Below are positions 1 through 64,000 of a stretch of DNA of 64,000 bases, in pieces. The DNA is from Candidatus Yanofskybacteria bacterium RIFCSPHIGHO2_01_FULL_44_17 (GTDB lineage Bacteria; Patescibacteriota; Minisyncoccia; 2-02-FULL-40-12; IGHO2-01-FULL-4-A): the NCBI GenBank assembly GCA_001794195.1, contig MGJI01000006.1, positions 2,650 to 66,649 of the forward strand, written 5' to 3'. Each line of letters begins with the position of its first letter. Position 1 is the stretch's first letter. The translations under genes were made by a program, and so were the position numbers. The notes beneath the pieces are model-generated. The model ran no database searches. It was not told the DNA's origin and saw nothing but the letters and a program-made list of their open reading frames with translations.

Positions 1-564
1 CTTGTCGTTTATTTTTCCTTATTTGGTTACCAAGCCGTTAAACGCAATATTCTTTGGGGTAAGCCGATTGAATTTTTTCAGGATATTTTGAAATACGAAC
101 CGCAAAGTGCCCGGGTTAATAATAATCTTGGCAATTTGTACTTCAACCAGGGAGACAGGGCTAAGGCGCTGGAGTATTATAGGCAGTCGGCGGAAGTTGA
201 GGACATTTTCCCTCAGCCGCATTTCAATATAGGCGGCATACTGCAGACTCAAGGTGATATCTTTGGCGCCATCAAAGAATATGAGAAGGCGATAGAGATT
301 GACCCCAGTTTTCACTATTCTTATCAAAATTTGCTGGCTCTTTATGCCGGTCAAGGAAACCTAACCAAGGCGATAGAATACGCCGATATTTTGAAACAGT
401 TAAGGCCTAACGACCCGCGTGTTTACTATAACTCTGCCTTGATATATTTGGCCCTAAATGACCGCAAGGCCGTTATAGAAAATCTTAATCGCGGGCTAGA
501 GGTGGTGGGGAGAGATTCCGAGGCCGAGGAGCTCATCAAGCAGTTGCTAGAGAGGATGAAATAA
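1..564 (+). CDS. TPR-repeat protein (5' partial, frame open from window start)
   Basis: Reading frame is open from nt 1 with no stop before 562-564. Repeated 34-aa TPR-like motifs (NLGNLYFNQGDRAKALEYYRQS, IGGILQTQGDIFGAIKEYEKAIEIDP, YQNLLALYAGQGNLTKAIEYA). Confidence 0.6.
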   Translation, partial: LVVYFSLFGYQAVKRNILWGKPIEFFQDILKYEPQSARVNNNLGNLYFNQGDRAKALEYYRQSAEVEDIFPQPHFNIGGILQTQGDIFGAIKEYEKAIEIDPSFHYSYQNLLALYAGQGNLTKAIEYADILKQLRPNDPRVYYNSALIYLALNDRKAVIENLNRGLEVVGRDSEAEELIKQLLERMK

Positions 565-596
565 GGCATAATTCATTGAGGCAATCTCCTAAGATA

Positions 597-824
597 GCTC
601 GGTGGATAATGCCTTCTGTCACCACTTGCAACCCCAGCGAGAATTCTACCACAGAATTTTTTTAACGCTTCGCATGGAATCTACGCTAAAATTCTGGGTT
701 GAGCCAAGCAGTTGGTTCAACCGCCGTCAAAAGTGTGGATTCAGCTCGCAATTAGGAAATTATACTGCTCGATGACCATGCAATCCACTCTTTTGACGGT
801 GCTATAAGGCATTAATCACCGAGC
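597..824 (+). repeat. Structured palindromic intergenic repeat, copy 1 (long variant, ~228 bp)
   Basis: Ends GCTCGGTGGATAATGCCTTCTGTCACC ... GGTGCTATAAGGCATTAATCACCGAGC are inverted repeats. The core (CACTTGCAACCCCAGCGAG, GTCAAAAGTGTGGAT, AAATTATACTGCTCG, ATCCACTCTTTTGAC) is shared with copies at 35681 and 41699, and this copy carries an extra ~85-nt internal insert. Confidence 0.6.
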
Positions 825-832
825 TATGTAAA

Positions 833-1384
833 ATGAATAAACAAATAACAATTTGGGTGCTGGCTCTAGCGGCAGGGATCGGCCTAATTTGGTTTTTTAA
901 TATTTCAAGAGAGGGATCGCGTGAACCAGAGGTCAGCATCAGTGCTTCAGCTACGCCTGTTATTTCAGCTACCCCCGAACCCAGCCCAGCCGCATCCAGG
1001 AAGCCCATTGTTAGCCAGCAGCCGGAAGTTATCAATAAGTACCCTCCGGCAGAATGCACTTTGACCGGCAGCATTACATTTTTATCGCCTACGTTATACG
1101 AAAACAAAGACGCCAACATTATTTATAAAAATATTGATAGTGTCGCCCGGCACATCATTTGGGCCGTGTCCCCTGGAGAAAATCTATCCGTGGGGCCCAA
1201 TCTTTTCGCCAGTTTACCTCTGCCTGACGGCACAGAGGATGTAACCGTAACTTTGCCGGAGAATTATACATCCAAGAACTATACTCTGACCGCTAAGGTT
1301 ACCTATGGGGTAATTATTAATAGGGACTTAGTAATTAAGGAATCTTCTTGCGTCGGTCAGATTCCCGTTACTGTTAAATTCTAA
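833..1384 (+). CDS. hypothetical secreted/membrane-anchored protein (N-terminal TM, Pro/Ser-rich linker)
   Basis: ORF with hydrophobic N-terminus (IWVLALAAGIGLIWFF) followed by a low-complexity segment (ATPVISATPEPSPAAS). No recognisable domain. Confidence 0.45.
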   Translation: MNKQITIWVLALAAGIGLIWFFNISREGSREPEVSISASATPVISATPEPSPAASRKPIVSQQPEVINKYPPAECTLTGSITFLSPTLYENKDANIIYKNIDSVARHIIWAVSPGENLSVGPNLFASLPLPDGTEDVTVTLPENYTSKNYTLTAKVTYGVIINRDLVIKESSCVGQIPVTVKF

Positions 1385-1385
1385 T

Positions 1386-2687
1386 ATGCAATTAAGGCTC
1401 AAAAAAAATTATATTGTTTTGATTTTGGTGGTTTTGGGTGCGGCTGGCTATCTTTGGATAACCAATTTTCAGTTAGTCAAAAAGATTGTCGGCTATAATG
1501 TACCTCAGACTACCCAGTTGCCGGTCGGACCGGGAGTAGATTTTCTTAAAGCGCCCGAAGGATTCAGGGTATCGGTTTTTGCCGAAGGACTGGCTGGCCC
1601 GCGAGTGATCGCCTTTGATCCAAGGGGGCGGGTGCTTGCAAGTGTTCCTAAGGAAGGCAAGGTTTTAGTTTTAGAAGACCAGGACAATGACGGCTTCGCC
1701 GAGATCAAGCGCGTTGTATTACAGGGACTGCGTCTGCCGCATGGTTTGGACTTCTATACCGACCCCAAGAGCAAAATTGCTTATTTATACGTAGCCGAAA
1801 CGCATCAAGTTAGCCGTTTCGTTTATAATGTGGTTGATGGTTCGGTGCCGAGTGCCATTAGTAAAAATATTGCCAACCTGCCGGCTGACGGGAGGCATTT
1901 TTCGCGGACGATTGCTTTTGGTCCGAATTTTAGAAAAGCCCAGATTATAGCCGGAAAGAGCGAAGTTGATACTCAGGTTCCGGTTAAGTTATATATAAGC
2001 GTTGGTTCGTCTTGCGATGTCTGCGTAGAAACGGAAACCTGGAAACGGGCGGCGATATTAGAGTCTGATCCCGAGGGCAGTTTCACGGCGGAATTTGCCG
2101 GCGGATTGCGCAACAGCGTTTTTTTCACATTCCATCCCGAGACCAAAGAAATCTGGGCCACTGAAATGGGTCGGGATAATCTGGGCGATGAGTTGCCGCC
2201 GGATGAGGTGAATATCGTCAAGGTTGCCGATGAGGGCAATAAATTCGGCGCGCGCCGCTATGGTTGGCCGTTCTGTTACGGCAACCGTGTCAAAGACACG
2301 ACATTTAAATTTGATAAGATTACACGAACCGACTTGTCATCCAATTGTGTCGATACCGAGCCCGCGACCATTGAGCTGCCAGCCCACTCCGCACCCCTGG
2401 GCCTAGCCTTTATTACAAGCGATAAATGGCCCAAGGAGTGGCACAATGACCTCTTGGTGGCCTATCATGGCTCTTGGAACCGTAGCGAGCCTACAGGCTA
2501 CAAAATCGTTAGATTAGACGTAGATAAAAACGGAAAGAGTTTCGGTACTTCGGATTTTATATCTGGCTGGCTTACATCCGATGGCAAGACTCTAGGACGA
2601 CCCGTTGACCTAAAATTCGGCCCCGACGACGCCCTCTACATCTCCGACGACTCCTCTGGCACAATCTACCGAGTCGTGCCCCGGTAA
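1386..2687 (+). CDS. PQQ-dependent sugar dehydrogenase-like beta-propeller protein (soluble glucose/sorbosone dehydrogenase family)
   Basis: N-terminal TM anchor. Motifs typical of the GSDH family: EMGRDNLGDELPPDEVNIV...GNKFGARRYGWP and C-terminal GRPVDLKFGPDDALYISDDSSGTIYRV. Confidence 0.6.
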   Translation: MQLRLKKNYIVLILVVLGAAGYLWITNFQLVKKIVGYNVPQTTQLPVGPGVDFLKAPEGFRVSVFAEGLAGPRVIAFDPRGRVLASVPKEGKVLVLEDQDNDGFAEIKRVVLQGLRLPHGLDFYTDPKSKIAYLYVAETHQVSRFVYNVVDGSVPSAISKNIANLPADGRHFSRTIAFGPNFRKAQIIAGKSEVDTQVPVKLYISVGSSCDVCVETETWKRAAILESDPEGSFTAEFAGGLRNSVFFTFHPETKEIWATEMGRDNLGDELPPDEVNIVKVADEGNKFGARRYGWPFCYGNRVKDTTFKFDKITRTDLSSNCVDTEPATIELPAHSAPLGLAFITSDKWPKEWHNDLLVAYHGSWNRSEPTGYKIVRLDVDKNGKSFGTSDFISGWLTSDGKTLGRPVDLKFGPDDALYISDDSSGTIYRVVPR

Positions 2688-2775
2688 ATTGATTTTAGCT
2701 TGACCTTACATCCGCCGTTCTGCTACGGTGGAGGCACTCAAGATTTAACGTGGCGGGAGGGCCACCTAGATAGGC

Positions 2776-5559
2776 ATGCGATTATTGCAAAAGGTTTTGT
2801 TTATTACCGCGCTATTCGGCGGTGTTTTGTTATTTGGTCGTGGCGTTTATGCTGATACGCCTGTGGGCGGGTTATATTCAGCGAATCAGCACTGGACGTT
2901 GGCAGGCAGCCCATACATAGTTGAAGGTTTTGGCGAGGGAGTTGTCATACAATCCGGCGCAACCCTGACTATTGATCCGGGCGTAATCATAAAACTAAAA
3001 TCTGGTACCCAGCTTTGGGTTGATGGTACGGTTATCGCTCGCGGCACCGCAGAACGGCCAATTATTTTTACGTCCTTCTATGACGACTCCGTTGGTGGAG
3101 ATACGGATGGCCTAGGTCTGACTGCCGGTTCGCCCGGTGATTGGTGGAGAATTGGCGGTGGCCTTCCAAGCGGTAATCCGCGATTAGAATTTGACTACAC
3201 TCAGGTTCGCTTCTCCGCTCATGGTTTTGATTTGGTCTTAACAAGTTTGCCGATTACTGTAACGAACAGCGTTATTGAAAATGGCGGCTATGGTTTCCGA
3301 CTGAATCAAACCGGTAGTGATTTAATAATTGAGAATAATGTTATCCGCAACAACGGTTATGGTTTTTTCCTTAATCAAATTAACGACTCCTCTAATTTTA
3401 TAAAAAACAACATCGTTTCCGGCAACTCATTCCGCGGCGCCTACAACCAGACTCCCGGTGTCCCAGTCGATATGCGCAATAATTCATGGGGCGACCCCTC
3501 CGGCCCGCTTCATCCGACCCTGAATCCGGACGGTTTGGGCAATCAAGTTTCCGACGGCATCATCTTTGACCCATGGCTTGAGAAGGTGACAGCTCCGCCA
3601 ACAAAAACCCCGGTTATCATCGTGCCGGGGATTGCAGGAAGCGAACTCAAAGATGGCGGCGACTTAATATGGGCTGATCTAGATCAGATGTTCTTTGATA
3701 TTGGTGATCAGTTTATTACCGAAAAGTTGGGATTAGACGAAAGCGGACAGCCAGTGAACACAGAAACCCAGGTTGGGGAGGTGATCGAAAAGATTTTAGG
3801 CGGCGTGCCCATTCTCAATATTAATATTTTCGAAGCATTAACACTGCGTCTTTTCGGCACTGGTTACGTATTAAACCAAGACATATTCTTTTTCCCTTAT
3901 GATTGGCGTCTAGATATTAATGACACGGCCTCTGGCCTTGCCGATAAAATTGAGCAGGTAAAATCTCAAACCGGTGCGGAAAAAGTAGATATCATTGCTC
4001 ATAGCATGGGCGGACTCTTAACCAAGGAGTATATAAGGCAAAACGGCAAAAGCAGTATTGATAAGCTAATTTTTATCGGAACGCCACACATCGGTGCTCC
4101 TAAGGCCGGGAAAATCGTTCTTGCCGGTGACAGGATGGGCATACCCTGGTTAACGGCGGCAAGGATTAAGGAGATTGGCGAACACTCCGTTGCCGTCCAT
4201 GAACTTTTGCCCAACTCGTCGTATTTTATCGTGGCCGGGCCGTATATTAAAAATTCCGATGGCGATTTACTGGATTACGGGCAAACAAAACAACTGCTGA
4301 TTGAGCAAGGTTCAGCAACCGATGTTTTTAATGCCGCTGAAAACTTTTTTACCCATGGACTTGAAAATACTGATTTTACAGGTATTGACGCTTACAATAT
4401 TGCCGGCTGCAAAAACGAAACTCACGCCGGCTATCAAACCCGCGCAGATGGAACGATTGAGTTTATCAAATACCGCGCCGGCGATAAAACCGTGCCTTTG
4501 ATAAGCGCAAATGAGATTTCAATTCCCATTGAAAATAAATTTTATGTTACCAAGGGAACGCATGCCGAGCTTCCGAGCCGGCCGGGAATCCGTAATTTAA
4601 TCGCGGATATTTTAACGAATCAGCCGTTGACCAACTATGAGAATGTGTCTGCGGATAGCTCCGTTTGTGGCATAGAAGGACAGGAACTTATTTGGCGAAG
4701 TCCGGTTGATGTCCACATTTATGATTCGCAAGGTAGGCATACCGGGCCGATAGGCAATGATGCTATTGAGTATGGTATTCCTGAAATTGATTACGAAATT
4801 TTCGGACACGAAAAATTCATATTTGTTCCTTCCGATGCCGAAATATATCAAATTATTGCGCATGGTCTGGATGCTGGCACATTCGATCTTTCCATTCGCC
4901 AAAATGATAACGGAACTGTGACAGGGGCATCAGTTTTTAATGACATTCCGGTTACTGCCTCTTCTGAAGTTAAGCTGGTTTTAAGCGGTGGCAGCATAAT
5001 CAGCAATATCGAAGTTGACGAAGATGGAGACGGAACCTTTATTCCTGTTCCAGCCACATCATTTTTGAGCAGTCTTGAAGCAGAAGACACCACCCCGCCG
5101 GATATTGTTATTGTTTCTCCGACTTCCAAGTCATATGAGCGTTCGGAGGTTTTGCCGATAGATGTTTTGGTCAGCGATGATAATTCTGGTTTGCTTACAA
5201 CGGAGTTCATGCTAGATAACAACGTGGTTTTATATCCAAGGATTGATTTGTTTTTCTACTTTTTGGGTTCTCATTCCTTGGATGTTTCGGCGATTGATAG
5301 GGCCGGTAATACTGCAACCGCAAGTTTCAATTTTCAAATTATTGCGACCATTGATAGCACCATATCCGACATTAATCGGGCGTATGAGCTTGGTTGGATA
5401 AAAAAGAAGAGTGTTAGAAACGGCCTTATCCAAAAAATATCCGAGTTGTCGATATCCGCATTTATCAAACAGCTGGAAAGAGAGTATGCTAAGGGTAGTA
5501 TTAATGAACGGGCCTACAACTTGCTCAAAGAAGATGCGAGTTGGCTGTTAAATAAGTAA
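2776..5559 (+). CDS. large secreted multidomain protein: right-handed parallel beta-helix repeats + lipase/esterase (PGAP1/LCAT-like alpha/beta hydrolase, GHSMGG) + C-terminal Ig-like repeats
   Basis: Signal peptide (LFITALFGGVLLFGRGVYA). Repeated NNxIxxNGYGF beta-helix motifs. IIAHSMGGLLTKEYI nucleophile elbow (GxSxG). 927 aa. Confidence 0.6.
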   Translation: MRLLQKVLFITALFGGVLLFGRGVYADTPVGGLYSANQHWTLAGSPYIVEGFGEGVVIQSGATLTIDPGVIIKLKSGTQLWVDGTVIARGTAERPIIFTSFYDDSVGGDTDGLGLTAGSPGDWWRIGGGLPSGNPRLEFDYTQVRFSAHGFDLVLTSLPITVTNSVIENGGYGFRLNQTGSDLIIENNVIRNNGYGFFLNQINDSSNFIKNNIVSGNSFRGAYNQTPGVPVDMRNNSWGDPSGPLHPTLNPDGLGNQVSDGIIFDPWLEKVTAPPTKTPVIIVPGIAGSELKDGGDLIWADLDQMFFDIGDQFITEKLGLDESGQPVNTETQVGEVIEKILGGVPILNINIFEALTLRLFGTGYVLNQDIFFFPYDWRLDINDTASGLADKIEQVKSQTGAEKVDIIAHSMGGLLTKEYIRQNGKSSIDKLIFIGTPHIGAPKAGKIVLAGDRMGIPWLTAARIKEIGEHSVAVHELLPNSSYFIVAGPYIKNSDGDLLDYGQTKQLLIEQGSATDVFNAAENFFTHGLENTDFTGIDAYNIAGCKNETHAGYQTRADGTIEFIKYRAGDKTVPLISANEISIPIENKFYVTKGTHAELPSRPGIRNLIADILTNQPLTNYENVSADSSVCGIEGQELIWRSPVDVHIYDSQGRHTGPIGNDAIEYGIPEIDYEIFGHEKFIFVPSDAEIYQIIAHGLDAGTFDLSIRQNDNGTVTGASVFNDIPVTASSEVKLVLSGGSIISNIEVDEDGDGTFIPVPATSFLSSLEAEDTTPPDIVIVSPTSKSYERSEVLPIDVLVSDDNSGLLTTEFMLDNNVVLYPRIDLFFYFLGSHSLDVSAIDRAGNTATASFNFQIIATIDSTISDINRAYELGWIKKKSVRNGLIQKISELSISAFIKQLEREYAKGSINERAYNLLKEDASWLLNK

Positions 5560-5838
5560 ATGGTCAAGAAATATTTATTTGTAATTTTTGGTCCAATTGT
5601 TTTAGCCATATTAAATGGTTATGTTTCAAGTTATTATTTTTTTAGTTGGGGTTACGACAATAGAAATCAAATAAGCACCGTCCTGTTCGGCCTATCTTTA
5701 ATTGGTTCGGTGTTTGTTGTTATTAATAATGCTAAGGGTTCTAAAGAAAAAATCTGGTTCGCAGCCGCTGGCTTTATGTTGGCTATCAACCTTTTTATTA
5801 TCTACGCCATTCGTGCCCTCTCCAATTTCGGTTTCTAG
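5560..5838 (+). CDS. small integral membrane protein (paralog of 5875..6291)
   Basis: Three predicted TM segments. C-terminus ...ALSNFGF with the 15-nt string TTTCGGTTTCTAGCC shared with the next gene, including the stop codon. Confidence 0.4.
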   Translation: MVKKYLFVIFGPIVLAILNGYVSSYYFFSWGYDNRNQISTVLFGLSLIGSVFVVINNAKGSKEKIWFAAAGFMLAINLFIIYAIRALSNFGF

Positions 5839-5874
5839 CCGAACCTAAAACACCAAGGAAGCTTTCAAAAATAA

Positions 5875-6291
5875 ATGGATTTTTTCGATGCCCAACAAGT
5901 TTTATTGATTTACCGTTTACTTTTTATTGTGGGCGGCCTGTTTGTTTCTCGCATTATTCAGGTTGTTTTTAAGAGAATAAATAGGAGAACAGACGTTCAG
6001 GATCGTAAAATTTTAAGAAAAATTGTATTCACGTATTTGTTTATATTTCCGCTTCTTTGGATCGTTTTTGCTGAGTTTTTCTTGGGCATTGAGGACATTT
6101 TGATTAGAGACGGTTACAAATTTTATATACCATTTATTTTCGTATCAATGTTTTGGAGTATAATAACTTGGCTCTGGGTACCGCCACAAAGAAGGAGGAA
6201 AAAGCTCATTTATTTTCTAACATTTCTGGCGTACCTTGTGACTATCGGGGTGTTATTCAGTGCGTATAGTCTTTCTCATTTCGGTTTCTAG
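5875..6291 (+). CDS. small integral membrane protein (paralog of 5560..5838)
   Basis: Four predicted TM segments. C-terminus ...SLSHFGF. Confidence 0.4.
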   Translation: MDFFDAQQVLLIYRLLFIVGGLFVSRIIQVVFKRINRRTDVQDRKILRKIVFTYLFIFPLLWIVFAEFFLGIEDILIRDGYKFYIPFIFVSMFWSIITWLWVPPQRRRKKLIYFLTFLAYLVTIGVLFSAYSLSHFGF

Positions 6292-6453
6292 CCGGCGGAT
6301 TCTATTTTTTTCAAAAATCCTAGACCTAGACAGGGGTGGCTAGTTAATTTGAGCATGACGCGAATGCCCAATGGCACCTAAATTATTGGCCAACTGAGGG
6401 CAGCCCTCGGCAGGGATACAATTTCTTTAGAATTGATCTGAACAAATTAGTAA

Positions 6454-6717
6454 ATGAAATATAATAATTTCCATAAAAAATTGGTTAGATATTCCAAGGA
6501 CATCCTGGCTATCGTTTTAATTTTATGGGGAGTGGTCGCCTTTTTAACGCCGTTTACGCCGGGTTCTTGGCTTGTCTTTGTGGGGCTGTTCATTATTTTT
6601 GGCAGAAAGAAAACTCAAGACAGGTTGGCCCGAATAATTGGCAAGAAGTGGTTTGATAAACTTAAGGTTAAAAAGATATTCGAAGAGATACCCACAAAAC
6701 TAGACGGCAAAGCATGA
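6454..6717 (+). CDS. small membrane protein
   Basis: Two TM helices. ATGA overlap with the following gene suggests translational coupling. Confidence 0.4.
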   Translation: MKYNNFHKKLVRYSKDILAIVLILWGVVAFLTPFTPGSWLVFVGLFIIFGRKKTQDRLARIIGKKWFDKLKVKKIFEEIPTKLDGKA

Positions 6718-7508
6718 CAGAAACAATACTCGAAAAACTAGCTAGATTTGCCCAGCGTATCTGGCTTCCGAGATTCAAGAGAATCGAGGATGCGATTGGA
6801 TATAAGTTGATATTTCGGAATATTCCGAGTGATTATATAAACGGTTGGATGGCCTGTGAAATGACCAAGACCTGGAAGAAGTTTGGGCTTGACGTAGAAA
6901 GGGGCGCGAACTATTTCACCATGGGCAGTATTCACGATGGCGAATCCTCCCGATTCGACCCCGACTCAGTGAAATATCAATCTTGGCTAGGAGGATATAC
7001 CGTAAAGCTGGAGCACGAGGTGAATTGGACACCGGAAGATCATTTTAAACTTGCAGTCGCTGATCAAAACAACTGGCCGAGACACTATGGCGACCCAAGG
7101 CCTGTGACAGATATTGAAGGTTGGAATTTTGTTCCGGTAGGCGAGATCCAAATCGATCAACATTCGGGGCAGCTTTACGAATTTGGCTGTACCACGGATG
7201 ACGATGTTGGAAGTGGCTACAATACAATTAAACTCCGATTTACTTCTGCTTGGATAGCTGCTTCGTTTAATCTTTTAAATCCGGATTTAAAACTAAGAGG
7301 CGACGAATTCAAGCCACGGAAGTCTGACAAGGTGTACGGAAGAGTAAGGCTCTTGGGGTATTTTGCTATTTTTGATATCGCAGAGAGGGTGAAGGTCGTG
7401 CTTTATGGAAACGGATTTATTGACGAAAGAAAACACGTCAATACGTTTACGGTGTTAAAAGATAATCTGCTTAATGCCATAAAATTCTGCGAGATAGTCG
7501 CAGTATGA
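6714..7508 (+). CDS. hypothetical protein
   Basis: 264-aa ORF with 4-bp overlap to the upstream gene. No domain recognised. Confidence 0.45.
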   Translation: MTETILEKLARFAQRIWLPRFKRIEDAIGYKLIFRNIPSDYINGWMACEMTKTWKKFGLDVERGANYFTMGSIHDGESSRFDPDSVKYQSWLGGYTVKLEHEVNWTPEDHFKLAVADQNNWPRHYGDPRPVTDIEGWNFVPVGEIQIDQHSGQLYEFGCTTDDDVGSGYNTIKLRFTSAWIAASFNLLNPDLKLRGDEFKPRKSDKVYGRVRLLGYFAIFDIAERVKVVLYGNGFIDERKHVNTFTVLKDNLLNAIKFCEIVAV

Positions 7509-7560
7509 ATTTGGCTAAAATTACTCCAACATTCTCAAGAATGTTAGAATGTCGAGAATG

Positions 7561-9159
7561 TTATTTCGTTGTCAGTTGGAATTTTTTAATTAGTTCGAAA
7601 TTTTCGGGGGTTCTTTTTATGAAGATTGCCGTGGAGGCGTCGAGGTAGATTAGCGGCCAGTCAGGGTTTTGGGAAATATGGGACAAGAAGGTTCTGGCCC
7701 AGGGGGTCATATCTGTGTGGCCGAAAAAGATGTAGTTGATGCCATACTTCTCGGATAGCTGCTTCCATACTGCCGGGTTCTCCTGCATAGGTTTGTAGAT
7801 TTTTTCAAAAAATTCGATGCTATACGCCTCCGGCCGGCCGTCTACGAACACCTTGAAATCGGGACTTGTCCCGTTAGAAGTAGGGTCTCTTAGAGACCCG
7901 CTAGTTCTAACGGGATACAATTTCCATATTAGGAAACTGCCGATGTCAAAATTATTAAATACCGGCCCGTGAATTTTGTTTTCTTTGACAAAATTTAAAG
8001 CTGAACCTGCGCCTACTGGAATTGCCAGGCCGAATCTGTTTGGCCTGCCTGCCCAGCGCTGGAAACCGTTATTGACCGCACTCTTGATTAGGAGTAATTC
8101 TGCCAAGATTAAAATTGAGAGCAGACAGGCCTGAACGCCTCGTCTGGAAAGGATTCGTTTGGGTTGACAAGAGGCGAAGTTGAGAGTGACTATTGGTAGA
8201 AAAACCAGAGCATAGGGGCCGAAATTCCTGATCATTTTGCCGGCGAGGATTGTGAAAACGCTGGCCGCCAGAAACTCAAACACGATCTTTTTGTGGTTTT
8301 TGAAGGCAATAACAAAACTAATGATAAGCACAATCAGCGACAACTCAAATAGATAGATGTCACGCAGCTGGACGCCGTAATCAGTCAGGAAAAATATGTT
8401 CTGGTTTTCAACGATGCTGTAGCCGTAATCGCGTAAGATATTAATCGGTGCCAGCGCTCCCTTGATGAAATTGGGATTGATTAGGGTAGCGACGCAGGTG
8501 GCGATGAATATTTTTAGAACTAATCGGGCTTGTTCTTTTTGGTAGGCAAGGCGGTCAATCAGGAAAAATAAAAGAAGAGCCGGTCCCAGTGCGAAATAAA
8601 TATGCATATTGGTCCAAAATATCTGTAAGATCGGCAGGGCATAGAGCCATTTGTGCTCGTTGGAGTATTTAGCGCGCAAAATAGCAAATAAAAAGTAAGA
8701 CAAGAATAAATAACTGAATATCTCCGGCCTGACGTCGGTCCGACTTGAAAAAATAAACAGTGCCGGAATACCGGCCAGCAAAAATGGCCAACCGCCGGCA
8801 GTTTTCGGCAAGGATTTAAAAATCAAAAAGAAGGCCGCGACTATGACTCCGGCCTTGAAAACTATTAGGCCCTTAAGACCGATTAGGCCATTTAGCAAAT
8901 AAAAAACCACCTCGCTCAGCCAGTGGTGGTTTATGAAGGGATGGGCCGGTTCGGTAAAAGAAAAAAGATTGGTCTTATAGACGTTTTTTGTTTCCCAAAT
9001 AATCTGGCCCGATTTCAAATGCCGTCCGATGTCTTGGTTTATCGAGTTTAGGCTATGGACCGATAAAGCGGCGACCAGGACAAAAAATAGAATTATGGCA
9101 ATCCAGCGAAGAATCCTCATGTTTGATATTGTATCAGAAATCAGCCCACCCCTCATCAT
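7561..9159 (-). CDS. polytopic membrane protein, probable GT-C-type (ArnT/PMT-like) glycosyltransferase with C-terminal soluble domain
   Basis: About 12 predicted TM helices followed by a ~150-aa hydrophilic C-terminal domain. This architecture is typical of GT-C enzymes. Confidence 0.45.
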   Translation of the reverse strand: MMRGGLISDTISNMRILRWIAIILFFVLVAALSVHSLNSINQDIGRHLKSGQIIWETKNVYKTNLFSFTEPAHPFINHHWLSEVVFYLLNGLIGLKGLIVFKAGVIVAAFFLIFKSLPKTAGGWPFLLAGIPALFIFSSRTDVRPEIFSYLFLSYFLFAILRAKYSNEHKWLYALPILQIFWTNMHIYFALGPALLLFFLIDRLAYQKEQARLVLKIFIATCVATLINPNFIKGALAPINILRDYGYSIVENQNIFFLTDYGVQLRDIYLFELSLIVLIISFVIAFKNHKKIVFEFLAASVFTILAGKMIRNFGPYALVFLPIVTLNFASCQPKRILSRRGVQACLLSILILAELLLIKSAVNNGFQRWAGRPNRFGLAIPVGAGSALNFVKENKIHGPVFNNFDIGSFLIWKLYPVRTSGSLRDPTSNGTSPDFKVFVDGRPEAYSIEFFEKIYKPMQENPAVWKQLSEKYGINYIFFGHTDMTPWARTFLSHISQNPDWPLIYLDASTAIFIKRTPENFELIKKFQLTTK

Positions 9160-9529
9160 TTCTCGAGAACACTGCTTGTCTCCTAATTTTTCTTACAACA
9201 TCATGTCTTCCTACAAATTATGCAAAACTCGCTAAATTGTCGGACACAGACCAGTTCTCCGTTTGCCGCTTGAAAACTTCAGCTAAAGCTTCGTTTTCTG
9301 CGCGTTTTCCGACTAGTCTTAGTGTTACCCGACAATTCTTAACGCTCGCTTTGCTAATTTATCAGTCGACAGATGAATGACGAAAAATTAGAAGACTCGC
9401 TTTGTCTAAACTCTCGAAATGACGAGGAGTTTGTCTTCTCAATATCTTAGAGCTTATCTTGACCCTAGCTTTCTAATTTTTGAGGAATGCGACGGTCTAA
9501 AACCCTTATTTTACAATGACTTTTGAGGG

Positions 9530-9558
9530 TTGACTTTGCTATGATAATTTGATATAAT
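9530..9558 (+). promoter_or_regulatory. sigma70 consensus promoter (TTGACT - 17 nt - TATAAT)
   Basis: TTGACT at 9530-9535, a 17-nt spacer, and TATAAT at 9553-9558, directly upstream of a ~200-nt hairpin-rich leader and the GC-rich ORF at 9773. Confidence 0.55.
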
Positions 9559-9772
9559 TAAGAGTGTAAATTAGCTCTTTTATTTAAGATACTTGCGATT
9601 GATGAATGAAGATGAAGAAATACTGAGGGTACCAAGCCGAATGTAAGTCAGTCATAGCCAAAAGCCCTTGATTTGCCAAATGGCAGAGGAGATCTTCTGG
9701 CTATGACTGCGACTACGAAGCGGTCTAGCAGAAGCAGCGTGCCCATCAAGGGCGAGCTGCAAAGAGGATATC

Positions 9773-10435
9773 ATGAATGAATATTGGAACCTAGGTGTTG
9801 GGCCAGCTCAGAAGTTTGAGAAAGCCCTGAACCGAAACGGTTGTACCCCAGCCGAACTGGACACTTTGTCCAGTGGCAGTCTTCTTAGCCAAGTCCGGCG
9901 AGTCATCGCTGGGCAAGCCAAGATCGTCCCAGTCGAACCGCAGATGGACCGCTGGGTTACCATCAACTCCACGACCATCGCCGTTAACCTCGGCGCCACG
10001 CCGAGACTACCTTTCGATGGAGCCCGAGTCGAGAGCCACATCGGTAATGGCTGGGCCATCGTCGAGAGGCGGGCGGACGGATTGTATGTGAATGACCACA
10101 AAGTCATCCTGCATCTGTCCAAGCGTCAAATAGTCGGTAGTAAGTTCGTCCGAGGCTACGAACTCCGCAGAGAGCTGACGGGCAAGCCCGTCCTCAACGC
10201 GAACATTCTGGATGCCCTCTACGACAATCCCCACCTCATTCCCGAGGACTGGAAGAAAGATGAGCATGACAACATCCGCTACATCTTCTTCTGGGGCAGC
10301 ATCTATTGCGATGTTGACGGCCGCCTGTGTGTCCGCGCCCTCTGCTTCCGCAGCAGTGCGTGGGGCCGGAGCTGCAACTGGCTCGTCGACGACTGGCTCG
10401 GCCCCGACCTGGCGGCTTCGCTCGCAAGTGTCTGA
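9773..10435 (+). CDS. hypothetical protein encoded in a GC-rich (foreign-composition) island
   Basis: Complete 220-aa ORF with strong G/C third-codon-position bias (gtc atc ctg cat ctg tcc ... ccc gtc ctc aac gcg) in an otherwise AT-rich genome. Spurious ORFs appear in several other frames because of the GC content. No domain recognised. Confidence 0.6.
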   Translation: MNEYWNLGVGPAQKFEKALNRNGCTPAELDTLSSGSLLSQVRRVIAGQAKIVPVEPQMDRWVTINSTTIAVNLGATPRLPFDGARVESHIGNGWAIVERRADGLYVNDHKVILHLSKRQIVGSKFVRGYELRRELTGKPVLNANILDALYDNPHLIPEDWKKDEHDNIRYIFFWGSIYCDVDGRLCVRALCFRSSAWGRSCNWLVDDWLGPDLAASLASV

Positions 10436-10493
10436 ACTTGGGGCTTAGCCCCTCTGATCTTTTTGACCCTTGGGATTTTATCCTTGGGGTCCT

Positions 10494-10525
10494 GCCCGCA
10501 CGGTAACGTGCGGGCGTTTCTTTTT
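10494..10525 (+). terminator. Rho-independent terminator
   Basis: GCCCGCACG-GTAA-CGTGCGGGC stem-loop followed by GTTTCTTTTT. A smaller GGGGCT-T-AGCCCC hairpin plus T-run lies at 10440-10465. Confidence 0.7.
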
Positions 10526-10586
10526 CAAAAATTCATGATAAGATCACCCTGGTAGTAGGAATATGTATACAAATTGGAAAATAAAA

Positions 10587-11843
10587 TTAGAGAATAGCTT
10601 CAATTTGTTCAAGCATGCGGCGGAGGATGAATTTGTGGAGGACGGTTTGGTGGGCTTGGATGCCGAGTTCGCGGCGGAGAGTTTCGTCTCCGACGAGTTT
10701 GTTTATGGCTTTAGCAAGAGCTTGTGGATTGGCCGGCGGCACGATGAGGCCGTTCTTGCCCAGCACCACTTCGCCTGGTGGCGAAGTGGTGCTGGGTGAA
10801 CCATTTTCAATTACTTCAGGATTGGCGCCGACAGCGGTGACTACAACGGGTAGTTTGGCAGACATCGCTTCAAGTACCGCCCAGGGAAAGCCTTCTTTAA
10901 CTGACGGCAAGACAAAAATATCGAAAGCCTTGAGGTATCTATAGGCATCAACGATCTTTCCTGCAAGAAAAATTTTATTTTCTAATTTTAGATTATTAAT
11001 TCTAGATTCTAGATTCTGTCTTTCTGGACCATCGCCGATTATAACTAGGTTGTAGGTGTTGGGCTTTAGGTTATAGGTTAAAATCCGGAAAGCGTTGATT
11101 AAATACCCTAAACCTTTGGTTGGGTAAAAGTTGGCGATGGTGCCGATAAGCAGACCGGAGTGCAAAAAGTTTGCGTGCTTCTGTGACGATGGCAAGTTCT
11201 CATATAGGCGGATTTTAGCTTCGTCTTTTTCTAAAAACTCAAGTTTGTACGGGTCTATGCCGTTGTGAACTAGAATTATCTTTTCGCGCGGTTTGATGCC
11301 GAATTTAATTGCTTGGTCGTAATCGTGCTTATTGTTGACAATAATGTAGTCTTTCCACGATGCGCTGATTTTCTCTAACCAGCGGTAAGCCAGTCGTTTC
11401 CACCATGGCCATGGGTCGTTGAATGTCCAGCCGCCGATTCTATAGATAGTTTTTAGGTTGTAGGTTGTGGGTTGTAGTAGTTTGGCGGCGAGAGAGCCGA
11501 TAAAGCCGGCCTTGGAGCTGTTTAGAAATAGCGTATCGGGCTCGAAATCCTTAATGAGTCTTTTGATTTCAAAAACAGCGGTGATGTCACTGAAAACATT
11601 GGGGTTCCGACGCAAGTGTTTGGCGGTCAGATATTTTATACCCGCGGGCAGTATAGCCGCGATTTCCTTGTTACCGTCGGTTCCACCGGCCACGGCCAGT
11701 TCAAAACGATTGGGATCAAGATGGCCTGCCAACTGTGCCAGAAACATCTGAGCTCCGCCCAATTCCGACTGGGTAATTATAAATAAAACCCTCTTTTTTG
11801 GGTTGTTGGTCTGCTGGTTTATGTGGTTGCTTATGCTATCCAT
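10587..11843 (-). CDS. GT4-family glycosyltransferase carrying an in-frame 46-bp palindromic insertion
   Basis: GT-B/GT4 C-terminal motif EGFPWAVLEAMSAKLPVVVTAVGANPEVIENG...GLIVPP. The NG/GLIV core is interrupted by SPSTTSPPGEVVLGK, which is encoded by a perfect hairpin. Confidence 0.8.
   Translation of the reverse strand: MDSISNHINQQTNNPKKRVLFIITQSELGGAQMFLAQLAGHLDPNRFELAVAGGTDGNKEIAAILPAGIKYLTAKHLRRNPNVFSDITAVFEIKRLIKDFEPDTLFLNSSKAGFIGSLAAKLLQPTTYNLKTIYRIGGWTFNDPWPWWKRLAYRWLEKISASWKDYIIVNNKHDYDQAIKFGIKPREKIILVHNGIDPYKLEFLEKDEAKIRLYENLPSSQKHANFLHSGLLIGTIANFYPTKGLGYLINAFRILTYNLKPNTYNLVIIGDGPERQNLESRINNLKLENKIFLAGKIVDAYRYLKAFDIFVLPSVKEGFPWAVLEAMSAKLPVVVTAVGANPEVIENGSPSTTSPPGEVVLGKNGLIVPPANPQALAKAINKLVGDETLRRELGIQAHQTVLHKFILRRMLEQIEAIL
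10755..10800 (-). repeat. 46-bp palindromic insertion element (copy A) inside the GT4 coding sequence
   Basis: On the coding strand: TTCACCCAGCACCACTTCGCCACCAGGCGAAGTGGTGCTGGGCAAG. The stem is 17 bp with a 4-nt loop. It is flanked by AATGG / AACGG. Confidence 0.75.
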
Positions 11844-11866
11844 TTATGGCAATATAATATAGTAAA

Positions 11867-13045
11867 ATGGAGGGAAAAGCAACACAAAGAATTTTGGTAT
11901 TTGCGACTAATTATCTGCCCCATATTGGAGGAGCAGAATTGGCATTCCATGAAGTTGCGATACGTATTCCCGAAGTAACTTTTGACCTCATCACCTCTCG
12001 CCTTAAAGACCCGTTCGATCCCAAGAAACTTTTGCCTTCCGAGGAAAAGTTCAAAAACGTGAACATTTACAGAGTAGGTTCGGGTTTTAATCTGGCCAAG
12101 CTAGTGCTACCTAAAAGCTTGTATCCCATAGCCGCCTACAACAAGGCCACGGAACTATACAAAAAATTCGGCCCGTATAAAAAGATTTATGCCCTGCAGG
12201 CTTCGCAGGGCGGCGGAGCGGCCTGGTTGTTTAAGATTTTTAATCCGGAGGTCACGCTCATATTAAACTTACAGGAAGGCAAGGATTTTAAAAAACAAGG
12301 GTCGCTGATTAATTTTTTCCGGAGCTTAATTATAAAAAAAGCAGACGCTATTGTTGCCATAAGTAGTTATCTTAAGGAGTACGCCAAAAAAATTAACAAG
12401 AAATCCAAAATTCACGTAATACCCAACGGAGTAGATATCGGACACTTTTCAACCGAGTACAGCTATGGGGAGCTATCGGGATTGTCCGATCAGCTTGGGA
12501 TTAAGCCAGGCGATAAGGTTATTGTCAGCGTCTCACGCCTGGTTCCCAAAAATGGCATCGATATTTTGGTAGAGGCGTTTGCCGAGGTATGTAAACTTAA
12601 AAATAAAAGTTATAAACTTCTGTTACTTGGCGATGGGCCGGAAAAGGAAAATCTCAAATCTCAAATCGCAAGCCTCAAACTTGAAAATCAGGTTATTTTT
12701 GCGGGGACCGTTGGGCATGCCGAGCTACCTAAATATTTGAAGATCTCTGATGTTTTTGTCAGATCGTCTCGATCGGAGGGTTTGGGTAGTTCATTCTTGG
12801 AAGCTATGTCGGCCGGTGTGCCGGTAATAGGAACCAGGGTTGGTGGAATCCCAGACTTTCTAAAAGATCGCGAAACGGGTCTTTTTTGCAAAACTGATAA
12901 TCCTGTTGATTTGTCCAAGCAAATCTCTCGTATTTTAACTGACGAAGAATTGCGTGCTAAGGTGATTAAGAATGGGCGCAGTCTGGTTGTCGAAAATTAT
13001 GATTGGGACAAGATAACCAAAAGCTTCAAAGAGCTTTATTTATGA
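11867..13045 (+). CDS. GT4-family glycosyltransferase
   Basis: GT4 signature RSSRSEGLGSSFLEAMSAGVPVIGTRVGGIPDFLKDRETGLF. Divergently arranged with the gene at 10587. Confidence 0.8.
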   Translation: MEGKATQRILVFATNYLPHIGGAELAFHEVAIRIPEVTFDLITSRLKDPFDPKKLLPSEEKFKNVNIYRVGSGFNLAKLVLPKSLYPIAAYNKATELYKKFGPYKKIYALQASQGGGAAWLFKIFNPEVTLILNLQEGKDFKKQGSLINFFRSLIIKKADAIVAISSYLKEYAKKINKKSKIHVIPNGVDIGHFSTEYSYGELSGLSDQLGIKPGDKVIVSVSRLVPKNGIDILVEAFAEVCKLKNKSYKLLLLGDGPEKENLKSQIASLKLENQVIFAGTVGHAELPKYLKISDVFVRSSRSEGLGSSFLEAMSAGVPVIGTRVGGIPDFLKDRETGLFCKTDNPVDLSKQISRILTDEELRAKVIKNGRSLVVENYDWDKITKSFKELYL

Positions 13046-14106
13046 CCTCTATTTTAATAGCCGAATACACAAGGCGTTCAAACGAAATAGGCAGGCCGTC
13101 TTACGGCCAGATTTTGTCGCAGGGACTTTCCAGCGACTTTAAAATCTATTCTTCCGGTAGTTTTTTAAAGATATTAAGCTTGGCGGGCGAGGTAGATACT
13201 ATTTTTGCTACCACCCCGGTGGGCTCAGGTTATGCTGCCTATTTGGCGGCAAAGTTGCGGAAGAAAAGTTTTTTGTTAAGAGTTGACGACGATTATGCCT
13301 GGAGATCAGCAATTGAGAGCGGCAAGACATATCTTTTGGCTAGTGACTTCCAGAAATTTCCAAAAAAAGGGCATGCCTCTGGCACATTCAAACGACAGGC
13401 TCGGATTTGTGCGCAGGCAGATGTTATTATCGTGCCGTCTAAATTTATGTCAGAAATCGTAAGCGGCTGGGGGGTGATGGCGGAGAAAATAAAAATAATA
13501 GCCGACCCTATTAATTACGGGCTGACCGATATAAGCAAAGAGGAGGCAAGGAAAAAAATTGGTATTCCCGGTAATTTGCTGATATCTGTCGGGCCGCTTG
13601 TTCCATGGAAGGGCTTCCGCATGTTGGTTAAACTGATGCCTCAGCTCGCCGCAATCAACCAGTTTTTTCGTCTGGTTATAGTGGGTGATGGGCCGGAACT
13701 AAAAATTCTCAAGCCGATGATCAAAAATCTAGGTCTTGATAAAAAGATTTATTTGATGGGCAGAAAGAGCGAAGAAGAATTGGCTCTGCTTTTGGCGGCT
13801 TCAGACGTGTTTATTTTGAACAGCGGTCACGAGGCTTTCCCCAGCGAAACGATAAGGGCTATGATGGCTGGTCTGCCGGTTATCACAACGGCCGTCGGCG
13901 CAAATCCGGAGGTTATTGAACAAGGGGAGAACGGATTTATGATTAAGTACAATGATGAATTCAATTTAGTAGAAGCCATTAAAACGGTATGGCAGACTCC
14001 GCTACTGCGGGAGAGGTTTATTGAAGAAGGAAAGAAGACGGCGCAGCGGTTTAGTCTGGAAAAAACGATGGAAGAAATTAAAAAAGTTATAGGTTATAAG
14101 CCATAA
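13042..14106 (+). CDS. GT4-family glycosyltransferase (start placed at the ATGA overlap; ORF-track start 13003 is probably spurious)
   Basis: Motif ...AMMAGLPVITTAVGANPEVIEQGENGFMIKY. It shares TAVGANPEVIE with the 10587 gene but lacks the palindromic insert. Confidence 0.75.
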   Translation: MTSILIAEYTRRSNEIGRPSYGQILSQGLSSDFKIYSSGSFLKILSLAGEVDTIFATTPVGSGYAAYLAAKLRKKSFLLRVDDDYAWRSAIESGKTYLLASDFQKFPKKGHASGTFKRQARICAQADVIIVPSKFMSEIVSGWGVMAEKIKIIADPINYGLTDISKEEARKKIGIPGNLLISVGPLVPWKGFRMLVKLMPQLAAINQFFRLVIVGDGPELKILKPMIKNLGLDKKIYLMGRKSEEELALLLAASDVFILNSGHEAFPSETIRAMMAGLPVITTAVGANPEVIEQGENGFMIKYNDEFNLVEAIKTVWQTPLLRERFIEEGKKTAQRFSLEKTMEEIKKVIGYKP

Positions 14107-14111
14107 GCAAT

Positions 14112-15287
14112 ATGCGACTTCTAATGATATCAGGTGCGGGCGCGAGTTCTTTGGTCCAAGGCAAGCGGGGCGCGTTTTATAGTACCCTTGAAGAGTTCCA
14201 TAAGTATTGGGAGCGGATTGATGTAATATGCCCCGCTGTCACAACTATCAACTACCAACTACCAACGACCAACTACTTTGGCAATGTTTTTATCCATCCG
14301 TCGCCACGGCCGTTAATAATGCAGCCATTGTGGATTTTGAAGAAAGGCCGCGAATTGTACCGTGAACACAAATTTGACTTAATAACCGTCCACGAGTTCC
14401 CCCCGTTTTATAACGGAATCGGCGCGAGGTTACTTTGGAATAAAATCCATGTTCCGTATGTTTTGGAAATTCATCATGTTCCCGGATACCCTAAGGCTGC
14501 AGGGCTTAAGGAGCGGCTGTATAAAATTGCGATGCAACGGTTCATAAAATACGATGTTGCCAAGGCAAGGGCTGTGCGTGTGGTCAATCAGCATCAGGTT
14601 CCTGATTTTTTGACCAATGCTGGGGTTCCGGCCGAAAAAATAAAATATATCCCCTCGGCCTATATTGATCTAGAGACATTTAGGCCGATGCCAGAAGTTG
14701 AGAAGAAATATGATTTAGTTTTTGCGGCCAGGCTTGAAAAAAATAAAGGCGTGGGCTTATTATTGGATGCGGTTGCCAGCCTTAAGATCCAAGTCCCCAG
14801 TCTTAACCTACTGATTATCGGCGATGGTCCGGAAAGACAGAATTTGGAAGAAAGAATAGAGGCCCTAGGGTTAGAAAACAATGTCATTTTGACCGGCTGG
14901 TTGCCAACAGTCGGTGATGTGGCGCGAGCCTATAATAGCGCCAGGATTTTTATCAACCCCTCTTTAAATGAGGGCGGACCCAGAGTGGCGCTGGAAGCTA
15001 TGGCTTGTGGTTTGCCCGTAATTACAACGCCAGTAGGGTTGATGATTGATGTAATAAAAAACGGTTCACCCAGCACCACTTTGCAAGATAGCAAAGTGGT
15101 GCTGGGCAAGAACGGCCTGATTACCAATTGGGAGCCGGAAGATATGGCCAATAAAATCTTGTATTTGCTTAATGACAGACAGCTGCAAGTACGGTTTTCC
15201 GCTGCCAGCTTAGAATTGGTCAAACAATTTGAAAAACAGTCAGTAATTAGAAACTACGCTCTAAAATTACGCGGCCCCGTAACCTAA
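14112..15287 (+). CDS. GT4-family glycosyltransferase carrying an in-frame 46-bp palindromic insertion
   Basis: NEGGPRVALEAMACGLPVITTPVGLMIDVIKNG-[SPSTTLQDSKVVLGK]-NGLITN. Imperfect AACTACC heptamer repeats at 14243-14277 encode TINYQLPTTNY. Confidence 0.75.
   Translation: MRLLMISGAGASSLVQGKRGAFYSTLEEFHKYWERIDVICPAVTTINYQLPTTNYFGNVFIHPSPRPLIMQPLWILKKGRELYREHKFDLITVHEFPPFYNGIGARLLWNKIHVPYVLEIHHVPGYPKAAGLKERLYKIAMQRFIKYDVAKARAVRVVNQHQVPDFLTNAGVPAEKIKYIPSAYIDLETFRPMPEVEKKYDLVFAARLEKNKGVGLLLDAVASLKIQVPSLNLLIIGDGPERQNLEERIEALGLENNVILTGWLPTVGDVARAYNSARIFINPSLNEGGPRVALEAMACGLPVITTPVGLMIDVIKNGSPSTTLQDSKVVLGKNGLITNWEPEDMANKILYLLNDRQLQVRFSAASLELVKQFEKQSVIRNYALKLRGPVT
15065..15110 (+). repeat. 46-bp palindromic insertion element (copy B) inside the GT4 coding sequence
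   Basis: TTCACCCAGCACCACTTTGCAAGATAGCAAAGTGGTGCTGGGCAAG. The 16-bp stem is CCCAGCACCACTTTGC/GCAAAGTGGTGCTGGG with loop AAGATA. It is flanked by an AACGG direct repeat (15060-15064 and 15111-15115). Confidence 0.75.
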
Positions 15288-15435
15288 AAGTTATCCACAG
15301 AAAAGTGGGCATAGTCAAGTCAGCGGAGGTATAATTAATACATAATATATACCATCTGCTAATACTACGGTCTTTTGGACAGTAGCACTTCTTTACGTAT
15401 AAGACGATTTTGCCAGACGGTAGGTTTTAATCAAA

Positions 15436-17118
15436 ATGGGAACAAGTTTTATTTTGCCTAAGGCACGGTCAGTTTTTATAATTTGGTCTGCGCTTGTTAT
15501 TATCGCTTTGATGGCGGTATTTTTTATGTTTTCAAATAAGGCAAGTGCGGCAGATGCCGGTGAATTCGTATTTTTCAGGATTGATAGCGAAATCGATACT
15601 TTGATAGCTGATAAAGGTACGTTGTCTCTTAGATTTTCATGCGGTGGCGCTACGGCGGCCGCTTACGTTGAAGATGGTACGGCTTCTGAAAGTACTAATT
15701 CAGCAGATGGTATTATAAAACTTGCATCGGCTTCTAAAGAAATGACAGATGCCAGTTGTACTGTTTTGGGCAGTCAATGGGATGGTAGTAAAACTATTCG
15801 CGCCTCGATTTCTATAGATGGTTGGGTGGCAAGAACTTGGGAGGTCGTTCTTCTGGCATCTACTACTGCCGAATTTGTCACCAGAGCAAGTGTGGACTAT
15901 ACCATTTTGGTTAATGGCGTAGATGATGAGTTAGGTACTGCTATCACGCTTGATGGTACTTCGGCCTCGGCTTCTTATAGCGGAACGGTTGCTTCACAGT
16001 CATACAGCAATTACAGTGGCTCATACAAGAAATATATTGCCGGTTCAACCAGTAGTGGTACGGTTAAGGGTGGTGCCAACGGCTATGTTAACAGAACCTC
16101 CGCCGCTCTGACGATTTCCCCCACGGCTTCACAGTCCGTTGACTTCGGCGTAGAAACAGACAGCGGTTTGGACGAAAGCGGATTGGACTTCGGCCACAAA
16201 GTAAGAGTGTATGAATCCGGAGGAAGTTTTGCGGATAACAAATTTACCACTGGTGCAGTAACAGCCGGAGATAGTTTTAGCACGACTTGTACAAATAATA
16301 GTGACGGAAACTGGTATTGTCCCGTGCCTATTGCCAATACAGAAACATCCGCGAAATTTATTTTGACAGGATTTGTAACTTCGACGGGAACATATACCGA
16401 CCGAACTGCTGGATCAAGCGCTTCCGATAGCATTGATATTACACCAGTTAGGACTACCCCTAGCGGTGGTGGTGGAACACCCACGCCCACGCCGACCCCG
16501 ACTCCTACCCCAAGTCCTACGCCTGGCGTATCTGTTTCGCCAACCCCAACTCCAGGAGTTTCACCAACGCCCACGCCAACTGTTGGAGTAAAACTATATC
16601 GCAAGGTAAGCGACCCCAAGGTTTATGTTTTAGGCGCAGATGGAATGTTGACCTGGGTTAGGACGTTGGAAGAGTTTAATGCCGCTGGCTATAAGTGGTC
16701 TGATGTCCAGTTAATATCCGGTCCGGAATTCGCAAAATTTAAACAAGCCTCAGTTTCTGGTGCCAAATTGTTGCGTCAGGAAAATAACCCTAAGGTCTAT
16801 GCCCAAGGTAATGATGGAATTTTCCGATGGGTGAAAACTGCACAGGAATTTAATGGCAAGGGATATAAGTGGGAAGAGATCCAACTTGTTTCTGCGGGGG
16901 AACTTGCTGGATACGTGATTGGCGGCAGAATCAAGGTGGTTGGCGGAATTGCTTTCTTGCGTGTTCGTGAAAATCCAAGCACTAAGAGTAAGATTCTTGG
17001 GCAGGTCCTTACCGGACAGGAGTTTGATTTTTCCGATCTTGAGAACGGTTGGTACAGAATTAGAAAAGACGGCAAAGATTGGGGATGGGTGTTCGCGGGA
17101 TACGCCAACGAGATCTAA
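15436..17118 (+). CDS. cell-surface protein: signal anchor, Thr/Ser-rich region, (PT)n linker, two ~55-aa repeats and a C-terminal bacterial SH3 (SH3b) domain
   Basis: TPTPTPTPTPTPSPTPGVSVSPTPTPGVSPTPTPT linker. Duplicated KVYxxGxDGxxxWVxTxxEFNxxGYKW motif. SH3_3-like C-terminus GWYRIRKDGKDWGWVFAGY. Confidence 0.6.
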   Translation: MGTSFILPKARSVFIIWSALVIIALMAVFFMFSNKASAADAGEFVFFRIDSEIDTLIADKGTLSLRFSCGGATAAAYVEDGTASESTNSADGIIKLASASKEMTDASCTVLGSQWDGSKTIRASISIDGWVARTWEVVLLASTTAEFVTRASVDYTILVNGVDDELGTAITLDGTSASASYSGTVASQSYSNYSGSYKKYIAGSTSSGTVKGGANGYVNRTSAALTISPTASQSVDFGVETDSGLDESGLDFGHKVRVYESGGSFADNKFTTGAVTAGDSFSTTCTNNSDGNWYCPVPIANTETSAKFILTGFVTSTGTYTDRTAGSSASDSIDITPVRTTPSGGGGTPTPTPTPTPTPSPTPGVSVSPTPTPGVSPTPTPTVGVKLYRKVSDPKVYVLGADGMLTWVRTLEEFNAAGYKWSDVQLISGPEFAKFKQASVSGAKLLRQENNPKVYAQGNDGIFRWVKTAQEFNGKGYKWEEIQLVSAGELAGYVIGGRIKVVGGIAFLRVRENPSTKSKILGQVLTGQEFDFSDLENGWYRIRKDGKDWGWVFAGYANEI

Positions 17119-17134
17119 AATTTAGGATAAAACT

Positions 17135-17168
17135 AAAACCCCCTTCGACAAACTCAGGGGGTTTTATG
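17135..17168 (+). terminator. Rho-independent terminator
   Basis: AAAACCCCC-TTCGACAAACTCA-GGGGGTTTT followed by ATGTT. Confidence 0.7.
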
Positions 17169-17204
17169 TTGAATAGGCTAAATTTTTCATATATTGTATG
17201 ATAA

Positions 17205-18266
17205 ATGCCTAATTTACTCATAATCACCCAAAAAGTTGATTCAAATGACGATGTCCTCGGCTTTTTTCACGAGTGGATTCGCGAATTTTCCAAGAAATGC
17301 GGCAAGGTGACTGTTATTTGCCTGAAGCTTGGCCAGTACGATTTGCCGTCAAATGTTAAGGTTATGTCCCTTGGCAAAGAGAGAGGGTTGGGCAAGCTTC
17401 GGTATTTGTTAAATTTTTACAAATATATTTGGCAGGAACGCAAGAATTATGATGCTGTTTTTGCGCATATGAATCCGCAATATATTCCCTTGGGATGGCC
17501 GGTATGGAAACTGCTAGGCAAAAAAATGTCGCTCTGGTATGCACATGGGCACGTGCCGCCGATGCTTAAAATTGCAGATCACCTGACGGACATTGCTTTT
17601 GCGTCTACGCCAGAGGGTTACCGCTTGCCCAGCAAGAAACTAAAAATCGTGGGGCAGGGGATTGATGTTAATAAATTTAGGCCCGCAGAAGGTAAGGCGA
17701 TAAAAGAGTTTTTTAAAATTGTTTCGGTCGGCAGGATTTCGCCATCAAAGGACTACGAAACGCTGATAGGGGCTATCGAATTATTATCGCCTAGCGGTAA
17801 ATTTAAAATAGAAATTGCTGGTAGTCCGGCCAATCCCAGCGACAAAGATTATTTAGAAAATTTAAAACGACTGGTCAGTGAAAAAGCGCTTAGCGTCATA
17901 GTCGAGTTCATCGGTCCGATTGCCAACAAAAATCTTCCGCCATTTTTACAATCTGCGGACCTGTTCGTGAACATGGGCCATACGGGCAGTTTGGATAAGG
18001 CTAATCTCGAGGCTATGGCTTGCGGTTTGCCGCTCCTAACCTGTAATGAGGCTTACGAAAACATTCTGGGAGAGTACAAAAGTATGCTCATGTACCCCAA
18101 GAGGGACGTCCGGTCTTTATCAGAAAAAATCGGTATGATTATTAATTTAAACCAACAAGAAAGAGAAAAAATAAGTCACTATTTGAGACAGATTGTCGTT
18201 CGAGATCATAATTTGGAAGAATTGGTAAACAAAATTAGCGCGATTTTATTTAGCCAAAACCAATGA
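17205..18266 (+). CDS. GT-B glycosyltransferase (GT4-like)
   Basis: C-terminal motif GSLDKANLEAMACGLPLLTCNEAYENILGE. 4-bp ATGA overlap with the next gene. Confidence 0.65.
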   Translation: MPNLLIITQKVDSNDDVLGFFHEWIREFSKKCGKVTVICLKLGQYDLPSNVKVMSLGKERGLGKLRYLLNFYKYIWQERKNYDAVFAHMNPQYIPLGWPVWKLLGKKMSLWYAHGHVPPMLKIADHLTDIAFASTPEGYRLPSKKLKIVGQGIDVNKFRPAEGKAIKEFFKIVSVGRISPSKDYETLIGAIELLSPSGKFKIEIAGSPANPSDKDYLENLKRLVSEKALSVIVEFIGPIANKNLPPFLQSADLFVNMGHTGSLDKANLEAMACGLPLLTCNEAYENILGEYKSMLMYPKRDVRSLSEKIGMIINLNQQEREKISHYLRQIVVRDHNLEELVNKISAILFSQNQ

Positions 18267-19459
18267 ATTTAAAGCCCATAGTTATAACTGGCCACCCCTA
18301 TGCATTTCCTTATTATTTTAAAGTTTTTGAATACGCAGAAAATAAAGATGACTTGATCTTTGCCTTGCCCAAGCTGTGGTTAGCTAAAAAGGGCAAGGTT
18401 AAGATTAAACTTGAGCAAAGGCCAGGCCTTAAAATTTACGGTCTGCACGCCGTATCTTATGGTGGTCGCGGTATTGCGGGCCTATTTAAGGGCTGGCTAC
18501 CGGGCATGATTTTTTTGTTACCGTATTTAAAAATTAAATATAAAAGTAAAGTTTTGTACTCCTGCTCGGAGTCCTACCTTTTGACCACCTTATGTAACGG
18601 CTTAGCGGCTAAGCTCTGCGGGATGAAGTATATTTTTTTTACATGGCAGAATGTTGAGCCGCAAAAATATATGAGCGGGCTAAAATTAAAATTGTATACT
18701 GCTCTGATACGAATGAATTTGCGCCTTGCAGATGGCGTGATCTGCGGCAATAAAAAAGCTGAGTTGATTATAAAAAAACTTAATCATAATAAGGCAACCA
18801 TGATTTGCCCGATAAGCGGTGTTGATATTGAAAAATTCCGTCCCAATATCCAAGGTGACTGGCGAGAAAAACTAAACATAAAACCCGAAGAAAAACTAAT
18901 TTTATTTTATGGTGCCCTGGATAAGCGCAAGGGACTGAACATTTTGATAGAAGCTATCAAAATGTTAATTTTCAATTTTCAATTTTCAATTTTCAAACTA
19001 GTGATTGTTGGCACGGGGCCAGAAGAAGAAAGTTTAAAGTTGCAAGTTAAAAGTTTAAAGTTGGAAGCTAGAGTAACTTTTCTTGATTGGCTGCCAAATG
19101 ATCAATTACCAGCGCTACTGAATGCCGCTGACGTCTTTGTTTATCCAAGCGTGCCATCTGGAGGATGGGAGGAACAATTTGGCTATGCAATGGCCGAAGC
19201 CAGCGCTTGCGGTGTGCCTGTGGTGGCAACGAGGACGGGTTCTATTGATGAAGTTGTTGTGGACGGCGAATCCGGCCTGTTGGTTGAGCCGAATAACCCA
19301 GAGCAATTGGCTGAGGCGATTTCAAGGACTTTGAATAACCCAAGCACGGCCAAGCAGATGGGTGAATCGGGTAGGGAATATATAGTCAAAACCCTCGCCC
19401 ATCGTATAGTCGTCAGAAAACTTATAAGTTTTCTGACGACTATCGGCGAGAGCAATTAA
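18263..19459 (+). CDS. GT4-family glycosyltransferase containing an (AATTTTC)4 heptanucleotide tandem repeat
   Basis: EEQFGYAMAEASACGVPVVATRTGSIDEVVVDGESGLLVEPNNPEQL. The repeat at 18967-18994 encodes FNFQFSIF. Confidence 0.8.
   Translation: MNLKPIVITGHPYAFPYYFKVFEYAENKDDLIFALPKLWLAKKGKVKIKLEQRPGLKIYGLHAVSYGGRGIAGLFKGWLPGMIFLLPYLKIKYKSKVLYSCSESYLLTTLCNGLAAKLCGMKYIFFTWQNVEPQKYMSGLKLKLYTALIRMNLRLADGVICGNKKAELIIKKLNHNKATMICPISGVDIEKFRPNIQGDWREKLNIKPEEKLILFYGALDKRKGLNILIEAIKMLIFNFQFSIFKLVIVGTGPEEESLKLQVKSLKLEARVTFLDWLPNDQLPALLNAADVFVYPSVPSGGWEEQFGYAMAEASACGVPVVATRTGSIDEVVVDGESGLLVEPNNPEQLAEAISRTLNNPSTAKQMGESGREYIVKTLAHRIVVRKLISFLTTIGESN
18967..18994 (+). repeat. perfect heptanucleotide tandem repeat (AATTTTC)x4 inside a coding sequence
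   Basis: Direct reading of AATTTTCAATTTTCAATTTTCAATTTTC. Confidence 0.8.
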
Positions 19460-19479
19460 AAACAGCACGGAGTGCTGTT

Positions 19480-20283
19480 CTAATTTGGATAGCCGGGCAT
19501 GATCGTCGCGCGAAGATCTTGTGCTGTTTTGCCGATTTCTGCGAGCATGCCATTAATTCGACGCTGTTTACTTTCAAGCTTTTTTCTTTGCAGTTCTGTC
19601 CGTTCAGACTGGACTTCAATTTTTCCTTGTGCTGATACTTCGAGTACGGCTAGTACCGGCCGTTTATGATATTCCCGCATCTTTAACAGAGGTATGAATT
19701 CACCAACGCCGGCGTTACTTTCTCCGTAATGATCGGCACATCTTGGTTTTATGTCGTGCGGATCAAAGCCACCAACTTCAGTAAGCGCCTTAATATCCCA
19801 CAGAGCGAGCGTGTTCATTATACTGCCTTCGCGAACAAATTCAGCTATTTCTGGTAGAGCAACTCCAACCGCAAGAGCGCCACTTCTTACTGCCGCACGC
19901 ATCTTTTTTAGCAGGATGGCATCAACATACGAAGCTGCTTCCCAAGAGAGAATCAATGAATGGGTAAGGCCGCGGGCGTATTGAAGAGCAATGCCATCGT
20001 TGAGCACAGAGACGAACAGATCCCCGTCTATTGTTTCGTGAGCCCGCGTATTAGAAAAAATACGTAACCCATTGATCATCTCACACAAAGCATTGTAGGT
20101 TCGTCCGCAATCGCTAGCCGGGTTGTCTAGGTTGGCCCAAACGCCAATCTGTACGTCATGAATGCCGGCATTGTTGAGTTTTTGTATCGCACTGGCCAAG
20201 CCTTTTAATAAGACATCAATTCCTTCTGTTTTGGGAGAGTAAGCTCTCAACAGGCCACCTATCTTTATGCCACTTGAATTCAT
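19480..20283 (-). CDS. hypothetical protein (possible TIM-barrel/glycosidase-like fold; not recognised)
   Basis: 267-aa ORF with no confident motif. Confidence 0.4.
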   Translation of the reverse strand: MNSSGIKIGGLLRAYSPKTEGIDVLLKGLASAIQKLNNAGIHDVQIGVWANLDNPASDCGRTYNALCEMINGLRIFSNTRAHETIDGDLFVSVLNDGIALQYARGLTHSLILSWEAASYVDAILLKKMRAAVRSGALAVGVALPEIAEFVREGSIMNTLALWDIKALTEVGGFDPHDIKPRCADHYGESNAGVGEFIPLLKMREYHKRPVLAVLEVSAQGKIEVQSERTELQRKKLESKQRRINGMLAEIGKTAQDLRATIMPGYPN

Positions 20284-20385
20284 TTCGCACCCAGCTTTCT
20301 AAATGTTCTACCAAAAAATTAATACATTTCAGCCATTATGTCAATACTTTTAGGATGCCCCCTTTTTTGTTAATTTCAAGTAATC

Positions 20386-21432
20386 ATGAAAATAGCAGTT
20401 GTTGGCGGGGGAATATTCGGGGTTACCGTAGCGGTTAAACTGGCGAGGGTCGGTTTTGGTGTGGATCTTTTTGAAAAAGAAAAAGATATTTTGATGGCTG
20501 CATCGGGTATTAATCAATTCCGTTTGCATCGAGGCTATCATTATCCGCGAAGTGCGGAGACTATCAGAGACTGCATACGCGCGGAGGCAAGCTTTGTAAA
20601 AGAATATGGTGGGGCGGTAATTGCCGGCGATGATCATCACTACTGTATCGCTAAAGAGGGTAGTCTGATACACCACAATGATTTTGTTAAAGTCTGCAAG
20701 AATTTTGGCCTTGGGTATGTGGAGGTGAGACCCGCAATGGTCAACCATGATAGGATCGGCCTTTCGGTTAAGGGGTATGAAAGCAGGATCGATCCAGATA
20801 AATTGAGACAACTGTGCTGGCAAAAACTAAAATTTGCTAAGGTTAATCTAAAATTAAAAACAGCAGTCACTGTCATGCAACTTAAAAAATACGATTTCAG
20901 GGTAATTGCTACATATGCCAGATTGAATGATTTTGTACCGTCAGCCAAACAGCGTAATTATCAATTTGAACTATGCGAGAAGCCGGTTGTTAAACTGCCG
21001 CGCGAGTTTAATAAGCAATGCCTCGTAGTTATGGACGGACCGTTTATGTGTATTGATCCTCTCGGACGAACGGGTAGTTTTCTGCTCGGTAATGTGGTGC
21101 ATGCTATTCATCAAACCAACATCGGCAAAAAACCGGAATTCGATAAAAAATTTAAACCCCTGCTAAATAGGGGAATTATCCGCAATCCGCCGGTGACTAA
21201 CTTCAGGAAATTTATTGAATCAGGGGCGGAGTTTATTCCTGGCTTAGTCAGGGCTAAGCACATAGGATCCATGTTTACTTTCAGGACGGTTTTACCTCGG
21301 CTTGAAAAAACCGATGCCCGCCCTACTGTTGTTACCAAAATTGATTCCAAAACAGCAACTATTTTCTCTGGCAAAATCGGCAATTGTGTTGAGGCGGCCG
21401 ATGAGGTACTAGCGTTAGTAAAAGAAATTTAA
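20386..21432 (+). CDS. FAD/NAD(P)-binding oxidoreductase
   Basis: N-terminal dinucleotide-binding motif MKIAVVGGGIFGVTVAVKLARVGFGVDLFEKE (GxGxxG). Confidence 0.65.
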   Translation: MKIAVVGGGIFGVTVAVKLARVGFGVDLFEKEKDILMAASGINQFRLHRGYHYPRSAETIRDCIRAEASFVKEYGGAVIAGDDHHYCIAKEGSLIHHNDFVKVCKNFGLGYVEVRPAMVNHDRIGLSVKGYESRIDPDKLRQLCWQKLKFAKVNLKLKTAVTVMQLKKYDFRVIATYARLNDFVPSAKQRNYQFELCEKPVVKLPREFNKQCLVVMDGPFMCIDPLGRTGSFLLGNVVHAIHQTNIGKKPEFDKKFKPLLNRGIIRNPPVTNFRKFIESGAEFIPGLVRAKHIGSMFTFRTVLPRLEKTDARPTVVTKIDSKTATIFSGKIGNCVEAADEVLALVKEI

Positions 21433-22215
21433 TTATTTCAAGGTTCAACCTTGAAATGGTTTTGAAGGGTTAATAAGGCGTCGGTTGCTCTGGTTTAAAT
21501 TCAAGCCAGCCTACGATTTCATTTATGAAATCAGCTTGTTTTTCAAAGTAGCGTGGGAATTGTCCAGGTGTCAAAATGGCCGATTCCGACCTTTTTATTT
21601 TTAAGTAATCTGGGAAGCTAGAATGCCGATAATTTTTTAAATGTTCTTTTGCCCGGTTCATATTTTTCACACCTTTATTTTTCCAATCCGGCTCAATGTG
21701 TGAAACCGGATTAAGGTGAATATATGAGTATAAATATTTCAAATAATTATCGCTATCTACATGCCGAGCTCGAAAGCGACCTTCAAATAAACTTCCTGAT
21801 CTTTGGTTTCGAATGTTAAAATACATAGTATATGCGGTCGTCAGTTTTTGCATAAATTGACTAACCCCGCCGCCTATGAGTTCGCGAACAAGTAAATGAA
21901 AATGGCTACCCATTAAACAATAGGCGCCAATGGCTGCTAGAGCTTTACCGCGCTCAATTTTATAAATAGGTATGCCTGAAAATATCTCGCGCACCGTGCT
22001 TAAATGTACTGCTTCGGTGCCGTTGCATAAATATAGAAGTTTTTGAAAACGGTTCCTGTCATTAGAATTAGTAAAAACGAGCCGTTTTTCAACGCCCCGG
22101 TTAAACACGTGGTAATATTCTCCTTCAGAAAAAGAAAACGGTCGAGACATGAGTTTATGACATGTTAACTCAATATTATCCCCATTTCAAGGTTGAACCT
22201 TGAAATGGGGATACA
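21433..22215 (-). mobile_element. IS200/IS605-family (HUH Y1 transposase) insertion element with subterminal hairpins
   Basis: Near-identical palindromes flank the transposase gene: ATTTCAAGGTTCAACCTTGAAAT (21435-21457) and ATCCCCATTTCAAGGTTGAACCTTGAAATGGGGAT (22178-22212). Confidence 0.7.
21470..22150 (-). CDS. Y1 HUH transposase, IS200-like / REP-associated tyrosine transposase-like
   Basis: YHVFNRGVEKRLVF; HUH motif in YCLMGSHFHLLV; C-terminal RFRARHVDSDNYLKYLYSYIHLNPV (catalytic Tyr region). Confidence 0.8.
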   Translation of the reverse strand: MSRPFSFSEGEYYHVFNRGVEKRLVFTNSNDRNRFQKLLYLCNGTEAVHLSTVREIFSGIPIYKIERGKALAAIGAYCLMGSHFHLLVRELIGGGVSQFMQKLTTAYTMYFNIRNQRSGSLFEGRFRARHVDSDNYLKYLYSYIHLNPVSHIEPDWKNKGVKNMNRAKEHLKNYRHSSFPDYLKIKRSESAILTPGQFPRYFEKQADFINEIVGWLEFKPEQPTPY

Positions 22216-22290
22216 ACCACTGCTTCTGGCAAAATTGGTAACCGTGTTGAAGCCGCGGAAGAGGTGCTGGAAATGGCAAAATTAGTTTAA
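22213..22290 (+). pseudogene. diverged duplicate fragment of the 3' end of the FAD-oxidoreductase gene
   Basis: Encodes TTTASGKIGNRVEAAEEVLEMAKLV*, compared with the genuine C-terminus SKTATIFSGKIGNCVEAADEVLALVKEI* at 21350-21432. It lies immediately outside the IS hairpin. Confidence 0.5.
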
Positions 22291-23216
22291 ATCTTAGAGA
22301 GTACCCTTACGACCCCAAGGCCAAAGCCGCCATCGGTGTGCGGTTTTTTGTTTCTGGTTATGCATTTGATAAATTCGGTGCATTCGATTTCAAGGGGAGT
22401 TTTTGTGCTTTGGTAAATCAGCTTGAAGGCGGCGCTTTTTTTGTCTAGCTTGAGTAGCCTGTCATTTTCCCAGAGGTAGACATTTTTATTCGTGGCCAGA
22501 GTTATGGTTTTGTTTTTGAAATTAGAAACCCTATTTATGTATATTGTGCAGGAGCGACTATTTTTAAAACCAAGACGTATATAAATTATGTCCGAATCAG
22601 TCACCATGCCGCTATTTTCAATTGTCTTAATGCTTGTGGGCTTGTCCAGCACCAGTTTATTGGGCGCTAAACTGGTGCTGGATGAACCAAACAGATCCAG
22701 TGCCATGGCAACGTCATGTGAGGCGAGGTTAAAAACCAGCTCCTCATTGAATGTGCCAAGCTTATTCCAGACGAATGAGGCATGTTTAAACGGCTCAACG
22801 TCGTTGAGCCGTTTAATTTTGGCCCAAACCGGGTGATAGGAGAAAATATGGCCGACGAATAAAATACGCTTTTTTTTTGCGGCTAGCCTAACTAGTTCTT
22901 GGGCCTGCTTGACATTGTCTGTAATTGGTTTTTCTACAAAAACATGTTTGCCGGCGAGCAGGGCTTTTTTGGCTAGTTCGTAATGCGCTTTTATCGGTGT
23001 AGCGATAATAACGGCGTCAATAGATTGATCATGCAGTATTTGGTCAAAAGATGCGGCGGTTTTGATCCCCGGGTAGTTTTTTTTGAGCCATTTTTTAGTT
23101 TCTGGGCTACCTTTATAAAAACACCACTCCACGAGGGCTACTCTATCAAACTCCCTCAATAAATTCTTGCCCCATCGGCCGATGCCGACTACGGCTAAAC
23201 ATTTTTTACTGGGCAT
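22287..23216 (-). CDS. Gfo/Idh/MocA-family NAD(P)-dependent oxidoreductase (start likely at MPSKK..., ORF-track start 23255)
   Basis: CLAVVGIGRWGKNLLREF...AVIIATPIKAHYELAKKALLAGKHVFVEKP. Confidence 0.75.
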   Translation of the reverse strand: MPSKKCLAVVGIGRWGKNLLREFDRVALVEWCFYKGSPETKKWLKKNYPGIKTAASFDQILHDQSIDAVIIATPIKAHYELAKKALLAGKHVFVEKPITDNVKQAQELVRLAAKKKRILFVGHIFSYHPVWAKIKRLNDVEPFKHASFVWNKLGTFNEELVFNLASHDVAMALDLFGSSSTSLAPNKLVLDKPTSIKTIENSGMVTDSDIIYIRLGFKNSRSCTIYINRVSNFKNKTITLATNKNVYLWENDRLLKLDKKSAAFKLIYQSTKTPLEIECTEFIKCITRNKKPHTDGGFGLGVVRVLSKI

Positions 23217-23239
23217 GGTAACATCAACGATATAGTAAA

Positions 23240-24397
23240 ATGTCAAAAAAATCAATAAAAATCATATTGGCTACGGGCATATTCTATCCCGACGTCGGCG
23301 GGCCGGCGATTCATGTGCGCAAAATCGCCGAGGCTTTGACGCAAAACGGTTTTCGGCCGGTGGTCATCGCTTATGGTGACTACGACGGACAAGAGAATTT
23401 CCCGTTTCGGGTTATTAGGATTTCAAACAAGCTCAACCCGATTTTAAGGCGTGCAAAATATACACTGACCGTATTGCGAGAATCATTGGCAGCCAAGGCA
23501 CTTTATGCCTTTAATCTCGCAACAGCCGGACTGCCCGTTTTCATTGCCGGCAAGTTATTTAGTAAAAAAATCCTAATTCGAGTTCCCGGCGATCCGATCT
23601 GGGAAAGGATAGTTGAAAACGGTAGGCGTTCTGTGTCTTTTGTTAATTATTATAAACAAGGGCTTCACACAGTCGACCGGCCGTGGCTCTTCAGGGTCAT
23701 AAAATTTGTATTATCAAGGTTCGACCACGTCGTGTTTTACAGTCCGTTTCTGTCAGAAATTTATAAAAAATATTATGCTATACCGGCAAACAAGGTGAGC
23801 ATTATTCTGAATCCGGTTTCGCGTCGGGAGATGCTACCGGTAGAGATAGCCAGTGAGCCGACGGTTCTCTTTGCCGGACGCTTTGTGGCTTACAAAAATC
23901 TTGAGCTGGTTATTAGGGTCTTTGATCGTGTACGGCGTAAGATTGGCAGCGGTAAATTAATCCTAATGGGGGATGGCCCAGACAGGGAAAAGCTGGAACG
24001 GCTAGCGAGCGGGATGTCGTCGGCGTCCAATATTAGGATAACTAGCAAGGTTTACCAAGAAAAACTCTTTGAACACGTTTGTTCATCAACGCTTGGAATT
24101 GGTCCCGCTCTTACCGAGTTCAACCCTAATTTTATTCTCGAGTGCCTTTCTTTTGGCAAACCGGTTTTGCTTAGCCGTGAAAACGGTCTTTCGGTCAAAC
24201 TGCCGGAAGAGTTTCTGTTTGATCCATCAGATGAAAATGAACTCGAGGCTAAATTAGTTAAATTTTTCGATGAAGATTTTTACAAATCTGCCCAGGGAAA
24301 AGTTAGTCGCATGGACATGAATCAAACATGGGATAAGGTGACAGGCGGACATTTAGAATTATTACATAAAATTACCAGTGGCTATGCGCATGTTTAA
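23240..24397 (+). CDS. GT-B glycosyltransferase (GT4-like)
   Basis: IKIILATGIFYPDVGGPAIHVRKIAEAL at the N-terminus. C-terminal ILECLSFGKPVLLSRENG. Confidence 0.6.
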   Translation: MSKKSIKIILATGIFYPDVGGPAIHVRKIAEALTQNGFRPVVIAYGDYDGQENFPFRVIRISNKLNPILRRAKYTLTVLRESLAAKALYAFNLATAGLPVFIAGKLFSKKILIRVPGDPIWERIVENGRRSVSFVNYYKQGLHTVDRPWLFRVIKFVLSRFDHVVFYSPFLSEIYKKYYAIPANKVSIILNPVSRREMLPVEIASEPTVLFAGRFVAYKNLELVIRVFDRVRRKIGSGKLILMGDGPDREKLERLASGMSSASNIRITSKVYQEKLFEHVCSSTLGIGPALTEFNPNFILECLSFGKPVLLSRENGLSVKLPEEFLFDPSDENELEAKLVKFFDEDFYKSAQGKVSRMDMNQTWDKVTGGHLELLHKITSGYAHV

Positions 24398-26069
24398 TTT
24401 TTTTAAGAATAAAAAGGCTGTTTTTTTAAGTATTCTGTTCCTGTTTTTGGTGTTGAGATTGCCAGGCTTGCATTTGCCATACCATCAGGATGAACGCAAG
24501 GCCGTAGTCGGCTACAGTTCGTTGTCTTCCGGCACTCCGCACCCGCCCCTCACTAGGGCTATTTTTACTTTGGATGCGACGATATTCGGGCGCGATAATT
24601 TTCGGGCCATGCCCCTGGTTTTCGGCGTCGCAAATCTTTTTTTGCTTTTTTATTTTGTTAGGCGACGATTTGGTTACGGAGCCGCCGTTTGGTCATCACT
24701 ATTTTTTTCTTTGTCTTTTTATTCGGTGTTAGGCTCTTTGGTTACCGAGATGGACGGTCAAGTTTTGCCATTTTTCTTTTTACTCTCGCTCGTCGCTTAT
24801 TTTAACTGGAAGGAGGCGCCTAGTCCTAGAAAAAAAACAATTTGGGGGGTGTTTCTGGCCTTCTCGCTTATTCTGGGATTCCTAACTAAACTCAATTTTA
24901 TTATTGCCGTAGGCGCGATTATTCTCGACTTTTTAATCGAAAACAGAAAGTCTTTTGTAAATAAAAAATTACTAATCAAATATGGTCTTGCCGTATTGGG
25001 TTTTTTGGCTTTGTTGGCCGTGGCATTGTTTAATGCCAAGCTATTTTTTAGGTCTTATGATCTTTCTATGACCTTGGGTCATGTAAACGACTTTATTAAA
25101 CTATCCGGCAGGGCGTATCTCCAGGTAATTATTCAGGTCGCTAAGGCCATAATGTATGTTTCACCGCTTTTATTAGTACCGATTTTTTTTGTAAACAAGG
25201 GCGACTGGAAAAAGTTTAGAATATTTTGGCTCTTTCTCCTTTTGGGTGCTATTTTTTACCTGATTATTTTTGATTTTTCCAGGTCTGCCCTGGATAAATA
25301 TTTGGCATTTATAATTGTGCCATTGTCTATAATTGCCGGGACAATTATGGCGGATGCTTGGAAGAAAAGCGAAGCCAAACTTTTAATTCCAACAGGTGAA
25401 CTTATTTTTTCAGGTTTGGTTTTGGCGTCAATCATTTTTTCCGTGCAGTTCTTGCCGCATTTTACGCCGCCGCTTTATCCAAAAGAAGAATGGATAAGTC
25501 GGATAATTAAATTAAGATGGAATTTCGTTTTTCCTTTTACCGGAGGCTCCGGTCCTCTTGGCTTTTACGTTTCGTGGCTGTTTATTGCCTTAAGCTGGAG
25601 CATATCCATATTGTTAGCGCTTGCGGCATTATTTAAAAAAGAGCTGCGCAAACTCGCAATGTGCGGAATTATTGTTGTCGGCCTATTTTATAATTTGGCA
25701 TTTGCGGAAGAGTACTTATTAGGTAGAATTAACGGTAGCCCGAACGCTTTACTCAAAAAAGCGATTAGTTTTATTGAAAATAATTCGGCCATAGGCAGGG
25801 TGATAAGCTATAATGATATCGGTGCCTACGAATTCATAAAAATTGACAAATACGAGAGGCGTCTTTATGCTGCGCCTAAATTTGAAGCCGCGTATGCTGA
25901 TATATTACAAAATTTCCAGGGGCACTATTTGGTAATTGACATTCCGCACCTAAGCTCAGAAAGTCCTTACGCCAAACATTTCATGACTTGTGATACTATT
26001 TACGAAGATCGTTCCGGTAAAATTTCAGCCAAGGTTTATAACTGTAAAAATGTCCCAACCACACGATAA
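24378..26069 (+). CDS. GT-C-family membrane glycosyltransferase (ArnT/PMT-like)
   Basis: More than 10 TM helices. First-loop acidic motif LPYHQDERKAVVGY (DE motif). Confidence 0.6.
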   Translation: MAMRMFNFFKNKKAVFLSILFLFLVLRLPGLHLPYHQDERKAVVGYSSLSSGTPHPPLTRAIFTLDATIFGRDNFRAMPLVFGVANLFLLFYFVRRRFGYGAAVWSSLFFSLSFYSVLGSLVTEMDGQVLPFFFLLSLVAYFNWKEAPSPRKKTIWGVFLAFSLILGFLTKLNFIIAVGAIILDFLIENRKSFVNKKLLIKYGLAVLGFLALLAVALFNAKLFFRSYDLSMTLGHVNDFIKLSGRAYLQVIIQVAKAIMYVSPLLLVPIFFVNKGDWKKFRIFWLFLLLGAIFYLIIFDFSRSALDKYLAFIIVPLSIIAGTIMADAWKKSEAKLLIPTGELIFSGLVLASIIFSVQFLPHFTPPLYPKEEWISRIIKLRWNFVFPFTGGSGPLGFYVSWLFIALSWSISILLALAALFKKELRKLAMCGIIVVGLFYNLAFAEEYLLGRINGSPNALLKKAISFIENNSAIGRVISYNDIGAYEFIKIDKYERRLYAAPKFEAAYADILQNFQGHYLVIDIPHLSSESPYAKHFMTCDTIYEDRSGKISAKVYNCKNVPTTR

Positions 26070-26490
26070 GGTTTTTTCTAAATTTGAATGGTTTGCTATC
26101 GGCTTTTTGTGTTTCCTTTTTGTTCTGACTTATGTGCTGACGCTGACCGATGTTTTTGTTATTTTCCCGTTAACGGACATTCCTTTACATTTTCTAGGCG
26201 GATTTTTTGTTGCATTGTTTTTTATCGGTTATCTGCACCGTGCGCTTGGGGCGACTAACTCTTTTGTGGGAGATATTACGATTATCGTGGGAGTATCTTT
26301 GCTTGTGGGCGTGGGCTGGGAGATTTTCGAGTTTGTTTTAGATAAAGTTTTACCAGCCGGTATAAGTCTTTTCCGTGGTGGCGATCTTTTCGATACCTTA
26401 AAAGATTTGGTTGTGGATTCGGCCGGAGCGGCAGCAATGTTTTTGCTGGTGCGAAGCCGATATCGCAAATCGGTTATGTTCAATGGATAA
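26050..26490 (+). CDS. VanZ-like membrane protein
   Basis: VGWEIFEFVLDKV...DLFDTLKDLVVDSAGAAA. Start placed at the internal Met (MSQPHDK). Confidence 0.5.
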   Translation: MSQPHDKVFSKFEWFAIGFLCFLFVLTYVLTLTDVFVIFPLTDIPLHFLGGFFVALFFIGYLHRALGATNSFVGDITIIVGVSLLVGVGWEIFEFVLDKVLPAGISLFRGGDLFDTLKDLVVDSAGAAAMFLLVRSRYRKSVMFNG

Positions 26491-27895
26491 GAATTCACTC
26501 AAAAAATTCTTTAACGAAATAGCCCCCAGGCGTGATCGTTGGAAGAAGAAAAACGGCTATTACTATGAATATATAGAAGACAAACTTCTGCCGTTTTTGA
26601 TTCCTCCGGCTAAAAGTGTTCTGGAAATCGGCTGTGGTACCGGAGATCTTCTGGCTAAGCTTAAGCCAGCGCGTGGTTTGGGTATTGATATAAGCGAAGT
26701 AATGGTTGGGTTGGCCAATAAAAAACACACCAATTCAACGCTGGAATTTAAGGTGGCGGACGTGAGCGACTTAGATGAGAAGTTTGATTTTGTTGTTATG
26801 TCTGATCTCGTTGGATACCTGGACGATGTTCAGGGTCTGTTTGCGAAATTACAAGACGTAACACACCCCAGGAGTCGTATAGTTATAACCCAATATAATC
26901 AGCTTTGGGAACCGATTCTTGAACTGGGCTCCAAACTAAAAATCAGAATGCCGTCTATGCACCAGAACTGGCTTTCGGAAATAGATATTGAAAACCTGCT
27001 TTACTTAGCCGGTTTCGAAGTGATTAAAAAAGGCAAGAAAATGATCTTACCGAAAAAGGTTCCGCTTATTTCCAAGTTTTGTAATAATTTCTTGGCAAAT
27101 ATTTGGCCGTTTAACCGCCTGGCGTTGATAGATTATATAGTGGCGAGACCCTTTCCTATTGGGGGTGGTGGGCCGGCATCTGTTTCAATTGTTGTGGCCG
27201 CAAGAAATGAAGCTGGGATGATAAAGAAAATTATTAATGAACTGCCTGATCTTGGCAGTGGAACGGAACTTATTTTTGTTGAGGGCGGCTCGAGTGATAA
27301 CACGTTTGACGCGATAAAAAGAGAGACAATGGAATATAAGGGTAATAAAATTATCAAGTTTGCTAAGCAGGACGGCAAGGGTAAGGGCGACGCCGTGCGC
27401 AAGGGTTTTGATATGGCTACGGGCGATATTCTGATGATTTACGATGCTGATATGACGGTACCGTCGGAGGAACTTCACAAATTTTATAACGCCATGGTAA
27501 GCGGCAGAGGAGAGTTCGTTAACGGTTCCAGGCTCGTTTACCCTATGGAAAAAGAGTCTATGCGCTTCCTGAATTATTTAGGTAATAAATTTTTCAGTGC
27601 TGCATTTAGCTGGCTTTTGGGCCAAAAGATTAAAGACACTCTGTGCGGCACTAAGGTGCTGTGGCGTACTGATTATGAAGACATAAAAAGAGGCCGTCAC
27701 TTCTTTGGCGACTTTGATCCGTTCGGGGATTTCGATCTACTTTTCGGTGCCGCCAAGCTTAATCATAAAATAATCGACCTGCCGGTTCACTACAAAGAAA
27801 GGACGTACGGTACGACTAACATTAGCCGATGGAGTCACGGGTGGTTGCTGTTGAAGATGGTTGTATTTGCGATGAAAAAGATTAAGTTCATATGA
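26483..27895 (+). CDS. bifunctional SAM-dependent methyltransferase / GT2 polyprenyl-phosphate glycosyltransferase fusion
   Basis: Methyltransferase motif I VLEIGCGTGDLLAKL. GT2 core VSIVVAARNEAGMIKKII...ELIFVEGGSSDNT...YDADMTVPSEEL (DxD). ATGGATAA start/stop overlap with the previous gene. Confidence 0.75.
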   Translation: MDKNSLKKFFNEIAPRRDRWKKKNGYYYEYIEDKLLPFLIPPAKSVLEIGCGTGDLLAKLKPARGLGIDISEVMVGLANKKHTNSTLEFKVADVSDLDEKFDFVVMSDLVGYLDDVQGLFAKLQDVTHPRSRIVITQYNQLWEPILELGSKLKIRMPSMHQNWLSEIDIENLLYLAGFEVIKKGKKMILPKKVPLISKFCNNFLANIWPFNRLALIDYIVARPFPIGGGGPASVSIVVAARNEAGMIKKIINELPDLGSGTELIFVEGGSSDNTFDAIKRETMEYKGNKIIKFAKQDGKGKGDAVRKGFDMATGDILMIYDADMTVPSEELHKFYNAMVSGRGEFVNGSRLVYPMEKESMRFLNYLGNKFFSAAFSWLLGQKIKDTLCGTKVLWRTDYEDIKRGRHFFGDFDPFGDFDLLFGAAKLNHKIIDLPVHYKERTYGTTNISRWSHGWLLLKMVVFAMKKIKFI

Positions 27896-29352
27896 GCATG
27901 TTGAAAGAGAAGCCCTGGATTCTGGTGGCGATTTTTTTGGCTGTTTTTTTTATTTCCACTTATAAGCTGACCGAGTCACCGCGAACCTGGTACGACGACG
28001 GGCTTTTTATGCAGGTTGCCAGGAACGTCGTGCACTTCAATACTTTTGGAGTCCAGTCGGCTCCGGGAGAGATTGACCGTTCTATAGCTTCGTACGTTAC
28101 GACTGGTCCATCGGTTACGTATCCGATAGCCATTATTTACAAGTTTTTTGGCGTGGGTCTGTTGCAGGCCAGACTTTTAATGGTAGTTTTTTTGCTGATG
28201 CTGGTTGCCGCTAGTTTTTGGTTAATATATGAAGTTTTCGGTTATAAAGAAGCGGTTATTTCAACATTGTTACTGGTAAGTTTTGCGCCGCTTTATGGTA
28301 ATGGCAAAATCGTGCTGGGAGAAATTCCTGGCTTGTTATTTCTGGTTTTATTTTTATTAGCTCTAAATAAGCTAGAAGATAGCGGTTACAAAAATCATTT
28401 TTGGAGCGTTTGGGCCGGGCTGGGAATGGGCTTAGCCATAGTTGCCAAGCCAATCTTTATCTTGCTGTTACCCGCTGTTGTAATTTGGGTTTTGTGGAAA
28501 AGGAAGACAATTCGTCTAGACGCAGGTAGCGCTTTGCGCTTTTTTATTTTCTTTTTGGCACCAGTTTTTTTATTTTATTTGACGTATTTCGGCAAGGAAA
28601 ATTCAGTTTTTGGCGTCCTGTCATTTTACGGTAATAACTATAGCGCCGGATTGAAAGATATTCTGGTTTCCGTGATTAACAATATTCGCAAGCTTTTTAA
28701 CGAATCCACTCCGATTTACTTTTCTGCCACAATGATTGTTTGGATTTGGTTTTATTGGTTTAGATCAAGGCGCAATATAATTATCAAATCAGCCGAAAGC
28801 GTGGCCATTCTATTTTCAATTTTAATTGGTTTGGCATATTTGAAGACCCCCGGTTGGTATAGATATTTTTTTCCAGGCCACATATTGGCGTTGATGTTTT
28901 TCCCGGTTGCTTTTGCGAGTTTTGCCAAATTTGTAAGCCAACGCTTGTTAAAAGATAAGTTGCCCCATTTTTTGCCGTTTGCTGCGCTGGGGTTAATAAT
29001 AATTTTTCAATTTTATCAGGTTGGTTTTAGTTCCTGGGTAGCCGGTGATTATCATAGCACCAGATCAAAGGAGTTGGGCGAGTATTTAAAAAATCTGGAT
29101 ATGGATAAAAGCATTTTTGTATATCAAGCCGCCGAAGCGGTAACCTTTTTACCGCACGACAACTACTATCAGTATTTTCATATAACCGGCGATAGATTTT
29201 TGGGCGACAGGCAGGCGCTCATTTCGGGCATTCCCGATGAGGTGATAGTGGCGAGCAAATCAATGAATTTAGCACGCGAATATCTTGGAAGGTATAAATT
29301 AAAAACTAAACTTTACCGGGATCTTTATCTTGTTTTTGAGAAGAAACAGTAA
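27892..29352 (+). CDS. GT-C-family membrane glycosyltransferase (ArnT-like)
   Basis: More than 10 TM segments. Loop-1 motif PRTWYDDGLFMQVARN. ATGA overlap with the upstream GT2. Confidence 0.6.
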   Translation: MSMLKEKPWILVAIFLAVFFISTYKLTESPRTWYDDGLFMQVARNVVHFNTFGVQSAPGEIDRSIASYVTTGPSVTYPIAIIYKFFGVGLLQARLLMVVFLLMLVAASFWLIYEVFGYKEAVISTLLLVSFAPLYGNGKIVLGEIPGLLFLVLFLLALNKLEDSGYKNHFWSVWAGLGMGLAIVAKPIFILLLPAVVIWVLWKRKTIRLDAGSALRFFIFFLAPVFLFYLTYFGKENSVFGVLSFYGNNYSAGLKDILVSVINNIRKLFNESTPIYFSATMIVWIWFYWFRSRRNIIIKSAESVAILFSILIGLAYLKTPGWYRYFFPGHILALMFFPVAFASFAKFVSQRLLKDKLPHFLPFAALGLIIIFQFYQVGFSSWVAGDYHSTRSKELGEYLKNLDMDKSIFVYQAAEAVTFLPHDNYYQYFHITGDRFLGDRQALISGIPDEVIVASKSMNLAREYLGRYKLKTKLYRDLYLVFEKKQ

Positions 29353-29393
29353 CGTTTGGTAAATTTAAAACCGGCTAAGCAGGCCGGTTCGGT

Positions 29394-31175
29394 CTAGAGA
29401 TTTAAAATTTCAAGTGTTTTGCCAGTATCTACCAGCCCCCTAATTTTTAGGAACGTCTCATTCGGAATGTCGCTGAAATTAAGAGGTTCGCCATCGGGTC
29501 CCTCTAGGACCTTGGTCGCATCATCTAGGGCAAGACAGTACTGATGGAACGCCTCATTACAGAGCGGTTCGTGAGTCATGGGATCAAAACTCAGGCCAAA
29601 TATCCTTGTAAGCTCATGTCGTACTTTGGGGTGGTGGATTATTTCAGTTCCTGGATACCAGGTAAGGGTAAACATTTTTTTATTTACTGCTTCTGGCCGG
29701 ACACCATATGGGGCATAAAATTGTTCCTGCCAGGCCATAAAGGCAACTGTTTCCTTTAGATCTTCCAAGGTTTCGTTGGGATTTCCTTTTATCCATGTGC
29801 AATTGACGTGTATGTCGACGTCCTGGCAGTTTTTGATCCCATATTTCATAGATCGAGGGAACTGATACATTTTGCCAAAAACCTTTGTAGCCTCAAAGCC
29901 GTTAGAAAGAGTGAAGCCACCCTTACCTAGCGTTTCTATGGTTTTGGCGCATGCGCTTTCCGGGCCGGCGCCGATATAAGTGCATCCCGATTTAGCCATA
30001 AGTGCGACCCTTAGCGGATCCTCGAAAAAGTATTCACCCGGACGATTCGGCCTTGGCTTAAGTCCCGCAGCTTCGTCTAGCCTGGTGTGTGTACCCCATT
30101 TGATTCCGAGTGGTCCAAGGAGTGGCACCAAGTCCTGAATCCTGCCATAGGTTACAGCAAAGTTGTCATCCGGAAATCCGTGAAAATCTATGCCGTACCG
30201 TTCTTTATAATGAACCAGTTGGTTGTGTATGTGCTGAGCGGAACGTACTGCCCATTGTCTTTCTCCCTGCGTCCCGCGGTAGCAGTATTTACAGCCATAA
30301 GGACAACCGCGGCTTGAAACTGAGGTCGTGCTGCGTGTCATTGTAAACGGTGCCGCGGAACTATTATTTGCACTAACACCCCAAACAGCACTAGCGAGAT
30401 AAGATGGAACTAGTTTATAGTCGCAACCGAAGACACGCTTAAAAATGATGTCATTGTCGGAAAGAATGTCGATATCGGCGTAGGGCAGTGCATCTAAATC
30501 TCGTGGTCTATTGCCCTCATACATCAACCTCGGCTTATTACTAATTTCGCCAAGATAATAAGGGTTGAGCGAGCCTGATTCTATCGCGCGACGTAACCCC
30601 TTTTCTTTTATGGTCTTGGCGTCTTGGCAAATTTTAATAATTGTATCATCGCCTTCTGAGTGAGCAACGGCATCAAGCTCTGGGATATAATTGAAAAGTC
30701 CGATTTTTAATTCTGTTGCCAGGCCGCCACCAGATACCAGAAAAACATGGGGTAGAATTTGTCGGACCATTTTCGCTATTGTTTCCTGCCACCGTAAAGT
30801 CGTGATTTTACCAGAAAATGCGACTAGATCAGGAGTTCCGTAATAAGAAAAATGTTCTACCAAAAACCTATATACCTCTCTTTCGCTAAAATGTCTGCCG
30901 TTTGGCAAGCCGCGTTTTTCAGCCAACGCGTCCTTGATTCTATAGCCGTTGAAGTCAATTACTCGTGCCGGCAGGTCATAATGTTTTCTCAATCTAGTCG
31001 CCATCAGTAAAGGCCCTTCTGGCGTGGTATTGGGTACGGCAGTTTCCCGTAGCGGCATATTGATAAAAACAACATTTAGTCCAGCTACGTCTTTATAACT
31101 GATATCTTTTATGATATCTGCCGGATGCGGTGGTTTTTTGGTATGCACCGGCTGAAGTATAGGAAGGGTTGCCAT
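29394..31175 (-). CDS. B12-binding domain radical SAM protein
   Basis: CPYGCKYC (Cx3Cx2C) radical SAM cluster motif. N-terminal Rossmann-like B12-binding-type region. 593 aa. Confidence 0.7.
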   Translation of the reverse strand: MATLPILQPVHTKKPPHPADIIKDISYKDVAGLNVVFINMPLRETAVPNTTPEGPLLMATRLRKHYDLPARVIDFNGYRIKDALAEKRGLPNGRHFSEREVYRFLVEHFSYYGTPDLVAFSGKITTLRWQETIAKMVRQILPHVFLVSGGGLATELKIGLFNYIPELDAVAHSEGDDTIIKICQDAKTIKEKGLRRAIESGSLNPYYLGEISNKPRLMYEGNRPRDLDALPYADIDILSDNDIIFKRVFGCDYKLVPSYLASAVWGVSANNSSAAPFTMTRSTTSVSSRGCPYGCKYCYRGTQGERQWAVRSAQHIHNQLVHYKERYGIDFHGFPDDNFAVTYGRIQDLVPLLGPLGIKWGTHTRLDEAAGLKPRPNRPGEYFFEDPLRVALMAKSGCTYIGAGPESACAKTIETLGKGGFTLSNGFEATKVFGKMYQFPRSMKYGIKNCQDVDIHVNCTWIKGNPNETLEDLKETVAFMAWQEQFYAPYGVRPEAVNKKMFTLTWYPGTEIIHHPKVRHELTRIFGLSFDPMTHEPLCNEAFHQYCLALDDATKVLEGPDGEPLNFSDIPNETFLKIRGLVDTGKTLEILNL

Positions 31176-31302
31176 TGCTTGCCTCAGGACTAATTTTAAA
31201 ACAGCTTTATTTTGATGCTACAGCATTTTTTTAAAATTGACAAGTTGGTTTTTTAATTCTAAATTAATATGGTTAAATCGTGTACCTTAAAAAAGGAGAA
31301 GT

Positions 31303-31896
31303 ATGAAAAATAAGGTTTTGGACCTGCTTAAAGCAAGGGCGCTTCTTTATAAAAACCTTGAGGAAAATAGTCGGTTTGTTGAGCAGATAGTTCTTGCCGC
31401 AGAACTTATAAAGAAAACTGTTGATTCCGGAGGCAAGATATTAATTTTCGGCAATGGTGGTTCGGCGACGGATGCTCAGCACCTTGCCGCAGAGCTTGTT
31501 TGTAAGTTTGAAAAGGTGCGCAAGCCGATTGCCGCCCTAGCCCTAACTGCGGATAGCGCGATACTTACTGCACAGAGCAATGACTTTGGATTCGAAACGG
31601 TATTCTCCAGACAGATAGAAGCATTTGCTCGACCAGGAGATACGGTTATCGGCTTTACAACAAGTAACCCATGCTTTAAAAGTATTCAATCCAGGAACAT
31701 TCAGTTAGCGTTTGATATGGCAAAGAGTATTAACGGGCTTAAAAGAGTAGGGTTCTTTAGCTCCAGAACTAAATATCTTTTGGGGCAAGTTGATGTTGCT
31801 ATTGTTGTGCCCAGTGAAAGTACCGCTATCACGCAGGAGGTTCATCAATTTGTGATACATGCGCTTTGCGGTTTGATTGAAGAGGGCCTTTCATAA
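31303..31896 (+). CDS. gmhA: SIS-domain sugar-phosphate isomerase, phosphoheptose isomerase (GmhA)-like
   Basis: KILIFGNGGSATDAQHLAAELV...GDTVIGFTTS SIS motifs. Confidence 0.65.
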   Translation: MKNKVLDLLKARALLYKNLEENSRFVEQIVLAAELIKKTVDSGGKILIFGNGGSATDAQHLAAELVCKFEKVRKPIAALALTADSAILTAQSNDFGFETVFSRQIEAFARPGDTVIGFTTSNPCFKSIQSRNIQLAFDMAKSINGLKRVGFFSSRTKYLLGQVDVAIVVPSESTAITQEVHQFVIHALCGLIEEGLS

Positions 31897-31937
31897 CTTA
31901 AATAGTTTGCTCTAATTTTTTTTGGTTTGAATATTTT

Positions 31938-31962
31938 ACCAGCCCAGAGGTGCTGGTTTTTT
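31938..31962 (+). terminator. Rho-independent terminator
   Basis: ACCAGC-CCAGAGGT-GCTGGT followed by TTTTTT. Confidence 0.65.
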
Positions 31963-32158
31963 AATGCAATACTTTTTTTTAAGTGGTCAATATTGATTTT
32001 AGTTTTATGCTTTGTTTTAATTTATTTATGCAACCAGATCATATTCTTTGCGTCTTATTTTATTTAGTAGGTTATCCGGGGGCGCTTAAACACATTGCAC
32101 AAAAGTAAAAGAAATAAGCAAATTTCGTAATAATTGTTAAAAGACGCTTAAGCTACAT

Positions 32159-33037
32159 ATGGACCTACAAATAGGCGGTAAAAATATAGGATATAATCAT
32201 AGTCATTTTGTTGTTGCTGAAATCGGCATCAATCATAATGGTGATATCAATATTGCCAAACAAATTATTGACGCAGCGGTAATGTATGGTTGTGATGCCG
32301 TCAAGTTTCAGAAAAGAACCGTGGATGTGGTGTATACTCCGGAAGAACTGGCCAGGCCCAGAGAGAACCCATTTGGTCCTACAAACGGTCACTTAAAGCA
32401 TGGTCTTGAATTTGGTAAGGAGCAATATGATGAGATAGACAGATATTGTAAAAGCAAGGGAATTTTATGGTTTGCCTCGCCCTGGGATGAGCAAAGCGTA
32501 GATTTTCTAGAGCAATATAACCCCCCATGTTATAAAATAGCTTCAGCTTGTAATCACGATAAAGAATTGATGGCCCATATAAAATCTAAGGGCCGGCCGA
32601 TGATAGTTTCTACAGGAATGACTGATGATGCGGGCATAGATCGTATTGTTGACTTTTTGGGCGAAGACAGGCTTACTATTTTACATTGTGTATCTACCTA
32701 TCCTGCCAAGGATCATGAGCTTCACTTGGCCAATATACCGCGCATGATTAAAAAATACCCCAAGGCTCATATCGGTTATTCGGGGCACGAAGTCGGTTTA
32801 TTTGCTTCTTTGTTTGCTGCGGCACTGGGTGCCTGTATGATCGAACGGCATATTACGCTAGATAGATCTATGTGGGGATCTGATCAGGCGGCCAGTTTAG
32901 AAGTGGGGGGCTTGGCGAAATTAGTAAAGGAGTTGCGTAGCTTAAAGAGGGACTATATCGGTGAAGATGTCAAATTAGTTTTGGAATCAGAAAAACCGAT
33001 TGAGGCGAAGTTAAGGCGAAAAGCAACGCTCGCATAA
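32159..33037 (+). CDS. NeuB-family nonulosonic/ulosonic acid synthase (N-acylneuraminate-type), lacking the C-terminal SAF domain
   Basis: FVVAEIGINHNGDINIAKQIIDAAVMYGCDAVKFQKRT...ISTGMTD...CVSTYPA. 292 aa. Confidence 0.7.
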   Translation: MDLQIGGKNIGYNHSHFVVAEIGINHNGDINIAKQIIDAAVMYGCDAVKFQKRTVDVVYTPEELARPRENPFGPTNGHLKHGLEFGKEQYDEIDRYCKSKGILWFASPWDEQSVDFLEQYNPPCYKIASACNHDKELMAHIKSKGRPMIVSTGMTDDAGIDRIVDFLGEDRLTILHCVSTYPAKDHELHLANIPRMIKKYPKAHIGYSGHEVGLFASLFAAALGACMIERHITLDRSMWGSDQAASLEVGGLAKLVKELRSLKRDYIGEDVKLVLESEKPIEAKLRRKATLA

Positions 33038-33056
33038 GTTTAAAATAAGTTAAACC

Positions 33057-33080
33057 AAACCGCCAAGCAGGCGGTTTTTT
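33057..33080 (+). terminator. Rho-independent terminator
   Basis: AAACCGCC-AAGCAG-GCGGTTTTTT. Confidence 0.7.
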
Positions 33081-33151
33081 GACAAGCCTTCATTTTCGTG
33101 CTATCCTAATTTTAGCTAAGCAGTTTTTTAACAATCTAAAAAGGAGAGTTA

Positions 33152-34075
33152 ATGGATCCGAGAGCTCTTTTGCTTATTGCTGGTTTTTGTGTTTCTGAGG
33201 CACTCTATAATAACTTCATAGGACTTCAATCAAAAAAGAATCCTGACTTCCGAAACCATACTGCTTTGTTTACGAGCATAATTGGTTGCATTGCGGTTTC
33301 TATGCTGTTTGTGACAAGCTATTTTAGCGGCGGTATGCAGTTAACGCCAGGCTGGTGGAAACCGGTACTTATTACCGGCGGGCTAATCGGTTTTTATTTA
33401 TATGCCGAAGTAAAAGCTTTTTCAATTGGAGATGTATCTCTGGTTGCTCCCATAGCCTCTACAACGCCCGCCAGTATTGTCGTAGCTAGCATGATAATTC
33501 TTGGAGAGACGCCTTCTCGAATTGGTTGGCTTGGAATCTACCTCGTTGTGATGGGCACGTATATAGTAAACATACAAGGATATTTTGAGCAGAGAAAAAA
33601 AGATGGGCAGGCCCTAAGGTTTAAAGATTGGTTTGCTCCGCTTCTTATGTTAAAGAAAAATATGGCGATAAGATATGCATATTTATGTGTGATCATTGCA
33701 ACTATTGCCATTAATTATGAAGCTATGGCAGTAAGAAAGGCAAATGTGGCATTTGCTACAGCTTGTATTTTCGGCATAGGAACAATTCTCAATTGTGCTG
33801 TTGCATATAAAAAAGGAATTACTAGAAGCTCTCTGGGTAGTTTGATGAATAGGTACACTCTGGTTGTGGCCGTATGCCTCTTTTTTAGTGTTTGGTTGCC
33901 TAATCTAGCCTTTCGATATGAAATCGTTCCGTATGTTGGTACCTTGAAAAGATTTCAAATTTTGTTAACCATTGTTCTAGCTTATTTTATCCTTGGTGAA
34001 AAAAAGAATTTTAGAACGCGATTTGTTGGGGCGAGTATTATGCTAGCTGGCCTTACGTTGATTGTCTCCGGATAG
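33152..34075 (+). CDS. 10-TM membrane protein, DMT/EamA-like transporter
   Basis: Two five-helix repeats of hydrophobic segments. No sharper assignment. Confidence 0.45.
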   Translation: MDPRALLLIAGFCVSEALYNNFIGLQSKKNPDFRNHTALFTSIIGCIAVSMLFVTSYFSGGMQLTPGWWKPVLITGGLIGFYLYAEVKAFSIGDVSLVAPIASTTPASIVVASMIILGETPSRIGWLGIYLVVMGTYIVNIQGYFEQRKKDGQALRFKDWFAPLLMLKKNMAIRYAYLCVIIATIAINYEAMAVRKANVAFATACIFGIGTILNCAVAYKKGITRSSLGSLMNRYTLVVAVCLFFSVWLPNLAFRYEIVPYVGTLKRFQILLTIVLAYFILGEKKNFRTRFVGASIMLAGLTLIVSG

Positions 34076-34192
34076 AGTCACTTAGATTGCGTTGCTATTG
34101 ACTAGATAGCGACGATTTGTTAATTTAATAAACAGCCACTGATGATAGGTGGTTTTTGTTTAAGTTTTTTTACAAAAAAGAGGAGGCTGCAG

Positions 34193-35266
34193 ATGGCAGG
34201 AAAAGGCTTGATTTGGGCCGTTTGTAAGGATCCTGGCGGAACCAATGGGGTTCTGCCGGTAGTTGATGAATTAAGGAAAATTGGCTATGAAGTTTTGTTA
34301 ATTGCCAATGGCAATGCGCTTGAGCGTTTGCCGACCATGAATATTCCGTTCCTTACCCTTGAAGAAGCACTGGCCAAGTCCACCATTCCTGATATATTTT
34401 TAACAAGTATGTGCTATCAGGGAGGAGTTGGCAGAAACCTTATTCCGCTAATGCGTAGTGCGGGTGTACCAGTAATTACTCTTCAGGATTTTTGGGGTGC
34501 TCAATTGAAGCCGGAGTGGGAAGATAGAAAGTTTCGACCCAGGTTCGTTTGTGCAAACGATGAAGTGGGTGCGGATATTATTCAAAGAGCTTGGCCAGGG
34601 TTTCATAGATCGTGTATCGAAATAACCGGATTCCCGGCAATGGATAAATATGCCAGCTTAGATGTTGGCGGAACCTCAAAGAAAGTTAGAGAGGGTTTGG
34701 GCATACCGGCTGATGGCAAGGTGGTATTATATTGTGATCAAATAGACTACGCAGGCGAGGTGCTTACGGAATTGGTAGAATCCCTGAATTCGTTAGGTAG
34801 AAACGATATTTATTTTATTCCCAGGATGCATCCGAGGTTGCCGAAAGATAATCCCGACGGATTCCCTAAGTTTCAAGAAGCCATGAAGCTGTTTAGGGCC
34901 GGCACACTGATAGCCGATTCTTCCAGGTTTACGACCTCGGAAGTAATTACTGCTGCCACGGTTGTACTGTCGATGTACTCTACCGTGAACATCGAAGCTT
35001 CCTGTATTCGCAAACAGAATATTTCCATGCTTTATCCTGATTACGGTATGGGCCTGTTTCTTAAGGGTGCCAACGGTATAATGGATGAATTTCCGCTTGT
35101 ATCGCTTGGTTGCTCTACCAAGGTGACCAATAGACAAGAGCTGGTTGCGGCACTGACCGAATCTCTAGGCAGTGGCCTTGGGCTTGTGTCGGCTCAAGAA
35201 AAAGCATTTCAGCTCGATGGCAAGAACGCCTTTAGGGTCGCCAACTTAGTTAAACATGCGTGCTAA
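34193..35266 (+). CDS. GT-B-fold glycosyltransferase-like protein with HP motif (KpsS/sialyltransferase/TagF-like)
   Basis: Strong RBS AAGAGGAGG before ATG 34193. Motif YFIPRMHPRLPKDNP. Assignment is weak. Confidence 0.4.
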   Translation: MAGKGLIWAVCKDPGGTNGVLPVVDELRKIGYEVLLIANGNALERLPTMNIPFLTLEEALAKSTIPDIFLTSMCYQGGVGRNLIPLMRSAGVPVITLQDFWGAQLKPEWEDRKFRPRFVCANDEVGADIIQRAWPGFHRSCIEITGFPAMDKYASLDVGGTSKKVREGLGIPADGKVVLYCDQIDYAGEVLTELVESLNSLGRNDIYFIPRMHPRLPKDNPDGFPKFQEAMKLFRAGTLIADSSRFTTSEVITAATVVLSMYSTVNIEASCIRKQNISMLYPDYGMGLFLKGANGIMDEFPLVSLGCSTKVTNRQELVAALTESLGSGLGLVSAQEKAFQLDGKNAFRVANLVKHAC

Positions 35267-35276
35267 TTAAACCGCT

Positions 35277-35669
35277 TTATGCGGTTTTGTTTTTGAAAAC
35301 AAATTCTTTTTGTAAGAGAAATGTTAAAAGGGAGAGGGGCGGTAGCAATATTGCTCCAGCGATGTAATTGCTTATTTCAAAGATGTTGAAAATTTTCAGG
35401 CCGGCTAAGTACAGGCCGTATATTAAAATATAAACCGCAAAGAAGCGGCCGATAAGTTTATGATCATTATTATTGAAGACCACCTTGCCGGTGGTTTTGA
35501 AATTAAACAAAACTCCGAGAATTAGTTGGAGCAGAGAGGCGAGCGTATAGTGGAGGTTAATAAATATAAAAAAAGCAAAAACCCCGTAAGCAAAAAGTGT
35601 GTTTATTATGCCCACGAGTACAAACAATATAAATTGTTTGGTCAGGAATTTTTGAAGTAACCTTTTCAA
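35277..35669 (-). CDS. GtrA-family membrane protein (polyprenyl-phosphate sugar flippase-like)
   Basis: 130 aa with 4 TM helices. FILFVLVGIINTLFAYGVFAFF typical GtrA N-terminus. Confidence 0.65.
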   Translation of the reverse strand: MKRLLQKFLTKQFILFVLVGIINTLFAYGVFAFFIFINLHYTLASLLQLILGVLFNFKTTGKVVFNNNDHKLIGRFFAVYILIYGLYLAGLKIFNIFEISNYIAGAILLPPLSLLTFLLQKEFVFKNKTA

Positions 35670-35680
35670 GTTAGTTATTT

Positions 35681-35850
35681 GAGCTTGGCCGAATAATGCC
35701 TTCTATCACCTCTAGCAACCCCAGCGAGGTTGCTGCGCTCCGTTGAAACTGTGGATTTTCCTCGCAGTGAAAAATTATACTGCTCGGAACCGTGCAGATC
35801 ACACAGTTTCAGCGGTGCTATAAGGCATTATTCGGCCAAGCTCTATTTTT
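35681..35850 (+). repeat. Structured palindromic intergenic repeat, copy 2
   Basis: GAGCTTGGCCGAATAATGCCTTCTATCACC ... GGTGCTATAAGGCATTATTCGGCCAAGCTC (a 30-nt inverted terminus). Shared core CAACCCCAGCGAG, AAATTATACTGCTCG. It fills the whole intergenic gap between two minus-strand genes. Confidence 0.65.
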
Positions 35851-37039
35851 CCAACGCTTTTTTTAATTTTTTCATTCCCTCAACTATGTTTTTCTGGGAG
35901 CTGGCATAAACTAGGCGAACATAGCCTTTTCCGTGCCTGCCGAAATTAGTGCCTGGCAATAAGACAACGCCTGCTTTTTCAAGGGCGAAGCGGCTGAATT
36001 CTTCGCTGGTCATTCCAGTTCCGGTAATATTTGGAAAAACATAAAACGCTCCGTCGGGTTTGAGGCAGTGTACGCCGGGCATTTCGTTGAGAAGCCCGAC
36101 CATAATGTCGCGCCGTTGGCGGTATTCAGCCACGCTTTTTTTCACGAATGCCTGGTCGCCGGTCAGAGCGGCGATACCAGCCCTTTGAATAAATGGCGGA
36201 ACCGCGGAAATCAATGTTTCAACCATCAGCCCCATTTTTTTAACGATATGCTCGGGTGCTACGGCCCAGCCCAGACGCCAACCGGTCATGGCGTAGGTTT
36301 TAGAAAAACTGTTTAGAATAATTATATTTTTTTTACATTTATCAAAGATAGCCGGTGAGTTATGTTTTTGGCCGTACGTCATCTTTGAGTAGGCTTCGTC
36401 AGTGAGAAGATAGATTTTATTTTTTGATGCTATTTTAGCAACTTCTAACATCTCTTTTTGGGTCATAACTGCTCCTGTTGGATTATGCGGAGAGTTTATA
36501 ATAATTAGGCGTGTTTTTGGTGTGATGCTTCTGCGAATATCAGCCGGAGACATGCGAAAGTTATTTTTTTCAAGAAGCGGGATTCCGACACATTTTGCTC
36601 CGATGAAATCGAATGCGGAATAGTAGGAGGCAAAACCGGGATCGGGTACGATAACCTCTTCGCCCGGATTAACTACGCAGCGAGTAACGAAGTAAATAAA
36701 AGAAATGGCCGGGGCAACTATAATCTGCTCAATGTCTGGTTTAAAACCGTTTATTCGCTTAGTTTCAAACCGTATGGCTTCGCGCAATTCGCGCATTCCC
36801 ATAGAACTGACATAGTGCGTTTCGCCACTCTCTATGGCTTTGATGGCTGCCTTATTTATGTGTGCTGGCGTATCGAAATCGGGATCGCCGATTTCAAAGT
36901 GATATATTTTTTTTCCTTGTCGTTCAAGGGCTTGGGCTTTGGCGAGAAATTGAAACATCGGACTGCCTGAAAGTTTCTGAGCGGACCGAGATAAATAAAG
37001 ATTCGGGGTATTTTTTTTAATTTTGTTTATTTTGTTCAT
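35843..37039 (-). CDS. class I/II PLP-dependent aminotransferase
   Basis: SFSKTYAMTGWRLGW (PLP-lysine motif) and NPTG motif. Confidence 0.8.
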   Translation of the reverse strand: MNKINKIKKNTPNLYLSRSAQKLSGSPMFQFLAKAQALERQGKKIYHFEIGDPDFDTPAHINKAAIKAIESGETHYVSSMGMRELREAIRFETKRINGFKPDIEQIIVAPAISFIYFVTRCVVNPGEEVIVPDPGFASYYSAFDFIGAKCVGIPLLEKNNFRMSPADIRRSITPKTRLIIINSPHNPTGAVMTQKEMLEVAKIASKNKIYLLTDEAYSKMTYGQKHNSPAIFDKCKKNIIILNSFSKTYAMTGWRLGWAVAPEHIVKKMGLMVETLISAVPPFIQRAGIAALTGDQAFVKKSVAEYRQRRDIMVGLLNEMPGVHCLKPDGAFYVFPNITGTGMTSEEFSRFALEKAGVVLLPGTNFGRHGKGYVRLVYASSQKNIVEGMKKLKKALEK

Positions 37040-37139
37040 CCCGTACGAAGTAGCTGCTGCGCAGCCATCAGTATAAGTTACGTGTGCAGAACTTATGTTG
37101 TTATATATTCAATACCCCTTTTTGTTTTACCCGTTAGGG

Positions 37140-38198
37140 CTACTTCGTACGGGATTCATACCACTTTTTTAGTCTAACAAGTCCGGTCTCAAGATTAATT
37201 TTGGGTTTGTAGCCAAGCTTTGATATTTTTTTTATTGAGGGCGTTGTTTTTTGCGGCGTTCCTTTAAGGTGAGGTATGTTTTTGTCGTAAGCCCTCCGTA
37301 CTTTAGTTTTTTTAGCAGACATTTTTACGAATAGTTTTGCCAAGCTAAGTATGCTGATTTCTTTATCGGATCCTATATTGTAGGCTTCGCCAGTCTTGCC
37401 TATAAGTAATATCCGCCACATACCTTCGATGGCATCAGAAACATAAGCAAAAGTTCGTATAGAAGTACCAGCATTTATGATTTGGAGATTTTGCCCTGTG
37501 AATATTCTTTTCATAAATTCTGGAATAATACGTCCGTCATCCAGCGGTAGGCGAGGGCCATAAATGTGGAAAAGACGTGCTATTTTTACTGGAACGTCGT
37601 AGATTTTATTGTAATAGTAACATAGGGTCTCAGCCATTCTTTTTGATTCTTGCAGTGCTGCTCTGGGACCGAGAGTATTGACGTTGCCCAGGTAATCTTC
37701 AGTTATGGGTATGTGTTTTTGATCTGGATCACCATATGTTTCGCCTGTGCTGACAAATAGAAAGCCTCTTACTTTATTTTTTGCCGCATATTCCAGTAAT
37801 GATTTGGTGCCGAGGATATTAGCGTAAATCGTATCAAGCGGATTAGCAGTGTAATCTCTGGGCGAGGCTTTGGATGCGGCATGTATTACGAAATCTATAC
37901 CGCTAGGCAGTTTTAGAGGCTTGGTAACATCCTGGGTTATAAATTTGACGTATCGGTTTTTGAGGCAGTGGCCGAGTCGGTCTCTCGGGCTTACTTTTCT
38001 GCGGGTCAACAGCAGCAGGCGAGCCGGCCTTTTGATCAGTAGGGTTTCGTTTAGGGCAAGGACTGTATCCGCAAAATATGAGGGGACAAAGCCGTTGGCC
38101 CCAGTAATTAAAATAGTTTTACCGGCAAGTTGTTCAAAGTGTTTACCAACGGCTTTGATTATTCTGGTCAGATCTTCTTTTATAATAGAATCGATCAT
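37140..38198 (-). CDS. NAD-dependent epimerase/dehydratase (extended SDR, UDP-glucuronate decarboxylase-like)
   Basis: GKTILITGANGFVPSYF Rossmann motif and a catalytic YxxxK region. Start placed at the internal Met to avoid overlap. Confidence 0.7.
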   Translation of the reverse strand: MIDSIIKEDLTRIIKAVGKHFEQLAGKTILITGANGFVPSYFADTVLALNETLLIKRPARLLLLTRRKVSPRDRLGHCLKNRYVKFITQDVTKPLKLPSGIDFVIHAASKASPRDYTANPLDTIYANILGTKSLLEYAAKNKVRGFLFVSTGETYGDPDQKHIPITEDYLGNVNTLGPRAALQESKRMAETLCYYYNKIYDVPVKIARLFHIYGPRLPLDDGRIIPEFMKRIFTGQNLQIINAGTSIRTFAYVSDAIEGMWRILLIGKTGEAYNIGSDKEISILSLAKLFVKMSAKKTKVRRAYDKNIPHLKGTPQKTTPSIKKISKLGYKPKINLETGLVRLKKWYESRTK

Positions 38199-38202
38199 TA
38201 TT

Positions 38203-39210
38203 TTATTCACCCAGCTTATCTCTGTGCTTACTCGGATCATTGATTATTTCTCGGATAACGTATTTGGGCCGTTGTTTGGCTTCTATGAATATGCGTCCGA
38301 CGTATTCGGCTATTACTGCTAAAATCAAAAACTGAATTGAAGCCAGAATCATTGGAATTATCAAAAGCGTTAGGAACCCTTTGGGCGCCGAATAAAATAT
38401 GGCCAGCACTATGTAAGCGGCTATTGCCATCAATGTAAGGCAAGTCATTACTATTGCCAACATGGTTATAAGTTCGATGGGGAAGTGAGAAAATGAAAAA
38501 ATGCCTCTTTTTGCCTCACGAATATAAATTGCGAGTCCGCTTGCCGACTGGCCTGAAAAACGCTGATCCCGATCGTACGGAATACCGACGCTTTTGAATC
38601 CAGCCCATGCCCGAAGGCCCCTTAGGAAGCGATCAGTTTCCGGTAGACTGTTGAGAACGTCAATTACCTTCCTGTCCATTAAGCCGTAGTTGCCAGAATC
38701 AAGGGGTATGTTGATATAAGACATTTTTTTCAGAATTCGGTAGTAGGCCTTGTAGCCGATTCTTTTTAGTAAACCCTCTTTCCTTTTTTTTCTGACGCCG
38801 TAGACCACCTCATAACCTTCAAGCCACTTTTTTACGAATTCTGGAAATAATTCTGGCGGATCCTGAATGTCGCCATCAAGAAGTATGGCTGCATCTCCGG
38901 TGCACACTGCCAGTCCGGAGGTATATGAAATGTCTGCTCCAAAATTTCGGGCATGGTCAACCACCACAAACCTAGAGTCGCGGGTCGCCTTTTCTCGGAG
39001 AACTTCAATCGCATTATCTGGACTGGAATCGTTTACATAGATAATTTCGTAGTTAGGCGTTATCTGTGCCATTACAGCTGTAACTCGACGGTACATATCG
39101 TCTACCGAACCGGCATCATTATAGCAAGCGACAATTACGGAGATTTTTTTATTAGTCAACATAAGCCAGACTTTAGCAAATAAAAACGCCGGTTTATAGT
39201 TGACAAGCAT
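38203..39210 (-). CDS. GT2 polyprenyl-phosphate glycosyltransferase (GtrB/ArnC-like) with C-terminal TM helices
   Basis: ISVIVACYNDAGSVDDMYRRV...EIIYVNDSSPDNAIEVL...LDGDIQDPPELF. Two C-terminal TM segments. Confidence 0.8.
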   Translation of the reverse strand: MLVNYKPAFLFAKVWLMLTNKKISVIVACYNDAGSVDDMYRRVTAVMAQITPNYEIIYVNDSSPDNAIEVLREKATRDSRFVVVDHARNFGADISYTSGLAVCTGDAAILLDGDIQDPPELFPEFVKKWLEGYEVVYGVRKKRKEGLLKRIGYKAYYRILKKMSYINIPLDSGNYGLMDRKVIDVLNSLPETDRFLRGLRAWAGFKSVGIPYDRDQRFSGQSASGLAIYIREAKRGIFSFSHFPIELITMLAIVMTCLTLMAIAAYIVLAIFYSAPKGFLTLLIIPMILASIQFLILAVIAEYVGRIFIEAKQRPKYVIREIINDPSKHRDKLGE

Positions 39211-39265
39211 TTTTTATTATGCTTATTATATCTAGGCAGTAGATCTTTGAATTCGGGGCGCGATA

Positions 39266-39805
39266 ATGTTGACGAATCTGGAAGAGCAACAGATGATCGA
39301 TTTGGCCAAAAAAATGGGCAGTCAATGGACGCCCGGACTTTACAACGCTTTGGCTCCTAAATTTGCTTTAACCGCGATCGAAACAGTATTTTTGAGAATG
39401 AAAGAGGATGGTTCTGCGGAGGTAGAGGTTTTATTGGCTAGGCGTCTGCACAGCGACGCTCATTATCCGAATCAATGGCACTCTCCGGGCACGATGTTGC
39501 GAGCCGTTGATGTTCCAGAAGAGACTGAGATGTATCTCGGGATTCCTGAGTTAAATGGTTTCAGAAAGGCCCTAGATAGATTAGTAAATAGCGAGCTCGG
39601 ATTAAGATTTAAAGGAGAACCCCGGCAGGTTAAATCAATTCTGCATTTTACACCCCGTGGCCCGGAGGTAGCTCTGATTTTTCTTTGCGAACTTGATGGC
39701 GAACCTAAGTTTGGGGAGTTTTTCAGTGTTAATCAATTGCCTAGTGATCTCATAGAGCATCACTATCGGATTATCAAGGTTGCGGTAGATAATTTCAAGG
39801 AATAG
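39266..39805 (+). CDS. hypothetical protein
   Basis: 179-aa ORF with no recognisable motif. Followed by the hairpin GGCATCAC-TTAT-GTGGTGCC plus T-rich tract. Confidence 0.45.
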   Translation: MLTNLEEQQMIDLAKKMGSQWTPGLYNALAPKFALTAIETVFLRMKEDGSAEVEVLLARRLHSDAHYPNQWHSPGTMLRAVDVPEETEMYLGIPELNGFRKALDRLVNSELGLRFKGEPRQVKSILHFTPRGPEVALIFLCELDGEPKFGEFFSVNQLPSDLIEHHYRIIKVAVDNFKE

Positions 39806-39866
39806 TTTTTCTTGTGTACCTCTTAGCTGTCTTTCTAAAAACTAGGCATCACTTATGTGGTGCCGT

Positions 39867-41693
39867 TTAATTTATTTCTGACGATTTTTTCTTGCCATCA
39901 TCGTCAAGCGGAGCTACCACCATGTTGGCATGAAATTCTTCTCGCGGCAGGAGGGGAATCATGTCTTCGATGGGCTTGCTTATGTATCGGCCATCGGGAG
40001 TTTTGACTGCTACCAGTTTCGGGATCAGTTTTTGTGATTCGTCTAAAATAACATCGCACACGACCGGGCCGGTGGCATTCAGAACTTTTTTAATTTTGGC
40101 TGCCAACTCGCCATGGTTTCTGATGGTTTCTGTTTTAATACCATAAGCCTTGGCGATTTTGAGAAAATTTGGCGCGGAATAGCCGGTTTCTTTTGCTGTG
40201 GCTTCGTACCTGGCGCCGAAGTAAACCTCTTGAAACTGTTTAATTATGCCGTAGGAGCGATTGTTCATTATAAAAATTTTAATAGGCAGCTTATTGTGTT
40301 TTATGGTTTGGAGTTCTTGTATATTCAACTGGAAGCCGCCATCTCCGTCTAAACAGATTATCGGGCACTTTCTATTGGCAAATGCGGCACCGATTGATGC
40401 CGGCAGGGAGTAACCCATTGGGGAGTTACCAAAAGCAGAAAATAATTGTTGGCCTCTTTTAATTCCGAACGCCTGTATCGTCCAGGTAAGATTCCCGCCC
40501 TGATCGGCGACCACAATGGCTTTGCTTGGTAGTTTTTCAGAGAGAGCCTTAACAAATACATAGGAGTTAACTGATCCTTTTTGTTCATGATATTCGGGCA
40601 GGACCGTTGGATATTTTTGTTTCCAAGCGTGACAACGTTTGAGCCAGTCTTTGTTGTATTGAATCTTTTTTGAAACAAGCGAACTGTTTATTTCGCTCAG
40701 AAAATCCTTAACATCGGCATGAACCGGAATATCGGCCACGACCCACTGTTTATCAAGCTCTGCCTTATCAATGTCCACTGTAATTTTGAATGCTTCTCTG
40801 GCAAAGGTTTTGGGTTGGCCGCCAGTTTGGCGAGTATCCAAACGTGATCCTAGGCTAATAAGGAGATCTGAATTTTGAACTGTAAAATTAGCCGCTCTGT
40901 TGCCGTAAACTCCGAACTGGCCGATGTATAGCGGATGATTGTGGGGTAATATATCTATTCCGCTCCAAGTTGAGACGACGGGCGCCCCTAGTTTTTTTAT
41001 AAAAGTTGCGAACTCTTTTTTGGCTTTGCCAAGTTTTATGCCCGCGCCGGCAATTATTACCGGTCTCGTAGCTTTTCCTATTGCTGAAATTACCTTTTTG
41101 ATTGTAGCCGAAGAAATTGTCTTAACGGGCTCCTTCAATTCGGACGGTTGGAAGCCTTTTAATTTTTTCGGATCTATTTCGGCGTGCTGGACGTTCATGG
41201 GAATATCTAGCCAAACGGGTCCAGGTCTACCAGATTTTGCCAGATAGAATGCTTTGTCCAGATAGTATTTTATTTGTTCTGGATCTTTGATTATAGCAGC
41301 AAATTTGGTTATCGGTTTGACGATTTCTATGATGTCGGTTTCCTGAAAACCAAGTTGGCGTATTTTGCGTTCACCCTTAGTTTCCCACAGATTAACTTGG
41401 CCGGTAATAAGTAACATCGGTATGGAGTCAAAATAACCGCAACAAACTCCGGTAATCAGATTTGTTGCTCCCGGACCGGAGGTGGCGACGGCGACACCTA
41501 TGTTTTGAGTGACTCTGGAATAAGCTTCGGCGGCCATGGCCGCTGCTTGTTCGTGTTGCATGCAGACGTAAGATATTTTTTTGTTTTTCCCCAAGGAATC
41601 AACTATGTGGGCGCAGGCCCCGCCCGTGATTAAAAAGACGTCTTTAACGCCACGGTCAACGAGATATTGAGCTAGGTAATCTGTTAGTTTCAT
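39867..41693 (-). CDS. thiamine-pyrophosphate enzyme of the acetolactate-synthase large-subunit family (possibly a YerE-like sugar two-carbon branching enzyme)
   Basis: 608 aa. N-terminal TPP_enzyme_N region (VFLITGGACAHIVDSL...QHEQAAAMAAEAYS), a central domain and a C-terminal TPP-binding GDGGFQLNIQEL motif. Confidence 0.75.
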   Translation of the reverse strand: MKLTDYLAQYLVDRGVKDVFLITGGACAHIVDSLGKNKKISYVCMQHEQAAAMAAEAYSRVTQNIGVAVATSGPGATNLITGVCCGYFDSIPMLLITGQVNLWETKGERKIRQLGFQETDIIEIVKPITKFAAIIKDPEQIKYYLDKAFYLAKSGRPGPVWLDIPMNVQHAEIDPKKLKGFQPSELKEPVKTISSATIKKVISAIGKATRPVIIAGAGIKLGKAKKEFATFIKKLGAPVVSTWSGIDILPHNHPLYIGQFGVYGNRAANFTVQNSDLLISLGSRLDTRQTGGQPKTFAREAFKITVDIDKAELDKQWVVADIPVHADVKDFLSEINSSLVSKKIQYNKDWLKRCHAWKQKYPTVLPEYHEQKGSVNSYVFVKALSEKLPSKAIVVADQGGNLTWTIQAFGIKRGQQLFSAFGNSPMGYSLPASIGAAFANRKCPIICLDGDGGFQLNIQELQTIKHNKLPIKIFIMNNRSYGIIKQFQEVYFGARYEATAKETGYSAPNFLKIAKAYGIKTETIRNHGELAAKIKKVLNATGPVVCDVILDESQKLIPKLVAVKTPDGRYISKPIEDMIPLLPREEFHANMVVAPLDDDGKKKSSEIN

Positions 41694-41698
41694 AGTGA

Positions 41699-41861
41699 TG
41701 AGTCTGTTGAATAATGCCTTCTATCACCACTTGCAACCCCAGCGAGGCTGCTGCATTTCGTCAAAAGCGTGGATTCTGCTCGCAGTTAGTAAATTATACT
41801 GCTCGCAAACCGTGCAACCCACTCTTTTGACGATGCTATAAGGCATTATTCAACAGGCTCA
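41699..41861 (+). repeat. Structured palindromic intergenic repeat, copy 3
   Basis: TGAGTCTGTTGAATAATGCCTTCTATCACC ... GATGCTATAAGGCATTATTCAACAGGCTCA. The core is near-identical to copy 1. It directly abuts the stop codon of the DegT gene. Confidence 0.65.
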
Positions 41862-41862
41862 G

Positions 41863-43101
41863 CTAGGCTGATCTAACTTGAGGTTGCTCCACGTTTTTAA
41901 TATATTCTGAGAAAATCTTTTCCATGTAATTAATCATTCCATCGGTCATTCCGTGATGGCAACCGATGAGGAAGCCGTGTTTCATTATGTAATCCGCGTT
42001 TGAAAGTTCTGCATGAATTCTGCAATCAATGTTCATATATGCCGGATGGCGCAAAATGTTGCCGGCAAATATCGTTCTAGTTTGGATTTTATTTTCCTCA
42101 AGGTAGGTCAGTAATTCTTTGCGTACAATAGGTGATTCTGGCTTAATCGTCAATGGAAAGGCCAGGAAGTATGCTTCGGCTTGTTTGTGGACATTGGGCA
42201 GGAAGAAATGACGCTCATATTTGCTGAAAAAATTACAGAGCCTTTTAAAGTTGTGGGTTCTTGTGGCGTTAAATTTGGGCAATTTTTTCAGTTGCTCAAG
42301 ACCGAACGCGGCCTGGATCTCAACGGCCTTGAAATTAAAAGTCTGTCTGACATAGGTAAACTTACCATCAAAGTCGACATCTCCGACTTGTGATGCGAAC
42401 CTTGCTTCAATGTTGGTGTCGTGAGTGCCAGGTAGTTTGCGGCCCCAGTCGTTGAGCATACGGGCTTCTTCAATTAAGGCCGGATCGTTAACCATGACCA
42501 TGCCGCCTCCCCCGGCTGCCGTAATATTGTGAGCGGCGTAGAAACTGGTGGTGGTAATGTCGGAGTATTTGCCGGTTGGTTGTCCTTTGAAGCGGCAGCC
42601 TATGGTATCACAGGCATCTTCTATAAAAATAAGATTATTTTTTTTGCAGATTCTGCTCAAGCTGGCCATGTCATTAACGTTACCGATAGCGTGAGAAATG
42701 AATATAGCTTTAGTTTTTTTAGAAATGGCTTTTTGCACTCCCGCTATATCAATATTATAAGTGCCGATATTCGAGTCAACAAAAACAGGGGTTAGACCTT
42801 TTTGGACTATTGGGGCCAGTGTTGCAGGGAATGTGCAGGCCTGGGTTATCACTTCAGAACTGGGCGGCAGGTTGGCCAATTCCATTGCCAGTACATTCGC
42901 AGAAGTGCCCGAATTAACAAACAGGCCATATTTTTTACCGAATAAATTAGAAACTTTATTCTCAAATTCCTGTGTGTATTTGCCTGCTCCAAGCCAACCT
43001 TCTTCTAGGGCTTTTTGTACAGCTTTTATTTCTTGCTTGCCGAAAATTGCTTTAGTATAAAAAACCCTGTCTACGCCAGGCTTGAATCTTTTTGAATTCA
43101 T
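41863..43101 (-). CDS. DegT/DnrJ/EryC1/StrS-family PLP-dependent sugar aminotransferase/dehydratase
   Basis: LGAGKYTQEFENKVSNLFGKKYGLFVNSGTSANVLAM...FISHAIGN. 412 aa. Confidence 0.85.
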   Translation of the reverse strand: MNSKRFKPGVDRVFYTKAIFGKQEIKAVQKALEEGWLGAGKYTQEFENKVSNLFGKKYGLFVNSGTSANVLAMELANLPPSSEVITQACTFPATLAPIVQKGLTPVFVDSNIGTYNIDIAGVQKAISKKTKAIFISHAIGNVNDMASLSRICKKNNLIFIEDACDTIGCRFKGQPTGKYSDITTTSFYAAHNITAAGGGGMVMVNDPALIEEARMLNDWGRKLPGTHDTNIEARFASQVGDVDFDGKFTYVRQTFNFKAVEIQAAFGLEQLKKLPKFNATRTHNFKRLCNFFSKYERHFFLPNVHKQAEAYFLAFPLTIKPESPIVRKELLTYLEENKIQTRTIFAGNILRHPAYMNIDCRIHAELSNADYIMKHGFLIGCHHGMTDGMINYMEKIFSEYIKNVEQPQVRSA

Positions 43102-43174
43102 AAAATCGTTTTTAAATTAACATACTAGCCCAAAGGCCGTAAATCTTGACATTGCCCCAATATCTATTTGTGGC

Positions 43175-44827
43175 CTATCTTTTTAGTTTAATTCTTTTGT
43201 AGATAATAACTTCCTGGTCAGGGGCATATTCCTCTTTTATTATTTCCACGGCTTTAAAATTATTTTTTACATACTCTTCTATGTAAAGATAGACAGCATT
43301 GCTGTTAGTTTCTTTGATCCAATCAAGGTTTGGATAGTCTGGCAGTTTGTATGCTATGTCAACTTTATTAATTTTTTCGCTAAGCGATTTTAAATGTTCT
43401 TCTCCATAGATTTTTGATGGAGAAAAAAGATAAACGTCGGTCAAGTAACCGCCAAACGGTTTATAGCCGGCTAGACGGGCGACAACTGGGTACGCACCCA
43501 ACACCAATACAGGATTTTCCTTTGTGAGGCCGGCGTTTATCAGGCCTTGTGCTATTTTCTCTGGGAGTTTAGCCGCCGATTTATGGTTGTAAGATTTTTG
43601 CATTATCACTCTTTCTTCTCTGGTAAAGCGATAAAGATTTGGCAGTATAAATATAATCAAAAAAAACAAATAAGCAGGAGTACGTTTATACTTTTTAAAA
43701 TTAAAATTAGCGATTAAAAATGCCAGGACCAGGGCGTACAAAGTAAAAAACGGTGCTTGATGATTAGTACCGCCAAAGCCAGTGGTCATCGTCGTGGTGA
43801 TACTCAAGATAAATGAAGCGATAATTAGCTCAATAGCTAGCCTATTCTCATCGTATATTTTTTTTAACGACATTTTCAGTCCGAGACCCGAGGCTACAAA
43901 GTTTTTATAGAAATAGGGGATAGCCAAAACATAAATGAGCCAAAAAAGCGGCAAATAAACATATCTTAATTCTGCCAATCCAGTATGGAAGGTGGCGACT
44001 ATTTTTCTTGCGATGCCAAGGATCGGATGGGAGCTAAGATAAAGCAGCTTGGGTATTTCAAAAAGCCAAATGCGAGCTTGATTTAATAAGTCATGGCCCG
44101 GCATGTAAAAAAGTTTTAACAGTACGATGGCAGCAACCACGGAGCCAACGAAGAACGGTAGTGCCAGTTTCAGCGCCAACCTACCCGCGTGGCCAAAACC
44201 ATTTTTATAAACATTGAATAATAAATATCCCAGAATTAAAATCGGCGGCAAGACGTGTACTTGGCGGCCGACAAATACCAATCCGAACAAAATACCTGAC
44301 AAAATCAATGCGGTGCCATGCCTTTGTATCGAGTAGTTGCCATGCCGCTCTGACCAAGCTGTTTTTAGCAGAATAAAAACGCTTATTAGCTCCAGCGTGT
44401 GATAAAAAAGTGGTACCTCCATTTCGCGGCCGGGATCAAATTGTCTGGATGATATGGATAAAAAAGTTATTATTGCCACTAGCGCCGACTTCTTGGGCGA
44501 CTTGCTTATAAAGAGCGATAAAAAATAAATGGTTAATGTGTAAAGAGAATATAAAAAAACCGACGCCAAATAGCGATTAGCAAAATCGCTTAAGCCTAGT
44601 TTGTACACAATTGAAAATAAAAGTGGGAAAACCGGAACTCTGTAGTCAAAAAAATCAACGAGGAATTTGTGGCCGCTGGATAAGAGGTACGATATGTCCA
44701 AATAAAAAGAGACGTCCCCGCCTATTATTGAGAATTTGTCAAAATAAAACACGCCTGCTATCAGGGCTATGATAATCAATAAAAAGAAACTATTTCTTGA
44801 GTAGTGATGCAAAAAAGACATAGGCAC
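43175..44827 (-). CDS. polytopic membrane protein, probable GT-C-type glycosyltransferase
   Basis: More than 12 TM helices plus a C-terminal soluble domain. Overlaps the upstream SDR gene by ~30 nt. Confidence 0.5.
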   Translation of the reverse strand: MPMSFLHHYSRNSFFLLIIIALIAGVFYFDKFSIIGGDVSFYLDISYLLSSGHKFLVDFFDYRVPVFPLLFSIVYKLGLSDFANRYLASVFLYSLYTLTIYFLSLFISKSPKKSALVAIITFLSISSRQFDPGREMEVPLFYHTLELISVFILLKTAWSERHGNYSIQRHGTALILSGILFGLVFVGRQVHVLPPILILGYLLFNVYKNGFGHAGRLALKLALPFFVGSVVAAIVLLKLFYMPGHDLLNQARIWLFEIPKLLYLSSHPILGIARKIVATFHTGLAELRYVYLPLFWLIYVLAIPYFYKNFVASGLGLKMSLKKIYDENRLAIELIIASFILSITTTMTTGFGGTNHQAPFFTLYALVLAFLIANFNFKKYKRTPAYLFFLIIFILPNLYRFTREERVIMQKSYNHKSAAKLPEKIAQGLINAGLTKENPVLVLGAYPVVARLAGYKPFGGYLTDVYLFSPSKIYGEEHLKSLSEKINKVDIAYKLPDYPNLDWIKETNSNAVYLYIEEYVKNNFKAVEIIKEEYAPDQEVIIYKRIKLKR

Positions 44828-45542
44828 TGTCGGGTAGCAGGCTAGTTAGTCGCATGAATGCGGTTGATATAAAAGGGAAGAAATATGAACCAGATCTTTT
44901 CTCAAAAACTGAAACTATAAAACGCGCTGCGTCTTCTGGCGACGATACCAAAGAAATTTTTTTGCCCCACCACATGTCGGTGGCGATGGGTCCGAAATGA
45001 ACAGTTGAAAACCTGATGCCGGTTTGGATGAAACTGACTCTTAATCCCCGGAATGCCATGCTTAGAGCTGCTTTTGTGGCAGCATAAGATACGGTGCCTT
45101 TGTGTGGGCGATAGGCTGCCGTAGAGGAAATACCCACAAATAGTCCGCCCTGCTTTTTCAGAAAATCAGGTAAAAACTCAGAAATCCAAAATAATGGTCC
45201 GTCCAAGTTGGTTTTTACGGTTAAGTGAGCTTCGTTGAAAAGCAGGCCATTATTTACATCCCTTTGATGTACTGCCGCATTAAGTACGACAACATCAGGA
45301 ATGAAATTTGCCTCGCGCATCAGCTTGGCCGTATTGCGCATTTCTTCGATATCGGAAAGATCACAGGCGGAAATTGTAAGTTTGGGCCCGAGTTCCTGTT
45401 TCAGTTTTTCCAACAAATCTTTTCGGCGCGCCAACCCCCAAACTTCGTAGCCTGACTTTACCAGTTGGGTGGCAAGGACCCGGCCGATACCCGCAGAAAT
45501 TCCCGTAATAAAAATCTTTTTGTTGGTGCCTTCTATTTCCAT
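44790..45542 (-). CDS. short-chain dehydrogenase/reductase (SDR)
   Basis: KIFITGISAGIGRVLATQLVKSGYEV (TGxxxGIG motif). Confidence 0.7.
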   Translation of the reverse strand: MEIEGTNKKIFITGISAGIGRVLATQLVKSGYEVWGLARRKDLLEKLKQELGPKLTISACDLSDIEEMRNTAKLMREANFIPDVVVLNAAVHQRDVNNGLLFNEAHLTVKTNLDGPLFWISEFLPDFLKKQGGLFVGISSTAAYRPHKGTVSYAATKAALSMAFRGLRVSFIQTGIRFSTVHFGPIATDMWWGKKISLVSSPEDAARFIVSVFEKRSGSYFFPFISTAFMRLTSLLPDSAYVFFASLLKK

Positions 45543-46789
45543 TAAATTATTTTAACCTCAGGTAACGGAATAATAAACTTAGTCCCGGATTTAATAAGAT
45601 CTTTTTCGCGCTCCATGAATCCGCCGATGAAGCTATAGGGCAGAGCAAGCAAATAGTCAGGTTTTGCGGAGCGCATTGCCGCCTCGTCTTTTATTGGAAT
45701 GTCAGCGCCGATTATATATTTATCAAATTTAAAAGAATTGGAATCAGCGGCCGCTTCAATCAGATCATTGCCTATTCCGCAGTACTGAAGAATTGTATTG
45801 CCTTTGGTGGAGGCGCCGTAAATCCACACTTTCTTTTCTTGTGATTTCAACCTTTTGCATAGTGTTAACAGGTCATCGCGAGTTTTTTCTATGCGTTTGG
45901 TAAAATTTGTGTAAGTCGTTGGATTGTAGATTCCTATTTTTTCTTCATTTTTTAGTTCCTGACGATAGCGGGCGGTTTGGGGATATTTGTGGTTGCCTTT
46001 CTTTTTCACGAACAATCGGAAACTGCCCCCGTAAACGTCGTTTAAGGTTACGTCGAATATTTCCAGGCCCACCTTTTCCATAATCCACCTCACGTGGTCC
46101 GTGCCATAATATCCGACATGCTCGTGAACAATATTGTCGTACATGTTTGTCTTGATCATGGCCGGCAGGTGAGCCATCTGAATTACCCAAATGCCGTCTT
46201 CGGCCAAGCAGGAGGCGACATCTTTTGAAAATTGAACTGGATCTGATAGGTGATAAAACATCGCGATGCTTAAGACGAGCTTAGCCTTTTTGTCTGTCGC
46301 TGATTTATAAGTGCGCTCATTAAAAAAATCATTTACCGTTTTAAATCTGTCTGAGCTAAAAACAGGTTTTATATTTTTGGCGGCGTCAATGCACAAGAGG
46401 TCGCACGTCGTGTCTTTCAAATAAGACAAGAGGGTACCATCGTTCCCACCGATATCAAGCACTAGGTCGTTATCTTTTAAGCTGACATATTCGAGGGCGC
46501 TATCAAGAACATTTTTTAGAATTTTGGGCATTGAGGAATTCGTTGAGCTGGTGAACGGATACTCCTCATACATTTTTGACATATCCAAGGAGTGGCCCAG
46601 CTGTAAAACGCCGCAGGTGTCTGCTTTTTTTTCACACAGAACCAAATCTAAGGGATGTTTCCTTAAGTTTTGGCGGTAATTAAGATCCCGCGGAAAAATA
46701 GAGGACAAGTATTGTTCTCCCAGATCAATGCAGGGGATTAAAGAAGTATTGTCGCAGAAGCGACATTTGGTTATTTTTACACTGTGCAT
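45542..46789 (-). CDS. NDP-sugar C-methyltransferase (TylCIII/Methyltransf_13-14 architecture)
   Basis: N-terminal Zn-ribbon-like CRFCDNTSLIPCIDLG. Class-I SAM methyltransferase core LDIGGNDGTLLSYL. C-methyltransferase C-terminal domain. Confidence 0.7.
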   Translation of the reverse strand: MHSVKITKCRFCDNTSLIPCIDLGEQYLSSIFPRDLNYRQNLRKHPLDLVLCEKKADTCGVLQLGHSLDMSKMYEEYPFTSSTNSSMPKILKNVLDSALEYVSLKDNDLVLDIGGNDGTLLSYLKDTTCDLLCIDAAKNIKPVFSSDRFKTVNDFFNERTYKSATDKKAKLVLSIAMFYHLSDPVQFSKDVASCLAEDGIWVIQMAHLPAMIKTNMYDNIVHEHVGYYGTDHVRWIMEKVGLEIFDVTLNDVYGGSFRLFVKKKGNHKYPQTARYRQELKNEEKIGIYNPTTYTNFTKRIEKTRDDLLTLCKRLKSQEKKVWIYGASTKGNTILQYCGIGNDLIEAAADSNSFKFDKYIIGADIPIKDEAAMRSAKPDYLLALPYSFIGGFMEREKDLIKSGTKFIIPLPEVKII

Positions 46790-46799
46790 ATTATCGTAA

Positions 46800-47498
46800 T
46801 TAAATTTTTCCCCTCATTTCATCCAAATATTTAAACACCTTTTTTGCGTCTGGGAAATCAGGGTCAGGACTTTGAATTTCTTGTATTTCAGGTGATCCCT
46901 CGAATTCGCTTGGGGTTTTGAGGTAGTCGGCTATTTCGCGTATGCTGATGGTATTTCTGGCGCCAACTTCTTTTATTCCGCCTAGATCTAGATGAGAGGC
47001 GATATAGTCTCCGATAAAATCAGTGCTGGCGAATGGATATCTGCTTTCTCCTGCAACATGCGTTTTCTGACCTTTTAGTATGTCAATTAAAACACCCTTT
47101 TTCAGCCCATCTCCGAACATTGAACTAAGGCGTATAACAAGATTGTCGCCGTGGTTACATAATGTTTCCGCGAGCAGTTTGTGCCTTCCGTAAATTGTGT
47201 CCGGCTGATACCTGACTGATACGGTGCTTATTTGAACAAATTTATCGAAGGTGCAGCCGTATAGTATGTTGGCAGTTTTCTGGACGGTTTCAACAAAGTC
47301 TTTATCCGGATTATTATTTGCCCAAAATCTTGCCCCCGGCATGGCTGCGTTTATTACTATGTTGTAAAACTTGCCGATGCTCGAAGGGTAATTATCGCGG
47401 GTAACAGGAATAACCCGGTATTTTCCGGCTGTAAGTAGGGACGAGTAAATTTTACTTCCAACGAATCCGTTGGCACCGAATACCGCCACCGTCAGCAT
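46800..47498 (-). CDS. NAD(P)-binding Rossmann protein, sugar-nucleotide reductase/epimerase-like
   Basis: MLTVAVFGANGFVGSKIY. Confidence 0.5.
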   Translation of the reverse strand: MLTVAVFGANGFVGSKIYSSLLTAGKYRVIPVTRDNYPSSIGKFYNIVINAAMPGARFWANNNPDKDFVETVQKTANILYGCTFDKFVQISTVSVRYQPDTIYGRHKLLAETLCNHGDNLVIRLSSMFGDGLKKGVLIDILKGQKTHVAGESRYPFASTDFIGDYIASHLDLGGIKEVGARNTISIREIADYLKTPSEFEGSPEIQEIQSPDPDFPDAKKVFKYLDEMRGKI

Positions 47499-47499
47499 G

Positions 47500-47973
47500 T
47501 TATTTTATTAGTAAGCCCTTTTTAGATAATTTTTTAGATTTTTTGTCCTCAAATATACTTTCCCTGACGATAGGAACCTTGCAGTCGTCCCAGGGCTTGG
47601 TAAGCAGTGCGATTACGGTCATATTGGTAATGGCATAAATCGCGTGAGTAATTCCTGGTGGAGTTCTGACACAAGAGCCTTTACTAAGATGAATTATCCT
47701 CTCTTCCTTGCTTTTTTTGTCGCGGGTAACGGCGATTCCTTGGCCCTCAACTATTAGAGAATATTCTACGAATTCTGGATGATAGTGATTACCTCGTGTT
47801 GCTCCGGGAGTAAAATATAATAAATTAAACTCTTTGATAGCGTCTTGCGGAACCCAAGTAAAAATACCCCCTCGGCCATCTTTGACCGTGTCTACGTTAC
47901 AGGTCGGGAAGAAAGCCTCCATTTTTTCATTGGAGAGTTTAATTATTTTGGCCTTTTTAGGCATTTTAATCAT
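47500..47973 (-). CDS. cupin-fold sugar 3,4-ketoisomerase (FdtA/WxcM-like)
   Basis: GATRGNHYHPEFVEYSLIVEGQG...PPGITHAIYAI cupin motifs. 157 aa. First gene of the minus-strand operon. Confidence 0.55.
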   Translation of the reverse strand: MIKMPKKAKIIKLSNEKMEAFFPTCNVDTVKDGRGGIFTWVPQDAIKEFNLLYFTPGATRGNHYHPEFVEYSLIVEGQGIAVTRDKKSKEERIIHLSKGSCVRTPPGITHAIYAITNMTVIALLTKPWDDCKVPIVRESIFEDKKSKKLSKKGLLIK

Positions 47974-48051
47974 GTAATGAAGTATAAATCTTTTTCAGCC
48001 ATAAATACAAGCCAGTGTTGTTTTTTGGCATAAGGCTGTTAATCTTAAGAA

Positions 48052-49782
48052 GTGCGTGAAAAAACAAGCGGTTTTTCTTCTTTGGCCGAAGAAACAAAAG
48101 GAAAAATATCGGAGCGTCAGCGTCTATTTAGTTTTGCTGTGGCAATTTTTTTATTTGCTCTAACAATAAGATTAGTATACATAAATTTTGGGCTTTCAGT
48201 CGAAAATCTTATAAGCGATGAATATTACGGCCATCGTTTTGTAACAACCGTTGCTTCAGGTGAAAACCCTTTTGACCGCATGATAAGTTATTATCCTGGC
48301 GGTTCTGTTTTGTTCGAGTCGCCGTTTTTAATTTTATCCGGTTTGTACGCGGTACTCGATTCGAAGTCTCTAAATACGGAGATTCTTAAAAAGTACATTC
48401 TGACTGAAAGTCCGGGATTGTTTATTTTAGCATCACGGGTAGCGTCCGCGGTGGCTGGTGCGGGCATTGCAGTACTTGCATTTTTTATAGCATTTATCCT
48501 TCTTGGAAAAAGAAAAGAGTCTCTTCTTGTGGCAAGCTTCGTTGCAATTGATGTACTGGGCGTTAGTTACAGCCATTGGGCCAAGCCGCATATTGTCATG
48601 AACTTTTTGGGTTTGGGTGCCCTGCTGTTGTCAATAATTTTCGACCAAACTAAGAAAACAAAATTTCTTTGGTGGTCGGCTTTTCTCGCCGCGGCAGGTC
48701 TCGGTACCCATATGCCGGGGTTGCCCTATTTATTTTTCCCTGTTTTGGCATGGTTCCGTAACCGTAGTTGGGTGCCAGCCAGAACCGTCCTCTCCGTATT
48801 AGGACTAGGCACGCTTACCACGCTCTCTTTTTATGCTTTTAATGCTCCGGGAACTATTCAAATGCTCCGCAACTCACTTGCAGGATTCCGTGACGTGGGG
48901 GCGCTCGCAGAGGCCGCTCCGGCTATGGGCCTCGAGCGATTCTTTTTTCCTTTTACAAATCTTTGGGAACTTGAGCCGTCTCTTGTTGTTTTGAGTCTGT
49001 TGGCGGTTGTTTTACTTGTCATTTCCAAACCATTCAAAATCAACTACTTCTTTTATGTTTTAGTAGGCACTGCAATCTCATACACCGAGCTCATCACCGT
49101 TGCCGCAATGCCTCATGTTTCCCGCTGGCTTATTCCATGGTCGCTTTTTCTTACTTTATTTTCTATTATCGTCATTCTTAGGAGGGCTAGAGACGCTAGT
49201 AAGATTGTCCGTGCTGCCCTTTATTCGGTAGTTGCTCTTGCATTATTGTGGAACGGTATCCAAACCGGACGCTGGCTCACGCTTCTAAAAACAACCACTT
49301 TTGAAGAGGCGAGAGTGTGGGTTATGGAACAGCGTTCCGAAACTAGAATTTTGGGTACGGAACTTGATCTTAATCTACCGCTAACGCAACAAACAGCCAG
49401 GTTGCTGATTAAAAAATACATCGATAGCAGCAATTCTCCGCGGAAAGATTTTAGTTTCTATGTTTCCGAGCCGCAAGGCAAAGAAGCCCGCTTTAACTAT
49501 GTATTCAATCAGTATCAAGATGCCCCGGAAATTCTTTGTGATTCTTCCGAGTCGATTCTAAAATTTGATTACATAATTTTCCCTTACGTGACATTGGAAG
49601 AAAGAGAGGCGCTGATTAATTGTATTAAAAAGCAAGCCCCCAAGGCATATCTTGTAAAAAACTTTGGTCCGCCGGATGATCAATTGCCGGTGCTGAGAGA
49701 GTTTGACAACCCCACTTCGTGGCGTTCGTGGTGGCAAGTAGGAGTATTTGGTAAAAAAATTGCTGTGATTGCGCCTCATTAA
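48052..49782 (+). CDS. polytopic membrane protein, probable GT-C-type glycosyltransferase
   Basis: More than 10 TM helices plus a C-terminal soluble domain. Immediately followed by a Dpm1-like GT2. Confidence 0.5.
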   Translation: MREKTSGFSSLAEETKGKISERQRLFSFAVAIFLFALTIRLVYINFGLSVENLISDEYYGHRFVTTVASGENPFDRMISYYPGGSVLFESPFLILSGLYAVLDSKSLNTEILKKYILTESPGLFILASRVASAVAGAGIAVLAFFIAFILLGKRKESLLVASFVAIDVLGVSYSHWAKPHIVMNFLGLGALLLSIIFDQTKKTKFLWWSAFLAAAGLGTHMPGLPYLFFPVLAWFRNRSWVPARTVLSVLGLGTLTTLSFYAFNAPGTIQMLRNSLAGFRDVGALAEAAPAMGLERFFFPFTNLWELEPSLVVLSLLAVVLLVISKPFKINYFFYVLVGTAISYTELITVAAMPHVSRWLIPWSLFLTLFSIIVILRRARDASKIVRAALYSVVALALLWNGIQTGRWLTLLKTTTFEEARVWVMEQRSETRILGTELDLNLPLTQQTARLLIKKYIDSSNSPRKDFSFYVSEPQGKEARFNYVFNQYQDAPEILCDSSESILKFDYIIFPYVTLEEREALINCIKKQAPKAYLVKNFGPPDDQLPVLREFDNPTSWRSWWQVGVFGKKIAVIAPH

Positions 49783-49784
49783 TC

Positions 49785-50516
49785 ATGGAAAGAGATATTT
49801 ATTCAAAACTCATTGCTATTGTGCCGACATACAATGAACGGCAGACGATAGGCCTTTTGGTCAGAGCTTTTTTTGACGTTCTGCCGTCGGCTTCTATGCT
49901 TGTGGTGGATGATAATTCTCCGGACAAAACAACGGAAGAGGTTGCCAGCTTGAAAAATGAGTTTCCTCGACTGGATTTTTTACTAAGAACTAGCGATAGG
50001 GGATTTGGCAGGTCTTACCGAGATGCTTTGATTAAACTCGTTGGCGACGATCGTTACGATACAGTAGTCATGATGGATGCCGATTTTTCACACGATCCGA
50101 AATATATTCCGGGTATGTTTGATAAGTTGTCGCAATGCAAATGCAAGGTTGTAACTGGTTCAAGATATGTAAGTGGTGGAGGAGCTGAGGGCTGGGGCTG
50201 GAAGAGGGTTTTGTTGAGTCATTTAGCAAGTTTCTATCTCCGCTTAATACTCGGCGTGCCGGTGAGGGATGTAACTTCCGGTTTTTTTGTTTTTAATAAG
50301 AGCGTATTGGCCTCGATAGATTTAGTCTCGCTTCATTCAATGGGCACAGCCATTTTGGTGGAACTAAAATACAAACTTTTCAAAGCTGGCCACAAGATTT
50401 ATGAATATCCGATTGTTGTTGTTGATAGGACGCAAGGCCAGTCTAAAATATCCAAGAAACTTATTTGGGAATCTCTCAAGCTACCACTTAAATTAAGATT
50501 TTCACGTCTTAAGTAA
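49785..50516 (+). CDS. GT2 polyprenyl-phosphate mannose/hexose synthase (Dpm1-like)
   Basis: IAIVPTYNERQTIGLLV...VVDDNSPDKT...DADFSHDPKYIP (DAD motif). Confidence 0.8.
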   Translation: MERDIYSKLIAIVPTYNERQTIGLLVRAFFDVLPSASMLVVDDNSPDKTTEEVASLKNEFPRLDFLLRTSDRGFGRSYRDALIKLVGDDRYDTVVMMDADFSHDPKYIPGMFDKLSQCKCKVVTGSRYVSGGGAEGWGWKRVLLSHLASFYLRLILGVPVRDVTSGFFVFNKSVLASIDLVSLHSMGTAILVELKYKLFKAGHKIYEYPIVVVDRTQGQSKISKKLIWESLKLPLKLRFSRLK

Positions 50517-50574
50517 AAGTTAAATAATTCTTGACTTTTTTAATGAGCCACAGTAATGTTTTTGTAACAATCGT

Positions 50575-51327
50575 ATGGAAATTTATTCACTAATACAGGC
50601 CCGAGGCGGATCCAAGGGTGTTCCTAAAAAAAACCTTAAGCTTTTGGGTGGTTACCCGTTGATCGCATATTCTGTTATGGCCTCTAAGCTTAGCAAGCAC
50701 ATCAAAAGAACCATAGTTTCTACTGATTCGCCGGAAATAGCGGAAGTAGCTAAGAAATACGGTGCTGAAATACCATTTTTGCGTCCGGCAGAATTTGCCC
50801 AAGATCGTTCAACTGATCTTGACGTTTTTGCTCATACTGTTGAGTGGTTAGATAAAAAAGAGGGCAAGCTTCCAGATTTTTTAGTTCAATTTAGACCCAC
50901 GACACCGTTGCGAGAGCCTGTGTTAATCGACGAGGCCATCGAAAAAATTATGGCTAACCCCGGAGCAACCTCTTTACGCTCAGCGCATAAGTTGGCTGAA
51001 CCGCCGCATAAAATGTTACAAATTAGCACTGCCGGTTTTTGGACGGGATTCTTTCCAAATGATCCACGGCCCGAGTATTATAACTTGCCGCGTCAGACGT
51101 TCCCCGATGCCTACCACCCGAATGGTTACGTTGATATTGTAAGGCCGGATTTTATTAAAAATAATCCTGGCTTATTTCTTGGTTCTGTGGTTTTGGCATT
51201 CAATACCCCGTTTACTGTAGAGATTGACCGTCCGGAAGATTTTGAATATTTGGAATATAGTTTTCAAAAACAGCCAAGTCCGTTGCACGAGCATCTTATA
51301 AAAAACTTTCCGAAAGAAAAAGAGTAG
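50575..51327 (+). CDS. CMP-nonulosonate/CMP-ulosonate cytidylyltransferase (NeuA/KdsB-family)
   Basis: YSLIQARGGSKGVPKKNLKLLGGYPLIAYSV...RPTTPLR. Confidence 0.75.
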   Translation: MEIYSLIQARGGSKGVPKKNLKLLGGYPLIAYSVMASKLSKHIKRTIVSTDSPEIAEVAKKYGAEIPFLRPAEFAQDRSTDLDVFAHTVEWLDKKEGKLPDFLVQFRPTTPLREPVLIDEAIEKIMANPGATSLRSAHKLAEPPHKMLQISTAGFWTGFFPNDPRPEYYNLPRQTFPDAYHPNGYVDIVRPDFIKNNPGLFLGSVVLAFNTPFTVEIDRPEDFEYLEYSFQKQPSPLHEHLIKNFPKEKE

Positions 51328-51395
51328 CCGCAACAAATTTTTAGTTATCTGCTAGTGTCTAGTCTAGCAATTTTAAAAATAAAGGAATACAAATT

Positions 51396-52403
51396 ATGCC
51401 ATTACTAAACTGGCTCTGGCCTATTTCATCCGGGGCTTGCGATGCATCTGCCCGTATTGCAATTAAAAAAACCGACGCCCATGGGCTTGTACTTAACGGG
51501 ATTGGGTTATTGATTGGTTTCCCGGTTTTTCTTGTTTGGCTTTGGATTGTCGGAATGCCAGAAATAAAACCACAATTTTGGAATGCCGTAATTTGGCATG
51601 TTCCGATGTATGTTGCCATCCTGATTTGTACCGTTGAAGCTCATAGAGCGGGTACAATGCTAAAGACAATGCCGTTTGCAAGCCTGACTCCTGTTTTTTT
51701 GCTAATTACCAGTCCGATGATGGGGGGCGGCAACCCAACTTTTTGGGGAGCGATTGGGATTGCGATCACGGTTGTTGGGTTATACAGTTTGAATATAGAA
51801 AGGGGACAAAAAAATATTTTCGTTCCCCTTAAGCTTATATTTACCGAACGAGCCGCTCAATTTATGTTCGGCGCAACTCTAATTGCCGCATTAAGTGCGA
51901 ATCTCGATAAAACAGCCATATTGAATTCAAGTCCTGCGTTTTATCTTCTCATTGACCACACGGCGGTAGCTTTCATTTTGATAGCACTGATCTTTTTGCG
52001 CTTAGCTATTTCTGGCCAACTTACCTACAAAAACTCAAGATCTGAAATTGTTACCGTTGGATATTCAGATGTGAAAAAACAGATTTTTTCTTTAAAGGAA
52101 TATAACGCTTTTGTTTGGTACGGATTATTTAATGTTTTTACCGGATTGTTTCACAGCATCGGATTGACTTTTCTGCCGCACGTTCCTTATTTTATAACTG
52201 GCAAAAGGGTTGGGGCTATCATTTTTGCTCTTATTTTCGGGTTATCTATGTGGTATTGGGAAAGAGTCGGCAATATCGATCCGAGCAAAAGAAGATTTAG
52301 CCGCGAGGCGGATAATCTTAGTTGGAGATTGGCTGGGACTTTTCTGGTTGTGGTGGGCATGTCAATCGTGATTCTTTACGGCAAAGCCGAGAGTGCTTTA
52401 TAA
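51396..52403 (+). CDS. polytopic membrane protein (DMT-like transporter?)
   Basis: About 10 hydrophobic segments. Confidence 0.4.
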   Translation: MPLLNWLWPISSGACDASARIAIKKTDAHGLVLNGIGLLIGFPVFLVWLWIVGMPEIKPQFWNAVIWHVPMYVAILICTVEAHRAGTMLKTMPFASLTPVFLLITSPMMGGGNPTFWGAIGIAITVVGLYSLNIERGQKNIFVPLKLIFTERAAQFMFGATLIAALSANLDKTAILNSSPAFYLLIDHTAVAFILIALIFLRLAISGQLTYKNSRSEIVTVGYSDVKKQIFSLKEYNAFVWYGLFNVFTGLFHSIGLTFLPHVPYFITGKRVGAIIFALIFGLSMWYWERVGNIDPSKRRFSREADNLSWRLAGTFLVVVGMSIVILYGKAESAL

Positions 52404-52475
52404 ATAATAGAGCGTCAATTGTGGCGCTTTTTTGTTAGAGTTTACATAATTTTATTTTTAATGTAGTCTTATTCC

Positions 52476-53882
52476 ATGTCGAGCTATCAATTCCATCTTA
52501 CACCTCAAAAAGTCCCACACGTTAAAACAAAGTTTAGGACCATAAAGACAAAAATTCCTGCTCCGGAGACCCTCAGTCTTATTCAGGAAACCAAAAAATA
52601 TGGTCCGAACTTAATGCACGGACAGTTACCGGTTGCCTGGAATAAGGCTATTGATTTTAATGTTTTTGATAAAGCAGGCAATAAATGGATAGATTTTACT
52701 TCAACCATCTTTGTGGCTAATGCCGGTCACGCCAACCCAAGAATTAAGAAGGCCATAAAGGACCAGCTTGATAGTGACCTGCTGCACTCTTACAATTATC
52801 CAACGGAACCGAGAGTAAAATTTTTAAAAAAGCTTCTGCAGATGTCGCCCTCTTTTTGTGAGAAGGGTCTTTTATTTTCTGCCGGAACTGAATCAACAGA
52901 GGCTGCGATTCAGCTAATGAAGATGTACGGACAGCACAAGTTAAAAGACAAAGCCAGAATAGATATTATTTCATTTCAGGGTAATATGCACGGAATTACT
53001 ATGGGAGCGGAAATGATGAAGGGCAACCCCAAAATTTTGGAGGTCTACGGTTTTTCCGATCCACATGTTTATAGATTGCTGTTTCCTTATCCGTGGGAAA
53101 GCGGGGGAGATAAAAAATACGATTGGAAGGCCAGGTTTTATAAAGACATCGAAAACTTGAAGAAAAAAGGAATGAGAATTAATAAGGTATGCGGTTTTAT
53201 GATTGAGGCATATCAAGGCTGGGGCGCCTTATTTTATCCGAAAACCTATATTCAGGAATTAGAAAAATTTGCCAAAAAGAACAAAATTTTAATTACGATT
53301 GATGAAATTCAAGGTTGTTGCGGCCGTACCGGAAAAATGTTCGTTTTTGAACATTACGGTATCAAGCCGGACCTTCTGTGCGTGGGCAAGGGGTTGAGCA
53401 GTAGTTTGCCACTCTCGGCCGTTATCGGCAGAAAGGACATATTAAATCTTCCGGAAATATCCGGTTCTTGGCACAGCACTCATTCCGGAAATCCCGTGTG
53501 TTGCGCTGCGGGACTGGCTAATCTGGAAGAAATTGAGGCCAGAAATTTAGTAAAAGAATCAGCAAGAAAGGGGAAAATACTTTTCGGCGGTCTCGATGAC
53601 ATGAAAAAGAAATATCCTAAATTGATTTCTCACATTTTTGGAAGTGGTTTACTGGCAGCAATTTTATTTAAACATCCTAAAACTGGCCAACCCGAAAGTG
53701 AATTTCCTACTAGAGTTTGTGAGTTAGCCATGCAAAAAGGATTATTGATGGTTCACACTGGTCGTGAATCAATCAAAATCGCTCCGCCTCTTACAATTCA
53801 CGATGCGGCGTTAAGGGAGGGCTTAAAAGTTTTAGAGGAGTCCATAGAAGAAATTATACAAGAAGAAAGTAGCTACCGATAA
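52476..53882 (+). CDS. class III PLP-dependent aminotransferase
   Basis: DEIQGCCGRTGKMFVFEHYGIKPDLLCVGKGLSS (PLP-lysine region) and GTESTEAAIQL. Confidence 0.8.
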   Translation: MSSYQFHLTPQKVPHVKTKFRTIKTKIPAPETLSLIQETKKYGPNLMHGQLPVAWNKAIDFNVFDKAGNKWIDFTSTIFVANAGHANPRIKKAIKDQLDSDLLHSYNYPTEPRVKFLKKLLQMSPSFCEKGLLFSAGTESTEAAIQLMKMYGQHKLKDKARIDIISFQGNMHGITMGAEMMKGNPKILEVYGFSDPHVYRLLFPYPWESGGDKKYDWKARFYKDIENLKKKGMRINKVCGFMIEAYQGWGALFYPKTYIQELEKFAKKNKILITIDEIQGCCGRTGKMFVFEHYGIKPDLLCVGKGLSSSLPLSAVIGRKDILNLPEISGSWHSTHSGNPVCCAAGLANLEEIEARNLVKESARKGKILFGGLDDMKKKYPKLISHIFGSGLLAAILFKHPKTGQPESEFPTRVCELAMQKGLLMVHTGRESIKIAPPLTIHDAALREGLKVLEESIEEIIQEESSYR

Positions 53883-53885
53883 AAA

Positions 53886-54824
53886 ATGATTTATTCAAAA
53901 CTGGGTATGACAAATTTAAAAGTTTCGCGTCTTGGTCTTGGTACGGCCGAGATTGGTTTTGCTTATGGTATCGGACCGCGATCTTTGCCTTCGGAAGATG
54001 AGGCCATTAAACTTCTTAACAGCGCGGTTGAACTGGGTATAACATATTTTGATACCGCTAGCCTGTATGGTCTTGCTGAAGAACGGATAGGAAGATCGGG
54101 CATACTTAAAAACCGTGGCGTTGTGGTGGGCACTAAGTGTGGTAACTTTTTAGATAAAAAATTAGATCTATCTCCTGAAGAAATGAAAAAAACCATCGGG
54201 CAAGAGATAGGGGCAAGCTTAAAAAACCTAAAAACCGATCATCTTCAACTGTTGTTATTTCATGGCGGTACCCCAGAGCTTATAATAAATTCTGGTTTAA
54301 TGGACTTTATGCAAAAAATGAAAACCGATGGTACTATCGGGTACATTGGCATTAGCACGCGCGGCGAAGAAGCGCCGATAAAGGCAATTGAAAGTGGCGT
54401 CTTCGATGTCGTCCAGACGGCGTATAGCATTTTAGACCAAAGAATGAGAGAGAATGTTTTGTCTGCGGCAGAGAAAAAAGGCGTAGGCATAATAAATAGA
54501 TCGGTTCTGCTAAAAGGTAGCTTGACCCAGGCTGTTAAATATTTGCCAGCTGGCCTAGAGCTACTTATGCAAAATTCTGCCAAAGCGGAGACTATTGCCG
54601 TAAAAAACGGAATGGATCTGCCAACCTTGGCGATAAGATTTGCGATTTCAAATAGTTCAATTTCAACGTCTCTAGTCGGTACAAACCGGTTGGATAATTT
54701 GAGTAAGTCTGTGGCAGCCGTTGAATCTGGGGCGCTTTCAAATGAAATATTGGCCGAACTTTATGGATTAGGCATTTCTGACCCAAAACAAGTTGACCCC
54801 GCCCTTTGGCCGCCACTCTTGTAA
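53886..54824 (+). CDS. aldo/keto reductase
   Basis: GLGTAEIGFAYG...YFDTASLYG. Confidence 0.8.
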   Translation: MIYSKLGMTNLKVSRLGLGTAEIGFAYGIGPRSLPSEDEAIKLLNSAVELGITYFDTASLYGLAEERIGRSGILKNRGVVVGTKCGNFLDKKLDLSPEEMKKTIGQEIGASLKNLKTDHLQLLLFHGGTPELIINSGLMDFMQKMKTDGTIGYIGISTRGEEAPIKAIESGVFDVVQTAYSILDQRMRENVLSAAEKKGVGIINRSVLLKGSLTQAVKYLPAGLELLMQNSAKAETIAVKNGMDLPTLAIRFAISNSSISTSLVGTNRLDNLSKSVAAVESGALSNEILAELYGLGISDPKQVDPALWPPLL

Positions 54825-54935
54825 TAAGCAATACCCGAATAGACCACGGTTTATTGCTGGCTATTGACAATAGCGCTCCCGAATGCCATCTTTTTGATAT
54901 TGTTGTTTTGAAAATTTTAATTTTGGAGGTAGAAA

Positions 54936-55517
54936 GTGGAACAAATAAGTCTGAGCAATTTAGCATGGGGAATTAAGGCGGTTATTTCTGACGTTGATGG
55001 CGTATTTACTGACAATCGTGTTCTTGAAGGGGCGCCCTATAAAGCTAAGTGGCGGAGTTATTACGATGGTCAGGGCGTCTCATTACTTAGGGCTATTGGC
55101 ATTCGTGTTTGCCTGATTACTAATGAGAAAGGTGACTCCGCAAAACACATTGTGGATGTGGTAGAAAAATGGAATAATCTTCCGTCTTCGGAAAAAACTC
55201 CTGGCGATGGCGGTTGGCATCATGTGAAACTATATCCTGGTATGGGCGGAATAAAGAAAGTAATTGCGGCCGAAGAGTGGCTCAAAGAAATTGGGATATC
55301 GTTCGAACACTGCGCTTTCATGGGCGATGATTTAGTAGACGCCCCTCTTTTGCAGAAAGTATCCTTGCGTGCCGCGCCAATTAGTGGTGATCCGGCAATA
55401 AAAAGAATGGCTCATTTTGTATCTGAAAGAGTCGGTGGCATGGGAGCTTTCCGTGATTTCGCTAACTTCATTCTAGAGGCTCGAGGAATTGATCCGCTAT
55501 CCTTGTCGCCGCAATAA
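54936..55517 (+). CDS. HAD-IIIA phosphatase, KdsC/YrbI-like (ulosonate-phosphate phosphatase family); GTG start
   Basis: IKAVISDVDGVFTDNRV motif I. GGAGGT RBS 8 nt upstream of GTG 54936. Confidence 0.7.
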   Translation: MEQISLSNLAWGIKAVISDVDGVFTDNRVLEGAPYKAKWRSYYDGQGVSLLRAIGIRVCLITNEKGDSAKHIVDVVEKWNNLPSSEKTPGDGGWHHVKLYPGMGGIKKVIAAEEWLKEIGISFEHCAFMGDDLVDAPLLQKVSLRAAPISGDPAIKRMAHFVSERVGGMGAFRDFANFILEARGIDPLSLSPQ

Positions 55518-55522
55518 AATTA

Positions 55523-55552
55523 AAAACCCTGGGTTTCAGGGTTTTGTTTTTT
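55523..55552 (+). terminator. Rho-independent (bidirectional) terminator
   Basis: AAAACCCTG-GGTTT-CAGGGTTTT followed by GTTTTTT. Sits between convergent genes. Confidence 0.75.
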
Positions 55553-56285
55553 ATAATTTGCATGCTTGATTCAGTATCATTACTGCCTCATCCGATCTTC
55601 TTTGGTGCTCTTCGGTGCCAATCGGCATTTCTCCTCGTAGAAATAATAATATCTCTTGGCGTTGTTTTTCTAGCGCATGAGGTGATTCGTCAGACGTATT
55701 TATGTAAAGAGGCGTGTAGTGAACGGGCGGAATCTCTATTTGTTTGGCGCCGCGCAGAAAGCCTTCAGAATCAAATACACTGGCATTAGATTTATTTCCG
55801 GAGACTTCTAATTCGCGTAGGCGATATTGGATTCTTCGTCTCACAGTTTCTAGGTTACAGTAAAGGTAAATACAGCGAAAATCTATTTTTATGGATTGCT
55901 TAGATGGTGGCAGGTCATCCCTGTTGGCCTCCTCTTTCTCGATAGTTTGCAAATACCAATTTGCGCTGTCGATCATTTCAACGAATGGTTTTTGGTGGGC
56001 CTCTCTGGTAAGCATTACCGATTCAAGAAACATGGCCGGTGGCCGTTCAATAATCAGCCTCCTTTTTACTTCAAATCTTGTTGCCTCATTCTTAAAAATA
56101 TGTTCGGTTTTTGTAATGTCAGTATCGCTCTTGTTTCCCCAAAGAAGTTTGCGGATGTCGTCCATGGCTACCGTTTGGGCATTTTGGAATTCAGAAAGAC
56201 CCATTGCCCAATTTCTGAAAAAAGATTTACCGCTAAAAACCAGTCCCGAAAAAACCACAACCAATAAGCGGTTGTTACCTTCCAT
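55551..56285 (-). CDS. P-loop kinase, deoxynucleoside/NMP-kinase-like (paralog A, 244 aa)
   Basis: Walker A VVVFSGLVFSGKSF. Arg-rich lid ETVRRRIQYRLRELE. C-terminal INTSDESPHALEKQRQEIL typical of small-molecule P-loop kinases. Confidence 0.5.
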   Translation of the reverse strand: MEGNNRLLVVVFSGLVFSGKSFFRNWAMGLSEFQNAQTVAMDDIRKLLWGNKSDTDITKTEHIFKNEATRFEVKRRLIIERPPAMFLESVMLTREAHQKPFVEMIDSANWYLQTIEKEEANRDDLPPSKQSIKIDFRCIYLYCNLETVRRRIQYRLRELEVSGNKSNASVFDSEGFLRGAKQIEIPPVHYTPLYINTSDESPHALEKQRQEILLFLRGEMPIGTEEHQRRSDEAVMILNQACKL

Positions 56286-57020
56286 CTACTGCCTCCTTTT
56301 GCGTGTTAAGATATAGGATCTAATGACCTGCTCACGCGCAAAATCTGCTTGTGGAGATTCGTCCGAGGTATCTATTTTTACAAAAGGATAGTAATTACCC
56401 GGTGGCTCAAATCCATGTTGTCCTTTGCGAAATTCAGAAATCGTAACCAAACCTCCCCCGGTTTGATCTAAGCCCTTCCTGCGACTTGTCAGGCGTTTAA
56501 TACTGGTGGCTTCATCGCAGGTCATCCAGAACACGCTTAAATTGATATTGACCAGCTTAAATTCAATAGCTTCCAGTGGTATTCTTGATTGACGCGCTTT
56601 TTGTTCGCGCAACTTTCTGCACATAAGAAGTTCGGTTTCCGAAATCATGCGCATGAACGGTAGTTGATGGGCACTTTGTGTAAGCATGGTCATATTGGCT
56701 ATCACGACATCGACACCGTTAATTATGAATTGTTTTTTGATTTCTAGTAGAGTTATTTCGTTCTTAAGCAGATGATCGGCATCAGTCATATCTTCACTTT
56801 TGCCCCAATATTGCTTGCGGGCCTGAGAGATACCAATGAAAACAACTTTTTGGCTGGGACGTTCGGATCTGTATATCTCTGCTACCTTGTTAGCCCAAAA
56901 GTCCTTTCCGCTAGTACCAAGTCCGCAAAAAAGAACCACTTGTTTCATCGGCCCAGCTCCTCCCAAGTTTTCAAATAACCGATTTGCGTATATAATAGAT
57001 GAGTTAAGGGCACATGTCAA
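56286..57020 (-). CDS. P-loop kinase, deoxynucleoside/NMP-kinase-like (paralog B, 244 aa)
   Basis: Walker A-like VVLFCGLGTSGKDF. Lid SIKRLTSRRKGLD. C-terminal IDTSDESPQADFAREQVI. Its stop codon directly abuts the start of paralog A. Confidence 0.5.
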   Translation of the reverse strand: MTCALNSSIIYANRLFENLGGAGPMKQVVLFCGLGTSGKDFWANKVAEIYRSERPSQKVVFIGISQARKQYWGKSEDMTDADHLLKNEITLLEIKKQFIINGVDVVIANMTMLTQSAHQLPFMRMISETELLMCRKLREQKARQSRIPLEAIEFKLVNINLSVFWMTCDEATSIKRLTSRRKGLDQTGGGLVTISEFRKGQHGFEPPGNYYPFVKIDTSDESPQADFAREQVIRSYILTRKRRQ

Positions 57021-57072
57021 CTGGTCAACTGTTTCCTTGACTTCCGGTAGTATTTTCCTCTACAGTAAAATT

Positions 57073-57591
57073 ATGCAAAAATTATCATTTAAGGTTTCAG
57101 AAAAGCTAAAATATATCAGGTTAATCGCTTTTGACTTTGATGGGGTTTTCACAAATGGATTATTTATGTTGAGTCAAGATGGCACGGAAAGCATTATTTG
57201 CAATCGAAGAGATAGCTGGGGCCTTAATGAGATGAAACGGTTGGGTATTAAAATGGTTGTAATTAACAAGGGGCTTGATCCTGCCGTGAGTAAGCGTTGT
57301 CAAAAACTGAAACTTGAGTATAAGTACGATGCGACCAAGGATAAACTTTCAATTCTAAAAGATGTGCTGGTACGAGAACAAGTAAAACCAGAATCAGTTC
57401 TTTACGTTGGCGACGACACGATTGATTTGCCGTGTTTAAAATATGCAGGTTTAGCAGTTACCGTGGCTGACGGAGCGTCTGAATGTAAAAAGGCCGCTGA
57501 TTATATCACTGAGAAAAACGGAGGCCAGGGAGCCGTGAGGGAACTTTGTGAATTGATTGTGGTGGCCAAGGGAGGTCTTAGCCGAACATAA
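57073..57591 (+). CDS. HAD-IIIA phosphatase, KdsC-like (start at the internal Met; the ORF-track N-terminal extension overlaps the divergent gene)
   Basis: IRLIAFDFDGVFTNGLF motif I. GDDTIDLP motif III. Confidence 0.7.
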   Translation: MQKLSFKVSEKLKYIRLIAFDFDGVFTNGLFMLSQDGTESIICNRRDSWGLNEMKRLGIKMVVINKGLDPAVSKRCQKLKLEYKYDATKDKLSILKDVLVREQVKPESVLYVGDDTIDLPCLKYAGLAVTVADGASECKKAADYITEKNGGQGAVRELCELIVVAKGGLSRT

Positions 57592-57595
57592 AACC

Positions 57596-58147
57596 ATGAA
57601 AATTTCAAAAAAAAAACTTTTTGAAAAACTCCGTAGTCTAAGATTAATAGGATTTGATTTTGATGGTATTTTTACTGATGCAAAAGTAATTCTTAGCGAG
57701 AACGGCCTTGAGAGTGTTGTTTGCAGTCGACGGGACGGGTTGGGTATAAATGAGCTCCAGCGTCTAGGTATTAAATTAGTCGTTATATCAAAAGAGCCAA
57801 ATAAAATCGTGGCTACCCGCTGCGCTAAATTAAAAATCGAGTGCGCTCACGGGGTTGATCACAAGCTGTCATTATTTAAAAAAATCCTTGACCGAGAGAA
57901 AATTAAACCCAAATACGCGGCTTTTATGGGGGATGACTTTAATGATCTAGAATGTATGCGCTATGCCGGGGTTGCCCTAACAGTCGCTGATGCTTACCAT
58001 TTGAATAAAAAAGTATCCCACTATATTACTCAAAAAAACGGTGGTCACCACGCCATAAGAGAGGTGGCGGATATGGTTGTAGAAGCGCGAGAAGGAAAGA
58101 GGAATCAAAAAGCCGCTTTTAATGCGGCCACACCTCTCATTTTATAA
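57596..58147 (+). CDS. HAD-IIIA phosphatase, KdsC-like (tandem paralog)
   Basis: LRLIGFDFDGIFTDAKV. GDDFNDLE. RBS AAGGGAGG upstream of ATG 57596. Confidence 0.7.
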   Translation: MKISKKKLFEKLRSLRLIGFDFDGIFTDAKVILSENGLESVVCSRRDGLGINELQRLGIKLVVISKEPNKIVATRCAKLKIECAHGVDHKLSLFKKILDREKIKPKYAAFMGDDFNDLECMRYAGVALTVADAYHLNKKVSHYITQKNGGHHAIREVADMVVEAREGKRNQKAAFNAATPLIL

Positions 58148-58171
58148 ACTCGGTAGGGACTTTACTAATTA

Positions 58172-59344
58172 CTACCTCCCTCTGGATAATGTTTTTTGCC
58201 ATGCAGTAGTAAGACCCGCTATCTCATCTGCCGTTGAAGCGAATCGTAGAGCGCGGAGGTGCTCTTTTTTAAAATAAGAACCGAATATCTTCTGACACGC
58301 CTTGAGATTATTGGGAGCAAAACTCTCGTGAGCAATAATAAGTTTTTGGCGTTGTAGACTTGGAAATCCCTTTTTTACTAAATCTTTGTTAATGTGCATA
58401 ACCCTGTGGAATACAGTAAGGAACTTGGCTTGGGTCCCCAGTCCTCCCTGGAAAAACACGGCGACATCAAGGTCTTCACATGATTGAGCATTTCTAGCCT
58501 CAAAACGTCCCGGAAATGTTTTCAGTATGGTTGTTTTGGTTTGTTCAGTAGTTCTCCCTGGCATAAAAGTATAAGCACATGAGACGGCATCTGGCTTTTG
58601 TTCTCGGGCCCTGTGTACTCCTATGGCCGCAGCTTCAGGAACACCATTGGGCCCACCGTTTGTCATAATGGTATGGCCCTGAAGAGCCAAAAGGCATGCT
58701 GTCTCTTGAGCAATTCTTCGCACTTCTTCAGTTGCTTGCTCGCCAGTGCCAGTAATTAGGATGTTTAGCCGCCTTGTGGTTTCGGGTCGGGCGGCGTTTT
58801 GTTTGGCTGTCACTATAAGATCGCAAACCTCACGTACGGCTCCTTCTCCCCCCCCCTTTTGAGTTACATAGCTGGCAATCTTTTTAATATCTTCGATCCC
58901 GTCAGCAACGCATACCGGAACGCCGACGATGTTCATAACGCCAAAGTCACTCATGTCGTCACCGACAAAGCAGACTTCCTGAAGGCTAATTTCCGGAGAT
59001 TCTTTTTGAAGCCACTCTGTCAAACTCATCACCTTGTCTTTAGTCTGAAGGCAGGGAATATTCATCTTTGAGCATCTTGCTTGTACATAGCCGCTTCTTT
59101 GGCCTGTTATCATCACGACCTTCAAATCAATTTCTGGCTTTCTTACCAAATCTATGCCTTGGCCGTCCCTGTGGGAAAAGCGTGCAATTTCTACAACTGA
59201 ATTATGCGGCCTACCCTCATATTGTTGCGAAGATTTAGGGTCCATAATAACGCCGGTTTCAATGTAGGCAGGCGTAAGAACCCCGTCGCAATCTAGGGCT
59301 AGCAACCTAACTCTCCTAAACTTATCCAATAGTTTTTCGTCCAT
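58172..59344 (-). CDS. fusion protein: N-terminal KdsC-like HAD phosphatase + C-terminal LOG/TIGR00730-like Rossmann domain
   Basis: N-terminus LLALDCDGVLTPAYI...VGDDMSDF. C-terminus TNGGPNGVPEAAAIG and FFQGGLGTQAKF resemble the LOG-family GGxGxMEA / PGGxGTxEE motifs. Confidence 0.5.
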   Translation of the reverse strand: MDEKLLDKFRRVRLLALDCDGVLTPAYIETGVIMDPKSSQQYEGRPHNSVVEIARFSHRDGQGIDLVRKPEIDLKVVMITGQRSGYVQARCSKMNIPCLQTKDKVMSLTEWLQKESPEISLQEVCFVGDDMSDFGVMNIVGVPVCVADGIEDIKKIASYVTQKGGGEGAVREVCDLIVTAKQNAARPETTRRLNILITGTGEQATEEVRRIAQETACLLALQGHTIMTNGGPNGVPEAAAIGVHRAREQKPDAVSCAYTFMPGRTTEQTKTTILKTFPGRFEARNAQSCEDLDVAVFFQGGLGTQAKFLTVFHRVMHINKDLVKKGFPSLQRQKLIIAHESFAPNNLKACQKIFGSYFKKEHLRALRFASTADEIAGLTTAWQKTLSRGR

Positions 59345-59501
59345 ATTTTTACTTTTCCTTGAAATTTACAAAAATACCCAAGCCTATAATACATATAACA
59401 ATTATGCTTAAACAAATCAAGATCTTGGTCGGCCATTGCCAAATATGTTCCTTAGTGTATTATTCAATTTGTTAGCACACAAAGTCAAATGAAAACGTTT
59501 T

Positions 59502-60353
59502 GTGTCAACGCACAGAAATAATATGAATAAAAATACGCTAAAACAGTTTGACTTACAGAAACAGATATGTGTTATAACCGGTGGGGCAGGGTTTCTTGGT
59601 GTGCAGCATGCTGAAGCGTTGTTAGATGGCAATGGCAGAGTTGTTCTGATTGACGTAAACCAAGCCAGACTTCAAGAAAAAGTTGTTCAGCTCAAAAAAG
59701 GGTATCCCCGCAGAGTTTGGGGTTATCAGCTGGATATTACTGATGAGGCCGCAGTTAAAAAAGTGGTCAATAAAATTGAAAAAGAAGTCAGGCCGATTGG
59801 AGTTTTAATTAATAATGCTGCCAATAATCCGCAGGTTGGCCAGGGTCAGAAGGATTTTTCTCGACTTGAACTTTTTCCAAAAGATGTTTGGCAAAAGGAT
59901 TTTGACGTTGGCGTTACCGGAGCATTTCTTATGAGTAAATATATAGGTCCCTTAATGGCTGAAAGGGGAGTGGGTGTTATTCTCAACGTTGCTTCAGATT
60001 TGGGTGTAATCGCGCCCGACCAGAGACTTTACAAAAAGGATGGACTCAAAGCGAGCCAGCAGCCGGTAAAGCCGATTACCTATTCTGTTACCAAGCACGC
60101 TCTGATCGGTTTAACCAAATACTTGGCTACTTATTGGGCGGATATGGGCGTTAGAGTAAATTCTATTTCGCCGGGCGGGGTTTATAACAACACTCCAGAG
60201 GATTTTGTTAAAAAACTGACCACTTTGATACCTTTGGGCCGTATGGCCCAAGCGGATGAGTATAAGGCCGCAATTTTATTTTTGTGTTCCGATGCCTCAT
60301 CTTATATGACCGGGGCTAACCTTGTAATTGATGGAGGCAGAACGTGTTGGTAA
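59502..60353 (+). CDS. short-chain dehydrogenase/reductase (SDR)
   Basis: VITGGAGFLGVQHAEAL...NNAA...YSVTKHAL. Confidence 0.8.
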   Translation: MSTHRNNMNKNTLKQFDLQKQICVITGGAGFLGVQHAEALLDGNGRVVLIDVNQARLQEKVVQLKKGYPRRVWGYQLDITDEAAVKKVVNKIEKEVRPIGVLINNAANNPQVGQGQKDFSRLELFPKDVWQKDFDVGVTGAFLMSKYIGPLMAERGVGVILNVASDLGVIAPDQRLYKKDGLKASQQPVKPITYSVTKHALIGLTKYLATYWADMGVRVNSISPGGVYNNTPEDFVKKLTTLIPLGRMAQADEYKAAILFLCSDASSYMTGANLVIDGGRTCW

Positions 60354-60357
60354 GAAA

Positions 60358-61206
60358 ATGAACAAAAAACATTCAACCGGTATAATGCAAGGCAGACTGA
60401 CCCCGCCAAAAGGCAGGGGAATTCAGTTTTTTCCTTTTGATGGTTGGCAGAGTGAGTTCGAAAAAGCCCAAGGCCTGGGCCTAAATGATATAGAATTTAT
60501 TTTTGATCTAGACCAATACGAGAGCAATCCTCTCTGGACAGACGGCGGTGTGTCCGAGATCCAAAGCTTGATTAATAAGAGCGGCGTATTAGTTAATAAT
60601 ATTTGTGGCGACTTCTTTATGCGTCGCCCGTTTTTTAGAGTCGAGGAAAATGTACGAAAAGAAAATGTAGAAGTTTTAAAAAAACTAATTGTTAGCGCGT
60701 CAAATATAGGTGCCAGAAATGTCGAGATACCGATTTTAGACAATTCGTCTCTGAAAACCAAAGAGGAAGAGGACATATTAGTAAGATCCTTAACGGAATG
60801 TTTAGAGACCGCTCGATCTAATAATATTATTCTGTCTGTTGAGGCTGATTTGCCACCGGTAAAACTTCTGAATCTTTTAAAAAAGTTTCCTGGCCATCAA
60901 GTCAAGGTGGTTTATGACAGTGGCAATAGTTCTGGCCTTGGCTATGATCCTTACGAGGAAGTTACTACGCTTGGCGATTTCATAATCAATGCTCACATAA
61001 AGGATAGAGTTTTAGGCGGTGGCACGGTTTCACTGGGCACGGGTTCCGCTGATTTTGATAAATTGTTTACTGGGTTAAAAAAAATAAATTATCAAGGAGC
61101 TTTTACTCTTCAGGCGGCTAGGGGTTCCGATGGTAATGAATCAGAAACCACAAACACATACCTAAACTTTTTGGCGCCATATCTGGCCGGGTTAAGATCC
61201 TACTGA
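60358..61206 (+). CDS. sugar-phosphate isomerase/epimerase, xylose-isomerase-like TIM barrel
   Basis: About 280 aa with alternating beta/alpha pattern, metal-ligand-like E/D/H positions, IINAHIKD. Assignment is moderate. Confidence 0.55.
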   Translation: MNKKHSTGIMQGRLTPPKGRGIQFFPFDGWQSEFEKAQGLGLNDIEFIFDLDQYESNPLWTDGGVSEIQSLINKSGVLVNNICGDFFMRRPFFRVEENVRKENVEVLKKLIVSASNIGARNVEIPILDNSSLKTKEEEDILVRSLTECLETARSNNIILSVEADLPPVKLLNLLKKFPGHQVKVVYDSGNSSGLGYDPYEEVTTLGDFIINAHIKDRVLGGGTVSLGTGSADFDKLFTGLKKINYQGAFTLQAARGSDGNESETTNTYLNFLAPYLAGLRSY

Positions 61207-61237
61207 TTTGTCAGATATTACCAGAAATGATACTTTT

Positions 61238-61261
61238 AAAAGGCACGCAGGTGCCTTTTTT
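61238..61261 (+). terminator. Rho-independent terminator
   Basis: AAAAGGCAC-GCAG-GTGCCTTTTTTT. Confidence 0.75.
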
Positions 61262-61307
61262 GCATACATTTTTGTAATATATTCGTCATACACTAATAGC
61301 CAATTTC

Positions 61308-62108
61308 ATGGTAATTTTAAAAACTGCGTTTAGAAACTGGAATAACTTTCTTTTAAAAAGTAATTTTGTTCGTAGGCTAATATTTGCCCAGCATAAGTTA
61401 TTGCCAATGCCGCTTGGGGTTTTTGATGTTATTTTCCGTTCAGGTTTGCTACGCCGACTTTTTAATTTTTACGGATCGCATGTTGCAAATTTCTCCTACC
61501 TAAGAAGGGGTGGTGACCAGTTAAAATTCTGGTTAAGCAAGGAATCCCTGTATTGGCATTTCTGGCGACAGACGGATACAAACGACGAGATTTTTAAAGA
61601 GATTTTTTCTATAGAACCGATTAAAAACATTTTTAGTAACGGGGGGGGGCTTACGGCCGTGGAACTCGGTTTTGGTATCGGCAAGAATTACGACAAGTTT
61701 TTAAGGCAAAAAAAGTTTACAAAATATATTGCCGTTGAACCCAATCAGTATCTTTGCCACTATGTTGCCAAAAAATTCAGGTCTGATAAAAATTTAGAAG
61801 TTGTTAATCTTTCAGTGGGTGACTTTCTAAGACAAAATAATCGCTTTGACGTTTTGTTTTGTTCCGGTGGAGTTTTTATGTATCTAGACCAGGGAGTAGT
61901 TGATGAACTTTTCAAGCGTATTGGCAGGGCCGGAGTTAGGGCAGTTATAATTTTTAATGAGGGAACGCCCCGCAACGATATTATTAGAGATGACGGGACA
62001 GCCATGTTTAATTTTAAGAACCGTTTGATAGCTGCAGGTTGTGGGAATAAACTGTTTATCGAAAAAGAAAAAGAAGGAGGTATATATAGCTATTTTATTA
62101 TGTGTTAG
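61308..62108 (+). CDS. class I SAM-dependent methyltransferase-like protein
   Basis: Motif I-like TAVELGFGIGKNYDKF. Acidic residue after beta-2 (VEPN). Confidence 0.45.
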   Translation: MVILKTAFRNWNNFLLKSNFVRRLIFAQHKLLPMPLGVFDVIFRSGLLRRLFNFYGSHVANFSYLRRGGDQLKFWLSKESLYWHFWRQTDTNDEIFKEIFSIEPIKNIFSNGGGLTAVELGFGIGKNYDKFLRQKKFTKYIAVEPNQYLCHYVAKKFRSDKNLEVVNLSVGDFLRQNNRFDVLFCSGGVFMYLDQGVVDELFKRIGRAGVRAVIIFNEGTPRNDIIRDDGTAMFNFKNRLIAAGCGNKLFIEKEKEGGIYSYFIMC

Positions 62109-62117
62109 CAGCAAACC

Positions 62118-63299
62118 ATGAGCCATATTTTCCAACCACAAGTTAATAATAAAAAAGACAACATTTTTCGGGTTAAATTGCCCTTCCATTTGCTTGGTGA
62201 TAATACAAGTGAGAATAAAAACACGATTATTTTTTGGGGCGCGGATTTTAAATTTTTGCCGCCGGGGATTCCGGAGGATAAGTTTATTGAACTATCTAAT
62301 AGTTGTCTTGATTTTATTCGTAAGAACTGTCCGGGCTATGAGTTGATATATAAGCTTCATCCGGCAGAAACCGACGAGTATACAAAATTAAATCTGGATG
62401 GGTTTAGCGTAGTTGGCACTGACAATATCGGCGAATTTTATCTTCTCAAAAATATTAATCGGATAAAGTATACCTTTTCGGCGATATCCGGCGCCTGTGT
62501 GTCGGCCCATAAGATGGGCATTCCTTCTTATGTCTTTGTGTCATTATTTGAGCCGCTTTTCAGGCCGGAAACCCTAAAGGGATACAGGGAGTATTTTTCT
62601 CAGTTGCCGAGCGAGTCATTTATTTCCAATTTTGCCGACGGATTTCGAGATTACAAAACAGCCGTAGACATAGACGAGACTTTAAAAAATAATTTTGTGA
62701 GATTATTGAAGGAAAGTCCTGGCAAAGTTTTTTTTATTGCCGATACGCCCGGGTCGTTGGCGGAATTGATTTCCCTGACCAAACTTATAAAAAGTATTTC
62801 TCCCCAACGTCCAGTTGGTCTTTTGGTTTGTCGTCATCATCGCTGGGACGTTATGAATTTTGATGATCTTAAGGCGCATTTCGATTCTATTGATATTTTT
62901 TCAAGAACTTTTTATTCATTAAGGCCCAACAAATTAATAAAAGCCCTGAAAATCGCGCGAGATATCAAAAAGTTTCCGATTAAAAACGGAGATATTTTAA
63001 TCGGCACCACCCACACTTCTTTTGTAGAGGTTTGTTTTATGTCTTATCATAAACATGCCAAGATGTTATGTGTTTTGAGCGAGGTTTCTTTTGATACTGT
63101 ATACGGCCAGCGCGGCAAAAAAATGCTTGCCGAAATACACTATGAAACGCCCCCGTCCAGCCATTTTTATAATTTAATATTTGAACCGCTGCTAGGACTT
63201 TATCGGACAAAATACATGAACGATCCGGGCAAGGTTATGAACTTCCGCTGTTACCAGGAGCCGGTAAATGATATTTATGATCAAATCTATCTCATATAA
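62118..63299 (+). CDS. GT-B-like transferase with HP motif (sialyl/ulosonate-transferase or capsule-synthesis KpsS-like candidate)
   Basis: YELIYKLHPAETDEYTK motif. About 390 aa. Weak assignment. Confidence 0.35.
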   Translation: MSHIFQPQVNNKKDNIFRVKLPFHLLGDNTSENKNTIIFWGADFKFLPPGIPEDKFIELSNSCLDFIRKNCPGYELIYKLHPAETDEYTKLNLDGFSVVGTDNIGEFYLLKNINRIKYTFSAISGACVSAHKMGIPSYVFVSLFEPLFRPETLKGYREYFSQLPSESFISNFADGFRDYKTAVDIDETLKNNFVRLLKESPGKVFFIADTPGSLAELISLTKLIKSISPQRPVGLLVCRHHRWDVMNFDDLKAHFDSIDIFSRTFYSLRPNKLIKALKIARDIKKFPIKNGDILIGTTHTSFVEVCFMSYHKHAKMLCVLSEVSFDTVYGQRGKKMLAEIHYETPPSSHFYNLIFEPLLGLYRTKYMNDPGKVMNFRCYQEPVNDIYDQIYLI

Positions 63300-63301
63300 G
63301 A

Positions 63302-64000
63302 ATGTTTAATGGTATAAAAAAAATAATACGGGCCTACGGTATTTTTAAGCAGGCCTATTCAAAACATAAAAACAAGGTCATTTTGATGACTCTGCTTGGT
63401 TTTGGCAGCGGTTTGATGGGCGGTATCGGTATCGGTGCGATAATCCCTCTTTTTTCCTTTGTAATTAAGGATCGCCCCGAAAATCTGGACCCGATTTCCA
63501 AGATGATCGGCGGCCTTTTTTCTTTGGTCGGGATACAATACCGCCTTCGCTATCTGATAATTTTTATCGGCCTGCTTTTTTTGGTTAAGGCTGTTTTTTC
63601 TTTTTGGGCCAACTACCTCAATTACCGCGCTTCAATTGATTATGAAAGAGAAACGCGCCAGGAAATTTTTGAACACGCAATGAGAGCCGATTGGCCACAC
63701 CTTTTGAAACAAAAAGTCGGCCACCTCTCAATGGTAGTCATGGATAATATTAGTTCAGCGTCCTCTTTGTTGACCAATATCAGCATGATGATTCTCTTCC
63801 TAACAAGCTTGATAATGTACGCAGTTATTGCCCTGAATATTTCACCTAAAATAACCTTGCTTACTTTCGCAATCGGTTTTTTGCTTTTCATTTTCCTGCG
63901 GCCGCTTTTTAAAAGAATACGGCAGGTTTCATATGAGAGTGTTGGTGTATCTAAAGATGCCACGCATTATCTCAACCAGCATATTATTGGAGCCAAAACG
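63302..64000 (+). CDS. ABC exporter, transmembrane domain (3' partial, runs off the window)
   Basis: ATG at 63302 immediately after the upstream stop. Six-helix type-I exporter TMD pattern (MsbA-like). No stop before the window end. Confidence 0.65.
   Translation, partial: MFNGIKKIIRAYGIFKQAYSKHKNKVILMTLLGFGSGLMGGIGIGAIIPLFSFVIKDRPENLDPISKMIGGLFSLVGIQYRLRYLIIFIGLLFLVKAVFSFWANYLNYRASIDYERETRQEIFEHAMRADWPHLLKQKVGHLSMVVMDNISSASSLLTNISMMILFLTSLIMYAVIALNISPKITLLTFAIGFLLFIFLRPLFKRIRQVSYESVGVSKDATHYLNQHIIGAKT

Follow-up and report, generated by a model that had tools for sequence, protein, structure and literature searches.

Gene content of the locus

A block of six genes lies at positions 54936-59344 of the window, the 64-kb stretch of a Candidatus Yanofskybacteria (Patescibacteria) genome that was analyzed and that in its entirety is a glycan-biosynthesis island. 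All six open reading frames are present where an earlier sequence-only reading had placed them. Together they encode four KdsC/YrbI-type HAD domains, two P-loop kinase paralogs and one HAD-SLOG fusion (F), and are arranged with two regulatory-type signals as follows:

54936..55517, plus strand: HAD_A, a divergent KdsC/KDN-9-P-phosphatase-like C0 HAD of 193 aa (profile searches, alignment)
55523..55545, readable on both strands: terminator-like hairpin between the convergent HAD_A and kinB genes (consensus scan only)
55551..56285, minus strand: kinB, an unclassified P-loop small-molecule kinase of 244 aa (motifs, AF2 model, Foldseek)
56286..56948, minus strand: kinC, a divergent kinase paralog, 220 aa (the open reading frame extends to 57020)
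56992..57020, minus strand: promoter-like TTGACA-17-TATTAT, 11/12 matches, 5' of the kinC ATG (consensus scan only)
57073..57591, plus strand: HAD_D, a KdsC/YrbI-type phosphatase of 172 aa with Asn in motif II (TIGR01670)
57596..58147, plus strand: HAD_E, a KdsC/YrbI-type phosphatase of 183 aa, tandem paralog of HAD_D (TIGR01670)
58175..58768, minus strand: C-terminal SLOG (LOG/MCP-like) domain of F, residues 193-390, with motifs ITGTG, TNGGxNGVP, ExRN and GGLGTxxK
58796..59344, minus strand: N-terminal KdsC-type HAD of F, residues 1-183, its four motifs invariant among orthologs

The promoter-like site sits in the divergent region common to kinC and HAD_D.

KdsC-type HAD phosphatases

The proposal of four KdsC-like HAD domains, one of them fused, was correct, and by motif all four are catalytically intact. 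Alignment shows that DxDG, the motif III Lys and GDDxxD are kept in every one, with a motif II residue that is Thr or Ser in HAD_A, HAD_E and F, and Asn in HAD_D. Measured against the 106.95-bit cutoff of NCBIfam TIGR01670, the KdsC/YrbI subfamily, HAD_D (121.1 bits) and HAD_E (120.2 bits) pass, while the HAD half of F (100.2 bits) and HAD_A (69.5 bits) fall below. In the same NCBIfam searches, no HAD of the block reaches the equivalog cutoff for KDN-9-P phosphatase or the one for KdsC (208 bits).

HAD_D and HAD_E are, as had been claimed, stand-alone tandem paralogs (49% identical). The 251-aa open reading frame of HAD_D is most likely over-extended, with the true start at ATG 57073; HAD_E most likely starts at 57596. 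Matches to HAD_E in the PDB are AQ2171 and KdsC (E=1e-23 to 1e-27), and its orthologs in two of the related Patescibacteria loci compared below (L010 and L013) reach 72% identity. HAD_A carries the motifs DVDG, T62, K and GDDLVD, with an insertion of ~17 aa between motifs II and III. Its top NCBIfam match is KDN-9-P phosphatase (84 bits), and orthologs in L001 and L009 are 62-66% identical.

The kinase pair

The sequence-only reading had described two abutting, paralogous kinases of 244 aa each. Their paralogy stands, as do the Walker A motifs and lid arginines; the common length does not, the kinC product being likely 220 aa from a start that is most likely the ATG at 56948, 3' of the promoter-like sequence. 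The two proteins are 32% identical (E=1e-25), share the NTSDES motif in addition to Walker A and the lid arginines, and are encoded such that the kinC stop codon directly abuts the kinB ATG.

KinB displays Walker A GLVFSGKS, MDDIR, TEHxFKNE, MLTxxAHQxPF, the lid RRRIxYR and NTSDES. No curated family in Pfam or NCBIfam places either kinase (AAA_33 is under its gathering threshold), neither matches a dNK or NMP-kinase family in these collections, and a PDB sequence search with the kinases gave no significant match. Foldseek neighbors of the AF2 model of kinB (pLDDT 89.8) are APS kinase, gluconate kinase and PFK-2, with deoxycytidine kinase (dCK) at rank 48. In this model, the kinB fold is closest to kinases that phosphorylate a hydroxyl on a sugar, a sugar acid or APS ribose. 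The best matches, APS kinase and gluconate kinase (E ~3e-6 to 1e-5; target-normalized TM 0.65-0.69), have the same fold, Walker A, Asp after strand 2 and Arg-rich lid, but identity to kinB is just 10-16%, neither Pfam APS_kinase nor any NCBIfam model matches, and the family described here has TEHxFKNE, MLTxxxHQxPF, NTSDES and an additional C-terminal helix. The suggestion that the kinases are dNK/NMP-kinase-like is thus not upheld, nor was IxTSDESP confirmed as a deoxynucleoside-kinase signature. The family is present in 5 of 185,579 species genomes.

KinC departs from its partner at two otherwise canonical positions: Asp replaces Ser/Thr in Walker A (GLGTSGKD), and Ser replaces the Asp of MDDxR (GISQAR). 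These deviations are conserved in the ortholog of locus L012, which also adjoins a canonical-motif kinase paralog, and the GKD/SQAR type has been seen only in such a position (the window and L012); the lone C-like kinase of L019 has canonical GKS and LDEVR. Conservation of the changes, their restriction to loci with an adjacent canonical paralog and the abutting stop and start codons all fit kinC being a non-catalytic or mechanistically altered partner in a kinB-kinC heteromer, rather than one of two independent kinases. We advance this only tentatively, at somewhat less than even chances, as only five kinC-type sequences are known, the Asp following the Walker Lys might still bind Mg2+, and kinC retains the lid arginines and other motifs.

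The HAD-SLOG fusion

Structural alignment gives 34-35% identity between the HAD of F and E. coli YrbI; motif I of this HAD is followed by a low-confidence insertion of ~17 aa. Pfam PF18306 (SLOG cluster4) matches residues 193-310 at 34.0 bits (gathering score 26.3), placing the C-terminal half within the SLOG superfamily and bearing out the earlier proposal of a HAD fused to a LOG-type Rossmann domain; TIGR00725 (E=8e-5) and TIGR00730 (E=0.012) match weakly. The closest structures to this domain are molybdenum-cofactor carrier protein and TIGR00725/LOG proteins. It differs from that branch of the superfamily in that Lys invariably takes the place of the catalytic Glu in the LOG motif PGGxGTxxE (the LOG Arg is retained), in its position C-terminal to a KdsC-type HAD, and in forming a very narrow clade, with 4 representatives at 50% identity among 1.84 billion. 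All full-length relatives found are HAD fusions. Inter-domain geometry in the F model is uncertain (pTM 0.54).

In L010, L013, L014 and L015 the gene at the corresponding position encodes an F-type HAD without SLOG; the core phosphatase therefore carries the SLOG domain only as an optional extra. Judged from its sequence and by analogy, the LOG-like domain is most likely not a phosphoribohydrolase. It may instead bind a phosphorylated ligand or a nucleotide ligand (e.g., ulosonate phosphate, CMP or CMP-sugar) and would then regulate the phosphatase or hand it substrate, a role proposed from one residue change plus analogy.

Genomic context in Patescibacteria

The block belongs with genes on either side and, within the proposed pathway, with a distal core elsewhere in the window:

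29394..34075: distal core of the proposed pathway
29394-31175, minus strand: B12-binding radical-SAM enzyme (~580 aa in related loci)
31303-31896: GmhA-like SIS isomerase
32159-33037: NeuB-family synthase
33152-34075: second EamA
49785..54824, plus strand: upstream GT2, CTP_transf_3 cytidylyltransferase (50575-51327), EamA transporter, class-III aminotransferase and aldo-keto reductase (AKR)
59502..61206, plus strand: downstream gluconate-5-dehydrogenase-like SDR and xylose-isomerase-like TIM barrel

The ulosonic-acid genes that had been noted elsewhere in the window, for the NeuB-family synthase and the cytidylyltransferase, are thus present; the latter is a PseF/KdsB-like CMP-sugar synthetase. 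The SIS protein resembles phosphoheptose isomerase (148 bits, under the cutoff), and the TIM barrel is L-ribulose-5-P 3-epimerase-like by a weak match (61 bits).

Fourteen related Patescibacteria loci were compared (L numbers). Genes of the block recur beside those for a NeuB-type synthase, a radical-SAM enzyme and a CMP-sugar synthetase, often joined by a GmhA-like isomerase gene, and in 11 of the 14 NeuB and/or the radical-SAM enzyme lies no more than 10 kb away, although these come from related genomes and are not independent. Orthologs of F (L001, L003, L008, L019, L020) are accompanied by NeuB, the radical-SAM enzyme, SDR and TIM barrel, usually with CTP_transf_3 and AKR; those of kinB (L008, L010-L015) by KdsC-like HADs, NeuB, radical-SAM enzyme, SIS and CTP_transf_3. 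Each of the window's three outlying groups is found next to block genes elsewhere: orthologs of the upstream genes co-localize with the HAD-SLOG gene in L008 and L019, SDR and TIM barrel adjoin it in L003, L008, L019 and L020, and distal-core genes adjoin HAD and kinase genes in L010, L013, L014 and L019. In L019 the contiguous order is two NeuB, two EamA, CTP_transf_3, aminotransferase, AKR, HAD-SLOG, kinase, SDR and TIM barrel. Coupling of kinase and phosphatase is tight in L017 (Saccharibacteria), where the stop codon of the kinase gene and the start of a KdsC-like HAD gene overlap, the latter gene being followed by a transketolase-like one, and in L009, where the HAD_A ortholog is directly 3' of that of kinB. 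L009 has no NeuB within 10 kb, and L001 and L003, which have the HAD-SLOG gene, have no kinB/kinC homolog within that distance.

The conserved neighbors are therefore NeuB, CTP_transf_3, radical-SAM, GmhA-like SIS, EamA transporters and sugar oxidoreductases, and no nucleotide-metabolism, effector or sensor genes are among them in the related loci. With the kinase family and the HAD-SLOG fusion both very rare, the block is not a routine conserved CPR salvage operon.

A proposed ulosonic-acid pathway and its alternatives

We consider it probable, though well short of certain, that the six genes handle the phosphate steps of a pathway, specific to Patescibacteria, that makes a CMP-activated ulosonic (KDN/Kdo/sialic-acid-like) sugar for a surface glycan. 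The glycan-gene context, the intact HAD motifs and the kinB fold speak for this. Action on phosphorylated sugar intermediates beside ulosonic-acid genes, a secondary idea of the sequence-only reading, fits the gene-neighborhood evidence. The pathway we infer would proceed via phosphorylated intermediates. KinB, possibly complexed with the divergent kinC, would phosphorylate a sugar or sugar-acid precursor; the GmhA-like isomerase, TIM barrel, SDR, AKR and class-III aminotransferase, all of types acting on sugar phosphates or sugar acids, would tailor the intermediate; the NeuB-type synthase would then condense an aldose phosphate with PEP. The KdsC-type HADs would take off the phosphate(s), with paralogs A, D, E and F probably accepting different intermediates, and the CTP_transf_3 enzyme would make the CMP-sugar. 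Against this reading, a kinase is not obviously needed if the SIS isomerase draws aldose phosphate from central metabolism, and NeuB and the radical-SAM gene of the window are ~22-25 kb away from the block; L001 and L003, kinase-free at the 10-kb scale, and L009, NeuB-free at that scale, count against it as well.

The first of these points also favors a different use of the kinases, in which they would permanently phosphorylate the completed ulosonic acid or glycan (compare Kdo phosphorylation) or re-phosphorylate scavenged free sugar so that it re-enters the pathway, with the HADs trimming or proofreading and no kinase supply to the NeuB step. The tight kinase-HAD coupling in L017 and L009, and the kinase-less L001 and L003 with their NeuB and HAD-SLOG genes, are compatible with this. 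It nonetheless seems unlikely, as an operon-coupled kinase and phosphatase fit transient phosphorylation better and the kinase family is not in any characterized decoration pathway. Quite unlikely, too, is a catalytic SLOG domain that is bifunctional with the HAD, for example in cleaving CMP or CMP-sugar (at an N-glycosidic or phosphodiester bond) ahead of dephosphorylation.

SLOG domains bind nucleotides or ligands and occur in conflict systems (PMC6459960), F matches a Pfam family of that superfamily, and dNKs and NMP kinases are among the P-loop kinases with the kinB fold (dCK is at rank 48). The main idea of the sequence-only reading, a nucleotide-centric module whose kinases and phosphatases, together with a LOG-type N-glycosidase, would serve in (deoxy)nucleotide salvage, interconversion or depletion, perhaps for conflict or immunity, is very improbable given that none of the six proteins matches a PADLOC model, the kinases fall in no dNK or NMP-kinase family, the LOG Glu is replaced, every HAD domain is a KdsC-type sugar-acid phosphatase, the SLOG domain is dispensable, and the conserved neighbors are glycan genes.

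Comparison with known systems

The Bacteroides KDN route consists of NeuB, a C0 HAD and a cytidylyltransferase; in B. thetaiotaomicron these are KDN-9-P synthase, the KDN-9-P phosphatase BT1713 and CMP-KDN synthetase. The proposed Patescibacteria pathway would differ in having four HAD domains rather than one, all under the KDN-9-P phosphatase equivalog cutoff, two unclassified P-loop kinases, the SLOG fusion, and the extra B12/radical-SAM enzyme, aminotransferase, AKR, SDR and TIM barrel. The vertebrate sialic-acid route runs from kinase to synthase, phosphatase and CMP synthetase (GNE kinase, NANS, NANP, CMAS), whereas here the kinase is P-loop instead of ROK-type and the phosphatase KdsC-type instead of NANP-type. 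Like the Kdo pathway (KdsD-KdsA-KdsC-KdsB), the genes described here include a SIS sugar-phosphate isomerase, a KdsC-type phosphatase and a CTP_transf_3 activator, but the synthase is of the NeuB and not the KdsA type, and the SIS protein resembles GmhA, not KdsD.

Genes of the block

The block at 54936-59344 carries six genes, confirmed by ORF listing, that encode three stand-alone KdsC/YrbI-type HAD proteins (HAD_A, HAD_D and HAD_E, the last two in tandem), a pair of P-loop kinase paralogs (kinB and kinC) and protein F, in which an N-terminal KdsC-type HAD domain is fused to a C-terminal, LOG-like SLOG domain. The combination of four HAD domains, two kinases and one HAD-SLOG fusion, first noticed in a sequence-only reading, is borne out by the ORF listing and by family searches; it is real and far beyond chance. 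The genes are as follows.

54936-55517 (+): HAD_A, from the ORF listing
55551-56285 (-): kinB, from the ORF listing
56286-57020 (-): ORF of kinC, most likely start ATG at 56948, from public gene calls and junction sequences
56836-57591 (+): ORF containing HAD_D, most likely start ATG at 57073, from the DxDG motif and ortholog alignments
57557-58147 (+): ORF containing HAD_E, most likely start at 57596, from public gene calls and junction sequences
58172-59344 (-): F, from the ORF listing

The HAD_D start was placed at ATG 57073 because of the position of the DxDG motif and the ortholog alignments. A promoter-like TTGACA-17-TATTAT is located 5' of the kinC start, the kinC stop codon is directly abutted by the kinB ATG, and a terminator-like hairpin separates kinB from the convergent HAD_A. 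Neither tRNA genes nor Rfam families were found across the window.

KdsC-type phosphatases

The KdsC/YrbI subfamily of HAD-IIIA proteins is defined in NCBIfam by TIGR01670, with a curated cutoff of 106.95 bits applied to the whole-protein score. HAD_D (121.1 bits) and HAD_E (120.2 bits), which are 49% identical to one another, exceed this value and are thus members of the subfamily; F (100.2 bits, from its N-terminal half) and HAD_A (69.5 bits) score below it and are therefore only KdsC-like. The more specific equivalog models were not reached, the best scores being 135.7 against a cutoff of 208 for KdsC (NF007019) and 94.9 against 180 for KDN-9-P phosphatase, the latter model being the best NCBIfam match of HAD_A. 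The fold is of the capless C0 type and superposes on KdsC. All four HAD domains keep the DxDG, the motif III Lys and GDDxxD; motif II has Ser/Thr in HAD_A, HAD_E and F, and Asn in HAD_D. Across F orthologs, catalytic motifs I-IV are invariant.

Two of these proteins contain insertions of about 17 amino acids: in F a low-confidence stretch follows straight after HAD motif I (residues ~29-53), and in HAD_A the insertion follows motif II (residues ~78-100). These are the sites where HAD enzymes bear C1 and C2 caps, and the insertions could be "mini-caps" that tune substrate choice between the paralogs.

The HAD-SLOG fusion protein

SLOG cluster4 (Pfam PF18306) matches F at residues 193-310 with 34.0 bits (gathering threshold 26.3; E=2.7e-8), and the same match is precomputed for the F orthologs P0001-P0011. 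For the LOG phosphoribohydrolase family (TIGR00730 / PF03641), F stays below the TIGR00730 cutoff (15.4 bits vs 96.35), as it does below that of TIGR00725 (22.1 bits vs 106.9). In the structure model each domain is confident and the inter-domain geometry is not (pLDDT 84.8, pTM 0.54). The SLOG half is a LOG-type Rossmannoid fold in which the conserved LOG Arg is retained. A profile built from ten SLOG domains matches 6y01, which we take to be a cyanobacterial Moco carrier protein (MCP) homolog (E=1.4e-7), 1rcu (0.0024), 2iz5 (0.018) and LOGs (0.04-0.09).

Comparison table for F (entry, protein, value)
2iz5, Chlamydomonas Moco carrier protein, 20.4
1weh, TT1887, 20.1
5wq3, type-II LOG, 20.0
1rcu, TM1055, 19.1
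3maj, DprA, 15.1

The PGGxGTxxE motif with its catalytic Glu is absent from F, which reads QGGLGTQAK. When LOG and F-type SLOG domains are aligned, PGG(F/L)GTL(E/D)EL of the former corresponds to QGGLGTxAK of the latter, whose Lys is invariant in 10/10 orthologs and stands opposite the Glu of 6y01, 1rcu, 9us2 and 5zbj. In LOG enzymes the Glu is catalytic and phosphate is held by the GGxGT loop. Because F has Lys in place of that Glu, its SLOG domain would, by analogy with these known roles, be a binder of a phosphorylated or nucleotide ligand and not a phosphoribohydrolase.

The fusion is rare. Eleven full-length homologs share its two-domain architecture at 44-76% identity, the only named one among them being from Patescibacteria, and the identical F sequence is present on 16 contigs in several public metagenome collections. 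An exhaustive phmmer search of 1.84 billion cluster representatives with the SLOG half returned four proteins, namely three full-length HAD fusions and one sequence of 172 aa that is 99% identical to F and spans its SLOG half alone; this search returned no stand-alone or otherwise-fused relatives.

Binding of Moco by the SLOG domain, as suggested by the MCP similarity and by a Mo-co_dimer gene in related locus L009, was considered and set aside since the linkage is inconsistent: the Mo-co_dimer-domain protein gene (L009 8806-9816) lies directly 5' of a kinB ortholog there, and this arrangement is absent from other loci.

The kinase pair

The kinB and kinC proteins are 32% identical (E=1e-25). 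Their sole family match is a sub-threshold one to AAA_33 (PF13671; 19.7 bits for kinB and 22.9 for kinC, gathering threshold 27), for which a precomputed match is present in some orthologs. PDB searches with the kinases, as single sequences and as profiles, gave nothing significant. AlphaFold2 gives kinB a confident model (pLDDT 89.8, pTM 0.86), whose best Foldseek matches in the PDB are APS kinases, gluconate kinases, the putative kinase Caur_3907 and PFK-2, with E of about 3e-6 to 5e-5 and TM of 0.65-0.69 normalised to the target. A deoxynucleoside kinase (dNK) identity is rejected, as neither protein has a Pfam or NCBIfam match to dNK or NMP-kinase families and deoxycytidine kinase first appears at rank 48 of the kinB Foldseek list.

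Motifs invariant in the kinase family are GLxxSGK, (M)DxxR, TEHxFKNE, MLTxxxHQxPF, two lid arginines and NTSDES. Departures occur in kinC and its ortholog in locus L012, where Walker A has GKD instead of GK[S/T] and Ser replaces the Asp of MDDxR (GISQAR). Each of these two adjoins a kinase paralog with canonical motifs, and the lone C-like kinase of locus L019 is itself canonical; this pattern of sequence motifs suggests that kinC may be a non-catalytic or altered partner of the adjoining kinase. A survey of 185,579 species-representative genomes turned up the kinB family in 5, every one of them from Patescibacteria and two of these from Saccharibacteria. A Candidatus Yanofskybacteria MAG encodes a protein with exactly the kinB sequence. 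Five relatives of kinC were found.

Genomic context and related loci

The entire window is a surface-glycan island with many GT1/GT4 and GT2 glycosyltransferases, PMT_2 proteins and epimerases. Upstream, the block is flanked by a GT2, a CTP_transf_3 protein (PseF/KdsB-like), an EamA protein, a class-III aminotransferase and an AKR, and downstream by a gluconate-5-dehydrogenase-like SDR and a TIM barrel weakly like L-ribulose-5-P 3-epimerase. A further group of genes, some 22-25 kb upstream, encodes a B12-binding radical-SAM enzyme, a GmhA-like SIS isomerase, a NeuB-family synthase and a second EamA.

Window proteins were mapped onto 14 related loci, among them a few near-duplicates. CTP_transf_3, SIS, EamA, SDR, TIM barrel, AKR and aminotransferase genes recur across them, and NeuB and/or the radical-SAM enzyme (~580 aa) lies 10 kb or less away in 11/14. 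In L019 the order is contiguous: two NeuB, two EamA, CTP_transf_3, aminotransferase, AKR, HAD-SLOG, kinase, SDR and TIM barrel. The HAD_A ortholog adjoins kinB in L009, and in the Saccharibacteria locus L017 the stop codon of the kinase gene and the start of a KdsC-like HAD gene overlap, the latter being followed by a transketolase-like gene. Loci L001 and L003 have the fusion, with the kinB/kinC homolog absent within 10 kb. At the same position in L010, L013, L014 and L015, adjoining the radical-SAM gene, is an F-type HAD (52-56% identical) without SLOG, which marks the SLOG domain as an optional extension of a core phosphatase. The AKR/SDR/TIM-barrel module tends to accompany SLOG in a sample of loci that is small and from related genomes.

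Proposed pathway

The domain calls of the sequence-only reading (KdsC-type HADs, P-loop kinases and, in F, a SLOG domain now assigned to PF18306) were correct. Its preference for a nucleotide-centric module of salvage, depletion or conflict, with a sugar pathway second, found no support: with dNK matches lacking, the anti-phage defence models of PADLOC-DB 2.0 giving zero matches at E<=0.01 for the six block proteins, and the conserved context consisting of glycan genes, a nucleotide-conflict module is rejected.

The most economical reading has the block handle phosphate in a so far uncharacterised Patescibacteria pathway to an ulosonic acid. NeuB, a KdsC-type HAD and CTP_transf_3 make up the logic of the Bacteroides KDN pathway; a SIS isomerase, KdsC and CTP_transf_3 that of the Kdo pathway; and the succession of kinase, synthase, phosphatase and then CMP synthetase that of the vertebrate sialic-acid pathway. 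The GmhA-like isomerase and UlaE-like TIM barrel come from families whose substrates are sugar phosphates, and so fit a route in which the intermediates keep their phosphate until the HADs act. After phosphate removal, the class-III aminotransferase and either the SDR or the AKR might oxidise and aminate a terminal carbon, a proposal modelled on Kdo8N biosynthesis. The pathway type is known; the block elaborates it in a rare and lineage-restricted form, with a new domain architecture and a kinase family that is unclassified. Literature searches found nothing on KdsC with SLOG, CPR with NeuB, or Patescibacteria with nonulosonic acid.

A fuller, joint version of the ulosonic-acid reading, doubtful as a whole, would have an undescribed, Patescibacteria-only route in which the P-loop kinase and its pseudo-kinase-like paralog gate entry through phosphorylation and specialised KdsC paralogs remove phosphates from successive intermediates. 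The Glu-to-Lys switch would repurpose the LOG fold to bind a ulosonate phosphate or CMP-ulosonate, and this binding would put the phosphatase under allosteric or channelling control. The product, possibly unusual, might be a terminally aminated, C-methylated ulosonic acid, or a longer-chain one made from a heptose phosphate that the conserved GmhA-like isomerase provides. If true, the SLOG superfamily would gain ulosonate phosphate or CMP-ulosonate as a new class of ligand.

Patescibacteria (CPR) are host-attached organisms with tiny genomes, and for this reason surface glycans probably matter for their lifestyle; here an organism of that kind still spends more than 64 kb on glycan synthesis. 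Within this uncharacterised pathway, which would make a sialic-acid-like sugar, the block offers as biochemical targets an unclassified kinase family, a possible kinase/pseudo-kinase pair and a fusion of a sugar-acid phosphatase to a LOG-fold domain whose active-site residue is charge-reversed. Knowing the substrates could bring a new ulosonic acid to light and show the SLOG fold serving in regulation or on something other than nucleotides. The block also cautions that not every neighbourhood of SLOG and kinase is a nucleotide-conflict system.

Other genes of the island and its relatives

The NeuB homolog (32159-33037, +) has just 292 aa; its match to the NeuB_NnaB model stops at position 278/329, and no SAF/antifreeze-like C-terminal domain was matched. 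The radical-SAM enzyme (29394-31175, -; about 580-590 aa) has P-methyltransferase families (Sden_1168, PhpK) and other B12/radical-SAM families among its best NCBIfam matches, which are weak and of partial coverage. A link to phosphonates or P-methylation was set aside on the weakness of the match (49.8 bits vs a cutoff of 575), and no PEP-mutase gene was noticed in the searches made.

The 393-aa product of 62118-63299 (+) has counterparts at L003 14729-15817 and L019 1082-2224 (35-72% identity); in all three genomes its gene lies near those for HAD-SLOG, the SDR and the TIM barrel. It has no Pfam or NCBIfam match and is an uncharacterised member of the HAD-SLOG cluster. For two large ORFs located among sugar-modifying genes, 48052-49782 (+; 576 aa) and 43175-44827 (-; 550 aa), Pfam gave no family at E<=0.001; they might encode polymerases, flippases or glycosyltransferases of a novel kind. 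Inside the island (21470-22150, -), and also in the unrelated Patescibacteria locus L003 (2295-2966), is a 223-226-aa ORF that weakly matches IS200-like Y1 transposases; rather than an active insertion sequence, this may be a Y1 protein that is domesticated or REP-associated.

Genes that could serve sulfation lie in related loci at L012 1361-3187 and 17821-18729 and at L010 13342-14229: a sulfotransferase and, in L012 additionally, an ATP-sulfurylase/APS-kinase fusion. Some relatives may thus sulfate their glycan; none of these genes was found in the parts of the window examined.

Three further genes suggest that the island also holds a pathway of its own for a deoxysugar that is branched-chain or C-methylated:

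39867-41693 (-): three-domain TPP enzyme
41863-43101 (-): DegT aminotransferase
45542-46789 (-): C-methyltransferase (Methyltransf_13/14)

Just past the right end of the window (L005 1-4259) are genes for a SIS isomerase, a GHMP kinase, an NTP_transferase-HAD fusion and a dTDP-sugar isomerase, a GDP-heptose-type set that is the island's second kinase/HAD-phosphatase sugar pathway.
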